From positions 1-57,300 of the IMG/VR virus record IMGVR_UViG_3300030521_000001: a stretch of DNA of 57,300 nucleotides. One strand, given 5' to 3'. This DNA is from a virus. Shown here one piece after another: positions 1 to 57,300 of the stretch. Within the stretch, counting starts at the first letter, position 1; every line of letters starts with the position of its first letter. The position numbers and the translations under genes are program-made. The notes beneath the pieces were generated by a model, which was not told the DNA's origin, did not search any database, and saw only the letters and a list, made by a program, of their open reading frames with translations.

Positions 1-127
1 GCCGGCAACTCAAGGACTTTCGTAATCAACTGGTCGACGCTATTGATAAGTCGGCGTCGGGTTACAAGGAAGGCCTTGAAAAATACCGGGACAGCAAGGA
101 TATCGACAAGGCGTTCGAGTTCGGCCG
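1..127. repeat. Exact 127-bp terminal direct repeat (identical to 57174-57300). Overlap of a circular or circularly permuted assembly.
   Basis: Base-by-base comparison of both window ends (gccggcaactcaaggactttcgtaatc ... gcgttcgagttcggccg). The repeat lies inside an open reading frame. Confidence 0.95.
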
Positions 128-779
128 CAGCATCGGCAAGAACACTGACGACATCAAGACCGACCCTAGCTATTGGGACCACTGGGTGAACCACAAGGAC
201 CGTTCGCCGGAAGAACTGGCTGCGGCCAAGCTCGGCGCTCGCCAAGCGGTCGAGAGCAAGATGGGCAGCATCAAGTCGTCGGCGCTGGACCCGGCGCGCT
301 CCGGTACCGACATTCCGCAGATCGACTTCAACAAGCAGAAGTTTGAGCACCTGTTCGGCGAGGAAAACACCAAGCGGATGTTTACCCACCTGCAGGACGA
401 GCGCGACATCGCAGTCAGGAACTCTAGGGGCCTCAGCAATTCCACCACGGCGGAGGCCCAGGCCGCACAAGCACTGATCAAGCCACGTGAGATCGCCGCG
501 CCGCACTCCAATTTGCCGGGATGGGCGCTGGCCATGGGAGCCGGGGCGGGAGCCCTCACCAATCCGTCCGTGGGTGCGGCGGTCGGCGGGGGGCTATTGG
601 GGGCCAGGGCAGCTAAGGCCGGTTACGACTGGCTGGGGCGCCAGGCCGACGTATCCCGCAACACTTCACTGGCGCAAATCATCTCGCGCAACGATCCGGA
701 GACGGTGTCCAAACTCGCGGCGGCGATGGCCCGCCTTGGCCGCCGCAACAAACTTAGTAACCTGATCGCGCCGCCATAG
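3..779 (+). CDS. C-terminal part of the wrap-around internal-virion/ejection-type protein (continues the CDS starting at 56048).
   Basis: The frame is open from base 3 to TAG 777-779. When the 127-bp overlap is collapsed it is in phase with the stop-less ORF from ATG 56048 (joined length 634 aa). Gly/Ala-rich hydrophobic C-terminal region. Sits between ejection-type proteins and the tail fibre. Confidence 0.75.
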   Translation, partial: RQLKDFRNQLVDAIDKSASGYKEGLEKYRDSKDIDKAFEFGRSIGKNTDDIKTDPSYWDHWVNHKDRSPEELAAAKLGARQAVESKMGSIKSSALDPARSGTDIPQIDFNKQKFEHLFGEENTKRMFTHLQDERDIAVRNSRGLSNSTTAEAQAAQALIKPREIAAPHSNLPGWALAMGAGAGALTNPSVGAAVGGGLLGARAAKAGYDWLGRQADVSRNTSLAQIISRNDPETVSKLAAAMARLGRRNKLSNLIAPP

Positions 780-877
780 TGCGAAACGCATTCCGACGTA
801 GTCGGTAATGGGCTTGACGAAATAGACCAGAATGTGGCCGAGTAGTGGAACCGGTACGAACATAGTAGGATGAAACC

Positions 878-3800
878 ATGCTGAAGGCGCTTAAGTCCAT
901 CCTGTTCGGGGCGATGCTGGGGGTGATCATCCCTAGTCTGGCGTTTGGTCAGGCTACTCTGTTACCGGATGCCAATCAGCGGTATCTGAATGATACAGGC
1001 CAGCCGGTAGCCAATGGAACTGTGGGGTATTACATCCCGAACACGCTGACTAAGAAGACCATTTGGCAAGATTCGGGCAAAGTCACGGCGCAGACTAATC
1101 CGGTACTGCTAGACGCCGGAGGCAAGCCCCAGCCGGCAGGGCAGACTTACGGCGACGGGTCATACCGACAAATAGTCAAGGACTCCAACGGCGTTCAAAT
1201 TTGGGACTCCGTCACCACGTCTACAGGCAGCGGTAGTTCGAGCGGAGGGTCGGTGTTTTCGGCAGGGGTGCCAGTGGGCACTATCTTGCCATGGGCCAGT
1301 ACTGCACTACCGACCAACTACTTGTATACGGCAGGTCAAGCGGTGTCTAGAACCACCTATGCCCAGCTTCTTACGGCGGTCACTTATCAACAAACGATAC
1401 TGTGTCAGAATGGAGTGGCTACCGTATCAGTGACTACTACGGTGAGCGACGGCACTCCTATCGGTGCGCCCATCGAAGCGTCGTGTTTTGCCCCTGGGAC
1501 TATTGTAAGTTCCAAGGCTTCCGGCATCCTGACGCTTAGCACTAATGCCACCAGCAGTGTTTCCACTGGCATTACCGTGTTCCCGTGGGGTAACGGGGAC
1601 GGTTCCAGTACTTTTAACGTACCTGATATACGGGGCCGCGTCCTGGCGGGGCGTGACAACATGAACGGGTCCATCGCCGGGGTGTTGAGCAGCACTTATT
1701 ATTTGACGCCTGGAGGTGTCGGGGTGAACCCTGACGCACTAAACGCTGTAGGCGGCAGTCAGTCCTGGGTAACTACTCTAGCGCAACTACCGACTGGGAT
1801 CAATTCGTCCGGCAGCAACAATCTGACGGTTACGTCTACGGTCAACGGCATTCCGACTAACGCTATACCGACCGCTTCCTTGCCCACTAGCGGAAGTGCC
1901 ACCGGCATTTTAGGCCCAAGTTCCGGTGGGTCACCAGTGGTGGTGGGGGCTGTTACTTCTACCAATACTCAAATAATTAACGTGGCTTCCACCAATACGT
2001 CGGGTTCCCCTCACCCTTCTGTGCAACCAACATTGACCGCCGACCACATCATCAAGGCTCTACCTGACACGGGAGGTTCAGGCTTGACCGGCGTCACTGA
2101 CGGCGTGTTGTACAACAATGCGGGGTCCCCGGGGGTCACGGCGGCTGGTCTAGACGGGCAATTGTTCCTGGGGGTCACGGGTTCGCCGCCACAGATGGCG
2201 ACCATGTCGCAGGATTGCGTCATCACCAATGCCGGAGCGATCACGTGCACCAAGACCAACAACGTAGCTTTCGCGCCTAGCGCTACTACGGACGCCACCA
2301 ACGCTAACAATATCACATCTGGGGTTTTGACTCCAGCAAGGCTGCCCCTGGCTACTAACGCCGCAAAAGGTGCGATGGAGGGGGACACTACTACTATCAC
2401 CTGCGTAGCGGGTGTGTGTACTGCCATAGGGGCGGTGGCGTCGTCGATCGGCGTAGGCACCACCACCGTGTCTACTGCCACTTCGGGCTATTGTCTGACC
2501 GTGGGGGCCACTCTCAGTAATGCCCCTTGTGGCGTTTCCACCCCCCAAGGGCGGCTTACGCTGGCCTCGGGCCAGGCCGAAATGGTCGCCGATGCAGTCG
2601 GTGTTCAAAATCTGTGGTACGCCCCCGACGTAGGGGGCAGCCTTAACTATTTCAACGGCACCAGTGTGGCAGTCTGCAGTTTCACCAGTTCCGCTACCGA
2701 TCAGGTCGGCCTGTTGCTCGCGCTCGGCGGCTCGGCGAATTGGGCAGCCGATAGTATTCATGACGTGTTTGCCTATTGGACAGGTTCAGCCTGCGCACTG
2801 GCGACCCGAGCGTGGGACGCCTCGATGCTGCCCTCGGCGCCCGCGCTGATTACACCGATCGCGACGGCGGTAGTGACCGGCACTACGCCGACAGCGTGGA
2901 CCCGGCCAAATGCAGCGTTTGACGGCACTACGGTTAAGGTCGGCACGTCGTCGGCGACCATTCCGTCCGGTTCGGTCAATGCCAACGCCGCTAACTGTCT
3001 GGGTCAAGACTACGGCGTCGGCAATACCAACACCGTCACACAGCTAGTCGTCACCGCCCCCACGGATCATTTCATCTATGGTAATTTCGGGTTCATTGAT
3101 TTTCAGACATCGGTCTCCTCTGACGGCACGAACTGGTTCCTGACCAACGTAAACTGGATCAACGACACCGCCTTCGGCAATTCCTACACACTACCGTTGA
3201 ACACGACGGGGGTGGGTCCGTGGCGGTTCATCCGCACTTGTTTTGACGGCATGGGGGACACCACCCGGAGCCTGTTCATCGCGCAGATTCAATATTACAA
3301 TGTCACCGCAGCATCTACGCGGCGCTTGGTACGCTACACGGGCGTAGGGCTGGTCAACGACGCAACGATGGGAACTGCCCGGATTAGTTCGTCCTCTACG
3401 ACCAGCATACCACAGTATCAAGGGACCTACCTAGGTTCGATTCACATCGATACCGCGAGTACTGGTCAGATCACTTGCCATGTTCAGTCGTTCGGCGCGT
3501 CGCGAACTTGCGGCATCTGGAACGCGTACCCAAGCACGCAACGATGGATTACGCTGCAGGCGGGTATCTACGATACGGCGAAAAACTACACGGTGACGTC
3601 ACCAGGGTGGGCGGCATGTGAGGGGTCCAGTACTTTTGGTCTACAAGTGTTTACTGGGATGGCGGTCGAGCCGGTCGACGTGTCGGCGCTCCGCAACGTG
3701 GTGCTGAACAGCATAGGCGGCGCGGCGTCCTACGAGTACGGTCTTGGGGTCAACATTGGGTCCAGCACAGCCGTAACTAATTCGTTTTCAGGCACGCAAA

Positions 3801-3991
3801 TCAGCACCAATTTTGATAACACAGGAAGCGTCCATGGTTTGACGGAACGCGCCGAGGTGACGCTACCGGCGTTCGCTGGGTTGCAGTCCGTGACCTGTAT
3901 CGAGCGCAACAATAATGGCTCGAACGGCAGTGTCGTGACCATCACCAACGGCGTGCGCGCGGCCAACCTAAAGGTGCGATACAGGTACTGA
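878..3991 (+). CDS. Tail fibre protein (tail-collar domain, C-terminal discoidin-like carbohydrate-binding region).
   Basis: 1037-aa ORF with AGGA 7 nt upstream of the ATG. Collar-domain signature GTILPW..LPTNYLYTAGQAVSRTTYAQL..GDGSSTFNVPDIRGRVLAGRDN. Fibre N-terminal motif LPDANQRYLNDTGQPVANGTVGYY..TIWQD. Discoidin-like AAFDGTT...FQTSVSSDGTNW. The first 24 aa resemble a Sec signal peptide. Confidence 0.85.
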   Translation: MLKALKSILFGAMLGVIIPSLAFGQATLLPDANQRYLNDTGQPVANGTVGYYIPNTLTKKTIWQDSGKVTAQTNPVLLDAGGKPQPAGQTYGDGSYRQIVKDSNGVQIWDSVTTSTGSGSSSGGSVFSAGVPVGTILPWASTALPTNYLYTAGQAVSRTTYAQLLTAVTYQQTILCQNGVATVSVTTTVSDGTPIGAPIEASCFAPGTIVSSKASGILTLSTNATSSVSTGITVFPWGNGDGSSTFNVPDIRGRVLAGRDNMNGSIAGVLSSTYYLTPGGVGVNPDALNAVGGSQSWVTTLAQLPTGINSSGSNNLTVTSTVNGIPTNAIPTASLPTSGSATGILGPSSGGSPVVVGAVTSTNTQIINVASTNTSGSPHPSVQPTLTADHIIKALPDTGGSGLTGVTDGVLYNNAGSPGVTAAGLDGQLFLGVTGSPPQMATMSQDCVITNAGAITCTKTNNVAFAPSATTDATNANNITSGVLTPARLPLATNAAKGAMEGDTTTITCVAGVCTAIGAVASSIGVGTTTVSTATSGYCLTVGATLSNAPCGVSTPQGRLTLASGQAEMVADAVGVQNLWYAPDVGGSLNYFNGTSVAVCSFTSSATDQVGLLLALGGSANWAADSIHDVFAYWTGSACALATRAWDASMLPSAPALITPIATAVVTGTTPTAWTRPNAAFDGTTVKVGTSSATIPSGSVNANAANCLGQDYGVGNTNTVTQLVVTAPTDHFIYGNFGFIDFQTSVSSDGTNWFLTNVNWINDTAFGNSYTLPLNTTGVGPWRFIRTCFDGMGDTTRSLFIAQIQYYNVTAASTRRLVRYTGVGLVNDATMGTARISSSSTTSIPQYQGTYLGSIHIDTASTGQITCHVQSFGASRTCGIWNAYPSTQRWITLQAGIYDTAKNYTVTSPGWAACEGSSTFGLQVFTGMAVEPVDVSALRNVVLNSIGGAASYEYGLGVNIGSSTAVTNSFSGTQISTNFDNTGSVHGLTERAEVTLPAFAGLQSVTCIERNNNGSNGSVVTITNGVRAANLKVRYRY

Positions 3992-4022
3992 GTGCGTAAC
4001 AATCCATATGGAGACGACAAAA

Positions 4023-4379
4023 ATGAACATCAAGCTAATTCTGAACATCCTTTCCAGCATCAACGGCGGCCTGATCACGGGGGCGGCGCTGTTCAACCCG
4101 CTGGTCGGACAATCAAACTCCCTCATGATCATTTCCGTTCTCGGCATCTGCCAGATCGTCGTGAGCGCCGTCAATTCAAATCTTTCCACTCAGTTCAACA
4201 CTATTGCCGGGGTAGCGGCTATTCAAGGCAACGACGGCAGACCTGCCGTCAGGGTTAATGTCAACGCCAACGCTGCGCCGGACTTAGCAGCAATGGCTGT
4301 GGACCCGAAATTGCCGAATGTCGGCGCCGCGTCTCCGGACGTTCGCTCGACGCTACAAGCCGTCGCGAAGGGGGCCTGA
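4023..4379 (+). CDS. Small membrane protein, holin candidate (alternative start 4008).
   Basis: GGAG 9 nt upstream of ATG 4023. Hydrophobic N-terminal half (NIKLILNILSSINGGLITGAALF..LMIISVLGICQIVVSAV). First gene after the tail fibre, in the lysis-cassette position. Confidence 0.5.
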   Translation: MNIKLILNILSSINGGLITGAALFNPLVGQSNSLMIISVLGICQIVVSAVNSNLSTQFNTIAGVAAIQGNDGRPAVRVNVNANAAPDLAAMAVDPKLPNVGAASPDVRSTLQAVAKGA

Positions 4380-4380
4380 C

Positions 4381-5019
4381 ATGAAGTGGGCCATTCGCCT
4401 TCTGAAAGTCGCCTTCCTGGTGTCTCTGTTTCCGGTCGCTCCTGCGGGAGCACAGACGAAGAAGCCAGTTTTTACCGGCGATCCCGTCGCCGACACCAGA
4501 CGAGCCTTTGACCAGACCAAGGAAGCCGTGACGGGCAAACCGGCTGATCCTACTGCTCCCGTGGCGTGTGGGTTCAAGATGTTCGTGCATCTGACACCAG
4601 ACAACCTGGAACAGACCGTCAAGAACTGCGTGGCCACGGCCAATGGCAAGCTCATCACCGACGTCAAAGGGGCGCTGGATTCGGCCGTCGCGTTCAACAA
4701 CAACGCGGGGGACAAGGACGGCATGGCGTGCCTGCAGCCGGCCTACGCCATTGTCCAGGCTGCGGCGTTCACGCCTTACGTTCCGGCCGTGCCTGCCGTC
4801 ATGAACCCGGACGGTACGGTCAAGACCCCGGAAGTGCCAGCCGTGGAATCCAAGGAACCGGGACTCGTCACGCTATTTCAGAAGTATCGCGAGTTTACGC
4901 TGTCAGGCGGTCTGACCGCGTGCCAAAACTGGATCAATCAGCCGACCCAACTTACCGCTGCAGCCGGCGTCGCCGGGATTGCCACGATAGCTGGCGCCGC
5001 ACTACTAATACCGAAATGA
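4381..5019 (+). CDS. Secreted or membrane-anchored protein of unknown function.
   Basis: Internal ATG of ORF 4318-5019, one base after the stop of the previous gene. Signal-peptide-like MKWAIRLLKVAFLVSLFPVAPAGA-QT. C-terminal hydrophobic tail AAAGVAGIATIAGAALLIPK. Confidence 0.6.
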   Translation: MKWAIRLLKVAFLVSLFPVAPAGAQTKKPVFTGDPVADTRRAFDQTKEAVTGKPADPTAPVACGFKMFVHLTPDNLEQTVKNCVATANGKLITDVKGALDSAVAFNNNAGDKDGMACLQPAYAIVQAAAFTPYVPAVPAVMNPDGTVKTPEVPAVESKEPGLVTLFQKYREFTLSGGLTACQNWINQPTQLTAAAGVAGIATIAGAALLIPK

Positions 5020-5177
5020 CATTGATAATCGCATGGCTCGACGTTCATGCCTATGCCGTCATGGCGCTATCCAGTTTTGGCGGGTTCGTCGCAGCCATGG
5101 GGTCATGGGTCTGTACGGTCTGGAGCGACCGCAGGACACAAATACGTTTTGACGAAATGGAGGACGAGATTAAATGA
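5016..5177 (+). CDS. Small single-pass membrane protein (53 aa).
   Basis: The ATG overlaps the upstream TGA (ATGA) and its stop overlaps the next ATG (ATGA). Hydrophobic MTLIIAWLDVHAYAVMALSSFGGFVAAMGSWVCTVW. Below the ORF-track size cut-off in its own right; it is the tail of ORF 4566-5177. Confidence 0.5.
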   Translation: MTLIIAWLDVHAYAVMALSSFGGFVAAMGSWVCTVWSDRRTQIRFDEMEDEIK

Positions 5178-5683
5178 CCTCGGTAGTACGCCTTCGGTTC
5201 GTCAGACACAAGGGGTTCGCCTGTAACGCTATTGTGTGGCGCTCGGGGATGGTAGGAATGCCTTTCATCCCAACCCATGCGGAATGTGTAACGCCCGAAT
5301 TGACCTGCATTGGGCAGTTCGGGCACGGCGGAATGCAAGAGCGGCCGGTGGGGTATGATGCGAAAGAAATATATATCGATCGCCGGTCGAACTATGGTCC
5401 TTGCGCCGTCATGGTCGACCTGCCCGTAACGCAGGCTCAGGCGGACCAGTTCTACGCTTCGGCGCGCAAGGCCATCGGCGAACCCTATGACTGGTCGGCG
5501 CCGTGGGGGTTCCTATTCCCGGGACACCACCACAAGAAATACCACTCGATGTGCTCGATGAAGATGTTCCTGATCCTGCGTGAAATCGCATTTTTCCGCT
5601 GGCCGATTACAGTTCCAGCGCACCTGGTCGACCCCCGGGACCTCATGATGATTCTGTCTACTCACGTGGAAATACCGCATTAG
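5174..5683 (+). CDS. Permuted papain-fold (NlpC/P60- or YiiX-like) peptidase; endolysin candidate.
   Basis: 169 aa. His-first, Cys-later arrangement: PTHAECV ... AIGEPYDWSAPWG ... YHSMCSMKMFLILREI. Embedded among membrane-protein genes. Confidence 0.5.
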   Translation: MTSVVRLRFVRHKGFACNAIVWRSGMVGMPFIPTHAECVTPELTCIGQFGHGGMQERPVGYDAKEIYIDRRSNYGPCAVMVDLPVTQAQADQFYASARKAIGEPYDWSAPWGFLFPGHHHKKYHSMCSMKMFLILREIAFFRWPITVPAHLVDPRDLMMILSTHVEIPH

Positions 5684-5745
5684 GAGGGTAGTAGTGGAAC
5701 CGCTGGCCGTCCCGAACGTTATCTCGATAGCCCACAGGGGCTGAA

Positions 5746-6045
5746 ATGGATGATTTTGTATTTTTAGGTTTCATTAATGCCCAGATCACGGCCTGTGGGT
5801 TCCTGGGCGGCATGGTCCGTGCATTCCGAGACGAGGACGCTACACCATGGCAGATCGTCAAGTTAATCATAACTGGAGGGGTAGCGGCGAACTTCATTGC
5901 GCCGCAAGTGCTGGGGGTTCTGGTGTTTCTACACGTATCGCTGGTATACTTTGTGGCCTTCGGTATCGGCCTGAGTGGAAAATTACTGTGTTACGTGATG
6001 GAACTGGCCTTCAACGGACTATTTGGGAAAACGGAAAATGAGTAA
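5746..6045 (+). CDS. Multi-pass small membrane protein, holin-like.
   Basis: 99 aa with three hydrophobic segments (FVFLGFINAQITACGFLGGMV; LIITGGVAANFIAPQVLGVLVFL; VYFVAFGIGLSGKLLCYV). Confidence 0.5.
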   Translation: MDDFVFLGFINAQITACGFLGGMVRAFRDEDATPWQIVKLIITGGVAANFIAPQVLGVLVFLHVSLVYFVAFGIGLSGKLLCYVMELAFNGLFGKTENE

Positions 6046-6442
6046 CCTAGCCATCTTCGCCGTGACCATGTTCAACCTGGCAGCGTTCGCGGTCGTGGTC
6101 CTGCTGATGTTCGTCATCACGCAGGCCACCAAGGACCTACACTTAAGGAGGCACGATTCCACAGCCGTCAAGTCTTCGCGCAAGAACTCGTTTTACTCGG
6201 CGGCCGGGTATCTGGTCCTAAGCATAATCTTTCAAAATTACTGGCTGATCCACCCGTCCATCGTGGCCACGGGGTTTGTAGTGACTGGGTTCATCGCGGG
6301 GGCCGGGTGGATATTAGCAGTCAGTTCGGTGTCGATGAAGTCGCGCGACCCGACGCAGGGCCGCGCTTCATATAGCCATGTCCTGTTTGGCGTGTACATG
6401 GAGCCGTTACGACGGTTCGTTTCAATCTTGCGCGGACGCTAG
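6038..6442 (+). CDS. Membrane protein (alternative start 6023).
   Basis: ATG 6038 overlaps the end of the previous gene. Several hydrophobic helices (LAIFAVTMFNLAAFAVVVLLMFVI; YLVLSIIFQNYWLI; GFVVTGFIAGAGWILAV). Last gene of the plus-strand block. Confidence 0.55.
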   Translation: MSNLAIFAVTMFNLAAFAVVVLLMFVITQATKDLHLRRHDSTAVKSSRKNSFYSAAGYLVLSIIFQNYWLIHPSIVATGFVVTGFIAGAGWILAVSSVSMKSRDPTQGRASYSHVLFGVYMEPLRRFVSILRGR

Positions 6443-6633
6443 CGCCGGTTCAGTTCCCGCAGCATGTCCATGTATCCCCAACTGGGGTTGTTGAGGAATG
6501 CCGGCGCCGGTTCGATCTCCGTCATAAACCTGACTTCGTCGAGATATTGACCGGCGAGTCGCCCGACCTGTAGGCCGGGCAACTCGGGCGGAAGGTCCCC
6601 CATGAAGGGGGACGGGGGCAACGGAGTGGTCAT
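6439..6633 (-). CDS. Hypothetical protein (64 aa), last gene of the minus-strand block.
   Basis: The ATG directly abuts the TAA of the upstream helicase gene. Its stop overlaps the stop of the convergent gene in a CTAG tetranucleotide. Confidence 0.5.
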   Translation of the reverse strand: MTTPLPPSPFMGDLPPELPGLQVGRLAGQYLDEVRFMTEIEPAPAFLNNPSWGYMDMLRELNRR

Positions 6634-8175
6634 TTACTTGCGCTCCATATTGACCAGTACCAGTTCGCTCTTGGCGCGGGTGTACGCCACGTACTGCAGG
6701 TTGCGCTCCTGCTCAAGCTGCCAGTCTTGACGGGCATATGACGACGGCATGTAGAGATTCTCACCCATCAGGAACACGCGCTGCCACTCGCGGCCCTTGG
6801 ACTTGTGGACGGTCGACAGCGTCAGCGTCTTGCGCCGCTCGCCGTCCGCGTCCTGGAACATGTCGGTGATCTTGTCCTTGAGTTCGTCGACGGTCTTGAC
6901 GGCGTCGGCGATGACCAGCACGGTGTCGACCCGGTCCTGAATAGCCTGCGCCTGGGTCTCCCGGCCTTTCGCGTTGAGTTTCTGCACCTGTTGCTCACAG
7001 TAGGCCGTCATGCGGTCGCGCAGCGCCGGAAGGCTCTTGGCGGACGAGAAACGGTCTATCAGCTTGATCAGGCCGGCGCCGATGTCGCGACCCTCGACGT
7101 GGCACGGAATGCCGCGCTTGATTAGCTGAAATGCAGTTTCGACCAGGGGCTTGGTGTTGCGGCAAAGGATGGCGTCGTTAATCTGGTCGAACGCCTCTTC
7201 AGTCTGTCCGGCCATACGGTAACCATCGATACGCTGCCAGAACACTTGCTCGTCAGTATTTACCACGGTCCCTTCCGGCGCCGTCTCGTGCGCCTCGATG
7301 TGGCTCACGACTTCCCGCGCCTTGGCGACGACGGCCTGGGGGCAACGGAACGTTACGGTCATCGGGAGTTCGACGCAGTTGAACTGCTTGATGGTCTGCC
7401 CGATGCTGTCGTTATCGGCCCCGGTGAAGCCGTAGATCGCCTGATGACGGTCACCGATGAAGAAGGCGCGGCCGTTGGACTTAAGCATCTTGCGGGCCAG
7501 CGCGCGACGGGCTGGATTGGCATCCTGCCACTCGTCGCCGATCACCCAATCATTGCCGAACATTCGCACCCCGGTCACCACCGGCAGCCAGATCATGTCG
7601 TCGAAGTCGATGATTTCAGAACCCATGTCCTTGTGCCATTGCAGGCCCTTGACGGTGTATTCGACGCCGGCTTTGATCAGGCCCTCGTCCTCGATCTCGT
7701 AGGCAAGGTCGAAATGATCAATAATGTCGTAGTATAACTTTTCGTCAGTCATCGCGCCGTGTAGTCCTACCGCGCGCTGCTTGGCCAGCGAGATCAGCTT
7801 GGACGTGAATGTCTGCAACGACTTGGGAACCTGAAGCGCGACGTGCATCATGTCGGACTTCTCGCGGGCGGCCTCGGGGCCGGCCTTGACGTTCTTGTAG
7901 GCGTAGCGCCAGGCGCCGAACCCGAACGAGTGGCAGGTGCCGAACCGAACTCGGTTGCCGAAGTTCAGCTTAAGTTCCCGCGCCTTGGTCTCGAACTCAA
8001 GGGCTGCCGACTTGTTGTAGGCCATCACGGCGACGGAACCTTCGGTCTCGGCAATCATGAACATCGCGGTAGTGGTCTTGCCGGCGCCGGCCACTGCCTC
8101 GCCGAAGCCCGAGCCCCGGTGGGTGTGGGGGAAATTGCGGACGACTTCCTGCTGGGGGGAAAGGGTCTTAGTCAT
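6634..8175 (-). CDS. UvrD/Rep/PcrA-family (SF1) DNA helicase.
   Basis: 513 aa. Walker A GEAVAGAGKTTTAM; motif II IGDEWQDANP; motif III FIGDRHQAIYGFTGAD; motif VI LSTVHKSKGREWQRVFL. Preceded by a promoter and the CATATAGGAG leader. Confidence 0.85.
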   Translation of the reverse strand: MTKTLSPQQEVVRNFPHTHRGSGFGEAVAGAGKTTTAMFMIAETEGSVAVMAYNKSAALEFETKARELKLNFGNRVRFGTCHSFGFGAWRYAYKNVKAGPEAAREKSDMMHVALQVPKSLQTFTSKLISLAKQRAVGLHGAMTDEKLYYDIIDHFDLAYEIEDEGLIKAGVEYTVKGLQWHKDMGSEIIDFDDMIWLPVVTGVRMFGNDWVIGDEWQDANPARRALARKMLKSNGRAFFIGDRHQAIYGFTGADNDSIGQTIKQFNCVELPMTVTFRCPQAVVAKAREVVSHIEAHETAPEGTVVNTDEQVFWQRIDGYRMAGQTEEAFDQINDAILCRNTKPLVETAFQLIKRGIPCHVEGRDIGAGLIKLIDRFSSAKSLPALRDRMTAYCEQQVQKLNAKGRETQAQAIQDRVDTVLVIADAVKTVDELKDKITDMFQDADGERRKTLTLSTVHKSKGREWQRVFLMGENLYMPSSYARQDWQLEQERNLQYVAYTRAKSELVLVNMERK

Positions 8176-8211
8176 GTCGTGCTCCTATATGCCCTGTATC
8201 GGGCAAGTTCC

Positions 8212-8240
8212 ACCCTAGCACACCGGGGAAGGCGTGTCAA
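8212..8240 (-). promoter_or_regulatory. Sigma70-type extended -10 promoter, TTGACA-N17(..GTGC)-TAGGGT.
   Basis: Minus-strand reading ACTTGACACGCCTTCCCCGGTGTGCTAGGGT. Same architecture as four other sites. The -35 element contains the TGA stop of the upstream gene. Confidence 0.6.
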
Positions 8241-8737
8241 GTAATATCGTGCCATTTGATAACGTCCCGGCAAAAGGCTAAGAGTTGGGCGTCCGTCCCT
8301 GAGTTCCTAGCACTGTTGGCTTGCCAAGTCACCAATCGTATATTTCGGATCGTGTAACCTTTACGTTGGTTCTTACGGTCTATCGACAATGAGTCCAAGG
8401 AATGTTTACCCTTTAGACACAATTGGCGGCCAGTCAGAACGCACAGGCCGTTTTGCCTGTAGTACAACGCCTCTAATTGTTCGAAAGTTAGATTGCACGG
8501 CGTGACCCCCGCAGTGCGCGTCCTTAACCGGTGTAGCTTAGCTTTTAAGTATCCGCGCAGTGTGTTCTTCCATGCTCGTTGCAAGTCCCGCATCCGGTTA
8601 GGGTTGTTAGTTCGCCATTCTTTGCCCCGTGCGTTAGCCCGTTTCTTGTTTGCCGCGTAGTACCGGTTATTGCGATCGTTGATCGCCGCCTTGTTGGTGA
8701 CGTAATACTTGTGTTGCTTATCCGATAGCTTAGACAC
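8237..8737 (-). CDS. HNH-like endonuclease or Zn-ribbon DNA-binding protein, free-standing between two helicase genes.
   Basis: 166 aa, very basic N-terminus with repeated KYY/RYY..N motifs. C-terminal GLCVLTGRQL...SLSIDRKNQRKGYTIRNIRLVTWQANSARN resembles degenerate HNH/endonuclease VII motifs. Confidence 0.4.
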   Translation of the reverse strand: MSKLSDKQHKYYVTNKAAINDRNNRYYAANKKRANARGKEWRTNNPNRMRDLQRAWKNTLRGYLKAKLHRLRTRTAGVTPCNLTFEQLEALYYRQNGLCVLTGRQLCLKGKHSLDSLSIDRKNQRKGYTIRNIRLVTWQANSARNSGTDAQLLAFCRDVIKWHDIT

Positions 8738-10145
8738 GTTTGCGTTTCCTGACTTCCGCCACTAGCTCGTCCATGATACTAGCAACGTCTTTTTTCCGAG
8801 TCAAGGCTTTGATGACCAGAGCATCCATGGGGCTGGACACCAAGTCATAAATATTACAATCAGTATCCTGCGCCCCCCGGTGGTTTCGGTCTTCCATCTG
8901 TGCGCGCCAGTAATACGAATAATCAGATTCGAAAAAAATCATTGTACTACAGCGGTCGCGCCCCGCTTGCCCGATCAAGGTGTGGCCGCGCGCCGTGGCG
9001 TCCTGTTGCCCGAGGCAGACCCGGCACTTGGATTCGTCGTTAAACATTCTCTTTTGTTCGGTAATCGCCGTAGGCGACATTCCGCCCTTGATCCACGCCG
9101 GGTTACATCCCGCCTCTGATAGTGCCGTGTACAACATTTCGCCGCAGGCCTTGTAGTAATAGCTGACTATTACCTTGCCGGGGGAGGTGCCGATGATGTC
9201 AAGCGTCGCCTTAAGCTTGGGGTTGTCCTTAGGCGTCTCGAAGAAGTAATATTTGCCCTGGTCGAGCAATACGCAGCTTGAAATCTGACGCAGTTTGTTC
9301 ATCTGCGCCAGGATGATTTCCACCGAGATCTCGTCGCCATCGACGATGGCGTAAAATTCCTGCATCATCGTTGTATAGTGCTCGATCTGGCGCCGGCTCA
9401 TCTCCAGGTGCACCGAAGTGTAGATCTTGGGTGGCAGGTCCTTGCGCCAGTCCTTCTTCAGCGCGCGGAAGGTACAGGTGTCGAGGACCCGTGCCAGTTC
9501 CTCCTCGTTGCGAACGCCGACCACCTGCTTGCCGAGGAAGCCTCCCATCTCGGCGAAGCGATTGCGGAACACCACGGGTTCCATACCGTTGAACTGACCA
9601 AGACAGCGTAATTGACCAAAGTAGTCTCGCACGTCCTGCGTCAAAGGTGTGCCATTTAATTCCCGCACCATTTTGGCGCGCTTGGCTAGTTCAAGCACCG
9701 CCTTGAACGTGGACGTCGCCGGATTCTTGACGGCGGTAGACTCGTCGATGGTCAACATGCAACGGCGTTGATCGAACAGTTTAATCAGTTGCTTAAGCGT
9801 GTCCTTCTCGCGCACGGCTTCGTAGTTGATCGCATACTGACAATACTCCGCATCGAACGGTAATGGATATTTCGGCCAGTAGCCAGTGGGTACCCACGGC
9901 ACGCCCCATTCTTCCGGCGCCAGCGCCCAGTCCTGCTTGAACGAGTTCGGTACCACCACTAAATTGATGTCGGTATCGTCGGATTCGATGAATTCGTTAA
10001 GCGTCAACGCGGTCTTGCCCAGGCCTTGCTCTAACCACTGCCCAAACTTAGGCTTGCCGTGCGAGCGACGCATGGCCTCGGCCTGCACCGCCCAGGGCTT
10101 GTTGCCAAATACGGCGTGCTTAAGGTGCCAGGGGACGGTCATCAT
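8730..10145 (-). CDS. SNF2-family (SF2) helicase/ATPase.
   Basis: Motif I LEQGLGKTALTL; motif II LTIDESTAVKN; motif III LNGTPLTQDVRDYF; motif VI WRAQMEDRNHRGAQ. ATGATG at 10145-10140 chosen as the start. The ORF extends to a TTG at 10214. Confidence 0.8.
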   Translation of the reverse strand: MMTVPWHLKHAVFGNKPWAVQAEAMRRSHGKPKFGQWLEQGLGKTALTLNEFIESDDTDINLVVVPNSFKQDWALAPEEWGVPWVPTGYWPKYPLPFDAEYCQYAINYEAVREKDTLKQLIKLFDQRRCMLTIDESTAVKNPATSTFKAVLELAKRAKMVRELNGTPLTQDVRDYFGQLRCLGQFNGMEPVVFRNRFAEMGGFLGKQVVGVRNEEELARVLDTCTFRALKKDWRKDLPPKIYTSVHLEMSRRQIEHYTTMMQEFYAIVDGDEISVEIILAQMNKLRQISSCVLLDQGKYYFFETPKDNPKLKATLDIIGTSPGKVIVSYYYKACGEMLYTALSEAGCNPAWIKGGMSPTAITEQKRMFNDESKCRVCLGQQDATARGHTLIGQAGRDRCSTMIFFESDYSYYWRAQMEDRNHRGAQDTDCNIYDLVSSPMDALVIKALTRKKDVASIMDELVAEVRKRKRV

Positions 10146-10359
10146 AATCTCGGCAGATTTCAAAATACCAGGCTTTAGTATCAAAACCGTGTCCACTGAC
10201 TCTGGTGGATTCAAACCAGTACTGCCGCTCCGCCGTGGGGGGACCCAATTTGCAGTGTACTGCTTTTTCCACCAACATACTTTGCATCAGGTCAACTACC
10301 GTTTCCGCAGGCGCCTTGTCGTTGTCCGAACACCACCGTACGAAGTGTGTAATGGTCAT
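10120..10359 (-). CDS. Hypothetical protein (79 aa), translationally coupled to datZ.
   Basis: Its ATG overlaps the datZ stop (ATGA at 10356-10359). No recognisable motif. Confidence 0.45.
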   Translation of the reverse strand: MTITHFVRWCSDNDKAPAETVVDLMQSMLVEKAVHCKLGPPTAERQYWFESTRVSGHGFDTKAWYFEICRDYDDRPLAP

Positions 10360-10958
10360 GTTATTCCTGTCGATCCGTATTTCCAGTGCGCTTGCAGCGC
10401 CGGGTAGATCTGGTCATTCCATTGCGCGCGGTGAGCGGTCAGGTCGCCGCCCTCGTGAATTAACTCTCCCAATTCGTGCCAGGCCACGACCAGGTTTTCC
10501 ATCGCGTCCTGATGCAGCGGCGCCAACACGGTGTTGCCCATACGTTGTTCCAGGATCAGAAATATGCAGGCGTCGACCTTGTCGGCGACCCTGACGATCT
10601 TGGCGATGCTGTCACCCCACATGCTTTCGTAGATCGCGTCGAGTTGGGCTTCGACCCCCGGCAGTCGTTCCTTCATCTGTTCGGTCACGAAGTTGGACAG
10701 TGCGCCGGGGTCGACGATCTGCTTCTTTACCGGTGAGATGACGTCGCCGGTAAAGGTCTCCTCGATGTCGTGCATCAGCGCCGCGAAGGTCAGGTCGGCG
10801 TATGGCCCCGGCCACTCGATCAGCCGCGCGACCTGCAGCGCGTAGTAAGAAACATAGAACGAGTGCTCGGCGACGCTGTCCTTGTTGAAAGTACGTACGA
10901 TGGACCAGCGCTGGACCACAGAGGCGGTGCGAAGTTCGGGGGGGAAAAGGGTGTTCAT
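10356..10958 (-). CDS. datZ: HD-domain dNTP triphosphohydrolase, DatZ-like (dATPase of Z-genome phages).
   Basis: 200 aa. HD-superfamily metal motif H..(AEHSFYVSYYA)...LMHDIEETFTGDV, YfbR-like. ATGA overlap with mazZ. Third gene of the purZ-mazZ-datZ operon. Confidence 0.7.
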   Translation of the reverse strand: MNTLFPPELRTASVVQRWSIVRTFNKDSVAEHSFYVSYYALQVARLIEWPGPYADLTFAALMHDIEETFTGDVISPVKKQIVDPGALSNFVTEQMKERLPGVEAQLDAIYESMWGDSIAKIVRVADKVDACIFLILEQRMGNTVLAPLHQDAMENLVVAWHELGELIHEGGDLTAHRAQWNDQIYPALQAHWKYGSTGIT

Positions 10959-11314
10959 GGTTCCTCGCTCATAATCTCGGCCGACGTAATAATGCGGTTC
11001 CGGGCCTTGACCCTCGCCAGCAGCTTGTCGCGGATGATCAGCGCAAAATTTGCGATATCAATGCATTCCTTGGCTGCCTCGGCCTCGCCTAGGAACTCGT
11101 AAGCCACGTCGAACTCCATCAGTTCGATCTTGAGCAGTTTGATGTGCGCCTCGATCGGCTGGTCATGCCAGCCGGTCTTGTGATCGTTCTTGCGAAGCTT
11201 GGTCTCCATGGCCAAGGCAAATTCGGCGACTTCACGCCGAATTACGTGTGTAGACCGGTCATCGAGACTAATGAAACAAACCTTGTCGGTGATCATGTCG
11301 TGTTCGATAGTCAT
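10955..11314 (-). CDS. mazZ: MazG-like all-alpha NTP pyrophosphohydrolase, MazZ-like.
   Basis: 119 aa from the internal ATG 11314, which overlaps the purZ TGA (ATGA). Acidic helix motifs EVAEFALAMETKL, ELMEFDVAYEF, ECIDIANFALIIRD are typical of MazG-type enzymes. Confidence 0.65.
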   Translation of the reverse strand: MTIEHDMITDKVCFISLDDRSTHVIRREVAEFALAMETKLRKNDHKTGWHDQPIEAHIKLLKIELMEFDVAYEFLGEAEAAKECIDIANFALIIRDKLLARVKARNRIITSAEIMSEEP

Positions 11315-12414
11315 AGTTTGTCTCCGTCGATGATGTCGTCCGTCGTCGGCCCCCAGGCCGTGACGACCTGGGTGCACTCGTTGCGCCGGCCATACTTGTT
11401 GCAGAGTTCGCGCACCTTGGCGACTACCGTCTTGGCCAGTTCCTTGTTCGGCAAGTAGTCCATGAACGAGACGTAGACGACGTTCGGCCGGGTCTGCGCG
11501 ATCGCCTCGTAGACCTGCTGTTCTGAGAACGTAAACACCCTACGGATACGCTTGGTGACGGTAGTGATCTCGGCCGCGACGCCAAGTTCGTCCCAGGTGA
11601 TCTCGTGCTGGTCGGGAAAACAACCACCGGAATAACCATTTTCGTGCATGTTACGTGCTTCGTTGAGACTGCCGACTTTGATCGGAAAAGTGCGAATGAC
11701 CAGCATCGACCGGTGATAGAAGTGCGGGTGTATCCCGGCGTCGCTCATCGCCTGACCCACGGTGCAGTTGCGCGACGTAGTGTAAGGATAGAAGGGGCCG
11801 TCCACGGACAGCGAATGACCCTGCGGCACCTCGACCAGCACGGACTTGCCGGTAAGCATCTCGGCGTTCAAGTCGATGCGATGAACGAATTGCTGCAGTT
11901 TGTGTATTTCAGGACCGTACCAGTGCACCGGGTTGACCAGGTCCTTGGCCAGGAACCCCGATCGCAACACCTTGCGCGACAGCGCCTCGCCGACGCCTTT
12001 CCGGGTCGAGGCTATCTTAGTCTGCGCGCTGTCGTCGCGCATTTCGGCGGTCTTGCAGTCCGGCGTGATGATCGCGGCGTTGGGGTGAATGGCCAGTCCA
12101 TTGTGCAGGACTTGGGGATTTTCATCTAATTCTCTGAGTAGGATTTCGGGATCAATCACGCTCCCTGCGTTTAGATAGGTAATACACGGCCGGTATAGTG
12201 AATAAGTCGGCAGGTGAAACACCACCTTGGTCACACCGTCGTGGGTCGAGGTGTGACCGGCCTGAGCCCCGGCATTTGTTGTTGCAATGTCGAAGGGCCG
12301 TAGCATCGGGGCCTTGGTCGCTAGCCACGCCGCCGCCGCACCCTTGCCCTCGGAACCCCACTGGCCACCGAGAAGGAACGAGGCCTTGCCCGGCTTGGAA
12401 AAGAAATCGATCAT
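11311..12414 (-). CDS. purZ: Adenylosuccinate-synthetase homolog, PurZ-like (N6-succino-2-amino-2'-deoxyadenylate synthase).
   Basis: 367 aa, the short PurA-type size. P-loop GGQWGSEGKGA versus PurA GTQWGDEGKGK (Asp replaced by Ser). Other PurA-like motifs: QAGHTS (PurA NAGHT), STRKGVGEA (TTGRGIGPA), VEVPQGHSLSVDGPFYPYTTSRN ([23 protein letters not shown]), EITTVTKRIRRV (GATTGRRRR). Immediately followed by the MazG and HD genes. Confidence 0.8.
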   Translation of the reverse strand: MIDFFSKPGKASFLLGGQWGSEGKGAAAAWLATKAPMLRPFDIATTNAGAQAGHTSTHDGVTKVVFHLPTYSLYRPCITYLNAGSVIDPEILLRELDENPQVLHNGLAIHPNAAIITPDCKTAEMRDDSAQTKIASTRKGVGEALSRKVLRSGFLAKDLVNPVHWYGPEIHKLQQFVHRIDLNAEMLTGKSVLVEVPQGHSLSVDGPFYPYTTSRNCTVGQAMSDAGIHPHFYHRSMLVIRTFPIKVGSLNEARNMHENGYSGGCFPDQHEITWDELGVAAEITTVTKRIRRVFTFSEQQVYEAIAQTRPNVVYVSFMDYLPNKELAKTVVAKVRELCNKYGRRNECTQVVTAWGPTTDDIIDGDKL

Positions 12415-12416
12415 GT

Positions 12417-12785
12417 TCAGCCCTTTTTGTGCCCAATTCTATCAAGTACCAGTGTAGCATAGCCGACTATGTCTTGCCAATGGTCCCTGTGGTTAGGGTC
12501 ACCACAGACAATTCTGCCGATTTTGGTAGCAATCAGGTCTAGAGATTCTTGTTGTACGAACGACAACTGACCCCAATTCGGGCTGCCCCGTACGACAGCT
12601 TTGATAGCTCCGATCGTGGTAGCCATGATCGTGTAGTCACCGTGGGTCACGCCGCGAACCTGCTCGGGGGGCGGTTCATTGGGCCAAGTCTGATACTGAT
12701 GCCCCTTCGGTAACCCCTGCACTATTGCGCACGTCTCCCGGTGCACTTGCCCCGTGCCAGCGCCGCAATCACACTTGGCCAACAT
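12417..12785 (-). CDS. Small Cys-containing protein upstream of purZ; possible MazG-like/nucleotide-binding helical protein.
   Basis: 122 aa. N-terminal CDCG...C cluster, then HGDY..IGAIKAV...ESLDLIATKIGRIV.GDPNHRDHWQDIVGYATLVL, which resembles small phage NTP-pyrophosphohydrolase-like domains. Stop lies 2 nt before the purZ ATG. Confidence 0.35.
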   Translation of the reverse strand: MLAKCDCGAGTGQVHRETCAIVQGLPKGHQYQTWPNEPPPEQVRGVTHGDYTIMATTIGAIKAVVRGSPNWGQLSFVQQESLDLIATKIGRIVCGDPNHRDHWQDIVGYATLVLDRIGHKKG

Positions 12786-13239
12786 TTTTGTACTCCGCGA
12801 AAAGACCCAGCATCGCCCTGATCTTGCCCAACCGCCCGTCCTTGTCCCCTAGTGGGACATGTGACCGCTGCATAACTTGCCATGACGTATGTTCCATGAC
12901 TTCGTACGTGTACAACGCCATTCGCAATGTCTTGATCGGCTCACGGGCGCCCTTGGTCTGGATGAACGACACCACGCCGGTCAGCATTCCGGCCCCGTGC
13001 CACTCCTTCAGGAATTTTCTCTGAGGGGTCGTAACGTCAAGTTCCCAGACATGGTTCTTGGTTCTGTCGGACAATGCAATCTGCTTGGCCTCCAGCCACA
13101 TCGGGCGGCAATTGGGCAGCTTGATGAGGAGATCGACGACGCCGACCAGGAAGCGATTGTTAAGCTTGATACCGGCGCCTCCGACGTCCTTGACGGCGTC
13201 GATGATGAGTTGCTGCATAGCGGTTTCGAGCATGGCCAT
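12769..13239 (-). CDS. PD-(D/E)XK nuclease (VRR-NUC-like or resolvase-like).
   Basis: 156 aa. Motif GVVDLLIKLP....PMWLEAKQ fits D...(E/D)xK. Confidence 0.5.
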   Translation of the reverse strand: MAMLETAMQQLIIDAVKDVGGAGIKLNNRFLVGVVDLLIKLPNCRPMWLEAKQIALSDRTKNHVWELDVTTPQRKFLKEWHGAGMLTGVVSFIQTKGAREPIKTLRMALYTYEVMEHTSWQVMQRSHVPLGDKDGRLGKIRAMLGLFAEYKNVGQV

Positions 13240-13241
13240 GA

Positions 13242-13466
13242 TTATTTGCCCCTACGCCCGTTGTCGTAGTCGTGTCCCGCCAGCCCACACCAGCCGTTGC
13301 CCCGGTATTCACGCCACATCATGCAGCCGGACGCTATGCAACGGGTCTCGTCGTGAACCCCTTGTCCGCCAGGGTTCATGTCGACGTGGTGATTTACAGC
13401 CATCCCGACCGTCAACCCGGTGCGCACCATCGGGCACCACTTGGTCTTGGCTTCGTCTTCAGTCAT
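13242..13466 (-). CDS. Small Cys-rich hypothetical protein.
   Basis: 74 aa. KWCP...RCIASGCMMW motif, common in small phage proteins of unknown function. Confidence 0.5.
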   Translation of the reverse strand: MTEDEAKTKWCPMVRTGLTVGMAVNHHVDMNPGGQGVHDETRCIASGCMMWREYRGNGWCGLAGHDYDNGRRGK

Positions 13467-13671
13467 ACTGGCCGTCCATTGTTTTGCTTAGCATCCTGCC
13501 GCACTCGCCGCAGTAGGTGTACGGCCCGTATCCGCCCCCGGCCAGGCCAAACCCGACTTCCGGTTCGAGGTCGGGATGTTCTGGGCACTTGGCAGGACCG
13601 TCGCGCAATTCTTCGCGGATTTCCGACGCGTCAATGTGTGCGAAATACTTGGCGTCTGGGTCCTTGGTCAT
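13459..13671 (-). CDS. Small Zn-ribbon-like hypothetical protein.
   Basis: Internal ATG 13671 is preceded by GGAGGAG. The longer ORF start (13791) would overlap the polymerase gene. CPEHP...CGECG motif. Confidence 0.5.
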   Translation of the reverse strand: MTKDPDAKYFAHIDASEIREELRDGPAKCPEHPDLEPEVGFGLAGGGYGPYTYCGECGRMLSKTMDGQYD

Positions 13672-13735
13672 TTCTGGAACTCCTCCATCCATTCTGCAAT
13701 ACGCCGGTGTTGGGCGCGTTGCTCTTCTAACGTTG

Positions 13736-15667
13736 TCATTGTTCTGCGCCGAAAGTTGACTCTGCCCAAGTCGTACCTTCCCCCGCGTCAATCCGCATTG
13801 GTACGTCTAGGGGTATCATATCATTGGGTCCAAACCGTGTCATGATGTCTAAACACTCATTATACACTACTCGATGCGCCTCGTCAAACTGGAAATTGAT
13901 CGAGTCATGTACGTTATTGAGCAAATCTACGGGACGTCCCACACTTTCCAAATAATCGTCGATTTCGACGAGCTTGCTTTTCAAAACGTCCGCATTACCT
14001 CCAGACAGGATACGGTTCAATGCTACATACGACAAATCGTGGCGCGGCAAATGGAGTCGGCGACCAAGCAATGTCACCATAAAGCCTCGCTTAACGAAAA
14101 CACGTGACATATTCTGTTGCGCAGTGCGAATTTCTGGCATGGCCCGGAAGTACGCGCGATATTGTTCATCCACTTCTCTAGGGTCGACTTTGTATTTTTC
14201 AACGATAACGCCTTTACCACCACCAGTCAATAGAGTTTGATTTATCCTTTTTCCAAATTCCCTAGCTGCTTTCTTTTGCTTAGCGTCCCAGTCGTCATAG
14301 CCCTTGCTGAGGTTCATGGCCCTGGTGACGCCGGTATGGGCGTCGAACTTGGGGTCATTGCGGTAGCCGTCTAGCAGCACCTTGCAACGTGAATAATAAG
14401 CCAGCAACGTGGGTTCACATTGGCGGTAGTCGGCCTCGGCAAACACCATGCCGTCGTCCGGAACAAACCCACCACGCAGCATCCGGCCTCGTACTTCGTC
14501 GCGCTTGTGGGCCTGCTGCAGGTTGGGGGAATCGCACGACAGCCGGCCGATGATGGTACCGTATTCGTCGCCGCGCATCTGGTTGAAATTGGCGTGCACG
14601 CGTCCGTTCCAGATATGCTGTTCCAGCAGCGGCGTGATGAAGGAATTACGCATATGTACGATACGACGAATCTTGATGATCTCGCGTCCCGGCGCCGACT
14701 TTTCCAACCAGCTTTCGGGGAACGACGGCTTCCTGGTCTTCGGCGTCATCGGCCAGTCGGTCACGCCGTGCTTTTCCATGTACCACTTGACGTCCGACCC
14801 TGCCTGTACCGATGCGTTCTCGGGGTCCGGGAACTCGCGCATCAGTTCTGAAATCTGGCGGTTAAGGTCCTGTTGCAGTTGTTCGAAATAGCTCCGGTCC
14901 ACCTTGATGCCCCGGCATGTCATCCGCGCCAGCACCCGGATCAACCGACTCTCGATGTCGTGTACCTTGGCGAGCGAAGTATAGACCGGCTCGCCGTTGA
15001 CGCGTTTGAACTCCACCTGCTCGTTGATCTTAACCATTTGCGCGTCGCGCAGCTGCCAGGTGGAGGTGCCGTCACCTTCCGCATAATCAGTGGCCATGGC
15101 GTCATCACCACGCAACTTGTAGAACCACCCCATGGACTCGCGATCGCTTTTGATCTCGGGAAATTTTGACCGCAAGTACGCATACATCTGGGCCGCTAAT
15201 TTGGGTTGAACCCCCCGACGCAGACAGCAGGCCTCTAGACTAAATTTACCTCCGAACTCATCGATAAGCGGTTCGTTTATTTGCGTGTCCCAGAACTGAG
15301 GCGCGAAAGCCTGTGTACCGATCAGGCGGTAAACAAACTTAAGGTCAAACCCGCCGATATTATGACCTCCGATTACCCGCCCTTGCCTGAACAACTTGCC
15401 TAGAAGGGCCTTTTCCCACGCGGCCATCTTCCCGTCCCACCCGTGGGCGTCGACAGGGCCATTAACGCCACCAATGTTACCGTTGCCGACGTGACGAACA
15501 GGAAGATAGAAAGAATCTTGTGGTTTGGGGCTAAAAGTAATGACATGCCCGACCACATGGCACCGTTGCCACAAGAGACCAGAAGTTTCAGCGTCATAGA
15601 CTATGTCTCCCTTGTGACTATCGAGGCGGTTCATTACGACTTGCAATTTGCTGGTGATTTGTTTCAT
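13736..15667 (-). CDS. dpoZ: Family-A DNA polymerase with 3'-5' exonuclease domain; candidate DpoZ.
   Basis: 643 aa from ATG 15667 (TGAAATG junction with the upstream gene). Exo I IVYDAETSGL; motif A AEADYRQCEP; motif B region AAREFGKRINQTLLTGGG; motif C NNVHDSINFQ. About 1.3 kb upstream of purZ in the same operon. The PolA call is firm (about 0.9). The DpoZ subfamily assignment is contextual. Confidence 0.6.
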   Translation of the reverse strand: MKQITSKLQVVMNRLDSHKGDIVYDAETSGLLWQRCHVVGHVITFSPKPQDSFYLPVRHVGNGNIGGVNGPVDAHGWDGKMAAWEKALLGKLFRQGRVIGGHNIGGFDLKFVYRLIGTQAFAPQFWDTQINEPLIDEFGGKFSLEACCLRRGVQPKLAAQMYAYLRSKFPEIKSDRESMGWFYKLRGDDAMATDYAEGDGTSTWQLRDAQMVKINEQVEFKRVNGEPVYTSLAKVHDIESRLIRVLARMTCRGIKVDRSYFEQLQQDLNRQISELMREFPDPENASVQAGSDVKWYMEKHGVTDWPMTPKTRKPSFPESWLEKSAPGREIIKIRRIVHMRNSFITPLLEQHIWNGRVHANFNQMRGDEYGTIIGRLSCDSPNLQQAHKRDEVRGRMLRGGFVPDDGMVFAEADYRQCEPTLLAYYSRCKVLLDGYRNDPKFDAHTGVTRAMNLSKGYDDWDAKQKKAAREFGKRINQTLLTGGGKGVIVEKYKVDPREVDEQYRAYFRAMPEIRTAQQNMSRVFVKRGFMVTLLGRRLHLPRHDLSYVALNRILSGGNADVLKSKLVEIDDYLESVGRPVDLLNNVHDSINFQFDEAHRVVYNECLDIMTRFGPNDMIPLDVPMRIDAGEGTTWAESTFGAEQ

Positions 15668-15668
15668 T

Positions 15669-15938
15669 TCACCACCCGTCCCGGTCGCGCGGGTCGCTCT
15701 TCGGCTCGTCGTCATCGTCCATCGCGAAGTCGGTGTCGCCGACGAACTCCTCGTGCAACTTTTGAATCCAGGCCAGTTGCTTCGGCGACACGAACACTCG
15801 TTCGCCATATTCCTTATCCTTGGCGATCATGTCGGTCAGGAAATTGCGCGGCGTTTCCTTCATGCCGCCGACTTCGTCCGCCAGTTCCTCCAACATCTGG
15901 TGGAACCGGGCGTAATCCTGTTCATTAAGTGCGGGCAT
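15669..15938 (-). CDS. Hypothetical acidic protein (89 aa).
   Basis: Internal ATG (MPALNEQDY) chosen; the ORF extends to 16031. Acidic C-terminus DDDDEPKSDPRDRD. Confidence 0.45.
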   Translation of the reverse strand: MPALNEQDYARFHQMLEELADEVGGMKETPRNFLTDMIAKDKEYGERVFVSPKQLAWIQKLHEEFVGDTDFAMDDDDEPKSDPRDRDGW

Positions 15939-16140
15939 CGACTTTCTCCAAAAACCGGTAATCGTAGTATTGGACCGCAGTGCAGCCGTCCCAACGTATG
16001 TTGACGAAACACTTACGGGGATTGTCCTCAACCGTGCCCAGCCGGTCGGGCGGGGTACGGACGTAATGTCTAACGCCCCGGGGGGACAGCCTGACGCGAT
16101 CGGGCTTACGAAACAGGTTGTTCGGGTCGTTGCACATCAT
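15925..16140 (-). CDS. Hypothetical protein (71 aa).
   Basis: ORF in operon context, overlapping its neighbours on both sides. Confidence 0.4.
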   Translation of the reverse strand: MMCNDPNNLFRKPDRVRLSPRGVRHYVRTPPDRLGTVEDNPRKCFVNIRWDGCTAVQYYDYRFLEKVDART

Positions 16141-16336
16141 CGCCCCACAGCAAATGGACCAGTTCCGCAGTACTGGCGACGTGATACTTGCGCAATACCC
16201 CCTGGCGATGGTCGTCCACCGTGCGTGGGGAGATGTGCAGTAACTTCGCCATGTCCTTGGAGGCGCGGCCCTGAAACATCATCAGGCAGATTTCCCGCTG
16301 TCGCCGGGTTAAGTCAATCTTAACATGCTCAGACAT
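16106..16336 (-). CDS. LuxR/GerE-type HTH transcriptional regulator.
   Basis: 76 aa. LTRRQREICLMMFQGRASKDMAKLLHISPRTVDDHRQGVLRKY matches the GerE HTH pattern. Confidence 0.7.
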   Translation of the reverse strand: MSEHVKIDLTRRQREICLMMFQGRASKDMAKLLHISPRTVDDHRQGVLRKYHVASTAELVHLLWGDDVQRPEQPVS

Positions 16337-16347
16337 GACAAAACTCC

Positions 16348-16405
16348 AAAATAAAAAGGGTGCGAGGGCTGATGGGTTAGGCCACCCTCGTTTAAACTCG
16401 CACCC
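16348..16405 (-). terminator. Rho-independent terminator (stem GGGTGCGAG/CTCGCACCC followed by TTTTTATTTT) with an alternative inner hairpin.
   Basis: Minus-strand reading GGGTGCGAG-TTTAAA-CGAGGG-N16-CCCTCGCACCC-TTTTTATTTT. Lies between the stop of the 16459-17466 gene and the LuxR-type gene. Confidence 0.6.
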
Positions 16406-16418
16406 GACATCGTGTCAA
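16390..16418 (-). promoter_or_regulatory. Candidate promoter TTGACA-N17-TTAAAC, embedded in the terminator hairpin.
   Basis: Minus-strand GTGTTGACACGATGTCGGGTGCGAGTTTAAAC. The -10 element lies in the loop of the terminator. Confidence 0.4.
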
Positions 16419-16458
16419 CACGACGTCCTTGTTACCTCGGCGGTGAACACCCGAGGAT

Positions 16459-17466
16459 TCAGTAGTTCGGCGACCCTTCCGGCTCGTTGGCCCCGGCAGC
16501 CTCCGGGTCCTCCTGCAAGCTGTCGACGTCCTTGATGTTGAGCCCGGACGACTTCAGCGCCATGTGCATGTCCTTGTACAAGGCGTACTGCTCGGGGTCG
16601 GTGACGATGCCGGCGCCAGTCAATTGGATGTTCTTGTAGTCCTGGCTGGCCGCGTTGTGGTCGTCGAATGATGACAGCATGAACACCGAACCGAACAACG
16701 GCGTCCGGACGGTCTTCAGCTTGGTCATGAACTTGCGCCCAATCTTGATACTGGAACGCTGGAACGTCATCACGGCCGGCATCAGATCCGGGAAGTCCGG
16801 GAACATCATCACGAAATTGTACATCAGCGTTGCGGCCGGGGGCGAGTTGCTGTTGCCGGGGTCCATCGTTCCCCAGTTGGCGAGACCGGACTGTTCGACC
16901 GTAGGCATCAGTTTCCATTTGACCTTGGCCCCGCCGTCCTTGGGGTCGAGCTTCACTTCGAACTCACCGGAGGGCGGCGACCAGTGCACGCCGTCAGGCG
17001 CTCGGGCAATGATGCCGCCACCGTCGCCCCTCGGCCGCCACAGGATGAACTGGCGGTCCATGTAGACCGGCACCACCTTGAACGGCTCGTCGAACATCAT
17101 CTCCGACGCGGTGTGCAGGAAGTGACCCGGCCGCAGTTCGTCGTACAGCGTCAGTTCCTTGGACAGGCCCTGCATCAACTTGAGCCGGGGCATCTCCATG
17201 TCGTTCTGGCCGATGTTCTCCTTACCCATGTCGACGTCGTCGCGCATGTGGGCCGGAAGGTTGGCCGAAGTCGTGGAGGGGGCCGGCGCAGCGGTGCGGA
17301 CGGCAGGGGCATTGTTCAGCTTCTTGATGTCGCGCTTGTCGATTTCCTCGTGCGTCGGCTTGTCGGACGTGGTACGCCCGGTAGCAGCGCCGGCCCGGTT
17401 GACTGGCCTGGTAGCCGGCTTCTCGGGTTGCTTGGGCTGGGTGGTCTTCGTCGCGGTCTTAGCCAT
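16459..17466 (-). CDS. Hypothetical early protein (335 aa); possible DNA-binding or recombination-associated protein.
   Basis: ATG 17466 is preceded by CACATAGGAGAAACGTG. Lys/Pro/Thr-rich basic N-terminus, then a conserved-looking core starting MPRLKLMQGLSKE. No family recognised with confidence. Confidence 0.6.
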   Translation of the reverse strand: MAKTATKTTQPKQPEKPATRPVNRAGAATGRTTSDKPTHEEIDKRDIKKLNNAPAVRTAAPAPSTTSANLPAHMRDDVDMGKENIGQNDMEMPRLKLMQGLSKELTLYDELRPGHFLHTASEMMFDEPFKVVPVYMDRQFILWRPRGDGGGIIARAPDGVHWSPPSGEFEVKLDPKDGGAKVKWKLMPTVEQSGLANWGTMDPGNSNSPPAATLMYNFVMMFPDFPDLMPAVMTFQRSSIKIGRKFMTKLKTVRTPLFGSVFMLSSFDDHNAASQDYKNIQLTGAGIVTDPEQYALYKDMHMALKSSGLNIKDVDSLQEDPEAAGANEPEGSPNY

Positions 17467-17651
17467 CACGTTTCTCCTATGTGTGGCGGTTGCAATTACT
17501 TCCATCAGGCCGGTGTAGACACCTCGGGCCGCTAAGCCTTCCCGCTACTCCGTTTAACAATCCACTCCCCTACTACCTTTGCCGCTAAGCTCGGGACCCT
17601 CGGTTCGTGCTGTTCCCGCTTCCCACTGCGGTCTGCTCCTGCCTTAGTTGT

Positions 17652-18275
17652 TTAGGTCTTGGCCACCGTCGTGTTATTCAGGTCCGAGACCGTGAACAGG
17701 GCTTCCGGCAGGTCGATGTTCTTTTCCCTGAGGCCCTTGGCGTAGGCCGACAGCGTCGAGGCGTTGACGGTGGGCTGGATCAGGTCGCCGGCCTTGTTAT
17801 CGATCAGCCAGTTGTAAGCGTCTTCTTTCTGGCCCGGCATGATCGAGGCTACGACCCGTACCGATAGTCCGACCCGGAAGCCCTCAGATAGCGGCATGCT
17901 GTCGACCATCGCCGCCTCAAACGCGGCCGGAACGGTAAGTTCCTTGGTAACTTTCCATAGGCTTTTAAACTGCTTGAACGCTTTATCTTCCGACAGCATC
18001 CGCTCATTGAGGCGGTGCAACACCACGAAGGCACGGGCCAGTTGAATGGCGCCGGACTTGCCAGCAAACGCCAGTTGCCGCTCCAGGTCAACGTACAACG
18101 CCTCGATAGCCTGCACGTGCTTGATGATCTGCGCGCCGGCTGGTAGCGCGGCGACGATGCTAGCAGGGAGGCTTGCGCTTGGCGGGGTCGGTGAGGTATT
18201 CGACGTTTGCGATGTCTTCGAGACCTCGGGTGAGGTCTTCGATTGTGACGGTTTCGACTGCGAGTTCTTGGCCAT
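17652..18275 (-). CDS. Hypothetical early protein (207 aa).
   Basis: ATG 18275 is preceded by AACATAGGAGACACTG. Ser/Thr/Pro-rich N-terminus. Confidence 0.6.
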   Translation of the reverse strand: MAKNSQSKPSQSKTSPEVSKTSQTSNTSPTPPSASLPASIVAALPAGAQIIKHVQAIEALYVDLERQLAFAGKSGAIQLARAFVVLHRLNERMLSEDKAFKQFKSLWKVTKELTVPAAFEAAMVDSMPLSEGFRVGLSVRVVASIMPGQKEDAYNWLIDNKAGDLIQPTVNASTLSAYAKGLREKNIDLPEALFTVSDLNNTTVAKT

Positions 18276-18669
18276 CAGTGTCTCCTATGTTTGTCGAAGG
18301 TAGCACGGGTCGCGGGGTCGGCACAAGATGGTAGCTGATCAGAACCGGAATGTAATCGGAAATCTTGCGGTCGAAGCGCAGGACGCGGAATGACCCCCGC
18401 GCGGCCAGCATCGCCACGAACGCAACGAGTTGCAAGTGATCGCCGGCAATCAGCAAGTAGTCCACACTGGGATTGAACCCCGCAGCCGCAGCGTACAATG
18501 CTTGGCGGTCGTCAGCGGGTAGACACCAGTCTCCGATATTTGGGGATTCTTCGTAGGTGTTATCCAGTTCATCCCCGTACACGTAGCCCTTGGTGACGTA
18601 GCGCAATTCGCCGAAGCGCAGGGCCTGGGAAATGTCGTCGCGGACAGGATGGACGACAAAGACGGTCAT
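18160..18669 (-). CDS. Hypothetical early protein (169 aa).
   Basis: ATG 18669 is preceded by GACATAGGAGAACTGA. The 3' end overlaps the next gene by 116 nt, and that last part looks non-protein-like. Confidence 0.5.
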   Translation of the reverse strand: MTVFVVHPVRDDISQALRFGELRYVTKGYVYGDELDNTYEESPNIGDWCLPADDRQALYAAAAGFNPSVDYLLIAGDHLQLVAFVAMLAARGSFRVLRFDRKISDYIPVLISYHLVPTPRPVLPSTNIGDTDGQELAVETVTIEDLTRGLEDIANVEYLTDPAKRKPPC

Positions 18670-18713
18670 TCAGTTCTCCTATGTCCTCGTCGCGTTTGCG
18701 ATTGAGTGGGGCG

Positions 18714-18791
18714 CCCCTCCCCCACTGGCGCGACTAGCGGGGGAGGGGTCTTGACCGGCCGCGCTGGGGGTTGGGGCATCACGCGGCCGGT
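18714..18791 (-). other. Two consecutive perfect 10-bp GC-rich stem-loops.
   Basis: CCCCTCCCCC (18714-18723) pairs with GGGGGAGGGG (18739-18748). ACCGGCCGCG (18754-18763) pairs with CGCGGCCGGT (18782-18791). No U-tract follows either hairpin. Confidence 0.6.
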
Positions 18792-18800
18792 GTGGGAATA

Positions 18801-19247
18801 TCAGGCGGCGTCACCCTCGCTCCGCTCAACCTCGGACTTGCGCGATTTGCGGGCCTTCTTGCCCTTTGGCGTGGAACGCACTGACCGCGCGGCAATCTCC
18901 ACTTTCGGCAGTTCGACCTTTTGCGTCAGCTTCTCGACCGTGACGCCGCCGATCTTGACCGGGGTGCCGTTGCGGACCAGGGCGCGCAGCATCACGCCAA
19001 GCGTCATCCGGCGCAGACCGTCCTGCATCTTGGCGTGCTTCTTCATCCGCTCCTGCAGCTTGTTGGCGTTGATGATCGCGTCGAGTTCGCCGCCCTTGCT
19101 CTTGTGGAGCAGCATCGCCCGAGCAACGGCGTCGCCGTTGCCGCGCGAGGTACGCAGCTTGCCAGACTTGTCACGGATGCGGGTGGACTCGTAGACGCGG
19201 TCGCCAATCACGGAGGCGGTCTCGGACTTCTTCGGCTTCTTACTCAC
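18801..19247 (-). CDS. Hypothetical basic protein (148 aa, GTG start).
   Basis: GTG 19247 is preceded by AGGAGA at a 6-7 nt spacing. The C-terminal segment GLRRMTLGVMLRALVRNG resembles the tails of the 19309 and 21720 proteins. Confidence 0.5.
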   Translation of the reverse strand: MSKKPKKSETASVIGDRVYESTRIRDKSGKLRTSRGNGDAVARAMLLHKSKGGELDAIINANKLQERMKKHAKMQDGLRRMTLGVMLRALVRNGTPVKIGGVTVEKLTQKVELPKVEIAARSVRSTPKGKKARKSRKSEVERSEGDAA

Positions 19248-19308
19248 GTCGGTATCTCCTGTCGAAAGTGGCGGCCCGGCATTGGCGCCGGGCCAGTCAG
19301 GGAGGAAC

Positions 19309-19959
19309 TCAAACCCACTGGATCTCGAACTTGTCCCCACCATTTTGAGCACGGCGCAGCTTGGCGCGCAAGATGTTTGACACGTTCATTCGGGCCATTC
19401 CGGCATTCCAGGCGCCCGACTTGGTGGTTAGAGTGCCATACAGCGGCTTCCAGGCGCCGTTGGCCTCGGCGAAGCGGCGCAGCGCGGTCTTGCTGACCTT
19501 GCCGTCGTCGCCGGTCACATGCTCTGACACCCGTAGCGACAGGTCGTCACCGCACTTACCGCCGTGCGGCTTGTACAGTTCCTTGTATTTGTGCTTGACG
19601 CCGGAACGGCGCAGGTCGGCGTCGCTGTCCTCGTCGCTCTCGGTGGCCAGCGCCTCGGACTCCTCGCCGGTCTCCTCGTCGTCCTCAAGTTCCAACTCCT
19701 TGGCGCGCTTAACCACCTTGCGGACAAAACTCTTTGGAGGGTTCTTAGGATCAATAATAGTGTTCTTCTGCGCGACCGACTTCTTGTCCGGGTGCCCGGT
19801 CATCTTGGTGAGGGCCTCTTCGAGCACCTTGTTGCCCTGCAGGCCCGAGGCCAGCCGCTTGCCGGACTTGTCGGTGGCGACGACGTCGCCGTCTTCCAGG
19901 GTGAGGGTAACGTTGAACTTCTTGGCCTTGGCGAGAGTCGCGTGGTGGATGCGTGCCAT
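19309..19959 (-). CDS. Hypothetical protein (216 aa) with an acidic linker and a conserved C-terminal domain.
   Basis: ATG preceded by CACATAGGAGCAC. C-terminus FAEANGAWKPLYGTLTTKSGAWNAGMARMNVSNILRAKL is paralogous to the 21720-22277 product. Confidence 0.6.
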   Translation of the reverse strand: MARIHHATLAKAKKFNVTLTLEDGDVVATDKSGKRLASGLQGNKVLEEALTKMTGHPDKKSVAQKNTIIDPKNPPKSFVRKVVKRAKELELEDDEETGEESEALATESDEDSDADLRRSGVKHKYKELYKPHGGKCGDDLSLRVSEHVTGDDGKVSKTALRRFAEANGAWKPLYGTLTTKSGAWNAGMARMNVSNILRAKLRRAQNGGDKFEIQWV

Positions 19960-19986
19960 TTGGTAGTGCTCCTATGTGAGGTGGGT

Positions 19987-20205
19987 TTAAATGTGGGCGA
20001 TTAACATACCGGCCGGGCCGGGGCGCAAGTCACGTTCGTAGATAAATTGGCGACGCTTGCCGATCAGGAAAGAAAAGCCTCGCCCCAGTGGTGCATCGTC
20101 GACAGTGTGCGAGAAGACGGCCTTGCGGACGCGCTCTTCGCTGACGATTTCAAGGCGATAGGTCGCACCTTCGCTCAAGAGTGGTAATGTTGTGGGGACG
20201 TTCAC
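19987..20205 (-). CDS. Hypothetical protein (72 aa).
   Basis: ATGA-type overlap with the upstream gene. Confidence 0.45.
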   Translation of the reverse strand: MNVPTTLPLLSEGATYRLEIVSEERVRKAVFSHTVDDAPLGRGFSFLIGKRRQFIYERDLRPGPAGMLIAHI

Positions 20206-20420
20206 AGCGTCACCACTTCAACACTGATAATGCGGACGGTCTTGCCCGTTTCGCGTTCGATAAAGTCGCGGCCGATGTTGCGACGATCCAGTACCGCGTG
20301 GTTCTCCGCCGTCTGCAAGTTACGTGTCTCAAATTCACGCGTGCGTCCGTCAGCGTAGGTAGTGACGATCCTGTGGGTCTTGGGCATTGCGAGCGCGGCG
20401 GCGATCAGGGGGTGGGTCAT
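20202..20420 (-). CDS. Hypothetical protein (72 aa).
   Basis: ATG preceded by GACATAGGAACACGTA and by a promoter. Confidence 0.5.
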   Translation of the reverse strand: MTHPLIAAALAMPKTHRIVTTYADGRTREFETRNLQTAENHAVLDRRNIGRDFIERETGKTVRIISVEVVTL

Positions 20421-20450
20421 TACGTGTTCCTATGTCGAATTGACAGATAT

Positions 20451-20479
20451 ACCCTAGCACATTCCGAAACGTCGCACAA
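20451..20479 (-). promoter_or_regulatory. Extended -10 promoter, TTGTGC-N17(..GTGC)-TAGGGT.
   Basis: Minus-strand ACTTGTGCGACGTTTCGGAATGTGCTAGGGT. Lies in the 74-bp gap after the methyltransferase gene. Confidence 0.5.
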
Positions 20480-20494
20480 GTATTTCCGTACAAA

Positions 20495-21262
20495 TCACGA
20501 ACCTGTGATTTTATACGCGGCGCCGAAGGCCCTTGCCATGTAGACCGGCACGCCGTCGCCGATAGCTTCATACAAGGCACGCTGCCAGTGTACCTTTCGG
20601 TCCCTGTTTGGGCCGGGGTCGAACCAGTCGGGTATCTTGTACCACGCCCTCGGAATCTTGAATCCCTGATGATACGCGCATTCCTCGACCGTCAACTTAC
20701 GGCCATAGAACCGAGACGCCCGCAGCCGGTCCGACGCACAACCCTTGTACTCGGTAGCTGAAATGCACGGGCAAATGTCCGGTACCCAGCGCCGGTAGTC
20801 GCGGAATATCTTGGGGAACCGATAGTTGCCCCCCACAACACGGTTGCGATTCTGTATCGGGGTCTTGAGGAACTGGGCAGCATTGTAGGTGAAACCCCAC
20901 TCGTTGCCCTTGCTGCCCTGTATGGTGACGTTCTCAACCCACACCACCGGACACTTGCCGTCCAGGTTATCGAGGCACCACGGCAGGTAGTCCCTCTGGT
21001 ATTCAAGGTTTCGATAACCCCCCTTGCGGGTCAGGTCCTTGATCGCGGTCGAACGCTGGGCGCAAGGCGGTGACGCCCACACCGCGTCGAAACCACGCAG
21101 GTCAAACTTGGTGGCGTCCCCCAGCACGGAATTACCGCTACCTGTCAGTTTCGACAAATGGTGCTTGACCGGGTGAAGCTCGACGCCGACGCATTCATGC
21201 CCGGCCTGTTCAAGGCCAAGACGCGCCAGTCCGGCGCCGTCAAACAGCACTGCTATGCGCAT
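20495..21262 (-). CDS. DNA (cytosine-5)-methyltransferase.
   Basis: 255 aa. Motif I LFDGAGL; motif IV ASPPCAQRS; motif VI VWVENV; motif VIII QNRNR; motif X GDGVPV. Confidence 0.8.
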   Translation of the reverse strand: MRIAVLFDGAGLARLGLEQAGHECVGVELHPVKHHLSKLTGSGNSVLGDATKFDLRGFDAVWASPPCAQRSTAIKDLTRKGGYRNLEYQRDYLPWCLDNLDGKCPVVWVENVTIQGSKGNEWGFTYNAAQFLKTPIQNRNRVVGGNYRFPKIFRDYRRWVPDICPCISATEYKGCASDRLRASRFYGRKLTVEECAYHQGFKIPRAWYKIPDWFDPGPNRDRKVHWQRALYEAIGDGVPVYMARAFGAAYKITGS

Positions 21263-21381
21263 TTGTCGATCCTGATCTTAGCCCGCAACAATCTGGCCGC
21301 GCGGCCCTTGGCCTCGGCCACGTCGCCGGTGCTGTACAGCATGATGTTGAACAACTTGAACCAGCGCCAATCAATCGTCAT
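21253..21381 (-). CDS. Possible small ORF (42 aa).
   Basis: Internal ATG of ORF 21253-21495. Fills the gap between the HTH gene and the methyltransferase gene with short overlaps at both ends. Confidence 0.3.
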   Translation of the reverse strand: MTIDWRWFKLFNIMLYSTGDVAEAKGRAARLLRAKIRIDKCA

Positions 21382-21565
21382 CGCGAGGATTCCTGCAGGG
21401 TCGTAAGCCGAGCCGGCGCTGGATCTTGACCACCGTGCGTTCAGTGATCCCGAGTTCGTCGGCAACGGCTGCGGCGCAAATGCCGGCGCGTTCACGTATC
21501 TTGGACGCGTAGGCGCGGAACGCCGTATCGTGCCTCCTGGGCGGTAGGTCGAGCAGCGTGGTCAT
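21371..21565 (-). CDS. Small HTH DNA-binding protein (64 aa).
   Basis: The ATG overlaps the stop of the upstream mini-ORF (ATGA). HTH-like AAAVADELGITERTVVKIQRRLG. Confidence 0.5.
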   Translation of the reverse strand: MTTLLDLPPRRHDTAFRAYASKIRERAGICAAAVADELGITERTVVKIQRRLGLRPCRNPRDDD

Positions 21566-21672
21566 GACAGCAACCACACCAGCCACGCCGTCCCGGCCGC
21601 CGTGATGACGCACGAGCAGGTCCAGTCGATCATGACGCCGCGCCAGATCTCGCGCTCGGTTATCTGGTCCAT
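21562..21672 (-). CDS. Mini-ORF (36 aa) with a hydrophobic C-terminus.
   Basis: Not in the ORF track (too short). ATG 21672 is preceded by AACATAGGATGGACTGAA. Sequence MDQITEREIWRGVMIDWTCSCVITAAGTAWLVWLLS. Confidence 0.4.
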   Translation of the reverse strand: MDQITEREIWRGVMIDWTCSCVITAAGTAWLVWLLS

Positions 21673-21719
21673 TTCAGTCCATCCTATGTTGCCTAGATCT
21701 CGCGCCTTGGCTCTGGTTA

Positions 21720-22277
21720 TTAGTCGAGCCATTTTACCTGTAGACCTTTCTTCACTAAATTTTTTAATTTGTTTTTGATCGTCATCACGAGCAGCCCGCC
21801 GGTCAGTTTGCCATATTCAGGCTTCCAGACGCCGTTTAGTTCGGCGATCTGGCGGGCGTTGTACGCCTTAACGTCATGCAAACCATCATCACATTTCGCG
21901 ACTTGGCCTTCGTCGCGAGGGAGCACCGATGTTATGGCTCGCGGGGCTAGTGTCTTTGCCCCTCCATGGAGGATGTCCTCCACGAACTTGTTGCGCCGGG
22001 CGTCCCAGCGGAATTTGGAATGGTCGATCGCCTTGGACGCGAATCGGTTCTTCATCTTCGCGATCTGGTTCAGCGACTTTAGCCGCTTGTTCTCAGCCAG
22101 TTTGGCGACGAACGCGGCGGTCTGCTCGTCCTGAACAGGGGGCTGCATGTTGAACAGCGGCATCGCGCGGGGCGGGTTGGCGCGCCACAACGCGGCGCGC
22201 TCCTCGCGGGTCAGGATCAAGTCGGCCGGTAGGCCGTCCTGGACCATCCATTGTTGGGAACGTGTTAACATTAGCAA
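21720..22277 (-). CDS. Hypothetical protein (185 aa), paralogous C-terminal domain.
   Basis: ATG preceded by CACATAGGACTTGCTA and by a promoter. C-terminus IAELNGVWKPEYGKLTGGLLVMTIKNKLKNL matches the 19309-19959 product. Confidence 0.6.
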   Translation of the reverse strand: MLMLTRSQQWMVQDGLPADLILTREERAALWRANPPRAMPLFNMQPPVQDEQTAAFVAKLAENKRLKSLNQIAKMKNRFASKAIDHSKFRWDARRNKFVEDILHGGAKTLAPRAITSVLPRDEGQVAKCDDGLHDVKAYNARQIAELNGVWKPEYGKLTGGLLVMTIKNKLKNLVKKGLQVKWLD

Positions 22278-22294
22278 GTCCTATGTGAGCCCGC

Positions 22295-22323
22295 AGTAAA
22301 GCACGTTCCGTAGCGCGTGTCAA
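22295..22323 (-). promoter_or_regulatory. Extended -10 promoter, TTGACA-N17(..GTGC)-TTTACT.
   Basis: Minus-strand ACTTGACACGCGCTACGGAACGTGCTTTACT. The -35 element contains the TGA stop of the upstream gene. Confidence 0.55.
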
Positions 22324-23378
22324 GTGATCTTGCGGGTATCGTCCTTGTCGATCTGCTGGTCGAGCCCGACGCGATCGCCGGCCTGTCGGCCCTTGTCGTA
22401 ACCGGTCCAGTCGCGCTTGGCGCCCAGCCGCCACTGCTGCTCCTGCCAACGCCGGCGTTCGCGCTCTTCCTTGGCCAGCCGCTTGTTGCGTTGAATTTCA
22501 GTCTCGGCCTTGACCGGCCTGGGCTGGGCCTTGGCGTAATAGGACTCTTCGCTCAGGCCACTAACCATCCATTCGAACAGTTCCCCATCGGGGTCGATGT
22601 CGGGCCGGGTCCGGCGCAGGTCGGCCTTGCGTTGGTCTTCCTTGGCCTGCCTCTGCGCCTTGTACCATTCGTATTCGCGTTCCGCGTCGAGCCGCTTTTG
22701 TCTGGTGGTGCCGGGCGGTAGACCCTTTCGGAAATCTTCGTTCAGGTCCATCTCGTCCTGCACGTAGTCGCCCAGCACTACGACCAACGCGTTAGAACTG
22801 GCGGAGGCCGGGTGCTGATTGCGGACTTCCTGTTCGCGCCGGACTTGTTCCTGCCGTTCCACATCTTCGTCACGACGTTTCCTGAGCCGGTCGACGATGC
22901 GGTCGGAACAACCCTCCTTGAAGGAATGCGCGTAACGGGTGAAATACTGGGTCGGGTCTTGAATATCGGCACGAGCGAGGCGCTCGATGGTCTGCAGCAG
23001 ATAATCGAACATGACACGGGTCGTAGCCACATTCGCCGCGCGGCCAATCAACTGATAGCCGTCAAATATACGGTGGAACCCCCTACCGACTTCGTATTTT
23101 TCCTTGCAGAAGCAGAAGTTCAAATCGGCGATCGATGTCATCAGCGACCGTTGCCACTTGTAGACCTGACGATGCGAAATGCCGTCTTGGACGCGCTTGC
23201 CGTCGTCGCCCGACTGGCCCCCGGCCGCCTCTACGTTGGCCATCGACAGGTTGTGTTCCATCATCAGCGCCTGGGCCTTCTCGGCCGCCAGCGCGGCCTC
23301 GGCTTCGGTAGCCCCGCCGTCCCTGGACAGGGTCAGCAACTTATTGATTAGGGAGGATACTTTAGCGATGTCAGCCAT
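22320..23378 (-). CDS. DUF2786-type phage/plasmid protein (352 aa).
   Basis: N-terminus KVSSLINKLLTLSRDGGATEAEAALAAEKAQALMMEHNL is the typical DUF2786 helix pair. Arg/Glu-rich coiled C-terminal half. Confidence 0.55.
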   Translation of the reverse strand: MADIAKVSSLINKLLTLSRDGGATEAEAALAAEKAQALMMEHNLSMANVEAAGGQSGDDGKRVQDGISHRQVYKWQRSLMTSIADLNFCFCKEKYEVGRGFHRIFDGYQLIGRAANVATTRVMFDYLLQTIERLARADIQDPTQYFTRYAHSFKEGCSDRIVDRLRKRRDEDVERQEQVRREQEVRNQHPASASSNALVVVLGDYVQDEMDLNEDFRKGLPPGTTRQKRLDAEREYEWYKAQRQAKEDQRKADLRRTRPDIDPDGELFEWMVSGLSEESYYAKAQPRPVKAETEIQRNKRLAKEERERRRWQEQQWRLGAKRDWTGYDKGRQAGDRVGLDQQIDKDDTRKIT

Positions 23379-23405
23379 GGGTTCGTGCTCCTATGTGAAG
23401 CTATA

Positions 23406-23434
23406 TCTTTAGCACGCCCATTCCGATTTGTCAA
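23406..23434 (-). promoter_or_regulatory. Extended -10 promoter, TTGACA-N17(..GTGC)-TAAAGA.
   Basis: Minus-strand ACTTGACAAATCGGAATGGGCGTGCTAAAGA. The -10 element overlaps the TAA of the upstream gene. Confidence 0.5.
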
Positions 23435-23612
23435 GTACCATCAGGTCGGTAAGCTTGCGCGGGTCGTAGGCCCCGCGCGTGCCCAGCATCTTGACCGACC
23501 TGGGGCCGAGCAGCAACATCTGGCCGGGCTTTAAGTCCCAGTCTTTCATGACGGAAAGTACGGCCTTGTCGGCCAACGTGCCTTTGGTGTTGCGGATGCG
23601 CTCAGTCTTCAT
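23409..23612 (-). CDS. Hypothetical protein (67 aa).
   Basis: Internal ATG 23612 is preceded by AGGAAGGGGA. Confidence 0.45.
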   Translation of the reverse strand: MKTERIRNTKGTLADKAVLSVMKDWDLKPGQMLLLGPRSVKMLGTRGAYDPRKLTDLMVLDKSEWAC

Positions 23613-23663
23613 AGTCCCCTTCCTGTTCAAACCTCTGCTGGGCGTCAGGAGGCTATCGGCATG

Positions 23664-23876
23664 TCATTGTCCTATGATTTCCTGCAATACTTGTTGCGCC
23701 ACCATCTGCATGTGGTCACAGACCTGATCGCGGTCGCGTTGCTTGCAGCCGCAACCGCCCTCACCGTACATCACCGAGCAGATCCGCCACGCCACGCGGC
23801 GCGTCAATTCTTCCTTCGGGTCCGGGGGCGCCGATTGTTGCTGGCGCTGCTTGCGGCGATCGGACCAGACACTCAC
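23664..23876 (-). CDS. Hypothetical Cys-containing protein (70 aa).
   Basis: ORF in operon context, with a 4-nt overlap with the upstream gene. Confidence 0.45.
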   Translation of the reverse strand: MSVWSDRRKQRQQQSAPPDPKEELTRRVAWRICSVMYGEGGCGCKQRDRDQVCDHMQMVAQQVLQEIIGQ

Positions 23877-24055
23877 TGGAGACCGTTGGCCTTGGTCAAC
23901 TGGCCACGCTCGATCTGATAGCGACGCCGGTAGGTTTCGCGATCACTGTTACTAGGAGGGACGTTGATTTTACCCAAGAACGGCCGATGCTTGATCAGCC
24001 GTGTACGCCCATCCTTGTTCCTGCGCGGTTCGTCGTAGTGCCGTAATTCCTTCAT
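23873..24055 (-). CDS. Hypothetical basic protein (60 aa).
   Basis: ORF in operon context, with 4-nt overlaps on both sides. Confidence 0.45.
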   Translation of the reverse strand: MKELRHYDEPRRNKDGRTRLIKHRPFLGKINVPPSNSDRETYRRRYQIERGQLTKANGLQ

Positions 24056-24420
24056 TGCCGTTTCCTCAATACGCGTGGACCGCCCTTCTTGCGAACGACG
24101 GCCCCGCTGTCAATCCCACTCTTGCTGGTATTTTCCAAATCGTGGGTTACCGGGTCATGTTCAACCTCCGGGCCAGAGCTTTTCACCCTTGGTGATAGCC
24201 CAATGCCGGACTCTACCACGCGCCGGCCCTTGTCGTCAAGGATGAACGGCCGACCCTCGACCACTTCCCGTATTTCGTCGCTGACGTTACGCAGCGTGTC
24301 GGCCCACGACTTCGCCTCGTCGCGGTTGAGGCGATGCCTGGCCGAACACAGCGCCAGGCCGCCGGTGGTCGAGGCCACCAGCTTGTGCCACAGCAGGATA
24401 CGCTGGTAGAGTTCAGTCAC
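24052..24420 (-). CDS. Hypothetical protein (122 aa, GTG start).
   Basis: GTGA overlap with the upstream mini-ORF. Confidence 0.5.
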   Translation of the reverse strand: MTELYQRILLWHKLVASTTGGLALCSARHRLNRDEAKSWADTLRNVSDEIREVVEGRPFILDDKGRRVVESGIGLSPRVKSSGPEVEHDPVTHDLENTSKSGIDSGAVVRKKGGPRVLRKRQ

Positions 24421-24578
24421 TTGCTCAGTACGATGGTCGGCCCCGTCCGCTTCTCGGCGATGTAGACGTCGACCGCCTTCTCGAACGGTATCTTCTGGTC
24501 CGCCATGATCTTACGGATCGCCGCCTGCTGGGCGTTGGCGAGTTCCATAGTGGTCTTACCAGTGTGTTCAAGTGTCAT
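24417..24578 (-). CDS. Mini-ORF (53 aa).
   Basis: Not in the ORF track. ATG 24578 is preceded by AGGGAGA. Sequence MTLEHTGKTTMELANAQQAAIRKIMADQKIPFEKAVDVYIAEKRTGPTIVLSK. Confidence 0.45.
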   Translation of the reverse strand: MTLEHTGKTTMELANAQQAAIRKIMADQKIPFEKAVDVYIAEKRTGPTIVLSK

Positions 24579-24605
24579 GTTTCAGTCTCCCTTTCTGCGA
24601 GTGGG

Positions 24606-25166
24606 TCAACCAGCGACGGCATTCTTGCTGCTGACCCGGGCGTGGACGCTACAGTACGATTTCCTTAGTAGCGCCGGCCGTCCGCAGTACATCCCACCGT
24701 CGAGCGGCCAGCGACAGTCGCCGTCTTCCAGGTCCGCGAACGCCACCGGGTCGCACCTAAGCTTCAAATCGACGTTCAGGCTGAAATCAGTGCGGGGCGG
24801 CACCGACTTGGACAGACGCGACGGGCCGAAATTTAACGAGGCCTTCTCGTCGGGAGGCAACGCTTCTACCGCCACGGGCCTGGGCTTCTTCGGCGTGAAC
24901 AGGAAGTCCGCAACCGCCACAGGCCTGGGCGGCTTTGGCTTGCGGGCCGGCCGATACTTACACGTGGCGGGGTCGTATTTGCCGTTCACGTGCCGGTGCC
25001 GCGCGCCGATCACGGCGTTGCGAGTAATCCCCGTGGTGTTGAACTCTTCGTTCAAGGTCACGGCGATCTGGGCGTCGGACGTGCCGGCCTTGTATAATTC
25101 CTTCAACCGGTCGATGGCGCCTTCGCGCTTCCAGTTAAAGTCGAGCTTGCTAAAAGTCTGGCGCAT
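24606..25166 (-). CDS. GcrA-like cell-cycle regulator homolog.
   Basis: 186 aa. N-terminal W..E..IDRLKELYKAGTSDAQIAVTL......GITRNAVIGARHRH; Pro/Lys-rich linker; C-terminal FADLEDGDCRWPLDGGMYCGRPALLRKSYCSVHARV. This matches the GcrA architecture. Confidence 0.75.
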   Translation of the reverse strand: MRQTFSKLDFNWKREGAIDRLKELYKAGTSDAQIAVTLNEEFNTTGITRNAVIGARHRHVNGKYDPATCKYRPARKPKPPRPVAVADFLFTPKKPRPVAVEALPPDEKASLNFGPSRLSKSVPPRTDFSLNVDLKLRCDPVAFADLEDGDCRWPLDGGMYCGRPALLRKSYCSVHARVSSKNAVAG

Positions 25167-27417
25167 TAGTTTCCCTCGCTGGCGTCCCGCTCTCCGTCTG
25201 TTCAGGCCAGTTTATCACCTGACCCACATACTTGTCAAACCCCTTGCGGCACTGGTCGAGCGGCGGGAAGTCGATCCACGACAGTTGACGATTACTTAAC
25301 AACGTCCACGACTGCGGGATGCCAAGTTCTCCAACCAGTTCGTTGGAATAGTCGCGCTGGTAGCGCTGGATTGAGCGCCCAATCATCTTTTCAAGGGTCT
25401 GGTTAAACGCGGCGGGGTTAGGGATGTTGCGCACGCCGCGATTACGCAAGGACACTTCCATTGCGGCGTACAGCGCGGGTGAACCGACGACGCGCGGCCA
25501 GTCCTTCTTGCTGTCCTGCGCCCAGTTAAGTCTATCCGGCAGCAACAGCCCCGATAGCAGCGTTTCCATCCACCAGGCGTCGATCGGGGGCAGGTTCTGC
25601 GCCTTAAGATCCGACAGTGACTTGTTCTTGACGTTTGATCGTGCCAGCTTGGCGTCGTAGTCGAACTCCAGCAGGTACCTGAACAGTGCGGCCGGACCAC
25701 CTGCGTCCTTCTCGGCCACTACCTTGTCGATCAGGTCGTCCGGGGCCTTGCGCTGGTCCATGTCGATCACGGTGTAACGACGGTCGCCGGGCATCACGGG
25801 AGCGGCAAGATGGTTTGGGTTGCACAGCATGATCAGACGCAGAAAGTTGCGCACTCTGGTGGCGTCAATGCCCTTGGGCTCGGCCATCCGGAACTCATCA
25901 GTGATCAAAGACCGGATGATTGAGGCGTGCTTTCGATCGCCGCCGTATAGTGCTTCTTCGGAATGCAGCAACAACGTCCCGGCCAGATGCCGATTGAACG
26001 ACCCAGTCAAGTGTTTGTCCTGCGTCACAACCGTATAGGCAGGTCCGAGGATCACACCAAAATAAGCCACCATCAGCGATTTGCCGGCCCCCTCCGGTCC
26101 GATAATAACGGGTGCGGTCATAGATTTCTTCATCGGCTCGCGTACGATGTTCGCCATCCAGTTGATCAGCCAAAACGCCATCTCCTCGTCGCCGCCGCAA
26201 ATGACGTCGAACACCAGGTCCAGATACGCCTCGCAGCGTGTGTCGTAGTCGTCCCCTTCGTCGGGCCTGATGGCCCACCCACCCCACAGGTTGAGAATCT
26301 TGCCGTCGTCCTCTTCGCCGGGCCTGAAGTCGACGTTGTCGTAAGACCGGCGCCTAGGCGATTTCAGCCATAACGCCGCCTTGGGAATGGTCTTTTCCTT
26401 GCCGTCAATCTCCACCGTGGTGTAGTCGGTCCCCATCTTGTTGAGGAAATCATCCTTCATCATGAAGACGGGGGATTCGCCGGGACCGGCATCGACCGAG
26501 GCAATGCGAAACTTGCCTCCAACCAGGACGCAGGCAAAACGATCATTGTACTCTTGCAACAAGTTAATCGTAGGAGAGCCGGCCCATTCAAGCAGTCGGT
26601 CCACAATGACGTCGTTGTGTAGTTGTTTACGAAGAACACCAGCGCCGCTAATTTTCTTTCCCGCCTCACCGCGTCGGTAAGTAGCACGAACCGTCGGTAA
26701 TCTTGATTTGTCGTCATCGTCGGTATAATCCATCACGGCGTTGATGAGATCTTCCGCCTCGTCGGCCGTCCAGTCGAGATAGAACAGCATGCCGGCCAGG
26801 TGCTTGGCCGGCTCGTTGTGATAGCCGTCCGCCCAGATGTGGCGTACGATGAGAGTAGCGATGGCGACCTTGCGCACGGCGCGGGACAATATGGCCGTGG
26901 TGACGCTGGTCACTTCGGGGAAGGCAAGGTCCGACCATTCAATGGCTTCGCCGGACGTTTCGTGTACGGAACCCGGCATGACGGTCTGATGACCCCCATC
27001 GCCTCGCGCCTCGACGATAGTGGAATCGGCCGTTCGTACTGGATCAATAAACGCTTGCTTGTCGAAATCCGGAGTATCAACCTTGTAAAGATAATGCGAT
27101 CGAGGTTTAGACTTCCGTCCAAACACCGCCGTAGTTGGAGGTAAGAAACGTGCTGCAAAGTAAATGGCTTCATTACAATCACAGTCAATATCGACAGGAC
27201 CGTCAGAGCGGGGCCCAGTAACGATGCCCACGCCATAATTGTTGTCCCTCCACAGTTCGTCGCCGGGTGGTTTGTAACCCGAGGACACGTAGGTTTTGAA
27301 TATGGCAGCCTTGGATTGCGGGTGTAGAGGCACTGGCTTGAAGGAATTTTTACGCAACCAGGCCACCGTCTGGATCACGGCGTCTGATGATGGGAACTTG
27401 ACGACCTGCCTAGCCAA
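25150..27417 (-). CDS. Bifunctional primase-polymerase (AEP/PrimPol) fused to an SF3 (D5-like) helicase.
   Basis: 755 aa. AEP motifs VDIDCDCNEA, SHYLYKV, GHQTVMPGSVHETSGEAIEW. Walker A VIIGPEGAGKSL and Walker B LLLHSEEAL in the C-terminal half. Confidence 0.8.
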   Translation of the reverse strand: MARQVVKFPSSDAVIQTVAWLRKNSFKPVPLHPQSKAAIFKTYVSSGYKPPGDELWRDNNYGVGIVTGPRSDGPVDIDCDCNEAIYFAARFLPPTTAVFGRKSKPRSHYLYKVDTPDFDKQAFIDPVRTADSTIVEARGDGGHQTVMPGSVHETSGEAIEWSDLAFPEVTSVTTAILSRAVRKVAIATLIVRHIWADGYHNEPAKHLAGMLFYLDWTADEAEDLINAVMDYTDDDDKSRLPTVRATYRRGEAGKKISGAGVLRKQLHNDVIVDRLLEWAGSPTINLLQEYNDRFACVLVGGKFRIASVDAGPGESPVFMMKDDFLNKMGTDYTTVEIDGKEKTIPKAALWLKSPRRRSYDNVDFRPGEEDDGKILNLWGGWAIRPDEGDDYDTRCEAYLDLVFDVICGGDEEMAFWLINWMANIVREPMKKSMTAPVIIGPEGAGKSLMVAYFGVILGPAYTVVTQDKHLTGSFNRHLAGTLLLHSEEALYGGDRKHASIIRSLITDEFRMAEPKGIDATRVRNFLRLIMLCNPNHLAAPVMPGDRRYTVIDMDQRKAPDDLIDKVVAEKDAGGPAALFRYLLEFDYDAKLARSNVKNKSLSDLKAQNLPPIDAWWMETLLSGLLLPDRLNWAQDSKKDWPRVVGSPALYAAMEVSLRNRGVRNIPNPAAFNQTLEKMIGRSIQRYQRDYSNELVGELGIPQSWTLLSNRQLSWIDFPPLDQCRKGFDKYVGQVINWPEQTESGTPARETNAPDF

Positions 27418-27607
27418 TTTTCTTTTTCCTTATTTCAAGTCCGTTTCTGTCGAGCCGGCCCAGGAAGCCCGCCAACATGTTGGGACTGCTTTCAAACCAG
27501 GCGGACAGTATAAATTCAAACTCGCCGGGGTCGTGGATCAGTTCAAACATCAAGTTCTTGGACTTCTCGTCGGTAAGGACGAGGGCTTCGCGGGGGTAGG
27601 TGGGCAT
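27410..27607 (-). CDS. Hypothetical protein (65 aa).
   Basis: ORF abutting the upstream gene and overlapping the primase start by 8 nt. Confidence 0.45.
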   Translation of the reverse strand: MPTYPREALVLTDEKSKNLMFELIHDPGEFEFILSAWFESSPNMLAGFLGRLDRNGLEIRKKKIG

Positions 27608-27970
27608 TTACTGCTTTTCCTCCAGAAATCCGCGCAGTTCGCTCTTTAATGTTTCAAGACGGTCCTTGCGCCGTCGACGCGGCGGAGGCAGGTCGGGGTC
27701 CTCGATGGTGAAGAACCGTTCACGGATCAGGGTCTCGATGTTGGTGATGTCGGCGCGGCTGCGCCAGTTGCGGCCGAGATATACCTTGGTATTCCAGCGC
27801 AGATTACTGAGGCCGTCGGGACGATCAAACACAAAACGCACGCGCTCGTTGTTGTCGGGGCGCCGAAACTCGGAATGCAGGTGATCCGAGATCTCCCACT
27901 TCCAGTCTACAAGTGCTGAATCCTGGGCGTCCTGCAGCGAGGCGGCGAACAGCAAGGAATAGTTTGGCAT
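27608..27970 (-). CDS. Hypothetical protein (120 aa).
   Basis: ORF in operon context. Confidence 0.5.
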   Translation of the reverse strand: MPNYSLLFAASLQDAQDSALVDWKWEISDHLHSEFRRPDNNERVRFVFDRPDGLSNLRWNTKVYLGRNWRSRADITNIETLIRERFFTIEDPDLPPPRRRRKDRLETLKSELRGFLEEKQ

Positions 27971-27974
27971 GACC

Positions 27975-28151
27975 TTATACCGGTGGTGGACCTGCGCCCC
28001 AGACCCACCAGATCAGGCCGCGCAAAAAGGCAGCGTAGGGCCCAAGTGGGACTTGATAAAACGCCGGGTCAAACAACAACAGGACCACGGCGAACGACAC
28101 CAAGCAAACGACGTTACAATAGGCGTAAATCTTTATGACGTTCCAATTCAT
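27975..28151 (-). CDS. Small membrane protein (58 aa).
   Basis: Not in the ORF track. Sequence MNWNVIKIYAYCNVVCLVSFAVVLLLFDPAFYQVPLGPYAAFLRGLIWWVWGAGPPPV. Fills an otherwise empty gap. Confidence 0.45.
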   Translation of the reverse strand: MNWNVIKIYAYCNVVCLVSFAVVLLLFDPAFYQVPLGPYAAFLRGLIWWVWGAGPPPV

Positions 28152-28155
28152 GGTT

Positions 28156-28338
28156 TCAGTCCTTCAGCGTCGCCTTTTCATACAGGTAGTCCTGCATCGA
28201 TTTGATCGCGCCGCGCGCAGTATCGTCGGGCAAGATGGCCTGAGCGAACGGGCGATCGTACTCATCGTACATCACGAGGTGGACGCCGCAGTTGGGGGAG
28301 CCGCAGGTGGAAAGTTCGATGCGATGGGCGTACTGCAC
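28156..28338 (-). CDS. Hypothetical protein (60 aa).
   Basis: ORF in operon context. Confidence 0.45.
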   Translation of the reverse strand: MQYAHRIELSTCGSPNCGVHLVMYDEYDRPFAQAILPDDTARGAIKSMQDYLYEKATLKD

Positions 28339-28341
28339 GGC

Positions 28342-28842
28342 TCAGGCCCTCCTGCTGGTCTTGGTGAGAGCGGCAGCGTATATTGCTTGCTCTTCCGGCG
28401 TCAGGGGTTCTAATTCAATCCCATTACGGTATTCACGCTTCCACTTGATACGGTATAGGCGTTTGCATTCCACGCACTGCCCGTTGCCTGTATGTTTCAG
28501 AGTACCGTGGCCCTGATCGCATGGCAAGCCGTGGTAGGTGGGCCTCTTTAGGCGTCGCGCCTCGGCACGACTAGTGGCCACTTCTTCCGCGTGCTGGCTA
28601 GGGCGGGCGGCGCGACAATAATAACCGTAGTACGATTCCCACGCGGCCAAGATCGAGACTAAATTGGTACACCCCGTCTTAACTAGGAATTTTTTCATTT
28701 GTGTGGCGTTGGGGAATTTGTTAGGAGCGTCCCCACGCCTGCGAACGTGGGACAGGATGGCGTTTAGTCCAACATCGTCAGTAGTGGACTGCGTGTCGTG
28801 CGCCCATTGTTGTACGACAGTGTGTGGACCAGAACTAGTCAT
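28342..28842 (-). CDS. First early gene; hypothetical protein with a Zn-ribbon-like motif.
   Basis: 166 aa. YHGLPCDQGHGTLKHTGNGQCVECKR motif. Preceded by GGGAGGGTAGGAC and a promoter. Confidence 0.55.
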   Translation of the reverse strand: MTSSGPHTVVQQWAHDTQSTTDDVGLNAILSHVRRRGDAPNKFPNATQMKKFLVKTGCTNLVSILAAWESYYGYYCRAARPSQHAEEVATSRAEARRLKRPTYHGLPCDQGHGTLKHTGNGQCVECKRLYRIKWKREYRNGIELEPLTPEEQAIYAAALTKTSRRA

Positions 28843-28944
28843 GTCCTACCCTCCCAGTAGGTTGCGCCGAGCACCAGACTGTGCTAAGCTATGTACTGTT
28901 CGGGGAGGCGGACCGCAAAAATCAGTCTCCTCGATCACTCCCAA

Positions 28945-28973
28945 AGTAGAGCACCTGTCGGGCGTGGCGTCAA
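28945..28973 (-). promoter_or_regulatory. Early promoter, TTGACG-N17(..GTGC)-TCTACT.
   Basis: Minus-strand GCTTGACGCCACGCCCGACAGGTGCTCTACT. Overlaps a CCTGTCGGG/CCCGACAGG inverted repeat. About 100 nt upstream of the first early gene. Confidence 0.5.
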
Positions 28974-29104
28974 GCCCCCGACAGGCCCGCTGGGAACTTT
29001 GGTAGTTCCTAAGGTAAGGGTAGAGATAATATCTCCACCCGAAGGCAGGCCCAGACCATAACGGGGCCAAACAACGCCGAGAACGGCGTTCAAACAATCT
29101 CTCC

Positions 29105-29294
29105 CCTCTCTTACCCGTGGTCTCTTCACGCGCGCCCACGTACGCGAAGACAGAGAAAGAGTAAGAGAGGTGGCCTTTTCTTTTAGAAGAAGAAAGAAAG
29201 AAAATCAAGGGTAAGAGAAGGGGGAGATCCTTTTTAGTCCGTTCTTTGCCGTTTGTTGTTTATTTATGGTAGGTGGAATTTTAAGAGTAAGAGA
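29105..29294. repeat. Iteron-like GTAAGAGA repeats plus a polypurine tract in the divergent intergenic region.
   Basis: GTAAGAGA at 29161, 29211 and 29287, with an inverted copy at 29107-29114. CCTCTCTTAC (29105-29114) and GTAAGAGAGG (29161-29170) form a 10-bp inverted repeat. 20-nt purine run at 29185-29204. AT-rich stretch at 29249-29287. Confidence 0.7.
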
Positions 29295-29432
29295 CTAGTA
29301 GAGATGGTTTAGTTCCAAGCGACGCGGTCTTTGAGGTTCAGGTTCCAGTTCGCGGGGCAGGGGGCTTGCGAAGCGCCGTCCGGCGTGCTCTATTCAGCGT
29401 AGCCTGAACCAGCACTAAGGGTACTTGCGCGT

Positions 29433-29987
29433 GTGAAAAAGCCCAAACCCAAGAAAGCGAAGCCCCCGCCCAATGCCGAGGCAACCGCAAAACTTGCAGC
29501 TTCCAAAGCAGCCACGCAGCCGATATTGTGGCAAAGTGGCATGCGGAAGCGATCTCGTGAGTTGGAAGAATTTTTCCTCGCCGGGTTGCGTAGAGCATGG
29601 TCGGTTTCAAAGTCGGCTCAGGCTATTGGCATTACTCCTACGACAGCTTACGAATGGAAGAACAAGTCCCTTGCGTCACGCCGTGAGGATGGCACTTACG
29701 CCGACGATTTCTGCGTCCGCTGGGTCGGGGCGTACGAGACCGGCGTCGATCGGATCGAGGACGAAGTCATTCGCCGAGCGGTCGAGGGGGTTGAGAAGCC
29801 AGTGTATCAAGGCGGCATTCTCGTCGGCTCGGTCACTGAGTATTCCGACACGTTGGCAGGTCTCGTCATGAGAGGCAAGCGACCAGGTGTTTATAATACC
29901 GAACGCCACGAGCATACCGGCAAGGACGGCGGGGCGATCCAGCACAATTTGCAAATCGAGTTCATCGACGCGAAGGGCAAGAAATGA
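29433..29987 (+). CDS. terS: Terminase small subunit candidate (HTH protein), GTG start.
   Basis: 184 aa, first gene of the late strand. HTH SKSAQAIGITPTTAYEWKNKS, followed by EVIRRAVEGVEKPVYQGG..VTEYSDTLAGLVMRGKRPGVY, typical of small terminases of alphaproteobacterial phages. Confidence 0.5.
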   Translation: MKKPKPKKAKPPPNAEATAKLAASKAATQPILWQSGMRKRSRELEEFFLAGLRRAWSVSKSAQAIGITPTTAYEWKNKSLASRREDGTYADDFCVRWVGAYETGVDRIEDEVIRRAVEGVEKPVYQGGILVGSVTEYSDTLAGLVMRGKRPGVYNTERHEHTGKDGGAIQHNLQIEFIDAKGKK

Positions 29988-30283
29988 TTAAGATCACTAA
30001 AGGCCCACAAGCAGATTACGAAGCCCGGTTTGGTGAAGTTGGAGACGTCGTCGATTTTCGTATCGTGTCGGACTATCACATCCAGACTGACACGATTTTG
30101 ACGCGCTTGGACGTCAAAGTGGACGAGGAACATTGGCATAATGCCGTGTTCACATCCGTACGATTACGCCAGTTGAAAATTCCACAGGTCGGTGTCGATG
30201 GGGCGTGGGGCGCTGGCGCCAATCGGCAAGACCTGATCGAGGCGCTGCGCGGGTTGGTGGACGCGCTGGAGCAAGGCAAATGA
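29984..30283 (+). CDS. Hypothetical protein (99 aa).
   Basis: ATGA overlaps at both ends. Confidence 0.5.
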   Translation: MIKITKGPQADYEARFGEVGDVVDFRIVSDYHIQTDTILTRLDVKVDEEHWHNAVFTSVRLRQLKIPQVGVDGAWGAGANRQDLIEALRGLVDALEQGK

Positions 30284-30777
30284 TTGAACGTCGCAGCATT
30301 CTCGTCGGTTTGGGCGCGCTGTTCGCGGCGCCCGCGATCGTGAAGGCTGCGTCGCTGATGAAAGTGACGCCGACCGAAATCATCAGGGCGCCGAACTACA
30401 ACTATTTGACGGTCGACCAGATCACACGCGAAGCTGTGCGACGGTTCGCAGATTGCAACAAATTCATGCAGGAAATCGACAAACAGTACGCGGAAGACTT
30501 AGCGTTTGCACACGGCGACCAGTGGTGGGCCAGCGGCACTGAAATTGGTCAAGTGCTTCGCATTCGGCTACCGAACGATTACACCGTGAGCGACGGGCCG
30601 GGCTTGTCGATACAGGAACCGAGCGAGCGCTACATATTTGCAATGATGAACCAATCAACCGGTTTGGTTTCGATGTCGGATCAGTTGGCTGCGGCGGCCG
30701 TTGTTGCTGTCGCCGCTCCCGTCGTGGTGCAGAAGGTGCTTGAACAGCCAGTGACGCGGAGGTTCTGGGCCAGATGA
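30280..30777 (+). CDS. Coat-protein N-terminal paralog carrying a Tat-like signal peptide.
   Basis: Internal ATG 30280 (ATGA overlap). N-terminus MIERRSILVGLGALFAAPAIVKA-AS. Then LTVDQITREAV..FMQEIDKQYAEDL....IGQVLRIRLPNDYTVSDGPGLSIQEPSE aligns with residues of the major capsid protein (LTISMITREAI..FLKNLNRQYDNEF....IGSQLRIRLPNDYTVTDGPALSVQDTAE). Confidence 0.65.
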   Translation: MIERRSILVGLGALFAAPAIVKAASLMKVTPTEIIRAPNYNYLTVDQITREAVRRFADCNKFMQEIDKQYAEDLAFAHGDQWWASGTEIGQVLRIRLPNDYTVSDGPGLSIQEPSERYIFAMMNQSTGLVSMSDQLAAAAVVAVAAPVVVQKVLEQPVTRRFWAR

Positions 30778-31337
30778 GAACCGACAACGCGCTCAGCACG
30801 CACCTGGAAGAGAAGAAGCGATCCGAACGCGTTACGATGACGATCGTAAAACCCGCAGGGGTTTGCACTTGCCCTATGTGTTTGCAGCACAAGGAAGCAA
30901 CAGGACACGACCTGATCCAAAATATCAGCATGCGTGAAATTACGGAGTACAAACCTGGGGCAGCCGTCAGCATAGACGACGTCGTATCAGGGCCGGTGTA
31001 TGAAGCGCAGCCTTTGACCCGTGTCAATGCGTCGTACCAGAGTGGCAATGCGCTAGTCGTTGATCCGCTCCATGAAGATCTTCCAGTTGGGATAGTCATC
31101 GAAATTGACAACGTGAAAATGTGGAATCGCACAGCCGATTGCTCAATGACGCGTCTGCGTCAATTTGTTACGACCAGCAAGGCGGGGATTGGGCACACGA
31201 TCCTGTTCCTTTATCCGTCGATTTGGGCGATTAAGGATGACCCGTTGCGTACGGTCGTTGATCTACCGATGAACAAAGCTATCGTAAGACGCGTTACTGC
31301 CGCAGCAATCCCGCTGCATGATGGAGGGGTAAAATGA
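30774..31337 (+). CDS. Coat-protein middle-region paralog (187 aa).
   Basis: YQSGNALVVDPLHEDLPVGIVIEIDNVKMWNRTADCSMTRLRQFVTTSKAGIGHTILFLYPSIW aligns with the capsid segment GQTGPTLVVNAITGTLLVGDIVTVAGTIAVNRVAKSTTGELRQLVILTNAANAATSLNVYPSII. ATGA overlaps at both ends. Confidence 0.6.
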   Translation: MRTDNALSTHLEEKKRSERVTMTIVKPAGVCTCPMCLQHKEATGHDLIQNISMREITEYKPGAAVSIDDVVSGPVYEAQPLTRVNASYQSGNALVVDPLHEDLPVGIVIEIDNVKMWNRTADCSMTRLRQFVTTSKAGIGHTILFLYPSIWAIKDDPLRTVVDLPMNKAIVRRVTAAAIPLHDGGVK

Positions 31338-32881
31338 AGCTGTTTCGTTCTGCGGCAGTGGGGCTTGGCGCTCTGGCTGTTATTTCTGTAGCGGCGTACG
31401 CCGCTGGTTATTTTCCGGGCTTCCCGGTCGTGGGCGGCCTCGCGTATTGCCAGTCCTCGGCCGGCGTCGGTGCGGGCACCGGCTCGTCAACCTTCGCCTC
31501 GACTACGCCCGGCGCGCAGTTTGGACAGGGCGCCGTGGGTCAGGCTGGCACGTTCGCCAACCCGTGTAATCTCGGCGTGAACGTCGGGCCAGCGGCTGTA
31601 ACCGGTTCGGAACTGATCGCGGCAGACACCAACTTGCCGGGTGGGGTGCAGCCCCAGACCGTGCTGGTTCCGACGTCCATCCTTGGCCAGTCGGTCAACC
31701 GCCTGATCGGCGGTGAGTTTACTACCAACCTGGCGCAGCGCCTCTCAACCACCAAGGGCATCGCGTCGCTTGCCACGCTGTCCCCGACCGCAGCCGTCAT
31801 CACGGCTGACCGTTGGTGGGTGATCGCCCCGGCAGCCGGCGTCACCGTCACGATGGACTCGACGGCGGCAACTGCCGTGGTCCCCGGGCTCAACAACACC
31901 AAGGCGCTCCGTCTCGCTCGCACCACGTCCGGTGCGGCGGGCATCATGTGCCTGGGCCAGACGCTCGACGCGGCGGCATCGCAACCGCTGATCGGCAACA
32001 ACGCCGTGTTCTCGTTCTGGGAGTCCAACGGCGCTGGTCAATCGGCCACCAACGGTAACTTCACGGTCAACGTCGATTACACTTCGGCCGCCGACGCTGC
32101 AGCCACCCAGGCCACGCTTGGTTTCGCGGGCGCCAACGGTTCGCTGTTCGCGCTGGGTGACGTCGGTCTGCTGTCGGCCGGCCCTACCAACATGACCCGC
32201 GCCATTGCCGGCGCGTCGGTCGGCACCACCGCTTCGGTGACGGCGGGTGTGGCGACCATCGCGGGCTCGACCACGTGGGCGCGCTACAGCGTTTACGCGC
32301 CGATCCCGTTGACCATTCCCGGCACCACCACGCTGGTTACCTCGGTCAGTGTTTCGGTGTGCTTTACCCCAACCGTGACGACCGCGATTACGACCGACTG
32401 GATCGAACTTGAAGGTCTGCAGCTTGAAGCCAAGCCGTCGACCGCCACGGTTTCGATGCCTTCAGGCGTGATCTCGCCGACCACGTTGGAACGCCGACCG
32501 GCACAGATCGAACAGGCCCTCAGCCAGTACTACTGGTACTACAACTTTGAGAGCCAGACGCTGATCTCGACGGTAGCTTCCTGCGCCAACACGTCAACCA
32601 CCATCATGAACTGCTTCCTGCAGTTTCCGGTGCAACAGCGTCTGGCCCCGGTAGTCAAGTACACGACCGGTTTCCAGGGCTTCACGACGACCGGCTACAC
32701 GGCGGTCGGCGCTTGTACGACCTTGGCGGCGTCAGCGTCCTACGTGACGGTGCCGTCCAGCTTCGGCGTCCTGATCAACTGCACGGCCGGCACGCTTCCC
32801 GCAGCCGGTACGGCGAATCAGCTTACGACGCTCGGCACGGCTTCCGCGACCGGCATCATCGTGGCGAGTTCGGAGCCGTAG
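31334..32881 (+). CDS. Signal-peptide protein with a fibre/receptor-binding-like beta-rich body (515 aa).
   Basis: N-terminus MKLFRSAAVGLGALAVISVAAYA-AG. Ala/Thr/Gly-rich. Motifs NRLIGGEFTTNLAQR, ADRWWVI and IELEGLQLEAKPSTAT...LERRPAQIEQALSQYYWYY recall jelly-roll tail-fibre tip domains of alphaproteobacterial phages. Confidence 0.55.
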   Translation: MKLFRSAAVGLGALAVISVAAYAAGYFPGFPVVGGLAYCQSSAGVGAGTGSSTFASTTPGAQFGQGAVGQAGTFANPCNLGVNVGPAAVTGSELIAADTNLPGGVQPQTVLVPTSILGQSVNRLIGGEFTTNLAQRLSTTKGIASLATLSPTAAVITADRWWVIAPAAGVTVTMDSTAATAVVPGLNNTKALRLARTTSGAAGIMCLGQTLDAAASQPLIGNNAVFSFWESNGAGQSATNGNFTVNVDYTSAADAAATQATLGFAGANGSLFALGDVGLLSAGPTNMTRAIAGASVGTTASVTAGVATIAGSTTWARYSVYAPIPLTIPGTTTLVTSVSVSVCFTPTVTTAITTDWIELEGLQLEAKPSTATVSMPSGVISPTTLERRPAQIEQALSQYYWYYNFESQTLISTVASCANTSTTIMNCFLQFPVQQRLAPVVKYTTGFQGFTTTGYTAVGACTTLAASASYVTVPSSFGVLINCTAGTLPAAGTANQLTTLGTASATGIIVASSEP

Positions 32882-32977
32882 GATAACGGCGCTTTACGAC
32901 CCACCAAATTGGGCCGATTACGCCTAGTCCCCTCCGCACCACAGCGGAGGGGGCGCCGTATTACAAGGAGACGTTCG

Positions 32978-33214
32978 ATGGCCAACCAGCGCGTCGATTT
33001 CACCGAACTCAACAATCCGATGTTGAAGTGGCTGCTGGACGATGGCACCGAGATTTGGTTGAAGGTCAACCTGATGGGTGTCATGCGCACCGACGAGCGC
33101 TTGCCGGACGGCCAGTTCAAGCACGAACTGAGGTTCAATCAGGCAGTGGAGCAGGTCGCACCGGCCGGCGAGATTGACGTTCGCAAACTGGCGGGAGCGC
33201 GCGATGGATCTTGA
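32978..33214 (+). CDS. Hypothetical protein (78 aa).
   Basis: Internal ATG is preceded by AAGGAG at a 7-nt spacing. Confidence 0.5.
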   Translation: MANQRVDFTELNNPMLKWLLDDGTEIWLKVNLMGVMRTDERLPDGQFKHELRFNQAVEQVAPAGEIDVRKLAGARDGS

Positions 33215-33863
33215 CCTGCTCAAGGCCGCCAATTTGGAGCGGTGGGGTCGTTGCGAAATTCTACCCGCGCGCAAATCCGAAGTCCTCAGGACGGTACAGC
33301 GTTTGTGTCTACCCAGTTCCAAGGCGCGTTATCAGGGCGTTACTGATCGTCTGGCCGAGTTCGCGGCACACAGTGATAAGATCGTCGCGGTGCCGTGGTG
33401 GTTTATTGCGATCACCAGTGAGCGCGAGTACGGCGGCCCGCCGCACTGGGACAAGCAGCTTGGGCAGGGCGACGACCTCGACAAGGTGTCGCGTCACATT
33501 CCGCGCGGCATGGGACCTTACCTCGATCACCCCGGCGATACTACGCCGGGCCATGATGCCTGGACGCGTTGTTGCGTCGACGTGCTGATCAACTCTGCGC
33601 CCTACGCCGCGAAATGGAAGGACTGGTCGATTGGGGGCGTGCTGACGTTGTTCATCCTTTACAACGGCGTCGGCTACGAACAGTATCACCACGAACCGTC
33701 GCCCTACGACTGGGGTGCGACCAACATTGAACAATCGGGCAAGTACACGGGCGACGGCCAGTTTAGCGCCAACGTGTGGGACACGCAGATCGGCTGTGCG
33801 GCCATGCTCAAGGCTATGATTGAACTCGACCCGTCGATCGGGCAGAACTTGGGGGTCACATGA
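33204..33863 (+). CDS. Lysozyme-family (COG5526-like) peptidoglycan hydrolase candidate.
   Basis: 219 aa. LLKAANLERW...KARYQGV...VPWWFIAITSEREYG...GQGDDLDKVSRHIPRGMGPY...VDVLINSAPYAAKWKDWSIGG..LFILYNGVGYE....PSPYDW..TN....GKYTGDGQF..NVWDTQIGCAAMLKAMIELDPSI matches my recollection of this rhizobial/phage lysozyme-like family. Confidence 0.5.
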   Translation: MDLDLLKAANLERWGRCEILPARKSEVLRTVQRLCLPSSKARYQGVTDRLAEFAAHSDKIVAVPWWFIAITSEREYGGPPHWDKQLGQGDDLDKVSRHIPRGMGPYLDHPGDTTPGHDAWTRCCVDVLINSAPYAAKWKDWSIGGVLTLFILYNGVGYEQYHHEPSPYDWGATNIEQSGKYTGDGQFSANVWDTQIGCAAMLKAMIELDPSIGQNLGVT

Positions 33864-35311
33864 CGGACCTGATTCTTAGGGCTTGGAAGCTTGTTCTGAT
33901 TTCGGTCATGCTGACCTTGGCGCAACACGCCCATGCGCAAGCACCCGTCAAGGTTCAGACCCCGAGCGTTGTCACCCGGTCCGGCAACACGCAAACCAGC
34001 TATCAGGACGTGGGCGTCGCCAATCCGATGCCAACTTCGGCGGCCGGCCCTTCAGGATTCTTGCAAGGCGTCTCGCCGGCCGGTAACAATTCCCGCGTCA
34101 CGGGTGGCGACCCTCTGCAATTGTTATGGGACGACTTCCGAGGCGGTGGAGGCCCGGTCGGTACCGGCGTGCTGGACACGGTGTTTAATTGGAAGACGCC
34201 GGTTACGGGTGGCACGGGTACGCCGCTGGCCGCCAACAATCAGTTCGGCGCGACCACGCTGGGTTCAGGCACCGGCACCGGGTTTTCGGTGTTGCAAAGC
34301 CAGGAGTCGTTCGCCGGCAAGAACCCCGGCTGGTTATACTTCCGGGGACAAATAAACATCGAATTTCCGGTGTTGTTGAACGCGGTGCGGTTCTGGGGTT
34401 TCGCCACGTTTCCGACGACGCCTACTACGGCCGCGCCTTACACTGACGCCGAGGGCTTCGAGGTTGGGCTGGACGGGCACTTGCGTGCAGTGACGGCGGC
34501 CAGCGCGGACAGCGTAGCAGCCGGAACGCGCCTAGTCATAAACGACCTGTCGTTGCCTTGCCCGGCCACCGTCACGTTGACGGGATCAGTGGCGAGCGGC
34601 ACGAACACGTTGTCGACGGCCGGGTCGTCTTTCGCCAACAACGTGTTCCCATTTCAACTCGTCACGGGCCCTTCCGTTCCGTACGCCACCACTGTTACTG
34701 CGGTGAGCCCGACCGGCGTCACGCTCAGTAACAACGCGACCGGCACCAATTCAGGTCTTTACACCTTCGCCGGGCAATGTGCGCCTAATCTGGTGGGCCA
34801 AGTAGCCCAGCCTCAGGACGCCAGTGTTCACGCGTACACCAAGTTTCCCAAGGGCGACCGCATCTTTTGGGCCATCGACGGCGAAGACAACATCGTAGCC
34901 CAGACTTACAACGGCGCCCCGGGACCGGGCAACAACGCCTTGCCCGTTGGCTATGCGGCAATAGGCAACACGCCGACTTCTTCCGCGACCGTCACCGTCA
35001 ATCAGGCCGTGGTTGCGGACACTGCGCGCAATCCTTATTTCAACGGCCTGGTGCGTGACCGGACCATCACCTCGGCGACCGGCGCGTCGCAAGCGTTCTT
35101 TGCCGCTAATCTGCAGCGTCATTCGCTGAACATCGTGAACACCGGCAACGCCAACTGCGGCATTAACCCGACCGGGGGCACGGCGGCGATCGGGGGCGCT
35201 GGTACTTTAACGTTGTCTGCGCTAGGCGCGTACACCCCAAAGATTCCGCCACGTAACGCCGTCACCGTAATTTGTACTGCTGGACAACCGATCTATGGGG
35301 ATGAAAATTGA
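33860..35311 (+). CDS. Signal-peptide protein (483 aa), beta-rich, unknown function.
   Basis: N-terminus MTDLILRAWKLVLISVMLTLAQHAHA-QA. Gly/Thr/Ala-rich. ATGA overlap with the upstream gene. Confidence 0.55.
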   Translation: MTDLILRAWKLVLISVMLTLAQHAHAQAPVKVQTPSVVTRSGNTQTSYQDVGVANPMPTSAAGPSGFLQGVSPAGNNSRVTGGDPLQLLWDDFRGGGGPVGTGVLDTVFNWKTPVTGGTGTPLAANNQFGATTLGSGTGTGFSVLQSQESFAGKNPGWLYFRGQINIEFPVLLNAVRFWGFATFPTTPTTAAPYTDAEGFEVGLDGHLRAVTAASADSVAAGTRLVINDLSLPCPATVTLTGSVASGTNTLSTAGSSFANNVFPFQLVTGPSVPYATTVTAVSPTGVTLSNNATGTNSGLYTFAGQCAPNLVGQVAQPQDASVHAYTKFPKGDRIFWAIDGEDNIVAQTYNGAPGPGNNALPVGYAAIGNTPTSSATVTVNQAVVADTARNPYFNGLVRDRTITSATGASQAFFAANLQRHSLNIVNTGNANCGINPTGGTAAIGGAGTLTLSALGAYTPKIPPRNAVTVICTAGQPIYGDEN

Positions 35312-35844
35312 AACGCTCTATTAAGGTCCTAAGCCCGGTATTGCTGGCGGCGTTAGCAGTCGTGGCACTGCTAATACTGAAAGCGCACGCAGCCGACGTT
35401 ACTAACCCGACTGTAGCCCCAGCAGGAGCCACTTTTCAATCGTCCATTTCCGGCAACGGGCTGCAACCTGTTGGGACGGCTAGCACAACCTTTGTCATGA
35501 TGGGGTTAGGAACTACTTGTAAAATCACCCCAACTAGCAATGGCAGGGTGCATTTCACCATCGGCGGCAACATGTTGAACGCCACCAATGGCATGACCAC
35601 TAGAGTGGAATTGGCGTTTGGGACTGGTGCGGCGCCGGTTAATGGCGCCGCTGTGACCGGTACCGTACTAGCTGGGCCAAGAGGTTCTATTGGCGCAAGT
35701 TCCGAGTTGCATGGTTTTAGCACTGATGCCGTCGTCACTGGCCTGGTCCCAGGCACTACGTATTGGTTCGATACTCCCATGAACACTGATTCCACAGGTA
35801 CGGCTTCTGTTACTAACGTCATGTGCAACGCCGTCGAGGGTTGA
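35308..35844 (+). CDS. Signal-peptide protein (178 aa), TTG start.
   Basis: TTGA overlap with the upstream stop. N-terminus MKRSIKVLSPVLLAALAVVALLILKAHA-AD. Beta-rich body. Confidence 0.5.
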   Translation: MKRSIKVLSPVLLAALAVVALLILKAHAADVTNPTVAPAGATFQSSISGNGLQPVGTASTTFVMMGLGTTCKITPTSNGRVHFTIGGNMLNATNGMTTRVELAFGTGAAPVNGAAVTGTVLAGPRGSIGASSELHGFSTDAVVTGLVPGTTYWFDTPMNTDSTGTASVTNVMCNAVEG

Positions 35845-37202
35845 TGAACGGCCTGAATACATCCAGCCTTACGCGGCCGAGGATTCAATTTCCGGCCAAG
35901 GCGATGTGTCTGTTTCAGCCGGCACCGTACAAGATTTTTCATGGGGGACGCGGGGGCTCGAAGTCCTGGGACTTTGTGCGTGCGCTACTGTCGATCGGCA
36001 CAACCAAGGAATTGTTTATCCTGTGCTCCCGCGAGGTGCAGAACTCGATTGACGAGTCTGTGTACAAGTTGCTGTGTGACCAGATCATGGCGATGGGGCT
36101 TGAGGGTTTCTACACTCCGTATGACACCGAAATCCGGGGCAACAACGGCACCCGATTCGTGTTCGCCGGGCTCAAGAACCAATTCAGGAAGATAAAATCG
36201 TACGAGGGCGTCGACATTTGCGCGGTGTTCGAAGCTAACAACATCGCCGACCCGGTATGGGAAACGCTTGAACCTACCATTCGTCGCGACCCCCCGTACG
36301 GGCCATTCGGCGAGGGGTCGGAGATCTGGTTGGAGTTCAACCCTGAACTGGCGACCGACGCCACTTACAAGCGGTATGTGCTTGACCCGCCCCCCGGCTC
36401 GATCGTGGTGGAGTTGAACTACTGGGACAATCCGTGGTTTCCCGAGATCCTGCGTCGCCAGATGGAGCGTATGAAGGAGAAGGACTATGACAACTACCTC
36501 ACGGTTTGGTGCGGCAAGCCGCGCAAGACGCTCGCGGGAGCAGTTTATGCCAAGGAACTCCAAGCTGCCCTTACCGACGACCCGCCTCGCATATCGCCAC
36601 ATATTCGTCACGACCCCAAGCGAGGCGTCATCGTCATTTTTGACCTTGGTCGGGCCGATACATGCGCCTTGTGGTTCGTTCAGCAAATCGGAATGGACCA
36701 CGCCGTCATTGATTATTACGGTAACACCGGGTTTGACTTCACGCACTACATCGAAGAAATCCGTGAAAAGAAGTACCGTATCGCTAAGGTGATTCTGCCC
36801 CATGACGCTCGACACAAAGTCATATCAGCCAGGTTCTCTGTACTGCAACAGGCACGAGACGAATGGGGAGACGAGCGAGTCCCAAGGCCCTTACCCCCAA
36901 CACCTGCATCAACCCGTATCAATGCTTTGCGGTCCTTATTTCCCAGGCTCTACTTCGCTGAGGGACCAACCCAGGCCGGAGTTCAGGGTCTCACGCATTA
37001 CCAGTTTGGGGTGAGCGACAAGGGCCAGCGCACGGCCGAACCGTTACATAACTGGGCGTCACACCCGGCGAACTCGCTGGAACACTACTCACTCAGCTTA
37101 CAGCCCGGCATTTACGAGCGCGATGACGAACCCACCGATGAGGACTTTGACAATCCGCATGGGACGACCAGTCATGAACAACCGACAGGATGGATGCGAT
37201 GA
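35844..37202 (+). CDS. terL: Terminase large subunit.
   Basis: 452 aa from ATG 35844 (TGATG junction). Walker A-like FHGGRGGSKSWDF; ILCSREVQNSI; FAGLKN; WLEFNP; nuclease-half motifs VIFDLGRADTCALWF and ILPHDA. Confidence 0.85.
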   Translation: MNGLNTSSLTRPRIQFPAKAMCLFQPAPYKIFHGGRGGSKSWDFVRALLSIGTTKELFILCSREVQNSIDESVYKLLCDQIMAMGLEGFYTPYDTEIRGNNGTRFVFAGLKNQFRKIKSYEGVDICAVFEANNIADPVWETLEPTIRRDPPYGPFGEGSEIWLEFNPELATDATYKRYVLDPPPGSIVVELNYWDNPWFPEILRRQMERMKEKDYDNYLTVWCGKPRKTLAGAVYAKELQAALTDDPPRISPHIRHDPKRGVIVIFDLGRADTCALWFVQQIGMDHAVIDYYGNTGFDFTHYIEEIREKKYRIAKVILPHDARHKVISARFSVLQQARDEWGDERVPRPLPPTPASTRINALRSLFPRLYFAEGPTQAGVQGLTHYQFGVSDKGQRTAEPLHNWASHPANSLEHYSLSLQPGIYERDDEPTDEDFDNPHGTTSHEQPTGWMR

Positions 37203-37507
37203 GCAGACCCAGCAAAAACGGCGGACCGTTTGCAGCTTACCATGCTGCGGTAACCAACCCGATGATCATGAAACTTAATCTTAGGATGGCAGAAGAAGCC
37301 CGTGTGCTACACAAACTGAAACATCTGAGGGTCCAAACCGTTACCACAACTCCTGAGTGGTCGGATTGCTGCAACATATCGTTCGAACCGGGTCATTACG
37401 ACCGTAAAGTGTTCTTGGGATTGCTGGCTTCCAAACTGGTACATGACGGCAAGGAGCCTTTGGAATTGGCCAAATCAAACGAACAATTGTGGGTTAGGAC
37501 AGGTTGA
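37190..37507 (+). CDS. Hypothetical protein between terminase and portal (105 aa).
   Basis: ORF overlapping the terL end. Its stop overlaps the portal ATG. Confidence 0.45.
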   Translation: MDAMSRPSKNGGPFAAYHAAVTNPMIMKLNLRMAEEARVLHKLKHLRVQTVTTTPEWSDCCNISFEPGHYDRKVFLGLLASKLVHDGKEPLELAKSNEQLWVRTG

Positions 37508-39918
37508 TGGCCCTTCGTCGCGCTTCCAGCGCCAGTCGCCAGGACGACCCGCGCGATCGCGTCAAGCCCACTTACACTCGGATTGAGCGTTCCGACATGC
37601 TGCGCCAGATGGGCGGCGGCATGGGGGACAACAGCGACGGCGAAGTAACCGAAGAGGACGTCGAGATCCTGCTGGAGGCCTACGAGCGCTTCGCCTATTG
37701 CACGGAATGGGAGAACATGTTCCGTGACCAGTACATCCACGACGTCAAGTTTGCCAACGCGGACCCAGACAACGGCTGGCAGTGGCCGGACGATCTGCGC
37801 CGTGACCGCATGCTTAACCGGCGCCCCGCGCTGACCATCAACAAGGTCAAGAACCACGTCAACCTGGTGGTCAACGACGGCAAGCAGAACAAGGCGCAGA
37901 TCAAGATTTCGCCCACCGGCAAGGAAAGCTCGTTCCTGGCAGCGAAGGGCATCGAAGGCATCATTCGCAACATCGAGTACCAATCGAATGCCACTACGGT
38001 GTACGACGACTGTCTGGAATCGGCCACCGAGGGCGGCATCGGCTACGGCCGCGTGGTCTCGATCTTCCCCGATCCCCGCGCTTTCAGCCAGGAATTGCGC
38101 ATCAATCCGGTACAAGACCATCTGGGCGTGTATTTAGACCCCGACATCAAGCAGAAAAACGGTTCGGACGCCAAGTTTGGTTTCATCTTCGAGGATTTGA
38201 CGCGCGACGAGTACGAACGGCAAAACAACGAGCCGGCCCCTACCGGTTCGGCGCCGTTCACGATGGGTCTCGGCAGCGACTGGGTGCGGCCCGACCACGT
38301 CCGCGTCTGTGAGTACTACCGCATTAATTTCAAGCCGGACGAACTGATCTATTATCGCCACGGCAGCGAGGAATCGATTTTCCTGCGTTCCGAAGTGCCA
38401 CGCAGCATGCGTAAGCAGTTGCGAATGCATGAATCCCAGGCCAAGCGTGGTATGCTGGGTAACGACACCGAGATCATCACCCGGCCGACCGAGATCAAGT
38501 CGTTGCAGTGGTACAAGATCGGCGCACACCGCATCATCGATCGCGAGGAATATCCCACTCAGTACGTCCCGATATTCAGGTTCGTCGGTCGCGAGCGCGT
38601 CATCGACGGCAAGCTGGAGCGCAAGGGCCTGGTGCGCGGGATGAAAGACGCTCAGCGCATGTACAACTACAATTCCAGCGCGGAGGCGGAAGCTGCGGCT
38701 CTCGCTACCAAGACCAACTGGCTGGTGGCGCTGGAGGCCATTGCCGGCAACAACAACATTTGGGAACGCGCCAATGTCGACAACAAGCCGTACCTGCCGT
38801 GGCGACACAAGGATCGTGATGGCGATCCAATTCCTCCGCCTCAACGTATTGATCCGGCTAAGACTGCCGAGGCTTACCTTGCAGGCATGGAGATCGCCTC
38901 GCGCGAACTGGAGATGGCGTCTGGCCAGGGACCTGCACAGTTTGGCAAACCCACCAAGGAGCGTTCCGGCAAGGCCATCGGCGAGACCCAGCGCCAGGGC
39001 GAAATCCTGACGTTTGACTTTATCGACAACGCGTCGTTGGGTATTCAGTACGTCGGCATGATCCTGCTCGACTGGATACCGCATTGCTACAAGACCAAGC
39101 AGGTGGTCCAAATCCTTGACGAGGACAATACCGAACGGCTCATCCTGATCGACCCCGACGCCCGGTCGCCCTATGAGGAACAGAAACTCAAGGACCAGGT
39201 CCAGGCCGTCCTCAATCCCAAGATCGGTCAGTACAAGGTGCAGGCGCAAGCGGGGCCGGCGTACGCCACTCAGCGCCAGGAAGCCTGGAACGCGTTCGTG
39301 CAGATTGTGACCGGGGCACCTGAACTTATCAACGAGATCGGCGATCTGATGTTTCTGGCCGCTGACTTCCCGATGGCCGACAAGATTGCCGAACGCATGC
39401 GCCGCAAGATCAAGCAGATGGCGCCGTGGCTGCTCGATGAGAACGCCGTCAATCCAGTACAGCAGCAATTGCAACAGCAGCTTCAGGAAGCCGGCCAGCA
39501 GATCGCGGAACTGTTGCAGCAAGTGGCCGAGAAGGACCGCAAGCTCAAGGACCAGACCGAGGACATCAAGATCAAGAAGGTCAGCGCGGCCGACAACATT
39601 CGCAAGACCAACCTGCAGGCTTATGACAGTCACACCAAGCGCATCACGGCGGTGTCCAATGCTGAACTTGATCTCGACCGGGCCGGCGAGCACGACCAGC
39701 TTGTCGAATTGATCAACAAGATCGTCAAGGACACCCTGAAGGAGCCCAAACTCGACGAGCACGAGGATGAGCCGGAAGCCCTGGAGACGGACGACGATCG
39801 CAGCGATAACGATGCGGATTTCCACGAGCCGCGCCTGGCCGACGACGGGCACCACTACATCAAACACGGCGGCCAGCACTACAAGGTAGACACGCAGGCA
39901 ATGTTAGGGGCACAATGA
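37507..39918 (+). CDS. Portal protein (P22-like, with a long C-terminal helical barrel).
   Basis: 803 aa. FANADPDNGWQWPDDLRRDRMLNRRPALTINKVKNHVNLVVNDGKQNKAQIKISP is typical of P22-type portals. Gln/Glu/Lys-rich coiled C-terminus (QQQLQQQLQEAGQQIAELLQQVAEKDRKLK). Confidence 0.8.
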   Translation: MALRRASSASRQDDPRDRVKPTYTRIERSDMLRQMGGGMGDNSDGEVTEEDVEILLEAYERFAYCTEWENMFRDQYIHDVKFANADPDNGWQWPDDLRRDRMLNRRPALTINKVKNHVNLVVNDGKQNKAQIKISPTGKESSFLAAKGIEGIIRNIEYQSNATTVYDDCLESATEGGIGYGRVVSIFPDPRAFSQELRINPVQDHLGVYLDPDIKQKNGSDAKFGFIFEDLTRDEYERQNNEPAPTGSAPFTMGLGSDWVRPDHVRVCEYYRINFKPDELIYYRHGSEESIFLRSEVPRSMRKQLRMHESQAKRGMLGNDTEIITRPTEIKSLQWYKIGAHRIIDREEYPTQYVPIFRFVGRERVIDGKLERKGLVRGMKDAQRMYNYNSSAEAEAAALATKTNWLVALEAIAGNNNIWERANVDNKPYLPWRHKDRDGDPIPPPQRIDPAKTAEAYLAGMEIASRELEMASGQGPAQFGKPTKERSGKAIGETQRQGEILTFDFIDNASLGIQYVGMILLDWIPHCYKTKQVVQILDEDNTERLILIDPDARSPYEEQKLKDQVQAVLNPKIGQYKVQAQAGPAYATQRQEAWNAFVQIVTGAPELINEIGDLMFLAADFPMADKIAERMRRKIKQMAPWLLDENAVNPVQQQLQQQLQEAGQQIAELLQQVAEKDRKLKDQTEDIKIKKVSAADNIRKTNLQAYDSHTKRITAVSNAELDLDRAGEHDQLVELINKIVKDTLKEPKLDEHEDEPEALETDDDRSDNDADFHEPRLADDGHHYIKHGGQHYKVDTQAMLGAQ

Positions 39919-40172
39919 TCATAGCGCGCATCCCTAATGCTACCCGCACGATAGGCAAGTCTCAAGGCTATTTGGGGTTGCCGTTGCGGGATGAAATGCG
40001 CAACTGCACCGTTAATGGTGAACAGACCCCCGTGATGTTGACGGCTTGGGAACCAACCCCGGACGAACTGGAACGGTTGAACAAAGGAGCTTGTGTACAC
40101 TTAGTGATTTTGGGCAATAGTCATCCTCCTGTTATGTTGGAAGTTGGAGATCCAATTGCCGAACCCGCTTGA
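39915..40172 (+). CDS. Conserved small head-module protein (85 aa).
   Basis: ATGA overlap with the portal gene. Motif SQGYLGLPL...MLTAWEPTPDELERLNKGACVHLVILGNSHPPVML recurs after portal genes in many phages. Confidence 0.55.
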   Translation: MIIARIPNATRTIGKSQGYLGLPLRDEMRNCTVNGEQTPVMLTAWEPTPDELERLNKGACVHLVILGNSHPPVMLEVGDPIAEPA

Positions 40173-40173
40173 C

Positions 40174-43100
40174 ATGCTGACGGCGCCAAGCGATGACGAC
40201 AGCGGGACCTTGCCCGTGGTGTCGGCGCCGCGCTATCAGGTGTGGCCGGAACGAATGATACGTGGCGCCGGCAGTGCTTTGAACACGGGGGTCGACGTCG
40301 CTACGTCCGGGGTCAATCGCTTAACTGACGTGTTGATGGGTATGCCGGAAGGGCTGATGCAGTCCGTCGTATCCGGTACTACACTGGCCGGCGACGTCGC
40401 AAGCGGCGCGCAGCCGGTATTTGACCCCGAGACGGGTCACGTCGCGGAGCCCGTGATACAGCGCGCACAGGACATGGCGGGCCTCGCGGGCGGGGGTGCC
40501 TTGACAGAAAAGCCGGGAGTTGCTACGTTAGGATCGGGACCGATACGCCGACCTGACATAGGAGCACTGATGCCTGCCCCCAAGAACGCTTTGAAGCTTG
40601 AACCGATTCAGGGCCTCAACAAGGCGATGCCGACGCTTGAGATGGCCGAAAAGGTGCCCGGTACGCCGGAAGAGTGGGCCAGTCATTTTCAGGAACTGCC
40701 TGAGATCAAGAACGCCCTGATGCTGCCCGAGTTTAAGAACACGCTGGACGCCAACGGCAAGGCGACCGGCAAGGATGTGGCAGACTTCCTGAAGAAGGTG
40801 CAGGCAGTACCGGAAAAGGGCGCGGCGCCGATTGACACCAGCATGGACCGGCGCTCGTTCGTGCGCGGGCTGGTTAGCACGGTAGCGAATGCGCCCAGGA
40901 TCTTGAAGTTCGTGGGTAAGGCATTGGAAGCGCAGCCCGCGCAAGTCGCGGAGGCGGTGGCAGGGCCGAAGGTCAAGCTGGTCAATCCGTCAGCGGCAAT
41001 AAAGTACGGGATGTCGCCGGAACATGAAAAGGAATTGCTGCGGTACGCGGCCGACATGATGAATGAAAATGGCGACTACACGCCGAAAGAAGCGGTTACC
41101 GAAGCGCGCCGGATGTGGAAGGAAGAGCCAGGCTTTATGATGGAGCAGCACGCTCCGGAATTGTGGGAGGATCAAGTCAGGAACCCGGACGAGATAGTTT
41201 CCGAACGTGTCCACAAAGAAATGGGCTTGCCGGAAGGCCCAGTCCCTAGTGATAGGTATACGGAGTTCTCTAATCGACATAAGCAACTGCGCACGGAGAT
41301 GGGCGACGATTTGGAGATGGACCTCGGCCATCGTTACGACCCCGGCACCCAGTTCGAAATTCCGAAGCCAGTAAAGACCACTGAGATGCCTGCCGTTGGC
41401 GAGACTCGTTTTGCTAGTCAAGCCAGGGACGTCTTCCGCACCGCTGACGGCAAGACCTTCCCCACGCGCCAGGAGGCCATGGCCCACCACAAGGAACTTG
41501 AGAAGGGCAATTTCAACCCGGTGACGCTTCGTTCCGATACTTCTGAGCCCGGCGCCGCTTTGGCTGCGGCCGAGAATGCGCCCGCCTTCTATTCGGCGCT
41601 TGAGCACGCGACCACCAACGCTGCGCAGGACACCATGTCGCCGCAGCAGTGGCTGGGCTACCTGAAGAACCAGCCGGGCGTCAAGAAGGAAGAACTGGAT
41701 TGGACCGGGTTGGAAGGCTGGCTGGGCGAGCAGAAGGGGAAAGTAAAGAAAGCCGACGTGCAGCAGTACCTGGACGCGCACAAGACCGAACTGAAGGACG
41801 TGACGAAAGGTGGGCTTGGTTATGACGACCGGGCTCTGCGCGCAGCCGTGGACGATCATGTGGAGGAGATGCTACGAGACCACGAAGAAGAGGAGGGACG
41901 ACCTGCTACCGTGGCTGAACGCGCTCAAATTCGGCAGAGCGCGGAAGACACAGTTAGGGAAAACCCTGAAGAATTTGGGATTAAGGAAGACGAGGCGTCT
42001 ACCAAGTATTCTTCGTATCAGCTTCCGGGCGGCGAGAACTACCGCGAGCACCTGATAACGATGCCGAAAAAGAATAGCAATCCGAAGCCCACGGGGGACG
42101 AAGCTGGTGAGATTGCTCATTACGCGGAGCAGCGGCGAAGGGGACGTGAATTAACACCGGAACAGCAGACTAGGGACGATGAACTGGTCGCTAAGAGCCG
42201 GGCATTCTATGGCGCGGAAGACGCTGCGCCGTCTTACCGTTCTTCCCATTGGGACGAGCCCAACGTGCTGGCCCACGTGCGCACCAACGACCGCGTCTTT
42301 CCCGGCGAGACCCTGCCGTCAACCGGCAAGCCCCGCACTTTGGACGACGTGATTACTGCGCGTGACGCGCGAGCCCAGGAACTTGGTAACGACACCAAGC
42401 GGATGTACGCCGACGACAAGTACATGGGGCTCACCAAAGACTGGGAAACGCTGGCCAGGAAGAACATGGCCGGCGACAAGACCGCCACGTTGCCGGCGAC
42501 CGACGAGCCCCGGCCGGTGAAGTCGTTGCACCTGGAGGAAATCCAGAGCGACTGGCACCAGCAAGGAAGGAAACAGGGATATAAAGTCGAACCTACTAAA
42601 TCAGCCAATGAACTACGCCAAGCAAACAAATCGGCGGAGGACTACACCGAAGGGCTGAGACAGAAATATGGGGACGACGATTGGACTACCGAAATGACCC
42701 CGGAGGAAAGACAAACTCATCGTAGTCTGTGGGACGTAGTGCGGGACTTCCCCAATCGGGAGGCAATGGCTAGAACTTCTGGTGTCCCCGACGCTCCTTT
42801 CAAGACCACCTGGCCCGAACTCGCTTTGAAGCGCATGATCCGCCACGCCGCCGAGAACGGCTACGACCGGATCTCGTGGACGCCGGGCGAAGCGCAGGCG
42901 GCGAGGTACGACCTGAGCAAACATTATGACGCTTTACAAGTGTACAAGCACAAGGAAGGTGATTTTAGCGTCTGGGGCAAAACCAGTCCTAACGCTGCGG
43001 CTCAGCAGCTATCGATGCATGTGGCCCCGGAAAAATTGCCTGACGTCGTTGGCAAGGATTTGGCCGAAAAAATATCTCAACAGACGGAAGATAAGAAAGA

Positions 43101-43392
43101 ATATAGTGGTGTTGATCTCAAGGTCGGCGGCGAGGGCATGCGCGAGTTCTACGACAAGATGCTGCCCAAGATGGTCGAGAAGATAGGGAAGAGCCACGGG
43201 GTGAAAGTGAAGACAACCAAAATTAAGACGGAAGACGTGCAGCATCCTGACGACCAAGCTCCCGTCCATTATTTTGATCTGCCGCAGTCGCTTAAGGACC
43301 AGGCCCTACGCAAGGGATTCCCTTTATATGTAGGGTCTATTCCATTTCCGTTGACACCTGTGAATTACAACCCGTTTGAAAAGAAAAAATGA
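40174..43392 (+). CDS. Large head-associated (polyvalent-type or injected) protein, 1072 aa.
   Basis: ATG 40174 lies one base after the upstream stop; the ORF extends to 40144. No enzymatic motif recognised by eye. Conserved-looking blocks SLHLEEIQSDWHQQGRKQGY and WPELALKRMIRHAAENGYDRISWTPGEAQAARYDL. Position between portal and scaffold. Confidence 0.6.
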   Translation: MLTAPSDDDSGTLPVVSAPRYQVWPERMIRGAGSALNTGVDVATSGVNRLTDVLMGMPEGLMQSVVSGTTLAGDVASGAQPVFDPETGHVAEPVIQRAQDMAGLAGGGALTEKPGVATLGSGPIRRPDIGALMPAPKNALKLEPIQGLNKAMPTLEMAEKVPGTPEEWASHFQELPEIKNALMLPEFKNTLDANGKATGKDVADFLKKVQAVPEKGAAPIDTSMDRRSFVRGLVSTVANAPRILKFVGKALEAQPAQVAEAVAGPKVKLVNPSAAIKYGMSPEHEKELLRYAADMMNENGDYTPKEAVTEARRMWKEEPGFMMEQHAPELWEDQVRNPDEIVSERVHKEMGLPEGPVPSDRYTEFSNRHKQLRTEMGDDLEMDLGHRYDPGTQFEIPKPVKTTEMPAVGETRFASQARDVFRTADGKTFPTRQEAMAHHKELEKGNFNPVTLRSDTSEPGAALAAAENAPAFYSALEHATTNAAQDTMSPQQWLGYLKNQPGVKKEELDWTGLEGWLGEQKGKVKKADVQQYLDAHKTELKDVTKGGLGYDDRALRAAVDDHVEEMLRDHEEEEGRPATVAERAQIRQSAEDTVRENPEEFGIKEDEASTKYSSYQLPGGENYREHLITMPKKNSNPKPTGDEAGEIAHYAEQRRRGRELTPEQQTRDDELVAKSRAFYGAEDAAPSYRSSHWDEPNVLAHVRTNDRVFPGETLPSTGKPRTLDDVITARDARAQELGNDTKRMYADDKYMGLTKDWETLARKNMAGDKTATLPATDEPRPVKSLHLEEIQSDWHQQGRKQGYKVEPTKSANELRQANKSAEDYTEGLRQKYGDDDWTTEMTPEERQTHRSLWDVVRDFPNREAMARTSGVPDAPFKTTWPELALKRMIRHAAENGYDRISWTPGEAQAARYDLSKHYDALQVYKHKEGDFSVWGKTSPNAAAQQLSMHVAPEKLPDVVGKDLAEKISQQTEDKKEYSGVDLKVGGEGMREFYDKMLPKMVEKIGKSHGVKVKTTKIKTEDVQHPDDQAPVHYFDLPQSLKDQALRKGFPLYVGSIPFPLTPVNYNPFEKKK

Positions 43393-43913
43393 AACTCACC
43401 AGGGCTTTTCTTAGGTCTATCCTGCGGTACGAACCCGAGACTGGGCATTGGTACCGTGTGGTCAAGCGGTCTAACCAGCCTGCTGGTGCCAGGGCCGGGG
43501 CTAAAGGGCCTAAGGGGTATAACGTCGTTAAAGTCAATGGAGTTAATTATCGATCAGGCCGTCTGGCTTGGTTCTATATGACGGGCAAATGGCCCAAGCA
43601 CCAAGTGGACCACGAGAACCGAATTAATAACGACGATCGATGGGGTAATTTGCGGGATTTGACTAATCTACAGAACGCCAGGAACCGTTCGTATAAAATT
43701 GGAGCGTCTGGACACCGTGGGGTTCGTATTCACAAAAAGCGCTTCACTGCTGGCATTTATGACAAAGACGGCACGACAATTTATTTAGGTGTTTTTGATA
43801 AGAAAGAGCAAGCTGCAGAAGCCTGGCATAGGGCCTATCAACAGCTTTTCGGTCCTCCTGATTATTCCGCGATATCCGACTATGTGCAAGGAGCCATGTC
43901 ATGCGCAGCCTGA
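43389..43913 (+). CDS. HNH homing endonuclease with an AP2-like DNA-binding domain.
   Basis: 174 aa. GYNVVKVNGVNYRSGRLAWFYMTGKWPKHQVDHENRINNDDRWGNLRDLTNLQN (HNH_3 pattern), then HRGVRIHKKRFTAGIYDKDGTTIYLGVFDKKEQAAEAW (AP2 pattern). Confidence 0.75.
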   Translation: MKLTRAFLRSILRYEPETGHWYRVVKRSNQPAGARAGAKGPKGYNVVKVNGVNYRSGRLAWFYMTGKWPKHQVDHENRINNDDRWGNLRDLTNLQNARNRSYKIGASGHRGVRIHKKRFTAGIYDKDGTTIYLGVFDKKEQAAEAWHRAYQQLFGPPDYSAISDYVQGAMSCAA

Positions 43914-44044
43914 AGAAGCCCAAGAAGAAATCCGCCCTCAACGCCAAGACACCCGGCAAGCTGGGCAAGAAAGCCTCCGGCGAGCCGTCAGCGGCCCGGC
44001 CCTACGGCCACGGCAAGGACATGAAACTCGGCATGAGGAAATAG
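43901..44044 (+). CDS. Mini-ORF, Lys-rich (47 aa).
   Basis: Not in the ORF track. Sequence MRSLKKPKKKSALNAKTPGKLGKKASGEPSAARPYGHGKDMKLGMRK. Confidence 0.35.
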   Translation: MRSLKKPKKKSALNAKTPGKLGKKASGEPSAARPYGHGKDMKLGMRK

Positions 44045-44048
44045 GCCC

Positions 44049-44228
44049 ATGCCGCTCGACAAGAAGCCGACCAAGAAGGCCTTCAAAAAGAATGTGGAAA
44101 CCTTGATGAAGGAAGCCAAGGCCGGCACGTCGGAACACGTCAAGACACCGGCTCAGGCGCTGGCGGTGTCTTATTCAATCAAACGTCAGGCCCAGCGCAA
44201 AACTGAAAGGAAGAAATACAGTGAGTAA
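44049..44228 (+). CDS. Mini-ORF, Lys-rich (59 aa).
   Basis: Sequence MPLDKKPTKKAFKKNVETLMKEAKAGTSEHVKTPAQALAVSYSIKRQAQRKTERKKYSE. Resembles a widespread small basic protein family. Confidence 0.45.
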   Translation: MPLDKKPTKKAFKKNVETLMKEAKAGTSEHVKTPAQALAVSYSIKRQAQRKTERKKYSE

Positions 44229-44232
44229 GAAG

Positions 44233-44400
44233 ATGCACATTCCGTCCCGCACCAAGATGGGCCACATGACCGAAAAGGGCGAGATGTCCCGCGAGGAACA
44301 CCGCGAACATCACTGCTCGGACGGCCAACGCCATGCCGAGGGTCGGTTCAAGATCCAGCATGAAGAAGAGGCGCACGAGAAGCGCAACACCGGCAAGTAG
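44233..44400 (+). CDS. Mini-ORF, His/Glu/Lys-rich (55 aa).
   Basis: Sequence MHIPSRTKMGHMTEKGEMSREEHREHHCSDGQRHAEGRFKIQHEEEAHEKRNTGK. Confidence 0.4.
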   Translation: MHIPSRTKMGHMTEKGEMSREEHREHHCSDGQRHAEGRFKIQHEEEAHEKRNTGK

Positions 44401-44444
44401 GCCGGCGCCGTTCACTGAAACTGCTTTAGACAGGAGGCATAGTC

Positions 44445-44627
44445 GTGGCCAAGAATTGGATTAAGGGCGCAATCAAGAAGCCTGGGGCGCTCCACAAAGC
44501 GCTGGGGGTTAAGAAGGGGGAAAAGATCCCGGAAAAGAAACTGAAGAAGGCGGAACACTCGAAGAACAAGAAGATGGCGGCCCGAGCCCGGCTGGCTGAG
44601 GAACTCAAGGGGTTCAACAAGAAGTAA
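44445..44627 (+). CDS. Small Lys-rich protein (60 aa, GTG start).
   Basis: GACAGGAGG upstream. MAKNWIKGAIKKPGALHKALGVKKGEKIPEKKLKKA matches a common small phage/bacterial basic protein family. Confidence 0.5.
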   Translation: MAKNWIKGAIKKPGALHKALGVKKGEKIPEKKLKKAEHSKNKKMAARARLAEELKGFNKK

Positions 44628-44737
44628 CTTTTCTAGGAACTGAAGGTGTGGTTTATTGCGGCCATGACCGAACACGCGATCATAAGCCGGACGGAAGCCA
44701 AGGCGCAAGGGCTCAGGCGGTATTTACGGAGGGCTGC

Positions 44738-45124
44738 GTGACAGAAAGAACCGTGCGCGCAGTAGCTCGTAAGTTGGCCAGCGAGTTTTATACGCAGAGT
44801 GCCGGATGCTTGTTTGGGGACGCCCCAGAAGACCGGGATCGTTCGGCGCGATACCGTGCCACTTATCCCACTCTGGAACATTATTTAAAAGGCTATCAAG
44901 TCCTGCCCAACGGCAAGATCAAGATCGACCAACCAGGGTGGATTTATTTTATTAGTCTCGCAAGAGCGCGCCTCGTGCAGATGCTGCAGGACCCGAACTT
45001 GACACCCCATCTCAAGGAAGCTATTTATGCTTCGCTTCTTGAAGAACACGAAAAGTCGACGTCCCCCGCTGCGCAGGAAGTGTTACAGCGCCGATTGAAC
45101 AATGGAGTTTCCTTTGGCAGCTAA
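44738..45124 (+). CDS. Hypothetical protein (128 aa from GTG 44738; the ORF is open from 44648).
   Basis: GGAGGG upstream of GTG 44738. The 5' part of the long ORF overlaps a 25-codon ORF in another frame and looks non-coding. Confidence 0.4.
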   Translation: MTERTVRAVARKLASEFYTQSAGCLFGDAPEDRDRSARYRATYPTLEHYLKGYQVLPNGKIKIDQPGWIYFISLARARLVQMLQDPNLTPHLKEAIYASLLEEHEKSTSPAAQEVLQRRLNNGVSFGS

Positions 45125-45377
45125 ACTTCACAACAAGATCGTGCGCGGCAAGGGCGCCAAGGCCCAGAAGCCGATTCCGGTCAAGATCGTGTATGACAAG
45201 GAAACTGCATCCCACTTGTCCAAGCCTGGCGGCATGGACAAGTGGGAGGTGCAGGATGCCCTCCGCACCTTGCAGCGGGCGGAAGAGATTCGCGGTAACA
45301 AGGCCCTGATGAAAGCGGCTACGACCGAAGCCAAGGCCCAAATCAAAGCACTGTCGTCAGTGGGAGCTAAGAAATGA
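45102..45377 (+). CDS. Hypothetical head-module protein (91 aa).
   Basis: ORF with ATGA overlap to the scaffold gene. Confidence 0.5.
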   Translation: MEFPLAAKLHNKIVRGKGAKAQKPIPVKIVYDKETASHLSKPGGMDKWEVQDALRTLQRAEEIRGNKALMKAATTEAKAQIKALSSVGAKK

Positions 45378-46303
45378 TCGACCGTCTGCTACGCAACCGT
45401 TTCCTGAACACTGCAGCGTTCCTTATGGCGCCCCCCGATGACAAAAAGGCAGCCGACGACAAGGGGACGGATGGAGACAATAACGACGACACCGGGGGTG
45501 CTGACGGCGCGGGTGAAGGCGAAGGCGAACCGGAGGGCCAAGCCGAGGGCGGCGAAGGTGGTTCGGAAGGCGAGGGTGGCGACGATACAGGCGCCGAAGG
45601 CGAGGACGACGAACTAGCCGGCCTGACCCCCGAACTGCGCGCCAAGGTCGAGAAGCGCCTGGCCAAGGAAATCGGCTGGCGCGACCGTCAAATCGACCGT
45701 CTTCATGCCAAGAGGCGTTCCGCCGAACAGGACGTCGACGCCGCGCGCACCATCGTGGAGCGCCAGCCGGCCAAGAAGCCAGCAGCCCAGGGCGAACAGC
45801 AACTATACACCGAAGAAGAGGTCGAGCGTCGCGCACAGGTCAAGAACGCGCAGACCGCGTACGACGATGGCTGCACCGAGACCGACAGCAAGGGCAAGAA
45901 GTACTACGGCGACAAGTGGTCGTCGGCCACTGGCAAGCTGGCCAAGATGGGCGGCGTCACGGTTGACGACATGGTTGCGATCCTGGCCACCGACGAACCG
46001 GCCGTGGTGCTCTATTCACTGGCCAGCGACCCCGACGAATATGAACGCGTGATGCGGCTGCCCCCGGCCCGGCGTACGGCGGCGTTCGTCAAGCTGGGGC
46101 TCAAGGCACCACCGAGGGCCGTCAGCGAAGAACCTGAATCCAAGCGCCCCGGGGATAATCCGCCCCCGGTGCGGCCGTTGCAGGGCGGACGGCGCCAGGC
46201 CTCGCAGGTACGGGTCGACATCTACGACGACAAGGCCGACGACGACGCGTGGTACAAGCAGCGGAATGAGACGCGAAGGAAGAAGTTTACTAACGTCCAA
46301 TAA
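45374..46303 (+). CDS. Scaffolding protein candidate.
   Basis: 309 aa. Highly acidic Gly/Glu/Asp low-complexity N-terminal region followed by coiled-coil-type helices. Upstream of the capsid gene. Confidence 0.6.
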   Translation: MIDRLLRNRFLNTAAFLMAPPDDKKAADDKGTDGDNNDDTGGADGAGEGEGEPEGQAEGGEGGSEGEGGDDTGAEGEDDELAGLTPELRAKVEKRLAKEIGWRDRQIDRLHAKRRSAEQDVDAARTIVERQPAKKPAAQGEQQLYTEEEVERRAQVKNAQTAYDDGCTETDSKGKKYYGDKWSSATGKLAKMGGVTVDDMVAILATDEPAVVLYSLASDPDEYERVMRLPPARRTAAFVKLGLKAPPRAVSEEPESKRPGDNPPPVRPLQGGRRQASQVRVDIYDDKADDDAWYKQRNETRRKKFTNVQ

Positions 46304-46315
46304 GGATAGCGGAAC

Positions 46316-46951
46316 TTGCCGAGTAAAGACCCAGAAGTTAAGAAGAGAGCGCAGAAGCGGTATCGCGAAAGCGTGAAGGGTCGTGCCCGACGTAAGGTCA
46401 TGAAAGCCGCGTGGGACAAATCAGCTAGGGGCAAAGCTTTAAAGGCTGAAAGCGACAAGAAGTGGAGGAAGACTGCCACATATAAAGCCTTGGCCGCTGA
46501 AAAGATGCGCAACTGGCGGCAGAAGCGTAAGGCTTGGCTCCGCGAAATAAAATCTAAATTAAGTTGCGCCGAATGTGGTTTTGATAAACATCCGGCTGCT
46601 CTGCAGTTTCATCATTTGGGAGACAAAATCGACGGCGTTACCAAATTAGTGTGTAATACTAGTAAGAGTTACGCATTCATTCGGGAAGAAATGGCAAAGT
46701 GCGTCGTGCTGTGTGCCAATTGTCATTTGATCCTACATGATGAAGAGCATGAAGACCGCGTCCGGGCGCGAGACATGTACCCGTGGTCGCCTTCCAAGTC
46801 TGAGGAGAGACTGAGGCCCTCTCCGAACCAGAACGCCCAGCGGGTGAAAAGGCCGGGCATTCGACTTGGAAAAGGTACCTCAAATGGCAAATCAGTTGCT
46901 GACTATAAGCATGATCACGAGGGAGGCAATTCCACTCTTCGTCAACTCTAA
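46316..46951 (+). CDS. HNH endonuclease inserted between the scaffold and capsid genes (TTG start).
   Basis: Basic N-terminal half, then CAECGFDKHPAALQFHHLGDKIDGV....IREEMAKCVVLCANCHLILH (CxxC...HH...CxxCH). The 3' end overlaps the capsid start. Confidence 0.75.
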   Translation: MPSKDPEVKKRAQKRYRESVKGRARRKVMKAAWDKSARGKALKAESDKKWRKTATYKALAAEKMRNWRQKRKAWLREIKSKLSCAECGFDKHPAALQFHHLGDKIDGVTKLVCNTSKSYAFIREEMAKCVVLCANCHLILHDEEHEDRVRARDMYPWSPSKSEERLRPSPNQNAQRVKRPGIRLGKGTSNGKSVADYKHDHEGGNSTLRQL

Positions 46952-48092
46952 CGCTTTCCTGAAGAACCTCAACCGGCAGTATGACAACGAGTTCGGCAAG
47001 AACGGCGAGAAGATCGGTTCGCAACTCCGAATCCGTCTGCCGAATGACTACACCGTCACGGACGGTCCGGCGCTATCGGTTCAGGACACCGCCGAACAGC
47101 AGACCGTGCTCACGATGTCGTTCCAGAAGCACGTCGACGTTTCGTTCAATTCGGTCGACATGCTGCTGTCGCTCGACGACTTCTCGGAGCGTATCCTGCT
47201 TCCGATGATGAACAACCTGTCCGGCAAAGTGTCGGCCAGCATCATGGCGGCCAACGCCGAGGCCCTGTGCAACATCTCGGCCAACCTGGACGGCGCCAAC
47301 AACGTCCTGACGCCGACCGACGCCACTTACCTGGACGCCAAGGCCACGCTGGACATCAACTCGGCGCCCCCGGTCCGACACAAGATCATCAACGACCCCC
47401 GCACCGAGGCACGCGTCGTCAGTTCACTTACCGGTCTGCTCAACCCGTCCACCGCGATCTCGGACCAGTACTACGAGGGCGTGATGTACCGGGCGCTCAA
47501 CGCGCTGTGGTTCTCGGACGCGCTCACCATCAAGCACGTGGCGGGGTCGTTTACTGCGGGCACCGTCAACGGCGCTGGCCAGACCGGGCCTACCCTGGTC
47601 GTCAACGCCATCACCGGAACGCTACTGGTCGGGGATATCGTCACCGTCGCCGGCACCATCGCGGTGAACCGCGTCGCCAAGAGTACCACGGGCGAACTCC
47701 GTCAACTCGTGATCCTGACCAACGCGGCCAACGCGGCGACTTCGCTCAACGTTTACCCGTCGATTATCCCGTCTGCAGGCGGCAACGACGTCCAGTATCA
47801 GACCGTCGTCGCTTCGCCGGCCAACGGTGCGGCGATCTCGCTCTACACCAACCCTGGCGTCACTTACCGCAAGAACTTCCGCTACGTGCCCGAAGCCATT
47901 ACGATGGCGACCGGCGACCTGCCGATGCCCGAAAACAAGATCACGGCGCGGCACCGCTACGACAACGTCTCGATGCGTTACGTCGCGGACTACATCATTG
48001 GGACCGACCAGCGGGCGTCGCGTCTCGACGTACTGTTCGGGTCGCTGACGACGCGTCCGGAATGGGGGTGTGTCGTACCTGACAAGGTCTGA
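46884..48092 (+). CDS. Major capsid protein (P22 coat-protein family).
   Basis: 402 aa from ATG 46884. ITREAIPLFVNSNAFLKNLNRQYDNEFGKNGEKIGSQLRIRLPNDYTVTDGPALSVQD...QKHVDVSFNSVDMLLSLDDFSERILLPMMNNL follows the P22-coat consensus. Followed by a strong terminator. Confidence 0.8.
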   Translation: MANQLLTISMITREAIPLFVNSNAFLKNLNRQYDNEFGKNGEKIGSQLRIRLPNDYTVTDGPALSVQDTAEQQTVLTMSFQKHVDVSFNSVDMLLSLDDFSERILLPMMNNLSGKVSASIMAANAEALCNISANLDGANNVLTPTDATYLDAKATLDINSAPPVRHKIINDPRTEARVVSSLTGLLNPSTAISDQYYEGVMYRALNALWFSDALTIKHVAGSFTAGTVNGAGQTGPTLVVNAITGTLLVGDIVTVAGTIAVNRVAKSTTGELRQLVILTNAANAATSLNVYPSIIPSAGGNDVQYQTVVASPANGAAISLYTNPGVTYRKNFRYVPEAITMATGDLPMPENKITARHRYDNVSMRYVADYIIGTDQRASRLDVLFGSLTTRPEWGCVVPDKV

Positions 48093-48119
48093 TGCATTTA
48101 CGCATCCTCCCTTAAACTT

Positions 48120-48152
48120 CCCCACCGGACCACACCCGGTGGGGCTTTTTAT
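48120..48152 (+). terminator. Rho-independent terminator after the capsid gene.
   Basis: CCCCACCGG-accacac-CCGGTGGGG followed by CTTTTTATT. Confidence 0.8.
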
Positions 48153-48180
48153 TAGGAAATTTTAAACAGGAGAGACCGAC

Positions 48181-48546
48181 ATGAAGAACCTGGGAGTCAA
48201 GGAAGCCGCTGAAGCCATCCGGTCGACCGTCGACGCGGCCGTGTTGCCGCCCGAGGAAGCGCACCAGATGCGGTTCCTGCAGGGCGTCTGTGGCGAACTC
48301 GGCATCGATCATACCAACCCGGAAAACCTCCACCGGGTGGCCCACGCCCTGCAGCAACACGACATTGCGATCCACGAGGGACATGAGTTCCCGAAGTGGG
48401 TCGGCGAAGGTAGCGCGGCCGTCGTGGTCAACGACGCGGCCGAGGAAGAGGCGTACCACGCCAAAATGAACCCGCCCCCGGCCGAGGAAAAGCCGGCCGA
48501 ACTGGCGGAAGCCGAAGCCAAGCTCACCGATCACCACACGGCGTAA
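48181..48546 (+). CDS. Hypothetical head protein (121 aa).
   Basis: AACAGGAGAGACCGAC upstream of the ATG. Acidic, Ala/Glu-rich C-terminus. Confidence 0.55.
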   Translation: MKNLGVKEAAEAIRSTVDAAVLPPEEAHQMRFLQGVCGELGIDHTNPENLHRVAHALQQHDIAIHEGHEFPKWVGEGSAAVVVNDAAEEEAYHAKMNPPPAEEKPAELAEAEAKLTDHHTA

Positions 48547-48578
48547 TTCCTACGCCGTCAGCATAAGGTAGACCTCCT

Positions 48579-49130
48579 ATGGTTCAAGTTTCTGACGTCA
48601 AACTGTCGGCGCGCAGTCGTGCGCGCCACGAGGAGAGCAACAACCAGCAGCGCCAGGCGAAGCCCCACGATATCCGGGGCGTGATCCCGCTGGTTGACTA
48701 TACCAACCCGGCCAAGTTTCCGCCGTACATCTTCCGTGAATATCCCAAGATGCCGCTGCTCGACGGCAACAAGCCGATCGTGATTGACGAATCTGGGGGC
48801 GTGCTGGTGTTCTATGACGCGGCCGACGAAGTCGAGTTCAAGGACATGAACCCGGAAGTCGCCGATGAGATCGACCGCAACGCGCCGGTTAAGCAAATGT
48901 CGGAGCGTTACGCCGAACTCGAAGGCGAAGTCGAGAAGCTGAAGCGCAAGCTGATCGAGGCGGGCATCGAGCCGGACGAGCCGAAGCGCGGCGGGGGTCT
49001 GGCCACTATTGTGCGAGCCAACGACGCGGACGACGAACCCGGCCTCAAGGAGCAAGTCCGCGCGGCGGCCGACAAGGCCCAGACGACCAGCCTCCCGAGA
49101 TCCAACCCGCTGAAAAAGGCGAAGCAGTAA
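48579..49130 (+). CDS. Hypothetical head/neck protein (183 aa).
   Basis: ORF in the late operon, with a coiled segment (ERYAELEGEVEKLKRKLIEAG). Confidence 0.5.
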   Translation: MVQVSDVKLSARSRARHEESNNQQRQAKPHDIRGVIPLVDYTNPAKFPPYIFREYPKMPLLDGNKPIVIDESGGVLVFYDAADEVEFKDMNPEVADEIDRNAPVKQMSERYAELEGEVEKLKRKLIEAGIEPDEPKRGGGLATIVRANDADDEPGLKEQVRAAADKAQTTSLPRSNPLKKAKQ

Positions 49131-49133
49131 CAG

Positions 49134-49877
49134 ATGGCCACCACTGGTCTAAGCATTGTCAGTCAGTCGTTGTTCAAGGCCGGTATTACCGGGCGGGGTA
49201 TTACGCCCAGCAATGCTGACACCCAGGACGCTCTGGCGGACCTGAACGACATGCTTGACCAGTGGTCGACCGACCGTTACCTGGTGTGGCACGAACTCAA
49301 CATGGGGTTTGTCAGTGATGGTAGGATCACGCCCTATACGGTGGGACCGGGGGGTGATTACAACTTTACATCGGTCCCCAACCGTGTTTATTCAGCTTTC
49401 GTGCGCCAGCTTCAGAACACTGGCAATCTTACGGTCGACACTCCGCTTCGGATAATCGATGCTCGCGAGGAGTACGACCGCATCAACACCAAGTCGCTGG
49501 CGTCGTTCCCCGAGGCCGTGTTTCTGGACACTAAGTTGCCGCTGGGGCAGCTTTACGTCTACCCGTGGCCGTCGCCGGCCGGTCAGTACGCAGTGTACCT
49601 GACGGTTAAGGACGTAATTCCGGTAATAACCCTGGCGACCGACATGAGCGCGCTACCCAAGGGTTATAACGCGGCGATGAAGTTCAATTTGGCGCGGCGG
49701 TTGCGACAAGGCTACGGTAAAGGCATGAAGCCGGATCGCGAACTAAATTTGCTGGCTAATAACGCGCTCGACACCATCATGAGCGCTAACACGCAAATAC
49801 CGGAGGCCGGAATGCCTCCGTCGTTACTACAACGAGGCTCGGGTTATAATATCTACTCGGACCAGTTCGGGAATTGA
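49134..49877 (+). CDS. Head-to-tail adaptor (P22 gp4-like or tail-tubular-A-like) candidate.
   Basis: 247 aa. N-terminal IVSQSLFKAGITGRGITPSNADTQDALADLNDMLDQWSTDRYLVW pattern, typical of podovirus adaptor proteins. Position upstream of the gp10-like gene. Confidence 0.4.
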   Translation: MATTGLSIVSQSLFKAGITGRGITPSNADTQDALADLNDMLDQWSTDRYLVWHELNMGFVSDGRITPYTVGPGGDYNFTSVPNRVYSAFVRQLQNTGNLTVDTPLRIIDAREEYDRINTKSLASFPEAVFLDTKLPLGQLYVYPWPSPAGQYAVYLTVKDVIPVITLATDMSALPKGYNAAMKFNLARRLRQGYGKGMKPDRELNLLANNALDTIMSANTQIPEAGMPPSLLQRGSGYNIYSDQFGN

Positions 49878-49907
49878 ACACTACCCCCTAGACAAGGAGA
49901 CTGAAAA

Positions 49908-50570
49908 ATGGCTGTCAATCAAGTAGGTACCCCTCCGAACCCGTTGCGCCGGTTCTCGATGATCGACCAGTCCTGGCTAGCTGCCGTGATGTCGGGCGTC
50001 AATACGCTACCCTCGACCATCAATACGCAGTTCGGCAATAGTCTAGCTACTTTTCTGGAAGAGGGTAACGTCAATCGCCAGGTACCCGGCGTTACTGGCG
50101 CATTGAAGCCCGGCGCCACCGGCGCCGATAACGTCATCGCAGCATATTCGCTGCCGGCCAATGCGTTTGATCAAGTGGGGCGTGGTCTGACCTTCACTGC
50201 TGCCGGCAACTTTGCCGCCAACGGCAACACCAAGCAATGTAAGCTAATCGTCAATCCGGCCAGTGCCGTGATTGGTGCGACGGTGGGCGCGGGCGGTATC
50301 ACTATTGCTGATACTGCGGCCGTCACTCAGAACAGCGGCGCCTGGGTGCTGATGGGTTCGTTGTTCAAGCGCGGTATTCTGGGTTCAAATACCCAGGTAG
50401 CCGTCCCGGGCGGCGTCGTTCTGTCCGGCTCGCACATCGGCGCCACCAACCTGTGCCAGGAAGTAACCGCGACCGAGAGCGGGGCCATCCTGATCGCCGT
50501 CACCGGCAACGCAACCACAGCGGTAACGGACATTTTGCTGGCGTTCTTCGAAGTCAACGCGATGAATTGA
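49908..50570 (+). CDS. Virion structural protein (220 aa), beta-rich.
   Basis: GACAAGGAGACTGAAAA upstream of the ATG. Gly/Ala/Thr/Asn-rich beta-type sequence. Confidence 0.5.
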   Translation: MAVNQVGTPPNPLRRFSMIDQSWLAAVMSGVNTLPSTINTQFGNSLATFLEEGNVNRQVPGVTGALKPGATGADNVIAAYSLPANAFDQVGRGLTFTAAGNFAANGNTKQCKLIVNPASAVIGATVGAGGITIADTAAVTQNSGAWVLMGSLFKRGILGSNTQVAVPGGVVLSGSHIGATNLCQEVTATESGAILIAVTGNATTAVTDILLAFFEVNAMN

Positions 50571-50577
50571 GGGCGAC

Positions 50578-52032
50578 GTGGAAGGCATACCGCTGCTGTC
50601 AGGCGCGTATCAAGCGAAGTCGGTGATCGCGTCTGCGCAGCGGTGTATCAATCTATACCTCGAAAACAACCCGGCCAACGTCAAGGCCCCGATGCCTACG
50701 ACGCATTACCAGCGTCCAGGTAGAGTGGCCAAATTCACGCCCCCCGGGCTGGGGGCCGGTCGGGGCATGTACAAGGCCTCTAACGGCAATCTGTTTGCCG
50801 TGGTCAATGACACCGTATATTTTATCAATCAGGTATTTGGCTTTAACGTACTGGGTAATATCGTTGCTGGCAGCAATCCGGTATCGATGGCGGACAATGG
50901 CGCCACGGGGGGTGCTGAACTGGCGCTGGTGGATGGCACCACAACGGGTTATTCCATCAACATGAACACCTACGCGTTCGGCCCTATAGTTGACGCGTCA
51001 GGATTGTTCACCGGGGCTGATGTCGCCAAGTACCTGGAGACGTTCTTTATTTTCAACACGGTGCCCAATACCCAGAATTTTATAATTTCCCAGCCCAATT
51101 CGTTGACGTTCAATGCGCTTGACGTCGCAGCCAAGGCTGCCTATGCGGATGACCTGATCACGCTAGGTATACGGTCCAAGGAATTGTGGCTATTGGGCAA
51201 CAACAATTCCACCGAACCGTGGATCTTGTCCGGCGCGCTTGACTTCCCGTTCGAGGCGATGCCATCCACGTTTATTCCGTACGGCAATGCAGCCAAATAC
51301 TCGCTGGTGTTCGCCGACGTAGCACTGTACTGGATCTCGACCAACGACCAGGGCCGCGCGGTCTTCATCAAGACCGAGGGTTACGTCCCCAAGCGCATCT
51401 CGACCTACGCCATTGAAAAACTGGTGCAGGGCTTCGGCACCATTACCGACGCCATCGGGCAAGCGTTTCAGATAGAGGGTCACACGTTCATTTTGTGGCA
51501 TTTTCCCACTGCTGATGTGACGCTGGTCTATGACCAGGCCACTGAGCAATGGGCGCAGTGGGGTTATACAGACAACGACGGAGTGCTACATCGCGACCGG
51601 GCCTGTTTTTATGCGTCGGCTTACGGCATGAACTTGGCACAGGATTGGCAGACTGGAGTGATCTATCAGGTGAGCGGAGATTTGGTCGATGACGACGGTC
51701 AACCCATCGTAAAGATCCGGGGATTTCCGGTGCTACAGAAGGAGCTTAATCGTATCACGCACAATGCATTGCGCGCCTATATGGACACTGGCACTGAACC
51801 CGACCCCAACGCAGATCCGCCGCAAGTGTCGCTGAACATCAGTGACGACGGGGGGCATTCGTGGTATAACCCGATTGAAGCGCCACTGGGCGCGCAGGGG
51901 GAATACGACACCGTGGCGCAGTGGACCCGGCTGGGTATGGCCCGCAATCGGGTATACGAACTACAGTGGTCGGACAAGCTACAGACTGCGTTGAATGGGG
52001 TCTATGTCGACGGTGAGGAGGCGGAGACGTGA
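50578..52032 (+). CDS. Tail hub/packaged-DNA stabilisation protein (P22 gp10-like) candidate, GTG start.
   Basis: 484 aa. SGAYQAKSVIASAQRCINLYLE...PGL.. at the N-terminus and ISDDGGHSWYNP...GEYDTVAQWTRLGMARNRVYELQWSD at the C-terminus, as in phage stabilisation (beta-propeller) proteins. Confidence 0.45.
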   Translation: MEGIPLLSGAYQAKSVIASAQRCINLYLENNPANVKAPMPTTHYQRPGRVAKFTPPGLGAGRGMYKASNGNLFAVVNDTVYFINQVFGFNVLGNIVAGSNPVSMADNGATGGAELALVDGTTTGYSINMNTYAFGPIVDASGLFTGADVAKYLETFFIFNTVPNTQNFIISQPNSLTFNALDVAAKAAYADDLITLGIRSKELWLLGNNNSTEPWILSGALDFPFEAMPSTFIPYGNAAKYSLVFADVALYWISTNDQGRAVFIKTEGYVPKRISTYAIEKLVQGFGTITDAIGQAFQIEGHTFILWHFPTADVTLVYDQATEQWAQWGYTDNDGVLHRDRACFYASAYGMNLAQDWQTGVIYQVSGDLVDDDGQPIVKIRGFPVLQKELNRITHNALRAYMDTGTEPDPNADPPQVSLNISDDGGHSWYNPIEAPLGAQGEYDTVAQWTRLGMARNRVYELQWSDKLQTALNGVYVDGEEAET

Positions 52033-52226
52033 TCATCATGTCCGCCCAGAACAAGCGTCGCAAGCTGTACGCCGAACAAATCGAAGGCACCGACGAGTTT
52101 ATTTTGTCAGTGTTTCCGGACGTCGGGTCTGGCAGCTACCGGCCCGTGATGCGACTTAATTCCAGGCAGGAAGTTGAACAGGAAGCAATGCAACGTGGTT
52201 GCGAGGTGGTATGGTCAACCAGTTAA
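52029..52226 (+). CDS. Hypothetical protein (65 aa).
   Basis: 4-nt overlap (GTGA) with the upstream gene, GTG start. Confidence 0.45.
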   Translation: MIIMSAQNKRRKLYAEQIEGTDEFILSVFPDVGSGSYRPVMRLNSRQEVEQEAMQRGCEVVWSTS

Positions 52227-52669
52227 ACCAGGTTCCATCTAGCCTTGAGCCGATCTCCACTTTCGGCAGCGCCAGCGTACCTACGGTAGTCAAGCCGGAA
52301 TGGTACAAATTTTTTGTGTCAGTATCGTCGGTGCTGCAAAACTTGATCGGAGGCGTGTTGGGGTTCACCTCCAACAACGCGGTGACTGCGGCCGGCGCCG
52401 CGCAGGGCACCGCTACCGTGCTGGCTGCCGAGTGGTCAGTGATAACTGTGGGCGCGATCAATACCGGCGTGCTACTGCGAGCGTTCGGGCAGGGTACGAT
52501 GTCGACGGTGTTTAACCAGAGTGGCACCACCAAGAAAATCTATCCACCCACAGGCGGGCAAATCGATGCTTTGGGGCCTAATGCGGCCTACTCCTTGGGC
52601 AATGCTAAGCAGCAAACCTTCAGTCAAATCAGCCCCACGCAGTGGCTGTCAACAATATTGGGACCGTAG
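52211..52669 (+). CDS. Virion structural protein (152 aa; alternative TTG start at 52199).
   Basis: ORF in the tail module, beta-rich. Confidence 0.5.
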   Translation: MVNQLNQVPSSLEPISTFGSASVPTVVKPEWYKFFVSVSSVLQNLIGGVLGFTSNNAVTAAGAAQGTATVLAAEWSVITVGAINTGVLLRAFGQGTMSTVFNQSGTTKKIYPPTGGQIDALGPNAAYSLGNAKQQTFSQISPTQWLSTILGP

Positions 52670-52672
52670 AAT

Positions 52673-53200
52673 ATGCGCTATTTTTATCGATTGGCTGAAG
52701 GCGTCCAGGTGTTGCCGCTGATGGTGTCGCTGGCCCGGCAACCCGCGCTGTGGGACGCGGACAATTGTCGGCGCGAATTTGAAAACACGCCTCACGCCGC
52801 GACCAGCGACGTACTATTGCGGTTTGGGTCGACGGACGGCAACGAACTGGAGGCCGCCGATCGTTCCGTAATGGGGTCGCTGCCGGGCGTCAAGGCGCAA
52901 GTTCTGACTATTATGCACCTGGTCGGAGGCGTGCGTCTAGGTCGCGTCATCATTACCAAACTGGAATCCGGCAAGAAGATCCTGCCGCACAGTGACGTCA
53001 AGGGGGAATATTCCAAGTATTACACCCGGTATCATCTGGTGCTACAGGGTTTGCCGGGTTCGCTGTTCAACTGCGGCGACGAGACCGTCAATATGCGTAC
53101 TGGCGAGTTGTGGTGGTTCGACGCCGCAGCTGAGCACTCGGTCATTAATAATTCGGCGGACGACCGGGTGCACATGCTGATTGACGTGAGGATTGATTGA
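52673..53200 (+). CDS. Asp/Asn beta-hydroxylase-like 2OG-Fe(II) oxygenase (cupin).
   Basis: 175 aa. KILPHSDVKGEY..YTRYHLVLQG...FNCGDETVNMRTGELWWFDAAAEHSVINNSADDRVHMLIDV fits the HxD...H facial triad and the family pattern. Confidence 0.6.
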   Translation: MRYFYRLAEGVQVLPLMVSLARQPALWDADNCRREFENTPHAATSDVLLRFGSTDGNELEAADRSVMGSLPGVKAQVLTIMHLVGGVRLGRVIITKLESGKKILPHSDVKGEYSKYYTRYHLVLQGLPGSLFNCGDETVNMRTGELWWFDAAAEHSVINNSADDRVHMLIDVRID

Positions 53201-53668
53201 ATGTTGACGTTCCAGGTCGATAGCTTCGAGGCCAGCATTCCGGAACTCCGCGACCTGTTCCCGGTGCACCACGCTGAACTGGCCCTGTTCAAGGACCGGA
53301 TGCCGCTCGATCCCGATTATGCGGAATACGTGCGGCGCGAACGCGACGGCAAGCTGTTCTTGACAACGGGGCGTCAAAATGGTTCCATAGTCGCCTATTA
53401 CGTGGCGAACGTGTTTCCCGGATTCCACTACAAGAGTACCCTTACTGGGACCATGGACATCGCCTACGTCGTTCCCGATTTCCGAAACCGGGGCGCGGCT
53501 CTCCCCCTGTTCAGGACCACGGAACGTGAACTGCAGCGGAGGGGCGTCAAGGTGTGGTATTCCGGCAACAAACTACACAACCCGCTCGGAATGCCCAAGC
53601 TGCATGAACTGCTGGGCTTCATTCCGGCCGACCAGTATTGGGTGCGGTGGATCGGAGAGGTGAAATAA
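53201..53668 (+). CDS. GNAT-family N-acetyltransferase.
   Basis: 155 aa. GSIVAYYVANV....MDIAYVVPDFRNRGAALPLFRTTERELQRRGV matches GNAT motif A. The ATG directly follows the stop of the hydroxylase gene. Confidence 0.6.
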   Translation: MLTFQVDSFEASIPELRDLFPVHHAELALFKDRMPLDPDYAEYVRRERDGKLFLTTGRQNGSIVAYYVANVFPGFHYKSTLTGTMDIAYVVPDFRNRGAALPLFRTTERELQRRGVKVWYSGNKLHNPLGMPKLHELLGFIPADQYWVRWIGEVK

Positions 53669-53669
53669 A

Positions 53670-54473
53670 ATGGTAGCCGCAGCGGTCCTAGGTGCTGGTG
53701 CGTTGTCGGCGGGAGCCTCGATCTGGGGTTCCAGCAAGGCCGCCGACGCGCAGACCAACATGGGTAACGCGGCCATCGCCAACCAGAAGGACATGTACGC
53801 CAAGAACAGCAATGTGCTGTCGCCGTTCATCAACGCGGGCGCTGGTGCTATCCCACAGCTTCAAGACTGGTTGAATCCCTCGGGCGGTGCTGGCGGTAAC
53901 AACCCATTGTCGCAACTGATCAAACTGGTGACGCCGGGCGCCGATATGTCCAAGACACTGGAACAGACGCCCGGTTACCAGTTCGAGGTGGGTCAAGGGA
54001 CGCGCGCCGCACAGAACGCGCTGGCCGCGCGGGGCCTTGGGGGCTCGCCGGGGGCCATTGCTAAGGGCGTCGGGGGTTACGTTACCGGCCTCGCCAGCAA
54101 CACTTGGGACAGCGTGGTCAAGAACCTGCTTAGCACTTTCGGGACTGAAGGCGGGTCGCTACAAAACCTGGTCAACTCCGGCCGTGACGCCGGCAGCGCG
54201 CTGGCGGGTGTTGGCACCAGCACGGCCAATTCAATCTCAGGTTCGCTTACTGGCATCGGCAACGCGCAGGCGGCCGGCGCCAACGCGACGGGGGCCGCAG
54301 TAGGGGGGCTGGGTAATTCAGCGACCACGGCCGCGTTGCTGCAACAATTGACCGGTGGCGCGGGTGGAGGGGGTATTTACAGCGGCAACGCACTGGAAAA
54401 CGGCCCGACCAACGCGCAGATATCCGGCATGACTGACGCGCAAGCCTCTCAGTATGAACATTTGTTCGGGTAG
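53670..54473 (+). CDS. Internal virion/ejection protein (Gly-rich, 267 aa).
   Basis: Hydrophobic N-terminus MVAAAVLGAGALSAGASIWG. TPGYQFEVGQGTRAAQNALAARGLGGSPG motif, common in podovirus DNA-transfer proteins. Confidence 0.55.
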   Translation: MVAAAVLGAGALSAGASIWGSSKAADAQTNMGNAAIANQKDMYAKNSNVLSPFINAGAGAIPQLQDWLNPSGGAGGNNPLSQLIKLVTPGADMSKTLEQTPGYQFEVGQGTRAAQNALAARGLGGSPGAIAKGVGGYVTGLASNTWDSVVKNLLSTFGTEGGSLQNLVNSGRDAGSALAGVGTSTANSISGSLTGIGNAQAAGANATGAAVGGLGNSATTAALLQQLTGGAGGGGIYSGNALENGPTNAQISGMTDAQASQYEHLFG

Positions 54474-54479
54474 GGAAAC

Positions 54480-56051
54480 ATGGCTGACATCGGCGTCGAC
54501 ACCTCCAGTTACCCCAAGCCGCAACCTCCAGTTAACCCTCTAGACACAATCACTAAGTTTGGCCAGGCCGCCGATGTCATGGGCAACGTGGCGGCTGGGC
54601 AGGCAGTGCAAGGCGCCATACAGGATGACGGTACTATCGACCGTGATGCACTGGCACAGTCACTTAAAGGGTCCGTCGCCGGCAGCATGAAGGCTATACC
54701 GACGCTCGACGCGTTCGAAAGGCTGCGCCAGGCAGGCCACGTCGCCGACGAAGCCGGGCTTGACAATTTTCAGAAGCGTATGACCGTGGTCAATCACCTG
54801 TTCGGGCAACTCGCGGCCAAGGACAATCCCACCATACAGGACGTTAACAGCGTGGCCGCTCGCGTCCTTGACCCCGCGCTACAAGCCGGCAAGTATGGCC
54901 TGACTTTCCCGGTAGTGATGAACGCGCTCAAGAATTTCCGTGGTCCGGACGGGCGCCCGTTGTCGTCGGCCCAGATCAAGCAACGTGCGCTTGAAATCCA
55001 GACCATGACGGCCTCGACTGGAGAGCAACTGTCCAGCATGCACCCGGGCTACGAGGCGGTGGATGACGGCACCAATATCTCGCTGATACCGAAGGGCAAC
55101 CAGATCAACCCGAAATACCCGGTGGTCACCAAGCGTATCCCAACAGGTACGCCGCAGACTGATACCGACCCCAGTTCACCGACCTATCGCCAGCAAGTAC
55201 TGACGCCGTCGCAACGGCCGGTGCCGCCTTCTTATATCAACCCCGGCAGCAACACGGTCGAGGGTCCTAGCGCTAACTTCGGGGGCGTCGTGACCGGGGT
55301 GCAGGTAGGGCCAACTACCAACGCCCAGACTGGCGCTCCCGCGTCTTTCGACGAGCTTTACAAGTCGCGGATCGCGGGAGCGCCGGCTGCCGGCCTCAAG
55401 CCCGGCGTGGCTGCGGCGGCCACCAAAACTGCCGAGACCAGCGCCGAACTCGGCAACCGTCTGGTCACGGCGGCCAACGAAGTGCCGCAGACCCGGGCTA
55501 TCCTTGACAATCTCGACCGCACCCTGGCTGACTTCACGCCGGGGCCGGGAGCCGATTATCGCCGCATCGGTAAGGCGTTCGCTAATACCATCATTCCGGA
55601 ATCCCTGAAGAGTAGTTTGGGCTTCGACCCCAAGGGCATTGCGTCGCAGGAAGAATTCAACAAGCTGGGCTATCAACTGGCGCAGAACCAGTTCCAGGCG
55701 CTGGGGGGTACCGGCACCGACGCCAAGCTTGATTCGGCGCGCTCGACTTCACCCAGCGAGTTTCTGTCGACGGTCGGCAACAAGAACATCATATCGCTGC
55801 TGCGGGGCAACAACGACGCCCTCAAGGTCAAGGCCCGCGAGTGGAACAAATGGAAGGCCGCCCACGGCGAAGACAGTTATTCCGACTTCTCCGATCAGTT
55901 CAATGACCATTTCAACCCGCGCGTATTCCAGTTTCAGTACGTGCCGAAGGCTGATCGCCAGTCCTGGTACAAGGCAATGCCTTCGGATGACCGGCGTCAG
56001 TTCGAAGCCGATGCTGAATATGCTCTGGGTAAGAAGTGGATCAAGCCATGA
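54480..56051 (+). CDS. Internal virion/ejection protein (523 aa).
   Basis: Position and size in the P22-like order between the Gly-rich protein and the wrap-around protein. No enzymatic motif seen. Confidence 0.5.
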   Translation: MADIGVDTSSYPKPQPPVNPLDTITKFGQAADVMGNVAAGQAVQGAIQDDGTIDRDALAQSLKGSVAGSMKAIPTLDAFERLRQAGHVADEAGLDNFQKRMTVVNHLFGQLAAKDNPTIQDVNSVAARVLDPALQAGKYGLTFPVVMNALKNFRGPDGRPLSSAQIKQRALEIQTMTASTGEQLSSMHPGYEAVDDGTNISLIPKGNQINPKYPVVTKRIPTGTPQTDTDPSSPTYRQQVLTPSQRPVPPSYINPGSNTVEGPSANFGGVVTGVQVGPTTNAQTGAPASFDELYKSRIAGAPAAGLKPGVAAAATKTAETSAELGNRLVTAANEVPQTRAILDNLDRTLADFTPGPGADYRRIGKAFANTIIPESLKSSLGFDPKGIASQEEFNKLGYQLAQNQFQALGGTGTDAKLDSARSTSPSEFLSTVGNKNIISLLRGNNDALKVKAREWNKWKAAHGEDSYSDFSDQFNDHFNPRVFQFQYVPKADRQSWYKAMPSDDRRQFEADAEYALGKKWIKP

Positions 56052-57300
56052 GCGACGTATTAAAGGCGCTGGGCATTGAACCGGAGACCGACGAACACCC
56101 GGCCAACGTTGAGGCCTTGAGCAAGCTTGGGTTGAAGCCCGAAGCCGATGAACACCCGGCCAGCGTCGACCCTTACAATCTGGGTGACCCGGAACGCAAG
56201 ATAGTCAACGCACCGTCACAGACGCGGCTGCAGAAAGTGCACGAAGCGATAGACCCGTCGACTGCGATTCCGGCCGTGGTGTCGGACGTGGGCTCGAACA
56301 TCGCGGACTACGCAAGGAGTGGCGCCGGGCAATTTTCGCGCGGTATGGGGCAGATCTTCGCCACCGACGAACAAGGTAAATATGCCGGGCAACCTGCGAC
56401 GGGTGCTGGTAACACTGCTATGGGTAGCCTGGGCATCGTGACTTCCCCGGTGACTGGTGCAGTAAAGTCTGGTGAAAACGCGCTAGCTGGCATTACCGGC
56501 AACCCGGATTTCGCAGACAAGGCTGCGCTGATGTTTCCGATGAAGGTCGGCGCACCGGCTGCGGGTGCTGCCGCGAAGGCCGTGGCGCCGTCGACCAAGG
56601 CGTTGAACCTGGTGGCCGAACGAATGACGCCGGAAGCTTTGGACCGCATGCGCAACAACCCGCGCCTGTTGCCGATGGACGTTAGCCCCGGGGTTCAGAA
56701 CCTCGCGGTTGGCATCGCCAAGGACACCTCAAACCCTGCAGCGCAGGAGGCTGTTACTTCCACCATGCGCAACAGCGCGGCCACGGCCAAGGACGCGGTG
56801 CGTGGAACCTACGACGCCAGCCTCGGCGCCGCGCCCCCGGATCTGTTCAAGGAATACCAGCGATTACAGAACCAGTCTAAGGAAATTGGCCGCACCAAGA
56901 TCCAACCCCCGCTCGACGCGGCCGGACCGGTAGACACTTCCAAGGTCATCGAAAACATCGACAAAGTGCTCAAGCCCGGTGTGCAATCGGTAGCATCACC
57001 CGGCGTACCGTTCCGGACTAAATTGCAGGGGGAACTGGAGGAATGGCGCGGCGAACTGATGAAGGACGGTTCGGTCCTTACTGACGCCAACCGGTTGCAC
57101 GAGGTGCAGTCGGATCTCAGGCGCTATTCCGACGAACTGATGATGTCGCCGGACAAGAGTAACGCGCGGCTGGGCCGGCAACTCAAGGACTTTCGTAATC
57201 AACTGGTCGACGCTATTGATAAGTCGGCGTCGGGTTACAAGGAAGGCCTTGAAAAATACCGGGACAGCAAGGATATCGACAAGGCGTTCGAGTTCGGCCG
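56048..57300 (+). CDS. N-terminal part of the wrap-around internal virion/ejection-type protein (continues at 3-779).
   Basis: ATGA overlap with the upstream gene. I translated the frame by hand to the window end and found no stop. In phase with 3-779 across the 127-bp overlap. Short internal duplication LGIEPETDEHPANV/LGLKPEADEHPASV. Confidence 0.75.
   Translation, partial: MSDVLKALGIEPETDEHPANVEALSKLGLKPEADEHPASVDPYNLGDPERKIVNAPSQTRLQKVHEAIDPSTAIPAVVSDVGSNIADYARSGAGQFSRGMGQIFATDEQGKYAGQPATGAGNTAMGSLGIVTSPVTGAVKSGENALAGITGNPDFADKAALMFPMKVGAPAAGAAAKAVAPSTKALNLVAERMTPEALDRMRNNPRLLPMDVSPGVQNLAVGIAKDTSNPAAQEAVTSTMRNSAATAKDAVRGTYDASLGAAPPDLFKEYQRLQNQSKEIGRTKIQPPLDAAGPVDTSKVIENIDKVLKPGVQSVASPGVPFRTKLQGELEEWRGELMKDGSVLTDANRLHEVQSDLRRYSDELMMSPDKSNARLGRQLKDFRNQLVDAIDKSASGYKEGLEKYRDSKDIDKAFEFG
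57174..57300. repeat. Second copy of the 127-bp terminal overlap.
   Basis: Identical to 1-127. Confidence 0.95.

Follow-up and report, generated by a model that had tools for sequence, protein, structure and literature searches.

Small late genes of a P22-like phage carry modules copied from head proteins and belong to a large superfamily with Tat-type leaders

The internal proteins of phage T4 carry a conserved capsid-targeting leader on hypervariable cargo, while P1 Sim, T4 Imm and Sp, HK97 gp15 and P22 SieA are superinfection-exclusion proteins of the periplasm or inner membrane. Twin-arginine (Tat) substrates that are anchored by a C-terminal tail or exported by hitchhiking are exemplified by hydrogenase small subunits. 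Coat proteins of the P22 type (PF11651; PDB 2M5S for P22, 6MNT and 8SKG for CUS-3) carry an inserted I-domain. Here we compare with these systems three small genes, ORF99, ORF1 and ORF2, in a window of 57,300 nucleotides (IMG/VR record IMGVR_UViG_3300030521_000001, positions 1 to 57,300) from a lytic-looking P22-like phage. Their products are small proteins pieced together from modules with an ancient origin in head proteins; the genes are not the ruins of a second capsid gene, and they belong to a very large, undescribed superfamily in which a Tat-type leader is joined to variable cargo.

ORF99 (29984..30283), ORF1 (30280-30777; 165 aa, ATG start) and ORF2 (30774-31337; 187 aa), all on the + strand, are part of an ATGA-coupled string of late genes, TerS/ORF99/ORF1/ORF2/ORF515, which is headed by the small terminase (29433..29987, +; phrog_4044, E=3.5e-22). 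A sequence-only reading of this DNA had given the correct coordinates for ORF1 and ORF2, and the ATGA overlap between the two is confirmed; the RR codons of the ORF1 tail (CGG AGG) double as the ORF2 Shine-Dalgarno sequence. ORF515 (31334..32881, +), coupled and downstream, has a Sec-like signal and a fibre-like composition, and members of its conserved family lie close to leader genes in 12 related loci. Farther along the same strand are the P22-type portal (37504..39918; PF16510, E=5e-133) and the major capsid protein of the P22 coat family (46884..48092; PF11651, E=8e-22; phrog_283, E=6e-49), the family that is the source of the copied coat modules. Scaffold is assigned to 45374-46303 and ejection-like proteins to 53670-54473, 54480-56051 and 40144-43392. 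A second assembly (Logan SRR8863205), the reads of which are not necessarily independent, has the same sequence at the ORF1/ORF2 locus, with 0 mismatches over 6,498 bp. No DNA similarity to known phages was detected for positions 29400-35900, sequence searches of NCBIfam, PADLOC and PDB chains returned nothing for ORF1, ORF2 and neighbouring genes, and PADLOC-DB holds no homologue of ORF99, ORF1, ORF2 or the five downstream proteins tested.

Protein alignment of ORF1 residues 43-123 with residues 6-78 of the phage's own coat protein (numbered from the ATG at 46884) gives 34 identities over 81 positions (42%, E=6e-21), and the regions matched are the N-arm and E-loop of a P22-type coat protein. 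The sequence-only reading had aligned ORF1 with about the first 110 coat residues; the similarity and the quoted peptides are right, but the match covers only ~73 coat residues. The copy of the N-arm helix (residues 43-70, LTVDQITREAVRRFADCNKFMQEIDKQY, 30406..30489, +; found by tblastn and alignment, N-arm HMM E=7e-9) is modelled by AF2 as a helix at 45-77 with pLDDT 82-89. It is followed by an insertion that is absent from the coat protein (residues 71-83, AEDLAFAHGDQWW, 30490..30528, +) and that resembles, when portals and family members are compared, the portal N-terminal motif D(V/I)KFAxxDxDNGxQWP; ORF1 residues 47-80 align with residues 54-87 of the window portal (38% over 34 aa, E=2e-4), the N-terminal segment of which (residues 54-96, nt 37663-37791) likely represents the source family of this motif. 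The first coat E-loop strand and its tip are copied next (residues 85-123, IGQVLRIRLPNDYTVSDGPGLSIQE..., 30532..30648, +; E-loop HMM E=6e-15), and this part is coil when modelled by AF2 in isolation. Judged by these alignments, ORF1 is a mosaic of coat N-arm, portal N-terminal motif and coat E-loop strand. The AF2 model of the protein (pLDDT 62.7) consists of three helices and coil with no HK97 domain fold. Neither ORF1 nor ORF2 matches PHROGs v4, or Pfam at E<=0.01, PF11651 included, whereas the real coat protein scores 78 bits.

About 45-47 full-length homologues of ORF1 (135-205 aa) conserve the leader, the coat-like core and the tail, and in L001-L004 they occupy the place after TerS that ORF1 has in the window. 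Most terminate within a few residues of the PVTRRFW tail, with 3-4 having a short common extension. Because the C-terminus is conserved in about 45 of these proteins, the stop at 30775-30777 is taken to be native and ORF1, as far as its relatives indicate, is a complete gene. Recent gene conversion from the cognate coat gene (P22 group) was rejected since ORF1 is 50% identical to the coat protein of L005 and 42% to its own.

The ORF1 leader (residues 1-23, MIERRSILVGLGALFAAPAIVKA, 30280..30348, +) contains E-R-R-S-I-L-V, then an h-region of 16 aa that includes Pro (mean Kyte-Doolittle 2.23), then V-K-A; its c-region has a basic residue, and it so conforms to the Tat consensus of S/T-R-R-x-F-L-K, h-region, AxA and basic c-region. 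Like the Tat signals of TIGR01409 and PF10518, the leaders have RR followed by a hydrophobic residue and L, a Pro-containing, moderately hydrophobic h-region, a basic c-region residue and an AxA-type site. After RRS, ORF1 departs from the family leader consensus (SRRSFLTGL...AAPAIVRA) in having I instead of F. The sequence-only reading had called this N-terminus a textbook Tat leader, which is supported by the consensus features and by Pfam TAT_signal (PF10518) matches for 16 of 120 family members (E<=0.1; best 8e-4), but ORF1 itself falls below the reporting thresholds of TIGR01409 and PF10518, and two of its relatives score 12.7-13.2 bits on TIGR01409 against a cutoff of 16.7. Unlike generic Tat signals, the leader is far more conserved, and its HMM scores are sub-threshold for many members, ORF1 included; unlike tail-anchored or hitchhiking Tat substrates, the leader proteins have no cofactor-binding passenger. 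The predicted cleavage site is followed by a conserved box, ASLMKV (30349..30366, +; family consensus xSLMPVK, Met invariant).

Residues 124-165 of ORF1 form a hydrophobic tail for which the sole resemblance to coat protein, a supposed copy of the spine helix, is not significant (43% over 21 aa, E=2). Within it, residues 134-165 (30679..30777, +) comprise a hydrophobic stretch of 15-16 aa (LAAAAVVAVAAPVVV), short for a membrane helix, that leads into PVTRRFWAR and is a putative C-terminal membrane anchor; AF2 places a low-confidence helix at 114-155. Hydropathy analysis shows two hydrophobic segments with an Arg pair beside each at the protein termini. ORF1 resembles tail-anchored and hitchhiking Tat substrates both in its C-terminal hydrophobic segment with basic residues and in having leaderless partners encoded next door.

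For ORF2, alignment with the middle of the capsid protein is upheld by BLASTP (residues 84-175 against coat 228-322, 32/95 identities, 34%, E=2e-9), so that formal alignment finds significant coat similarity for both ORFs. Residues 80-175 (31011..31298, +) are modelled by AF2 as a six-stranded beta-barrel with pLDDT 93-98 that is paralogous to coat 228-322. At the top of the Foldseek matches (8skg, 6mnt with TM 0.60, 5uu5 and 2m5s) stand coat proteins of CUS-3 and P22 together with the I-domains of the two, and coat residues 238-321 align with the CUS-3 I-domain 6mnt. Predicted fold and sequence thus both identify the barrel as a P22-type coat I-domain, which sits in a separate 187-aa protein instead of being inserted in the coat chain. 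The N-terminal part (residues 1-79, 30774..31010, +; pLDDT about 50-55) is probably disordered, and a piece of it (residues 49-73, QNISMREITEYKPGAAVSIDDVVSG) that weakly resembles coat 361-392 (E=0.44) is seen again in the relatives P0059 and P0062. Exhaustive HMMER searching recovers ~28 small relatives of the ORF2 domain (120-260 aa), most with the same kind of leader, and these are closer to ORF2 (35-50% identical) than is its own coat protein (34%); PF11651 matches 9 of 30 ORF2-type relatives, through the I-domain part only.

ORF99 is leaderless and coupled to TerS upstream and ORF1 downstream. Its residues 21-44 (nt 30044-30115) copy coat C-terminal strands 360-383 (tblastn, 54% over 24 aa), the coat C-term segment HMM scores E=1.1e-3 on it among 4,522 small ORFs, and homologues take the corresponding place in L001 and are present in L023 as well. 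The coat C-terminal region, which the sequence-only reading had considered missing, is therefore not wholly absent. Its view that ORF1 and ORF2 are the halves of one split, truncated capsid gene is not supported in view of the conserved C-terminus of ORF1, its mosaic make-up, the stand-alone barrel of ORF2, whose small relatives are nearer to it than the coat protein, and L001-L004, close relatives in which ORF2 is missing or swapped for a 68-aa gene. Structure prediction, which that reading had suggested as a check for the HK97 fold, gives no HK97 domain for ORF1 and an I-domain barrel for ORF2. Homology to P22-type coat proteins thus extends, for the core of ORF1, to the N-arm and the first strand of the E-loop and, for ORF2 80-175, to the I-domain, with the same six-stranded barrel predicted, while ORF99 copies the C-terminal strands; unlike coat proteins, the three proteins have no A-domain, significant spine-helix match or HK97 fold, none is a capsid protein, and ORF1 has a signal peptide, a motif like that of the portal and a hydrophobic tail that the coat proteins lack.

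Codon comparisons bear out the earlier statement that the DNA differs at most synonymous positions. Of the 34 residues that are identical between ORF1 and the coat protein, 19 are encoded by different codons (pS 0.79, saturated; pN 0.33), and ORF2 differs from the coat gene with dS 1.68 and dN 0.70. Together with the alignments and the identical second assembly, these rates agree with an old duplication kept under selection and not with a recent repeat or artefact. Across the family, cargo dN/dS of 0.15-0.82 reveals purifying selection.

The window locus is, on the evidence of its leader, a local instance of a far wider family. At least 2,630 small metagenome proteins or clusters among 8,000 candidates scored carry at their N-terminus the leader RRxFLxGLxxLxAAPAIVRAxSLMPVK, which is present on 69 IMG/VR loci; an exact DNA pattern search of genome contigs gave 8 matches. 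Conservation extends ~7 residues beyond the cleavage site (SLMPVK), while third codon positions are free, which indicates that selection acts on the protein and led us to reject a DNA or RNA element beneath the leader. I-domain relatives with divergent leaders keep RR, h-region and AxA, one being Sec-like, so that export, not a particular sequence, seems to be conserved. Moreover, one leader is common to phages whose coat proteins fall into four unrelated lineages, a distribution suggestive of a partner in the host, and no universal partner gene was found near the leader genes. The hosts are probably Alphaproteobacteria. INPHARED tblastn searches with ORF1, the leader consensus and two family members returned full-length coat proteins or nothing, although the low-complexity filter may hide leaders. 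We found no description of the leader family in Pfam, PHROGs, PADLOC or the literature, and PHROG matches were obtained for 3 of 60 leader proteins (two 'major head protein', one 'distal tail protein'). A leader-like motif also occurs within a 1,082-aa protein encoded downstream of the portal (E=0.009, marginal); the notion that the leader was copied from it (E about 0.01-0.02, not seen in other loci) was left as marginal.

The cargo often looks like a patchwork of short segments taken from head proteins of the phage itself. Its sources are four coat lineages and portals, and segment HMMs match the coat N-arm (44), E-loop (49), spine (10), I-domain (33) and C-term (15), whereas no small protein matches the A-domain (0). 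Cargo matches the coat gene of the same locus in L005, L006, L025, L030, L054 (two genes), L058 and the window; portal matches comprise P0045 (E=1e-9) and two Pfam Head-tail_con matches. A coat or portal match is detectable for only about one-fifth of the leader proteins in the fetched loci, and for only 7 of 12 when a cognate coat gene is in range; derivation of P0086-type cargo from the L018-type coat protein gave patchy, non-significant matches only (E=0.4-0.65). Several paralogues can occur in one genome (three in L008, two in L054), and cassette-like recombination at the leader junction accompanies rapid modular diversification.

The reading that we favour, tentatively though as a quite plausible one, is that ORF1, ORF2 and ORF99 are intact late genes under selection whose products are Tat-exported, membrane-anchored mimics of the head surface. 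ORF1 would go to the host Tat translocase and might be exported in a complex, already folded, with ORF2 and ORF99, which have no leader of their own, by a conjectural form of hitchhiking, with the proposed complex held together by coat-like strand pairing. The C-terminal tail of ORF1 would then keep the protein in the inner membrane, where the pseudo head surface on display could, by molecular mimicry, bind something that normally binds coat or portal. More generally, superfamily cargo often mimics peripheral, contact-making elements of these proteins, perhaps as part of a widespread strategy, possible but held with less assurance, in which a portable Tat-leader cassette captures and exports head-interface mimics (coat N-arm, E-loop, spine helix, I-domain, C-terminal strands and portal motifs) as a diversifying library of envelope decoys in phage-phage or phage-host conflict. 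Such a strategy would be in use by thousands of uncultured phages and is absent from the isolate collections searched. Superinfection-exclusion proteins, which are small envelope proteins of phages, have a signal or anchor and act on incoming phage, form the functional class that we consider most likely. That the target is a head-associated protein of superinfecting related phages, which would make these genes an exclusion or decoy device in phage-phage conflict, is a more doubtful proposition. The window genes lie in a late operon, whereas exclusion proteins are for the most part products of early or lysogenic genes, and this counts against the favoured reading; nor do their products have sequence similarity to such proteins (PADLOC empty). 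The sub-threshold HMM result for the ORF1 leader, its I after RRS, the shortness of the hydrophobic tail, the modest share of leader proteins with a coat or portal match and the failure to find any member in isolated phages, so that no isolate offers an experimental handle, speak against the favoured reading as well. The exclusion proteins known to us do not mimic head proteins, and we know of no periplasmic ligand for coat or portal surfaces.

The most conserved cargo residues (ITREA, NSNxF, KIGxxLRIRLPNDYxVxDGP) are those conserved in coat proteins, and the simplest explanation of this is contact with coat or scaffolding protein, which is cytoplasmic; that favours action before or instead of export and is evidence against the favoured reading. 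The modules might accordingly capture coat, portal or scaffolding protein in the cytoplasm before assembly, with the leader tethering these complexes, or procapsids, at TatBC in the inner membrane or clearing surplus subunits, and so change where, when and how faithfully heads of the phage itself or of a co-infecting competitor assemble. The exclusive copying of peripheral, contact-forming elements and never the A-domain core, the joining of coat N-arm and portal N-terminal motifs in one protein, and the position of the genes within head and packaging modules, co-expressed with head genes, are all in keeping with such a modulator. Nevertheless, we regard it as unlikely: the positive-inside rule puts the ORF1 cargo in the periplasm, divergent leaders keep signal-peptide features and not a tethering sequence, and a protein that bound the phage's own coat in a dominant-negative way would exact a cost. 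ORF1, being no closer to its own coat protein than to a foreign one, also has no obvious self/non-self specificity.

Bacterial immune sensors, among them CapRel, Lit, PifA and Avs4, often recognise coat and portal proteins, and it is also conceivable, if decidedly improbable, that the fragments bind such sensors without activating them while the leader sequesters the sensor at the membrane or removes it from the cytoplasm. The significant cargo sources, coat and portal, are known sensor targets and one PHROG match is to a distal tail protein, with no terminase match seen among them; arms-race genes typically show the modular diversification, paralogues and recombination of leader junctions seen in this family. 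A cytoplasmic decoy, however, would have no need of an export signal, trigger-like fragments could equally activate the sensor, nothing of the kind was found in PADLOC or the literature, and we know of no anti-defence protein that works as an export-tagged sensor decoy.

Slightly less probable still is that the proteins are packaged, as are the T4 internal proteins, with the leader serving as a capsid-targeting or membrane-insertion sequence and the coat and portal mimicry docking them inside the procapsid for ejection into the next host. The likeness to T4 internal proteins lies in a short conserved N-terminal leader, hypervariable small cargo, several paralogues per genome and, for this explanation, the location in head modules; the marginal leader-like motif of the 1,082-aa protein could be added. 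Unlike in T4, the leader resembles a signal peptide, with every hallmark of a Tat signal and Pfam TAT_signal matches, and the cargo mimics head proteins and is not an enzyme inhibitor. A docking signal should also co-vary with the head, whereas this leader is common to four unrelated head systems, and to our knowledge P22-like phages have no prohead protease able to process it. That the ORFs are functionless debris, whether as frameshifted, rearranged relics of a capsid gene duplication or as an artefact of assembly, is highly improbable and largely refuted: ORF2 has a GC3 of 0.57 (neighbours 0.61-0.84) and a predicted disordered N-terminal part, and found itself alone in a word-indexed search, but against this stand the 47 full-length ORF1 homologues with conserved termini, the relatives of ORF2 that exhaustive searching recovered, pN below pS and cargo dN/dS below 1, the confidently predicted barrel, ATGA coupling with ribosome-binding sites, and the second assembly.

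The family of export-tagged head-protein mimics is undescribed, and each reading of its function given here is a proposal. If the favoured reading of exported head-surface mimics is true, it follows that many phages purposely produce versions of their own capsid and portal contact surfaces that are tagged for export. We know of no stage in the textbook life cycle of tailed phages at which surfaces of head proteins are put into the envelope of the cell; should they really function there, a new interaction would come to light, perhaps one that excludes related phages, provides a decoy at the envelope, tethers head assembly to the membrane or removes a sensor of the host. Free-standing I-domain barrels, as predicted for ORF2, bear on how P22-type coat proteins gained their I-domain insertion, and the family offers minimal peptides of natural origin, presumably able to bind interfaces of coat or portal. 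Being large, modular, under selection and invisible to Pfam, PHROGs and PADLOC, it represents a sizeable piece of phage dark matter with an experimental handle.

Alignment of ORF1 (30280-30777) with the P22-type coat protein (46884-48092) pairs ORF1 residues 43-123 with coat residues 6-78 (34/81 identities, E=6e-21), and ORF2 (30774-31337) residues 84-175 pair with coat residues 228-322 (32/95 identities, E=2e-9). These data bear out the coat likeness proposed for both genes in the sequence-only reading, and the peptides and N-terminus quoted there are correct, although the ORF1 match spans ~73 coat residues rather than about 110. The coat C-terminal region had been described as missing; ORF99 (29984-30283), directly upstream, however, holds DVVDFRIVSDYHIQTDTILTRLDV, a copy of coat residues 360-383 (54% over 24 aa; segment HMM E=1.1e-3). 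Codon comparison fits an old, constrained duplication (pS 0.79, saturated, and pN 0.33 for ORF1 versus coat; dS 1.68 and dN 0.70 for ORF2), and these 6.5 kb recur without a mismatch in a second assembly, as the claim that this is no assembly artefact would have it. The suspected frameshift at the ORF1 stop can be set aside because most ORF1 relatives end within a few residues of a shared C-terminus, and the stop is therefore the native end of the family. ORF1 and ORF2 are intact genes under selection, and a pseudogene reading is all but ruled out.

ORF1 is complete and has a family of its own. Among 5.8 billion proteins searched there are 47 relatives, nearly all of 135-205 aa and spanning 98-100% of ORF1, the alignment of which has three parts: a conserved leader (MIERRSxxxGLVALVAAPAIVKAxSLM), a variable core assembled from coat-like pieces, and a conserved C-terminus (VPQIPDxLALAAAAVAxAPxxLxKPVTRRFWxK) past which three or four members share a short extension. 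The core is a mosaic, and in several members its order is permuted, with coat C-terminal strands (VSMRY..DY...RxDVLYG..RPEW) preceding the N-arm piece. Moreover, an 8-residue insertion in ORF1 relative to the coat (AEDLAFAHGDQWW) resembles the portal N-terminal motif D(V/I)KFAxxDxDNGxQWP, which has the counterpart QYREDYEFMAGNAENDWQWPD in family member P0011, and ORF1 residues 47-80 match residues 54-87 of the window's portal (38%, E=2e-4). The AlphaFold2 model built on the family alignment has no globular fold (mean pLDDT 62.7) and places helices at residues 5-26 (leader), 45-77 (N-arm, pLDDT 82-89) and 114-155 (tail); with ORF1 modelled alone, the RIRLPNDY strand comes out as coil. The coat N-arm (ITREAIPLFVNSNAFLKNLNRQY, 46899-46982) and the portal N-terminal helix (ILLEAYERFAYCTEWENMFRDQY, 37663-37764) share a loose motif, I..EA...F....QY, in which ORF1 is intermediate between the two, and which could be a common scaffold-binding element or chance. 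A C-terminal extension, LPQHSAAxEEG, recurs among ORF1-family and I-domain-family C-termini of otherwise different members (locus L004, 2817-2876; P0002-P0004, P0049, P0052, P0063), and its codons (GAGGAGGG) have the look of a ribosome-binding site for the next gene.

The model of ORF2, built with AlphaFold2 from its relatives' alignment, predicts a free-standing I-domain, residues 80-175 forming a six-stranded barrel (pLDDT 93-98) and residues 1-79 having low confidence. Its best Foldseek matches are from CUS-3 (the capsid and, at TM 0.60, the I-domain) and P22 (the coat protein and the I-domain), and the CUS-3 I-domain structure (6mnt, 8skg) can be aligned to the coat region that ORF2 matches. 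Searched exhaustively with HMMER, 1.84 billion representatives gave 38 matches, about 28 of which are proteins of 120-260 aa aligned to ORF2 residues ~80-175 at 35-50% identity, closer than its own coat protein (34%). Most of these small relatives are headed by a Tat-type leader (of the AAPAIVRA type or a divergent RR form) and one by a Sec-like signal, whereas leaderless relatives carry extra coat pieces, among them KIGTQLRIRLPKDY or the ISLRQITEYRP piece also present in the N-terminal part of ORF2. Pfam recognises P22_CoatProtein in 9 and TAT_signal in 3 of 30 ORF2-type relatives.

Scanning IMG/VR located the leader peptide at 69 viral loci, nearly all encoding proteins of 75-230 aa in which xxRRxFLxGLxxLxAAPAIVRAxSLMPVK is followed by unrelated sequence. 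In the leader, codon positions 1 and 2 do not vary whereas position 3 does, also at RR, G and S-L-M-P-V outside the search pattern; conservation is therefore at the protein level. A leader-profile search gave at least 2,630 proteins at E<=1 among only 8,000 candidates scored; the best 120 are all of 72-166 aa and all unnamed, and Pfam assigns them TAT_signal (16), GP7 coat (3), Head-tail_con, the T7-type portal (2), and P22 coat (1), the remaining matches being single and weak. PHROGs has matches for 3 of 60 leader proteins, and PADLOC and NCBIfam have none for window genes. Alphaproteobacteria are the probable hosts: one member in NCBI comes from Bradyrhizobium sp., and the eight exact-pattern matches in 185,579 species genomes, all MAGs, include Alphaproteobacteria, Methylocapsa and Rhizobiales, although Opitutae, Saccharibacteria and Pseudomonadales bins are among them too. 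A leader-like motif, MDRRSFVRGLVSTVANAPRILK, also lies within the 1,082-aa gene at 40144-43392 downstream of the portal (40843-40896, + strand; residues 234-251), where the leader HMM is marginal (E about 0.01-0.02); it was not seen in large proteins of other loci.

Comparing the variable part (cargo) of each leader protein with its own locus by tblastn reveals modular mimicry of peripheral head-protein elements. Cargos match the local P22-family coat gene in the window, in L005/L006, where the leader gene is immediately upstream of the coat gene, and in L058 (an I-domain piece); a local Phage_capsid_3 coat in L054 (two leader genes, 58-73% identity) and L025; and a local GP7-family coat in L030. 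Others match a fourth coat lineage, which lacks a Pfam model but is labelled major capsid protein in deposited phage genomes, and some match P22-type portals (e.g. P0045 versus L016 portal residues 365-410, 50% over 46 aa, E=1e-9), but none matches terminase. The three leader genes of L008 carry, respectively, N-arm plus E-loop, C-terminal strands plus spine helix, and C-terminal strands. HMMs of P22-type coat segments, run against 4,522 small ORFs and proteins, matched N-arm (44), E-loop (49), spine helix (10), I-domain (33) and C-terminal strands (15), the N-arm, E-loop and I-domain counts being inflated by ascertainment through ORF1 and ORF2; apart from truncated coat genes, nothing matched the A-domain or residues 326-360. 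Mimicry is not universal in the family, about one fifth of leader proteins in the fetched loci having a detectable head-protein match, as do 7 of the 12 loci with a recognised coat gene in range. A leaderless 141-aa ORF immediately 3' of the portal in L080 (10274-10699) has a coat spine-helix-like segment (SIDDFAERVLMPAMYALVGAL), and head-fragment genes therefore also exist without a leader and at other positions.

Cargo dN/dS in close leader-gene pairs is 0.15-0.82, and <=0.35 in 7 of 10 pairs. One pair, L038 (244-525) and L046 (10004-10279), combines identical leader DNA (pS=0) with strongly diverged cargo (pS 0.45), which indicates recombination at the leader-cargo junction; the leader thus behaves as a recombination cassette. 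Recent gene conversion from the cognate coat is rejected for the P22 group, ORF1 being closer to the L005 coat (50%) than to its own (42%). The cognate coat is not the nearest match of these fragments, which are therefore independently evolving genes kept within coat-like sequence space.

The window approximates the whole genome, about 57 kb, of an uncultured podophage with P22-type head genes: small terminase (TerS, 29433-29987), large terminase (TerL, 35823-37202), portal (37504-39918), scaffold (45374-46303) and coat, with adaptor, head-closure and ejection proteins 3' of the coat gene. The phage has its own replication genes (PolA, Prim-Pol/DUF5906, UvrD, SNF2); no integrase was seen among the window proteins scanned, and 50,697 deposited phage genomes contain no DNA match to 29400-35900. 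Consecutive ATGA overlaps join TerS, ORF99, ORF1, ORF2 and ORF515 (31334-32881) in a single tightly coupled late string. In four related contigs the ORF1 homologue likewise follows TerS, and in L001 an ORF99-like gene lies between them; the ORF1-ORF2 pairing is not repeated, however, the next gene in these contigs being a 68-aa gene or an ORF515 homologue, never ORF2. Between TerS and TerL, ORF515, ORF483 (33860-35311) and ORF178 (35308-35844) form a block with Sec-like signal peptides (31334-35844, + strand), and a Peptidase_S74 tail-fibre-like protein of L080 (2279-5941) also opens with a signal-like N-terminus. An HNH endonuclease gene (46316-46951, + strand; phrog_3106, E=2e-25) lies between scaffold and coat, overlapping the coat start, and a second ORF (43389-43913, + strand) has by eye an HNH/AP2-type homing endonuclease look; homing elements next to the coat gene might favour the copying of its segments to ectopic sites. 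Elsewhere, 10356-15808 (- strand) is a likely 2-aminoadenine (Z-genome) cluster, in which a PurA-like gene (11311-12414; best PDB matches the phage PurZ structures 6fm1 and 7odx, E about 1e-35) adjoins an HD/YfbR-like nucleotidase (10356-10958) and a family A DNA polymerase (13736-15808).

The leader is conserved and signal-peptide-like, and its features (RR then F/L, a short h-region with Pro, a basic residue in the c-region and an AxA site) suggest a Tat signal; these features, unlike the sequence, persist in divergent leaders, and curated HMM scores are borderline. Moreover, the same leader is shared by phages whose four head systems are unrelated, which favours a partner in the host. ORF1, which has Arg pairs at both termini, might be held in the membrane by the hydrophobic segment at its C-terminus, leaving the cargo in the periplasm, and the leaderless ORF2 and ORF99, with complementary coat strands, may be exported with it as a folded complex. 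The strongest counter-argument to this envelope reading is that coat-type contact residues are conserved, pointing to coat or scaffold, both cytoplasmic, as partner. Alternatively, the proteins might have a cytoplasmic role in head assembly, be decoys for coat- or portal-sensing immunity, or be packaged internal proteins. In the family models, deposited phage genomes and literature searched, no description was found of a phage that makes export-tagged fragments of its own head proteins. Once displayed, the pseudo head surface would work by mimicry, and the role that we favour, loosely and as a doubtful proposition, is envelope-level decoy or exclusion directed against related phages.
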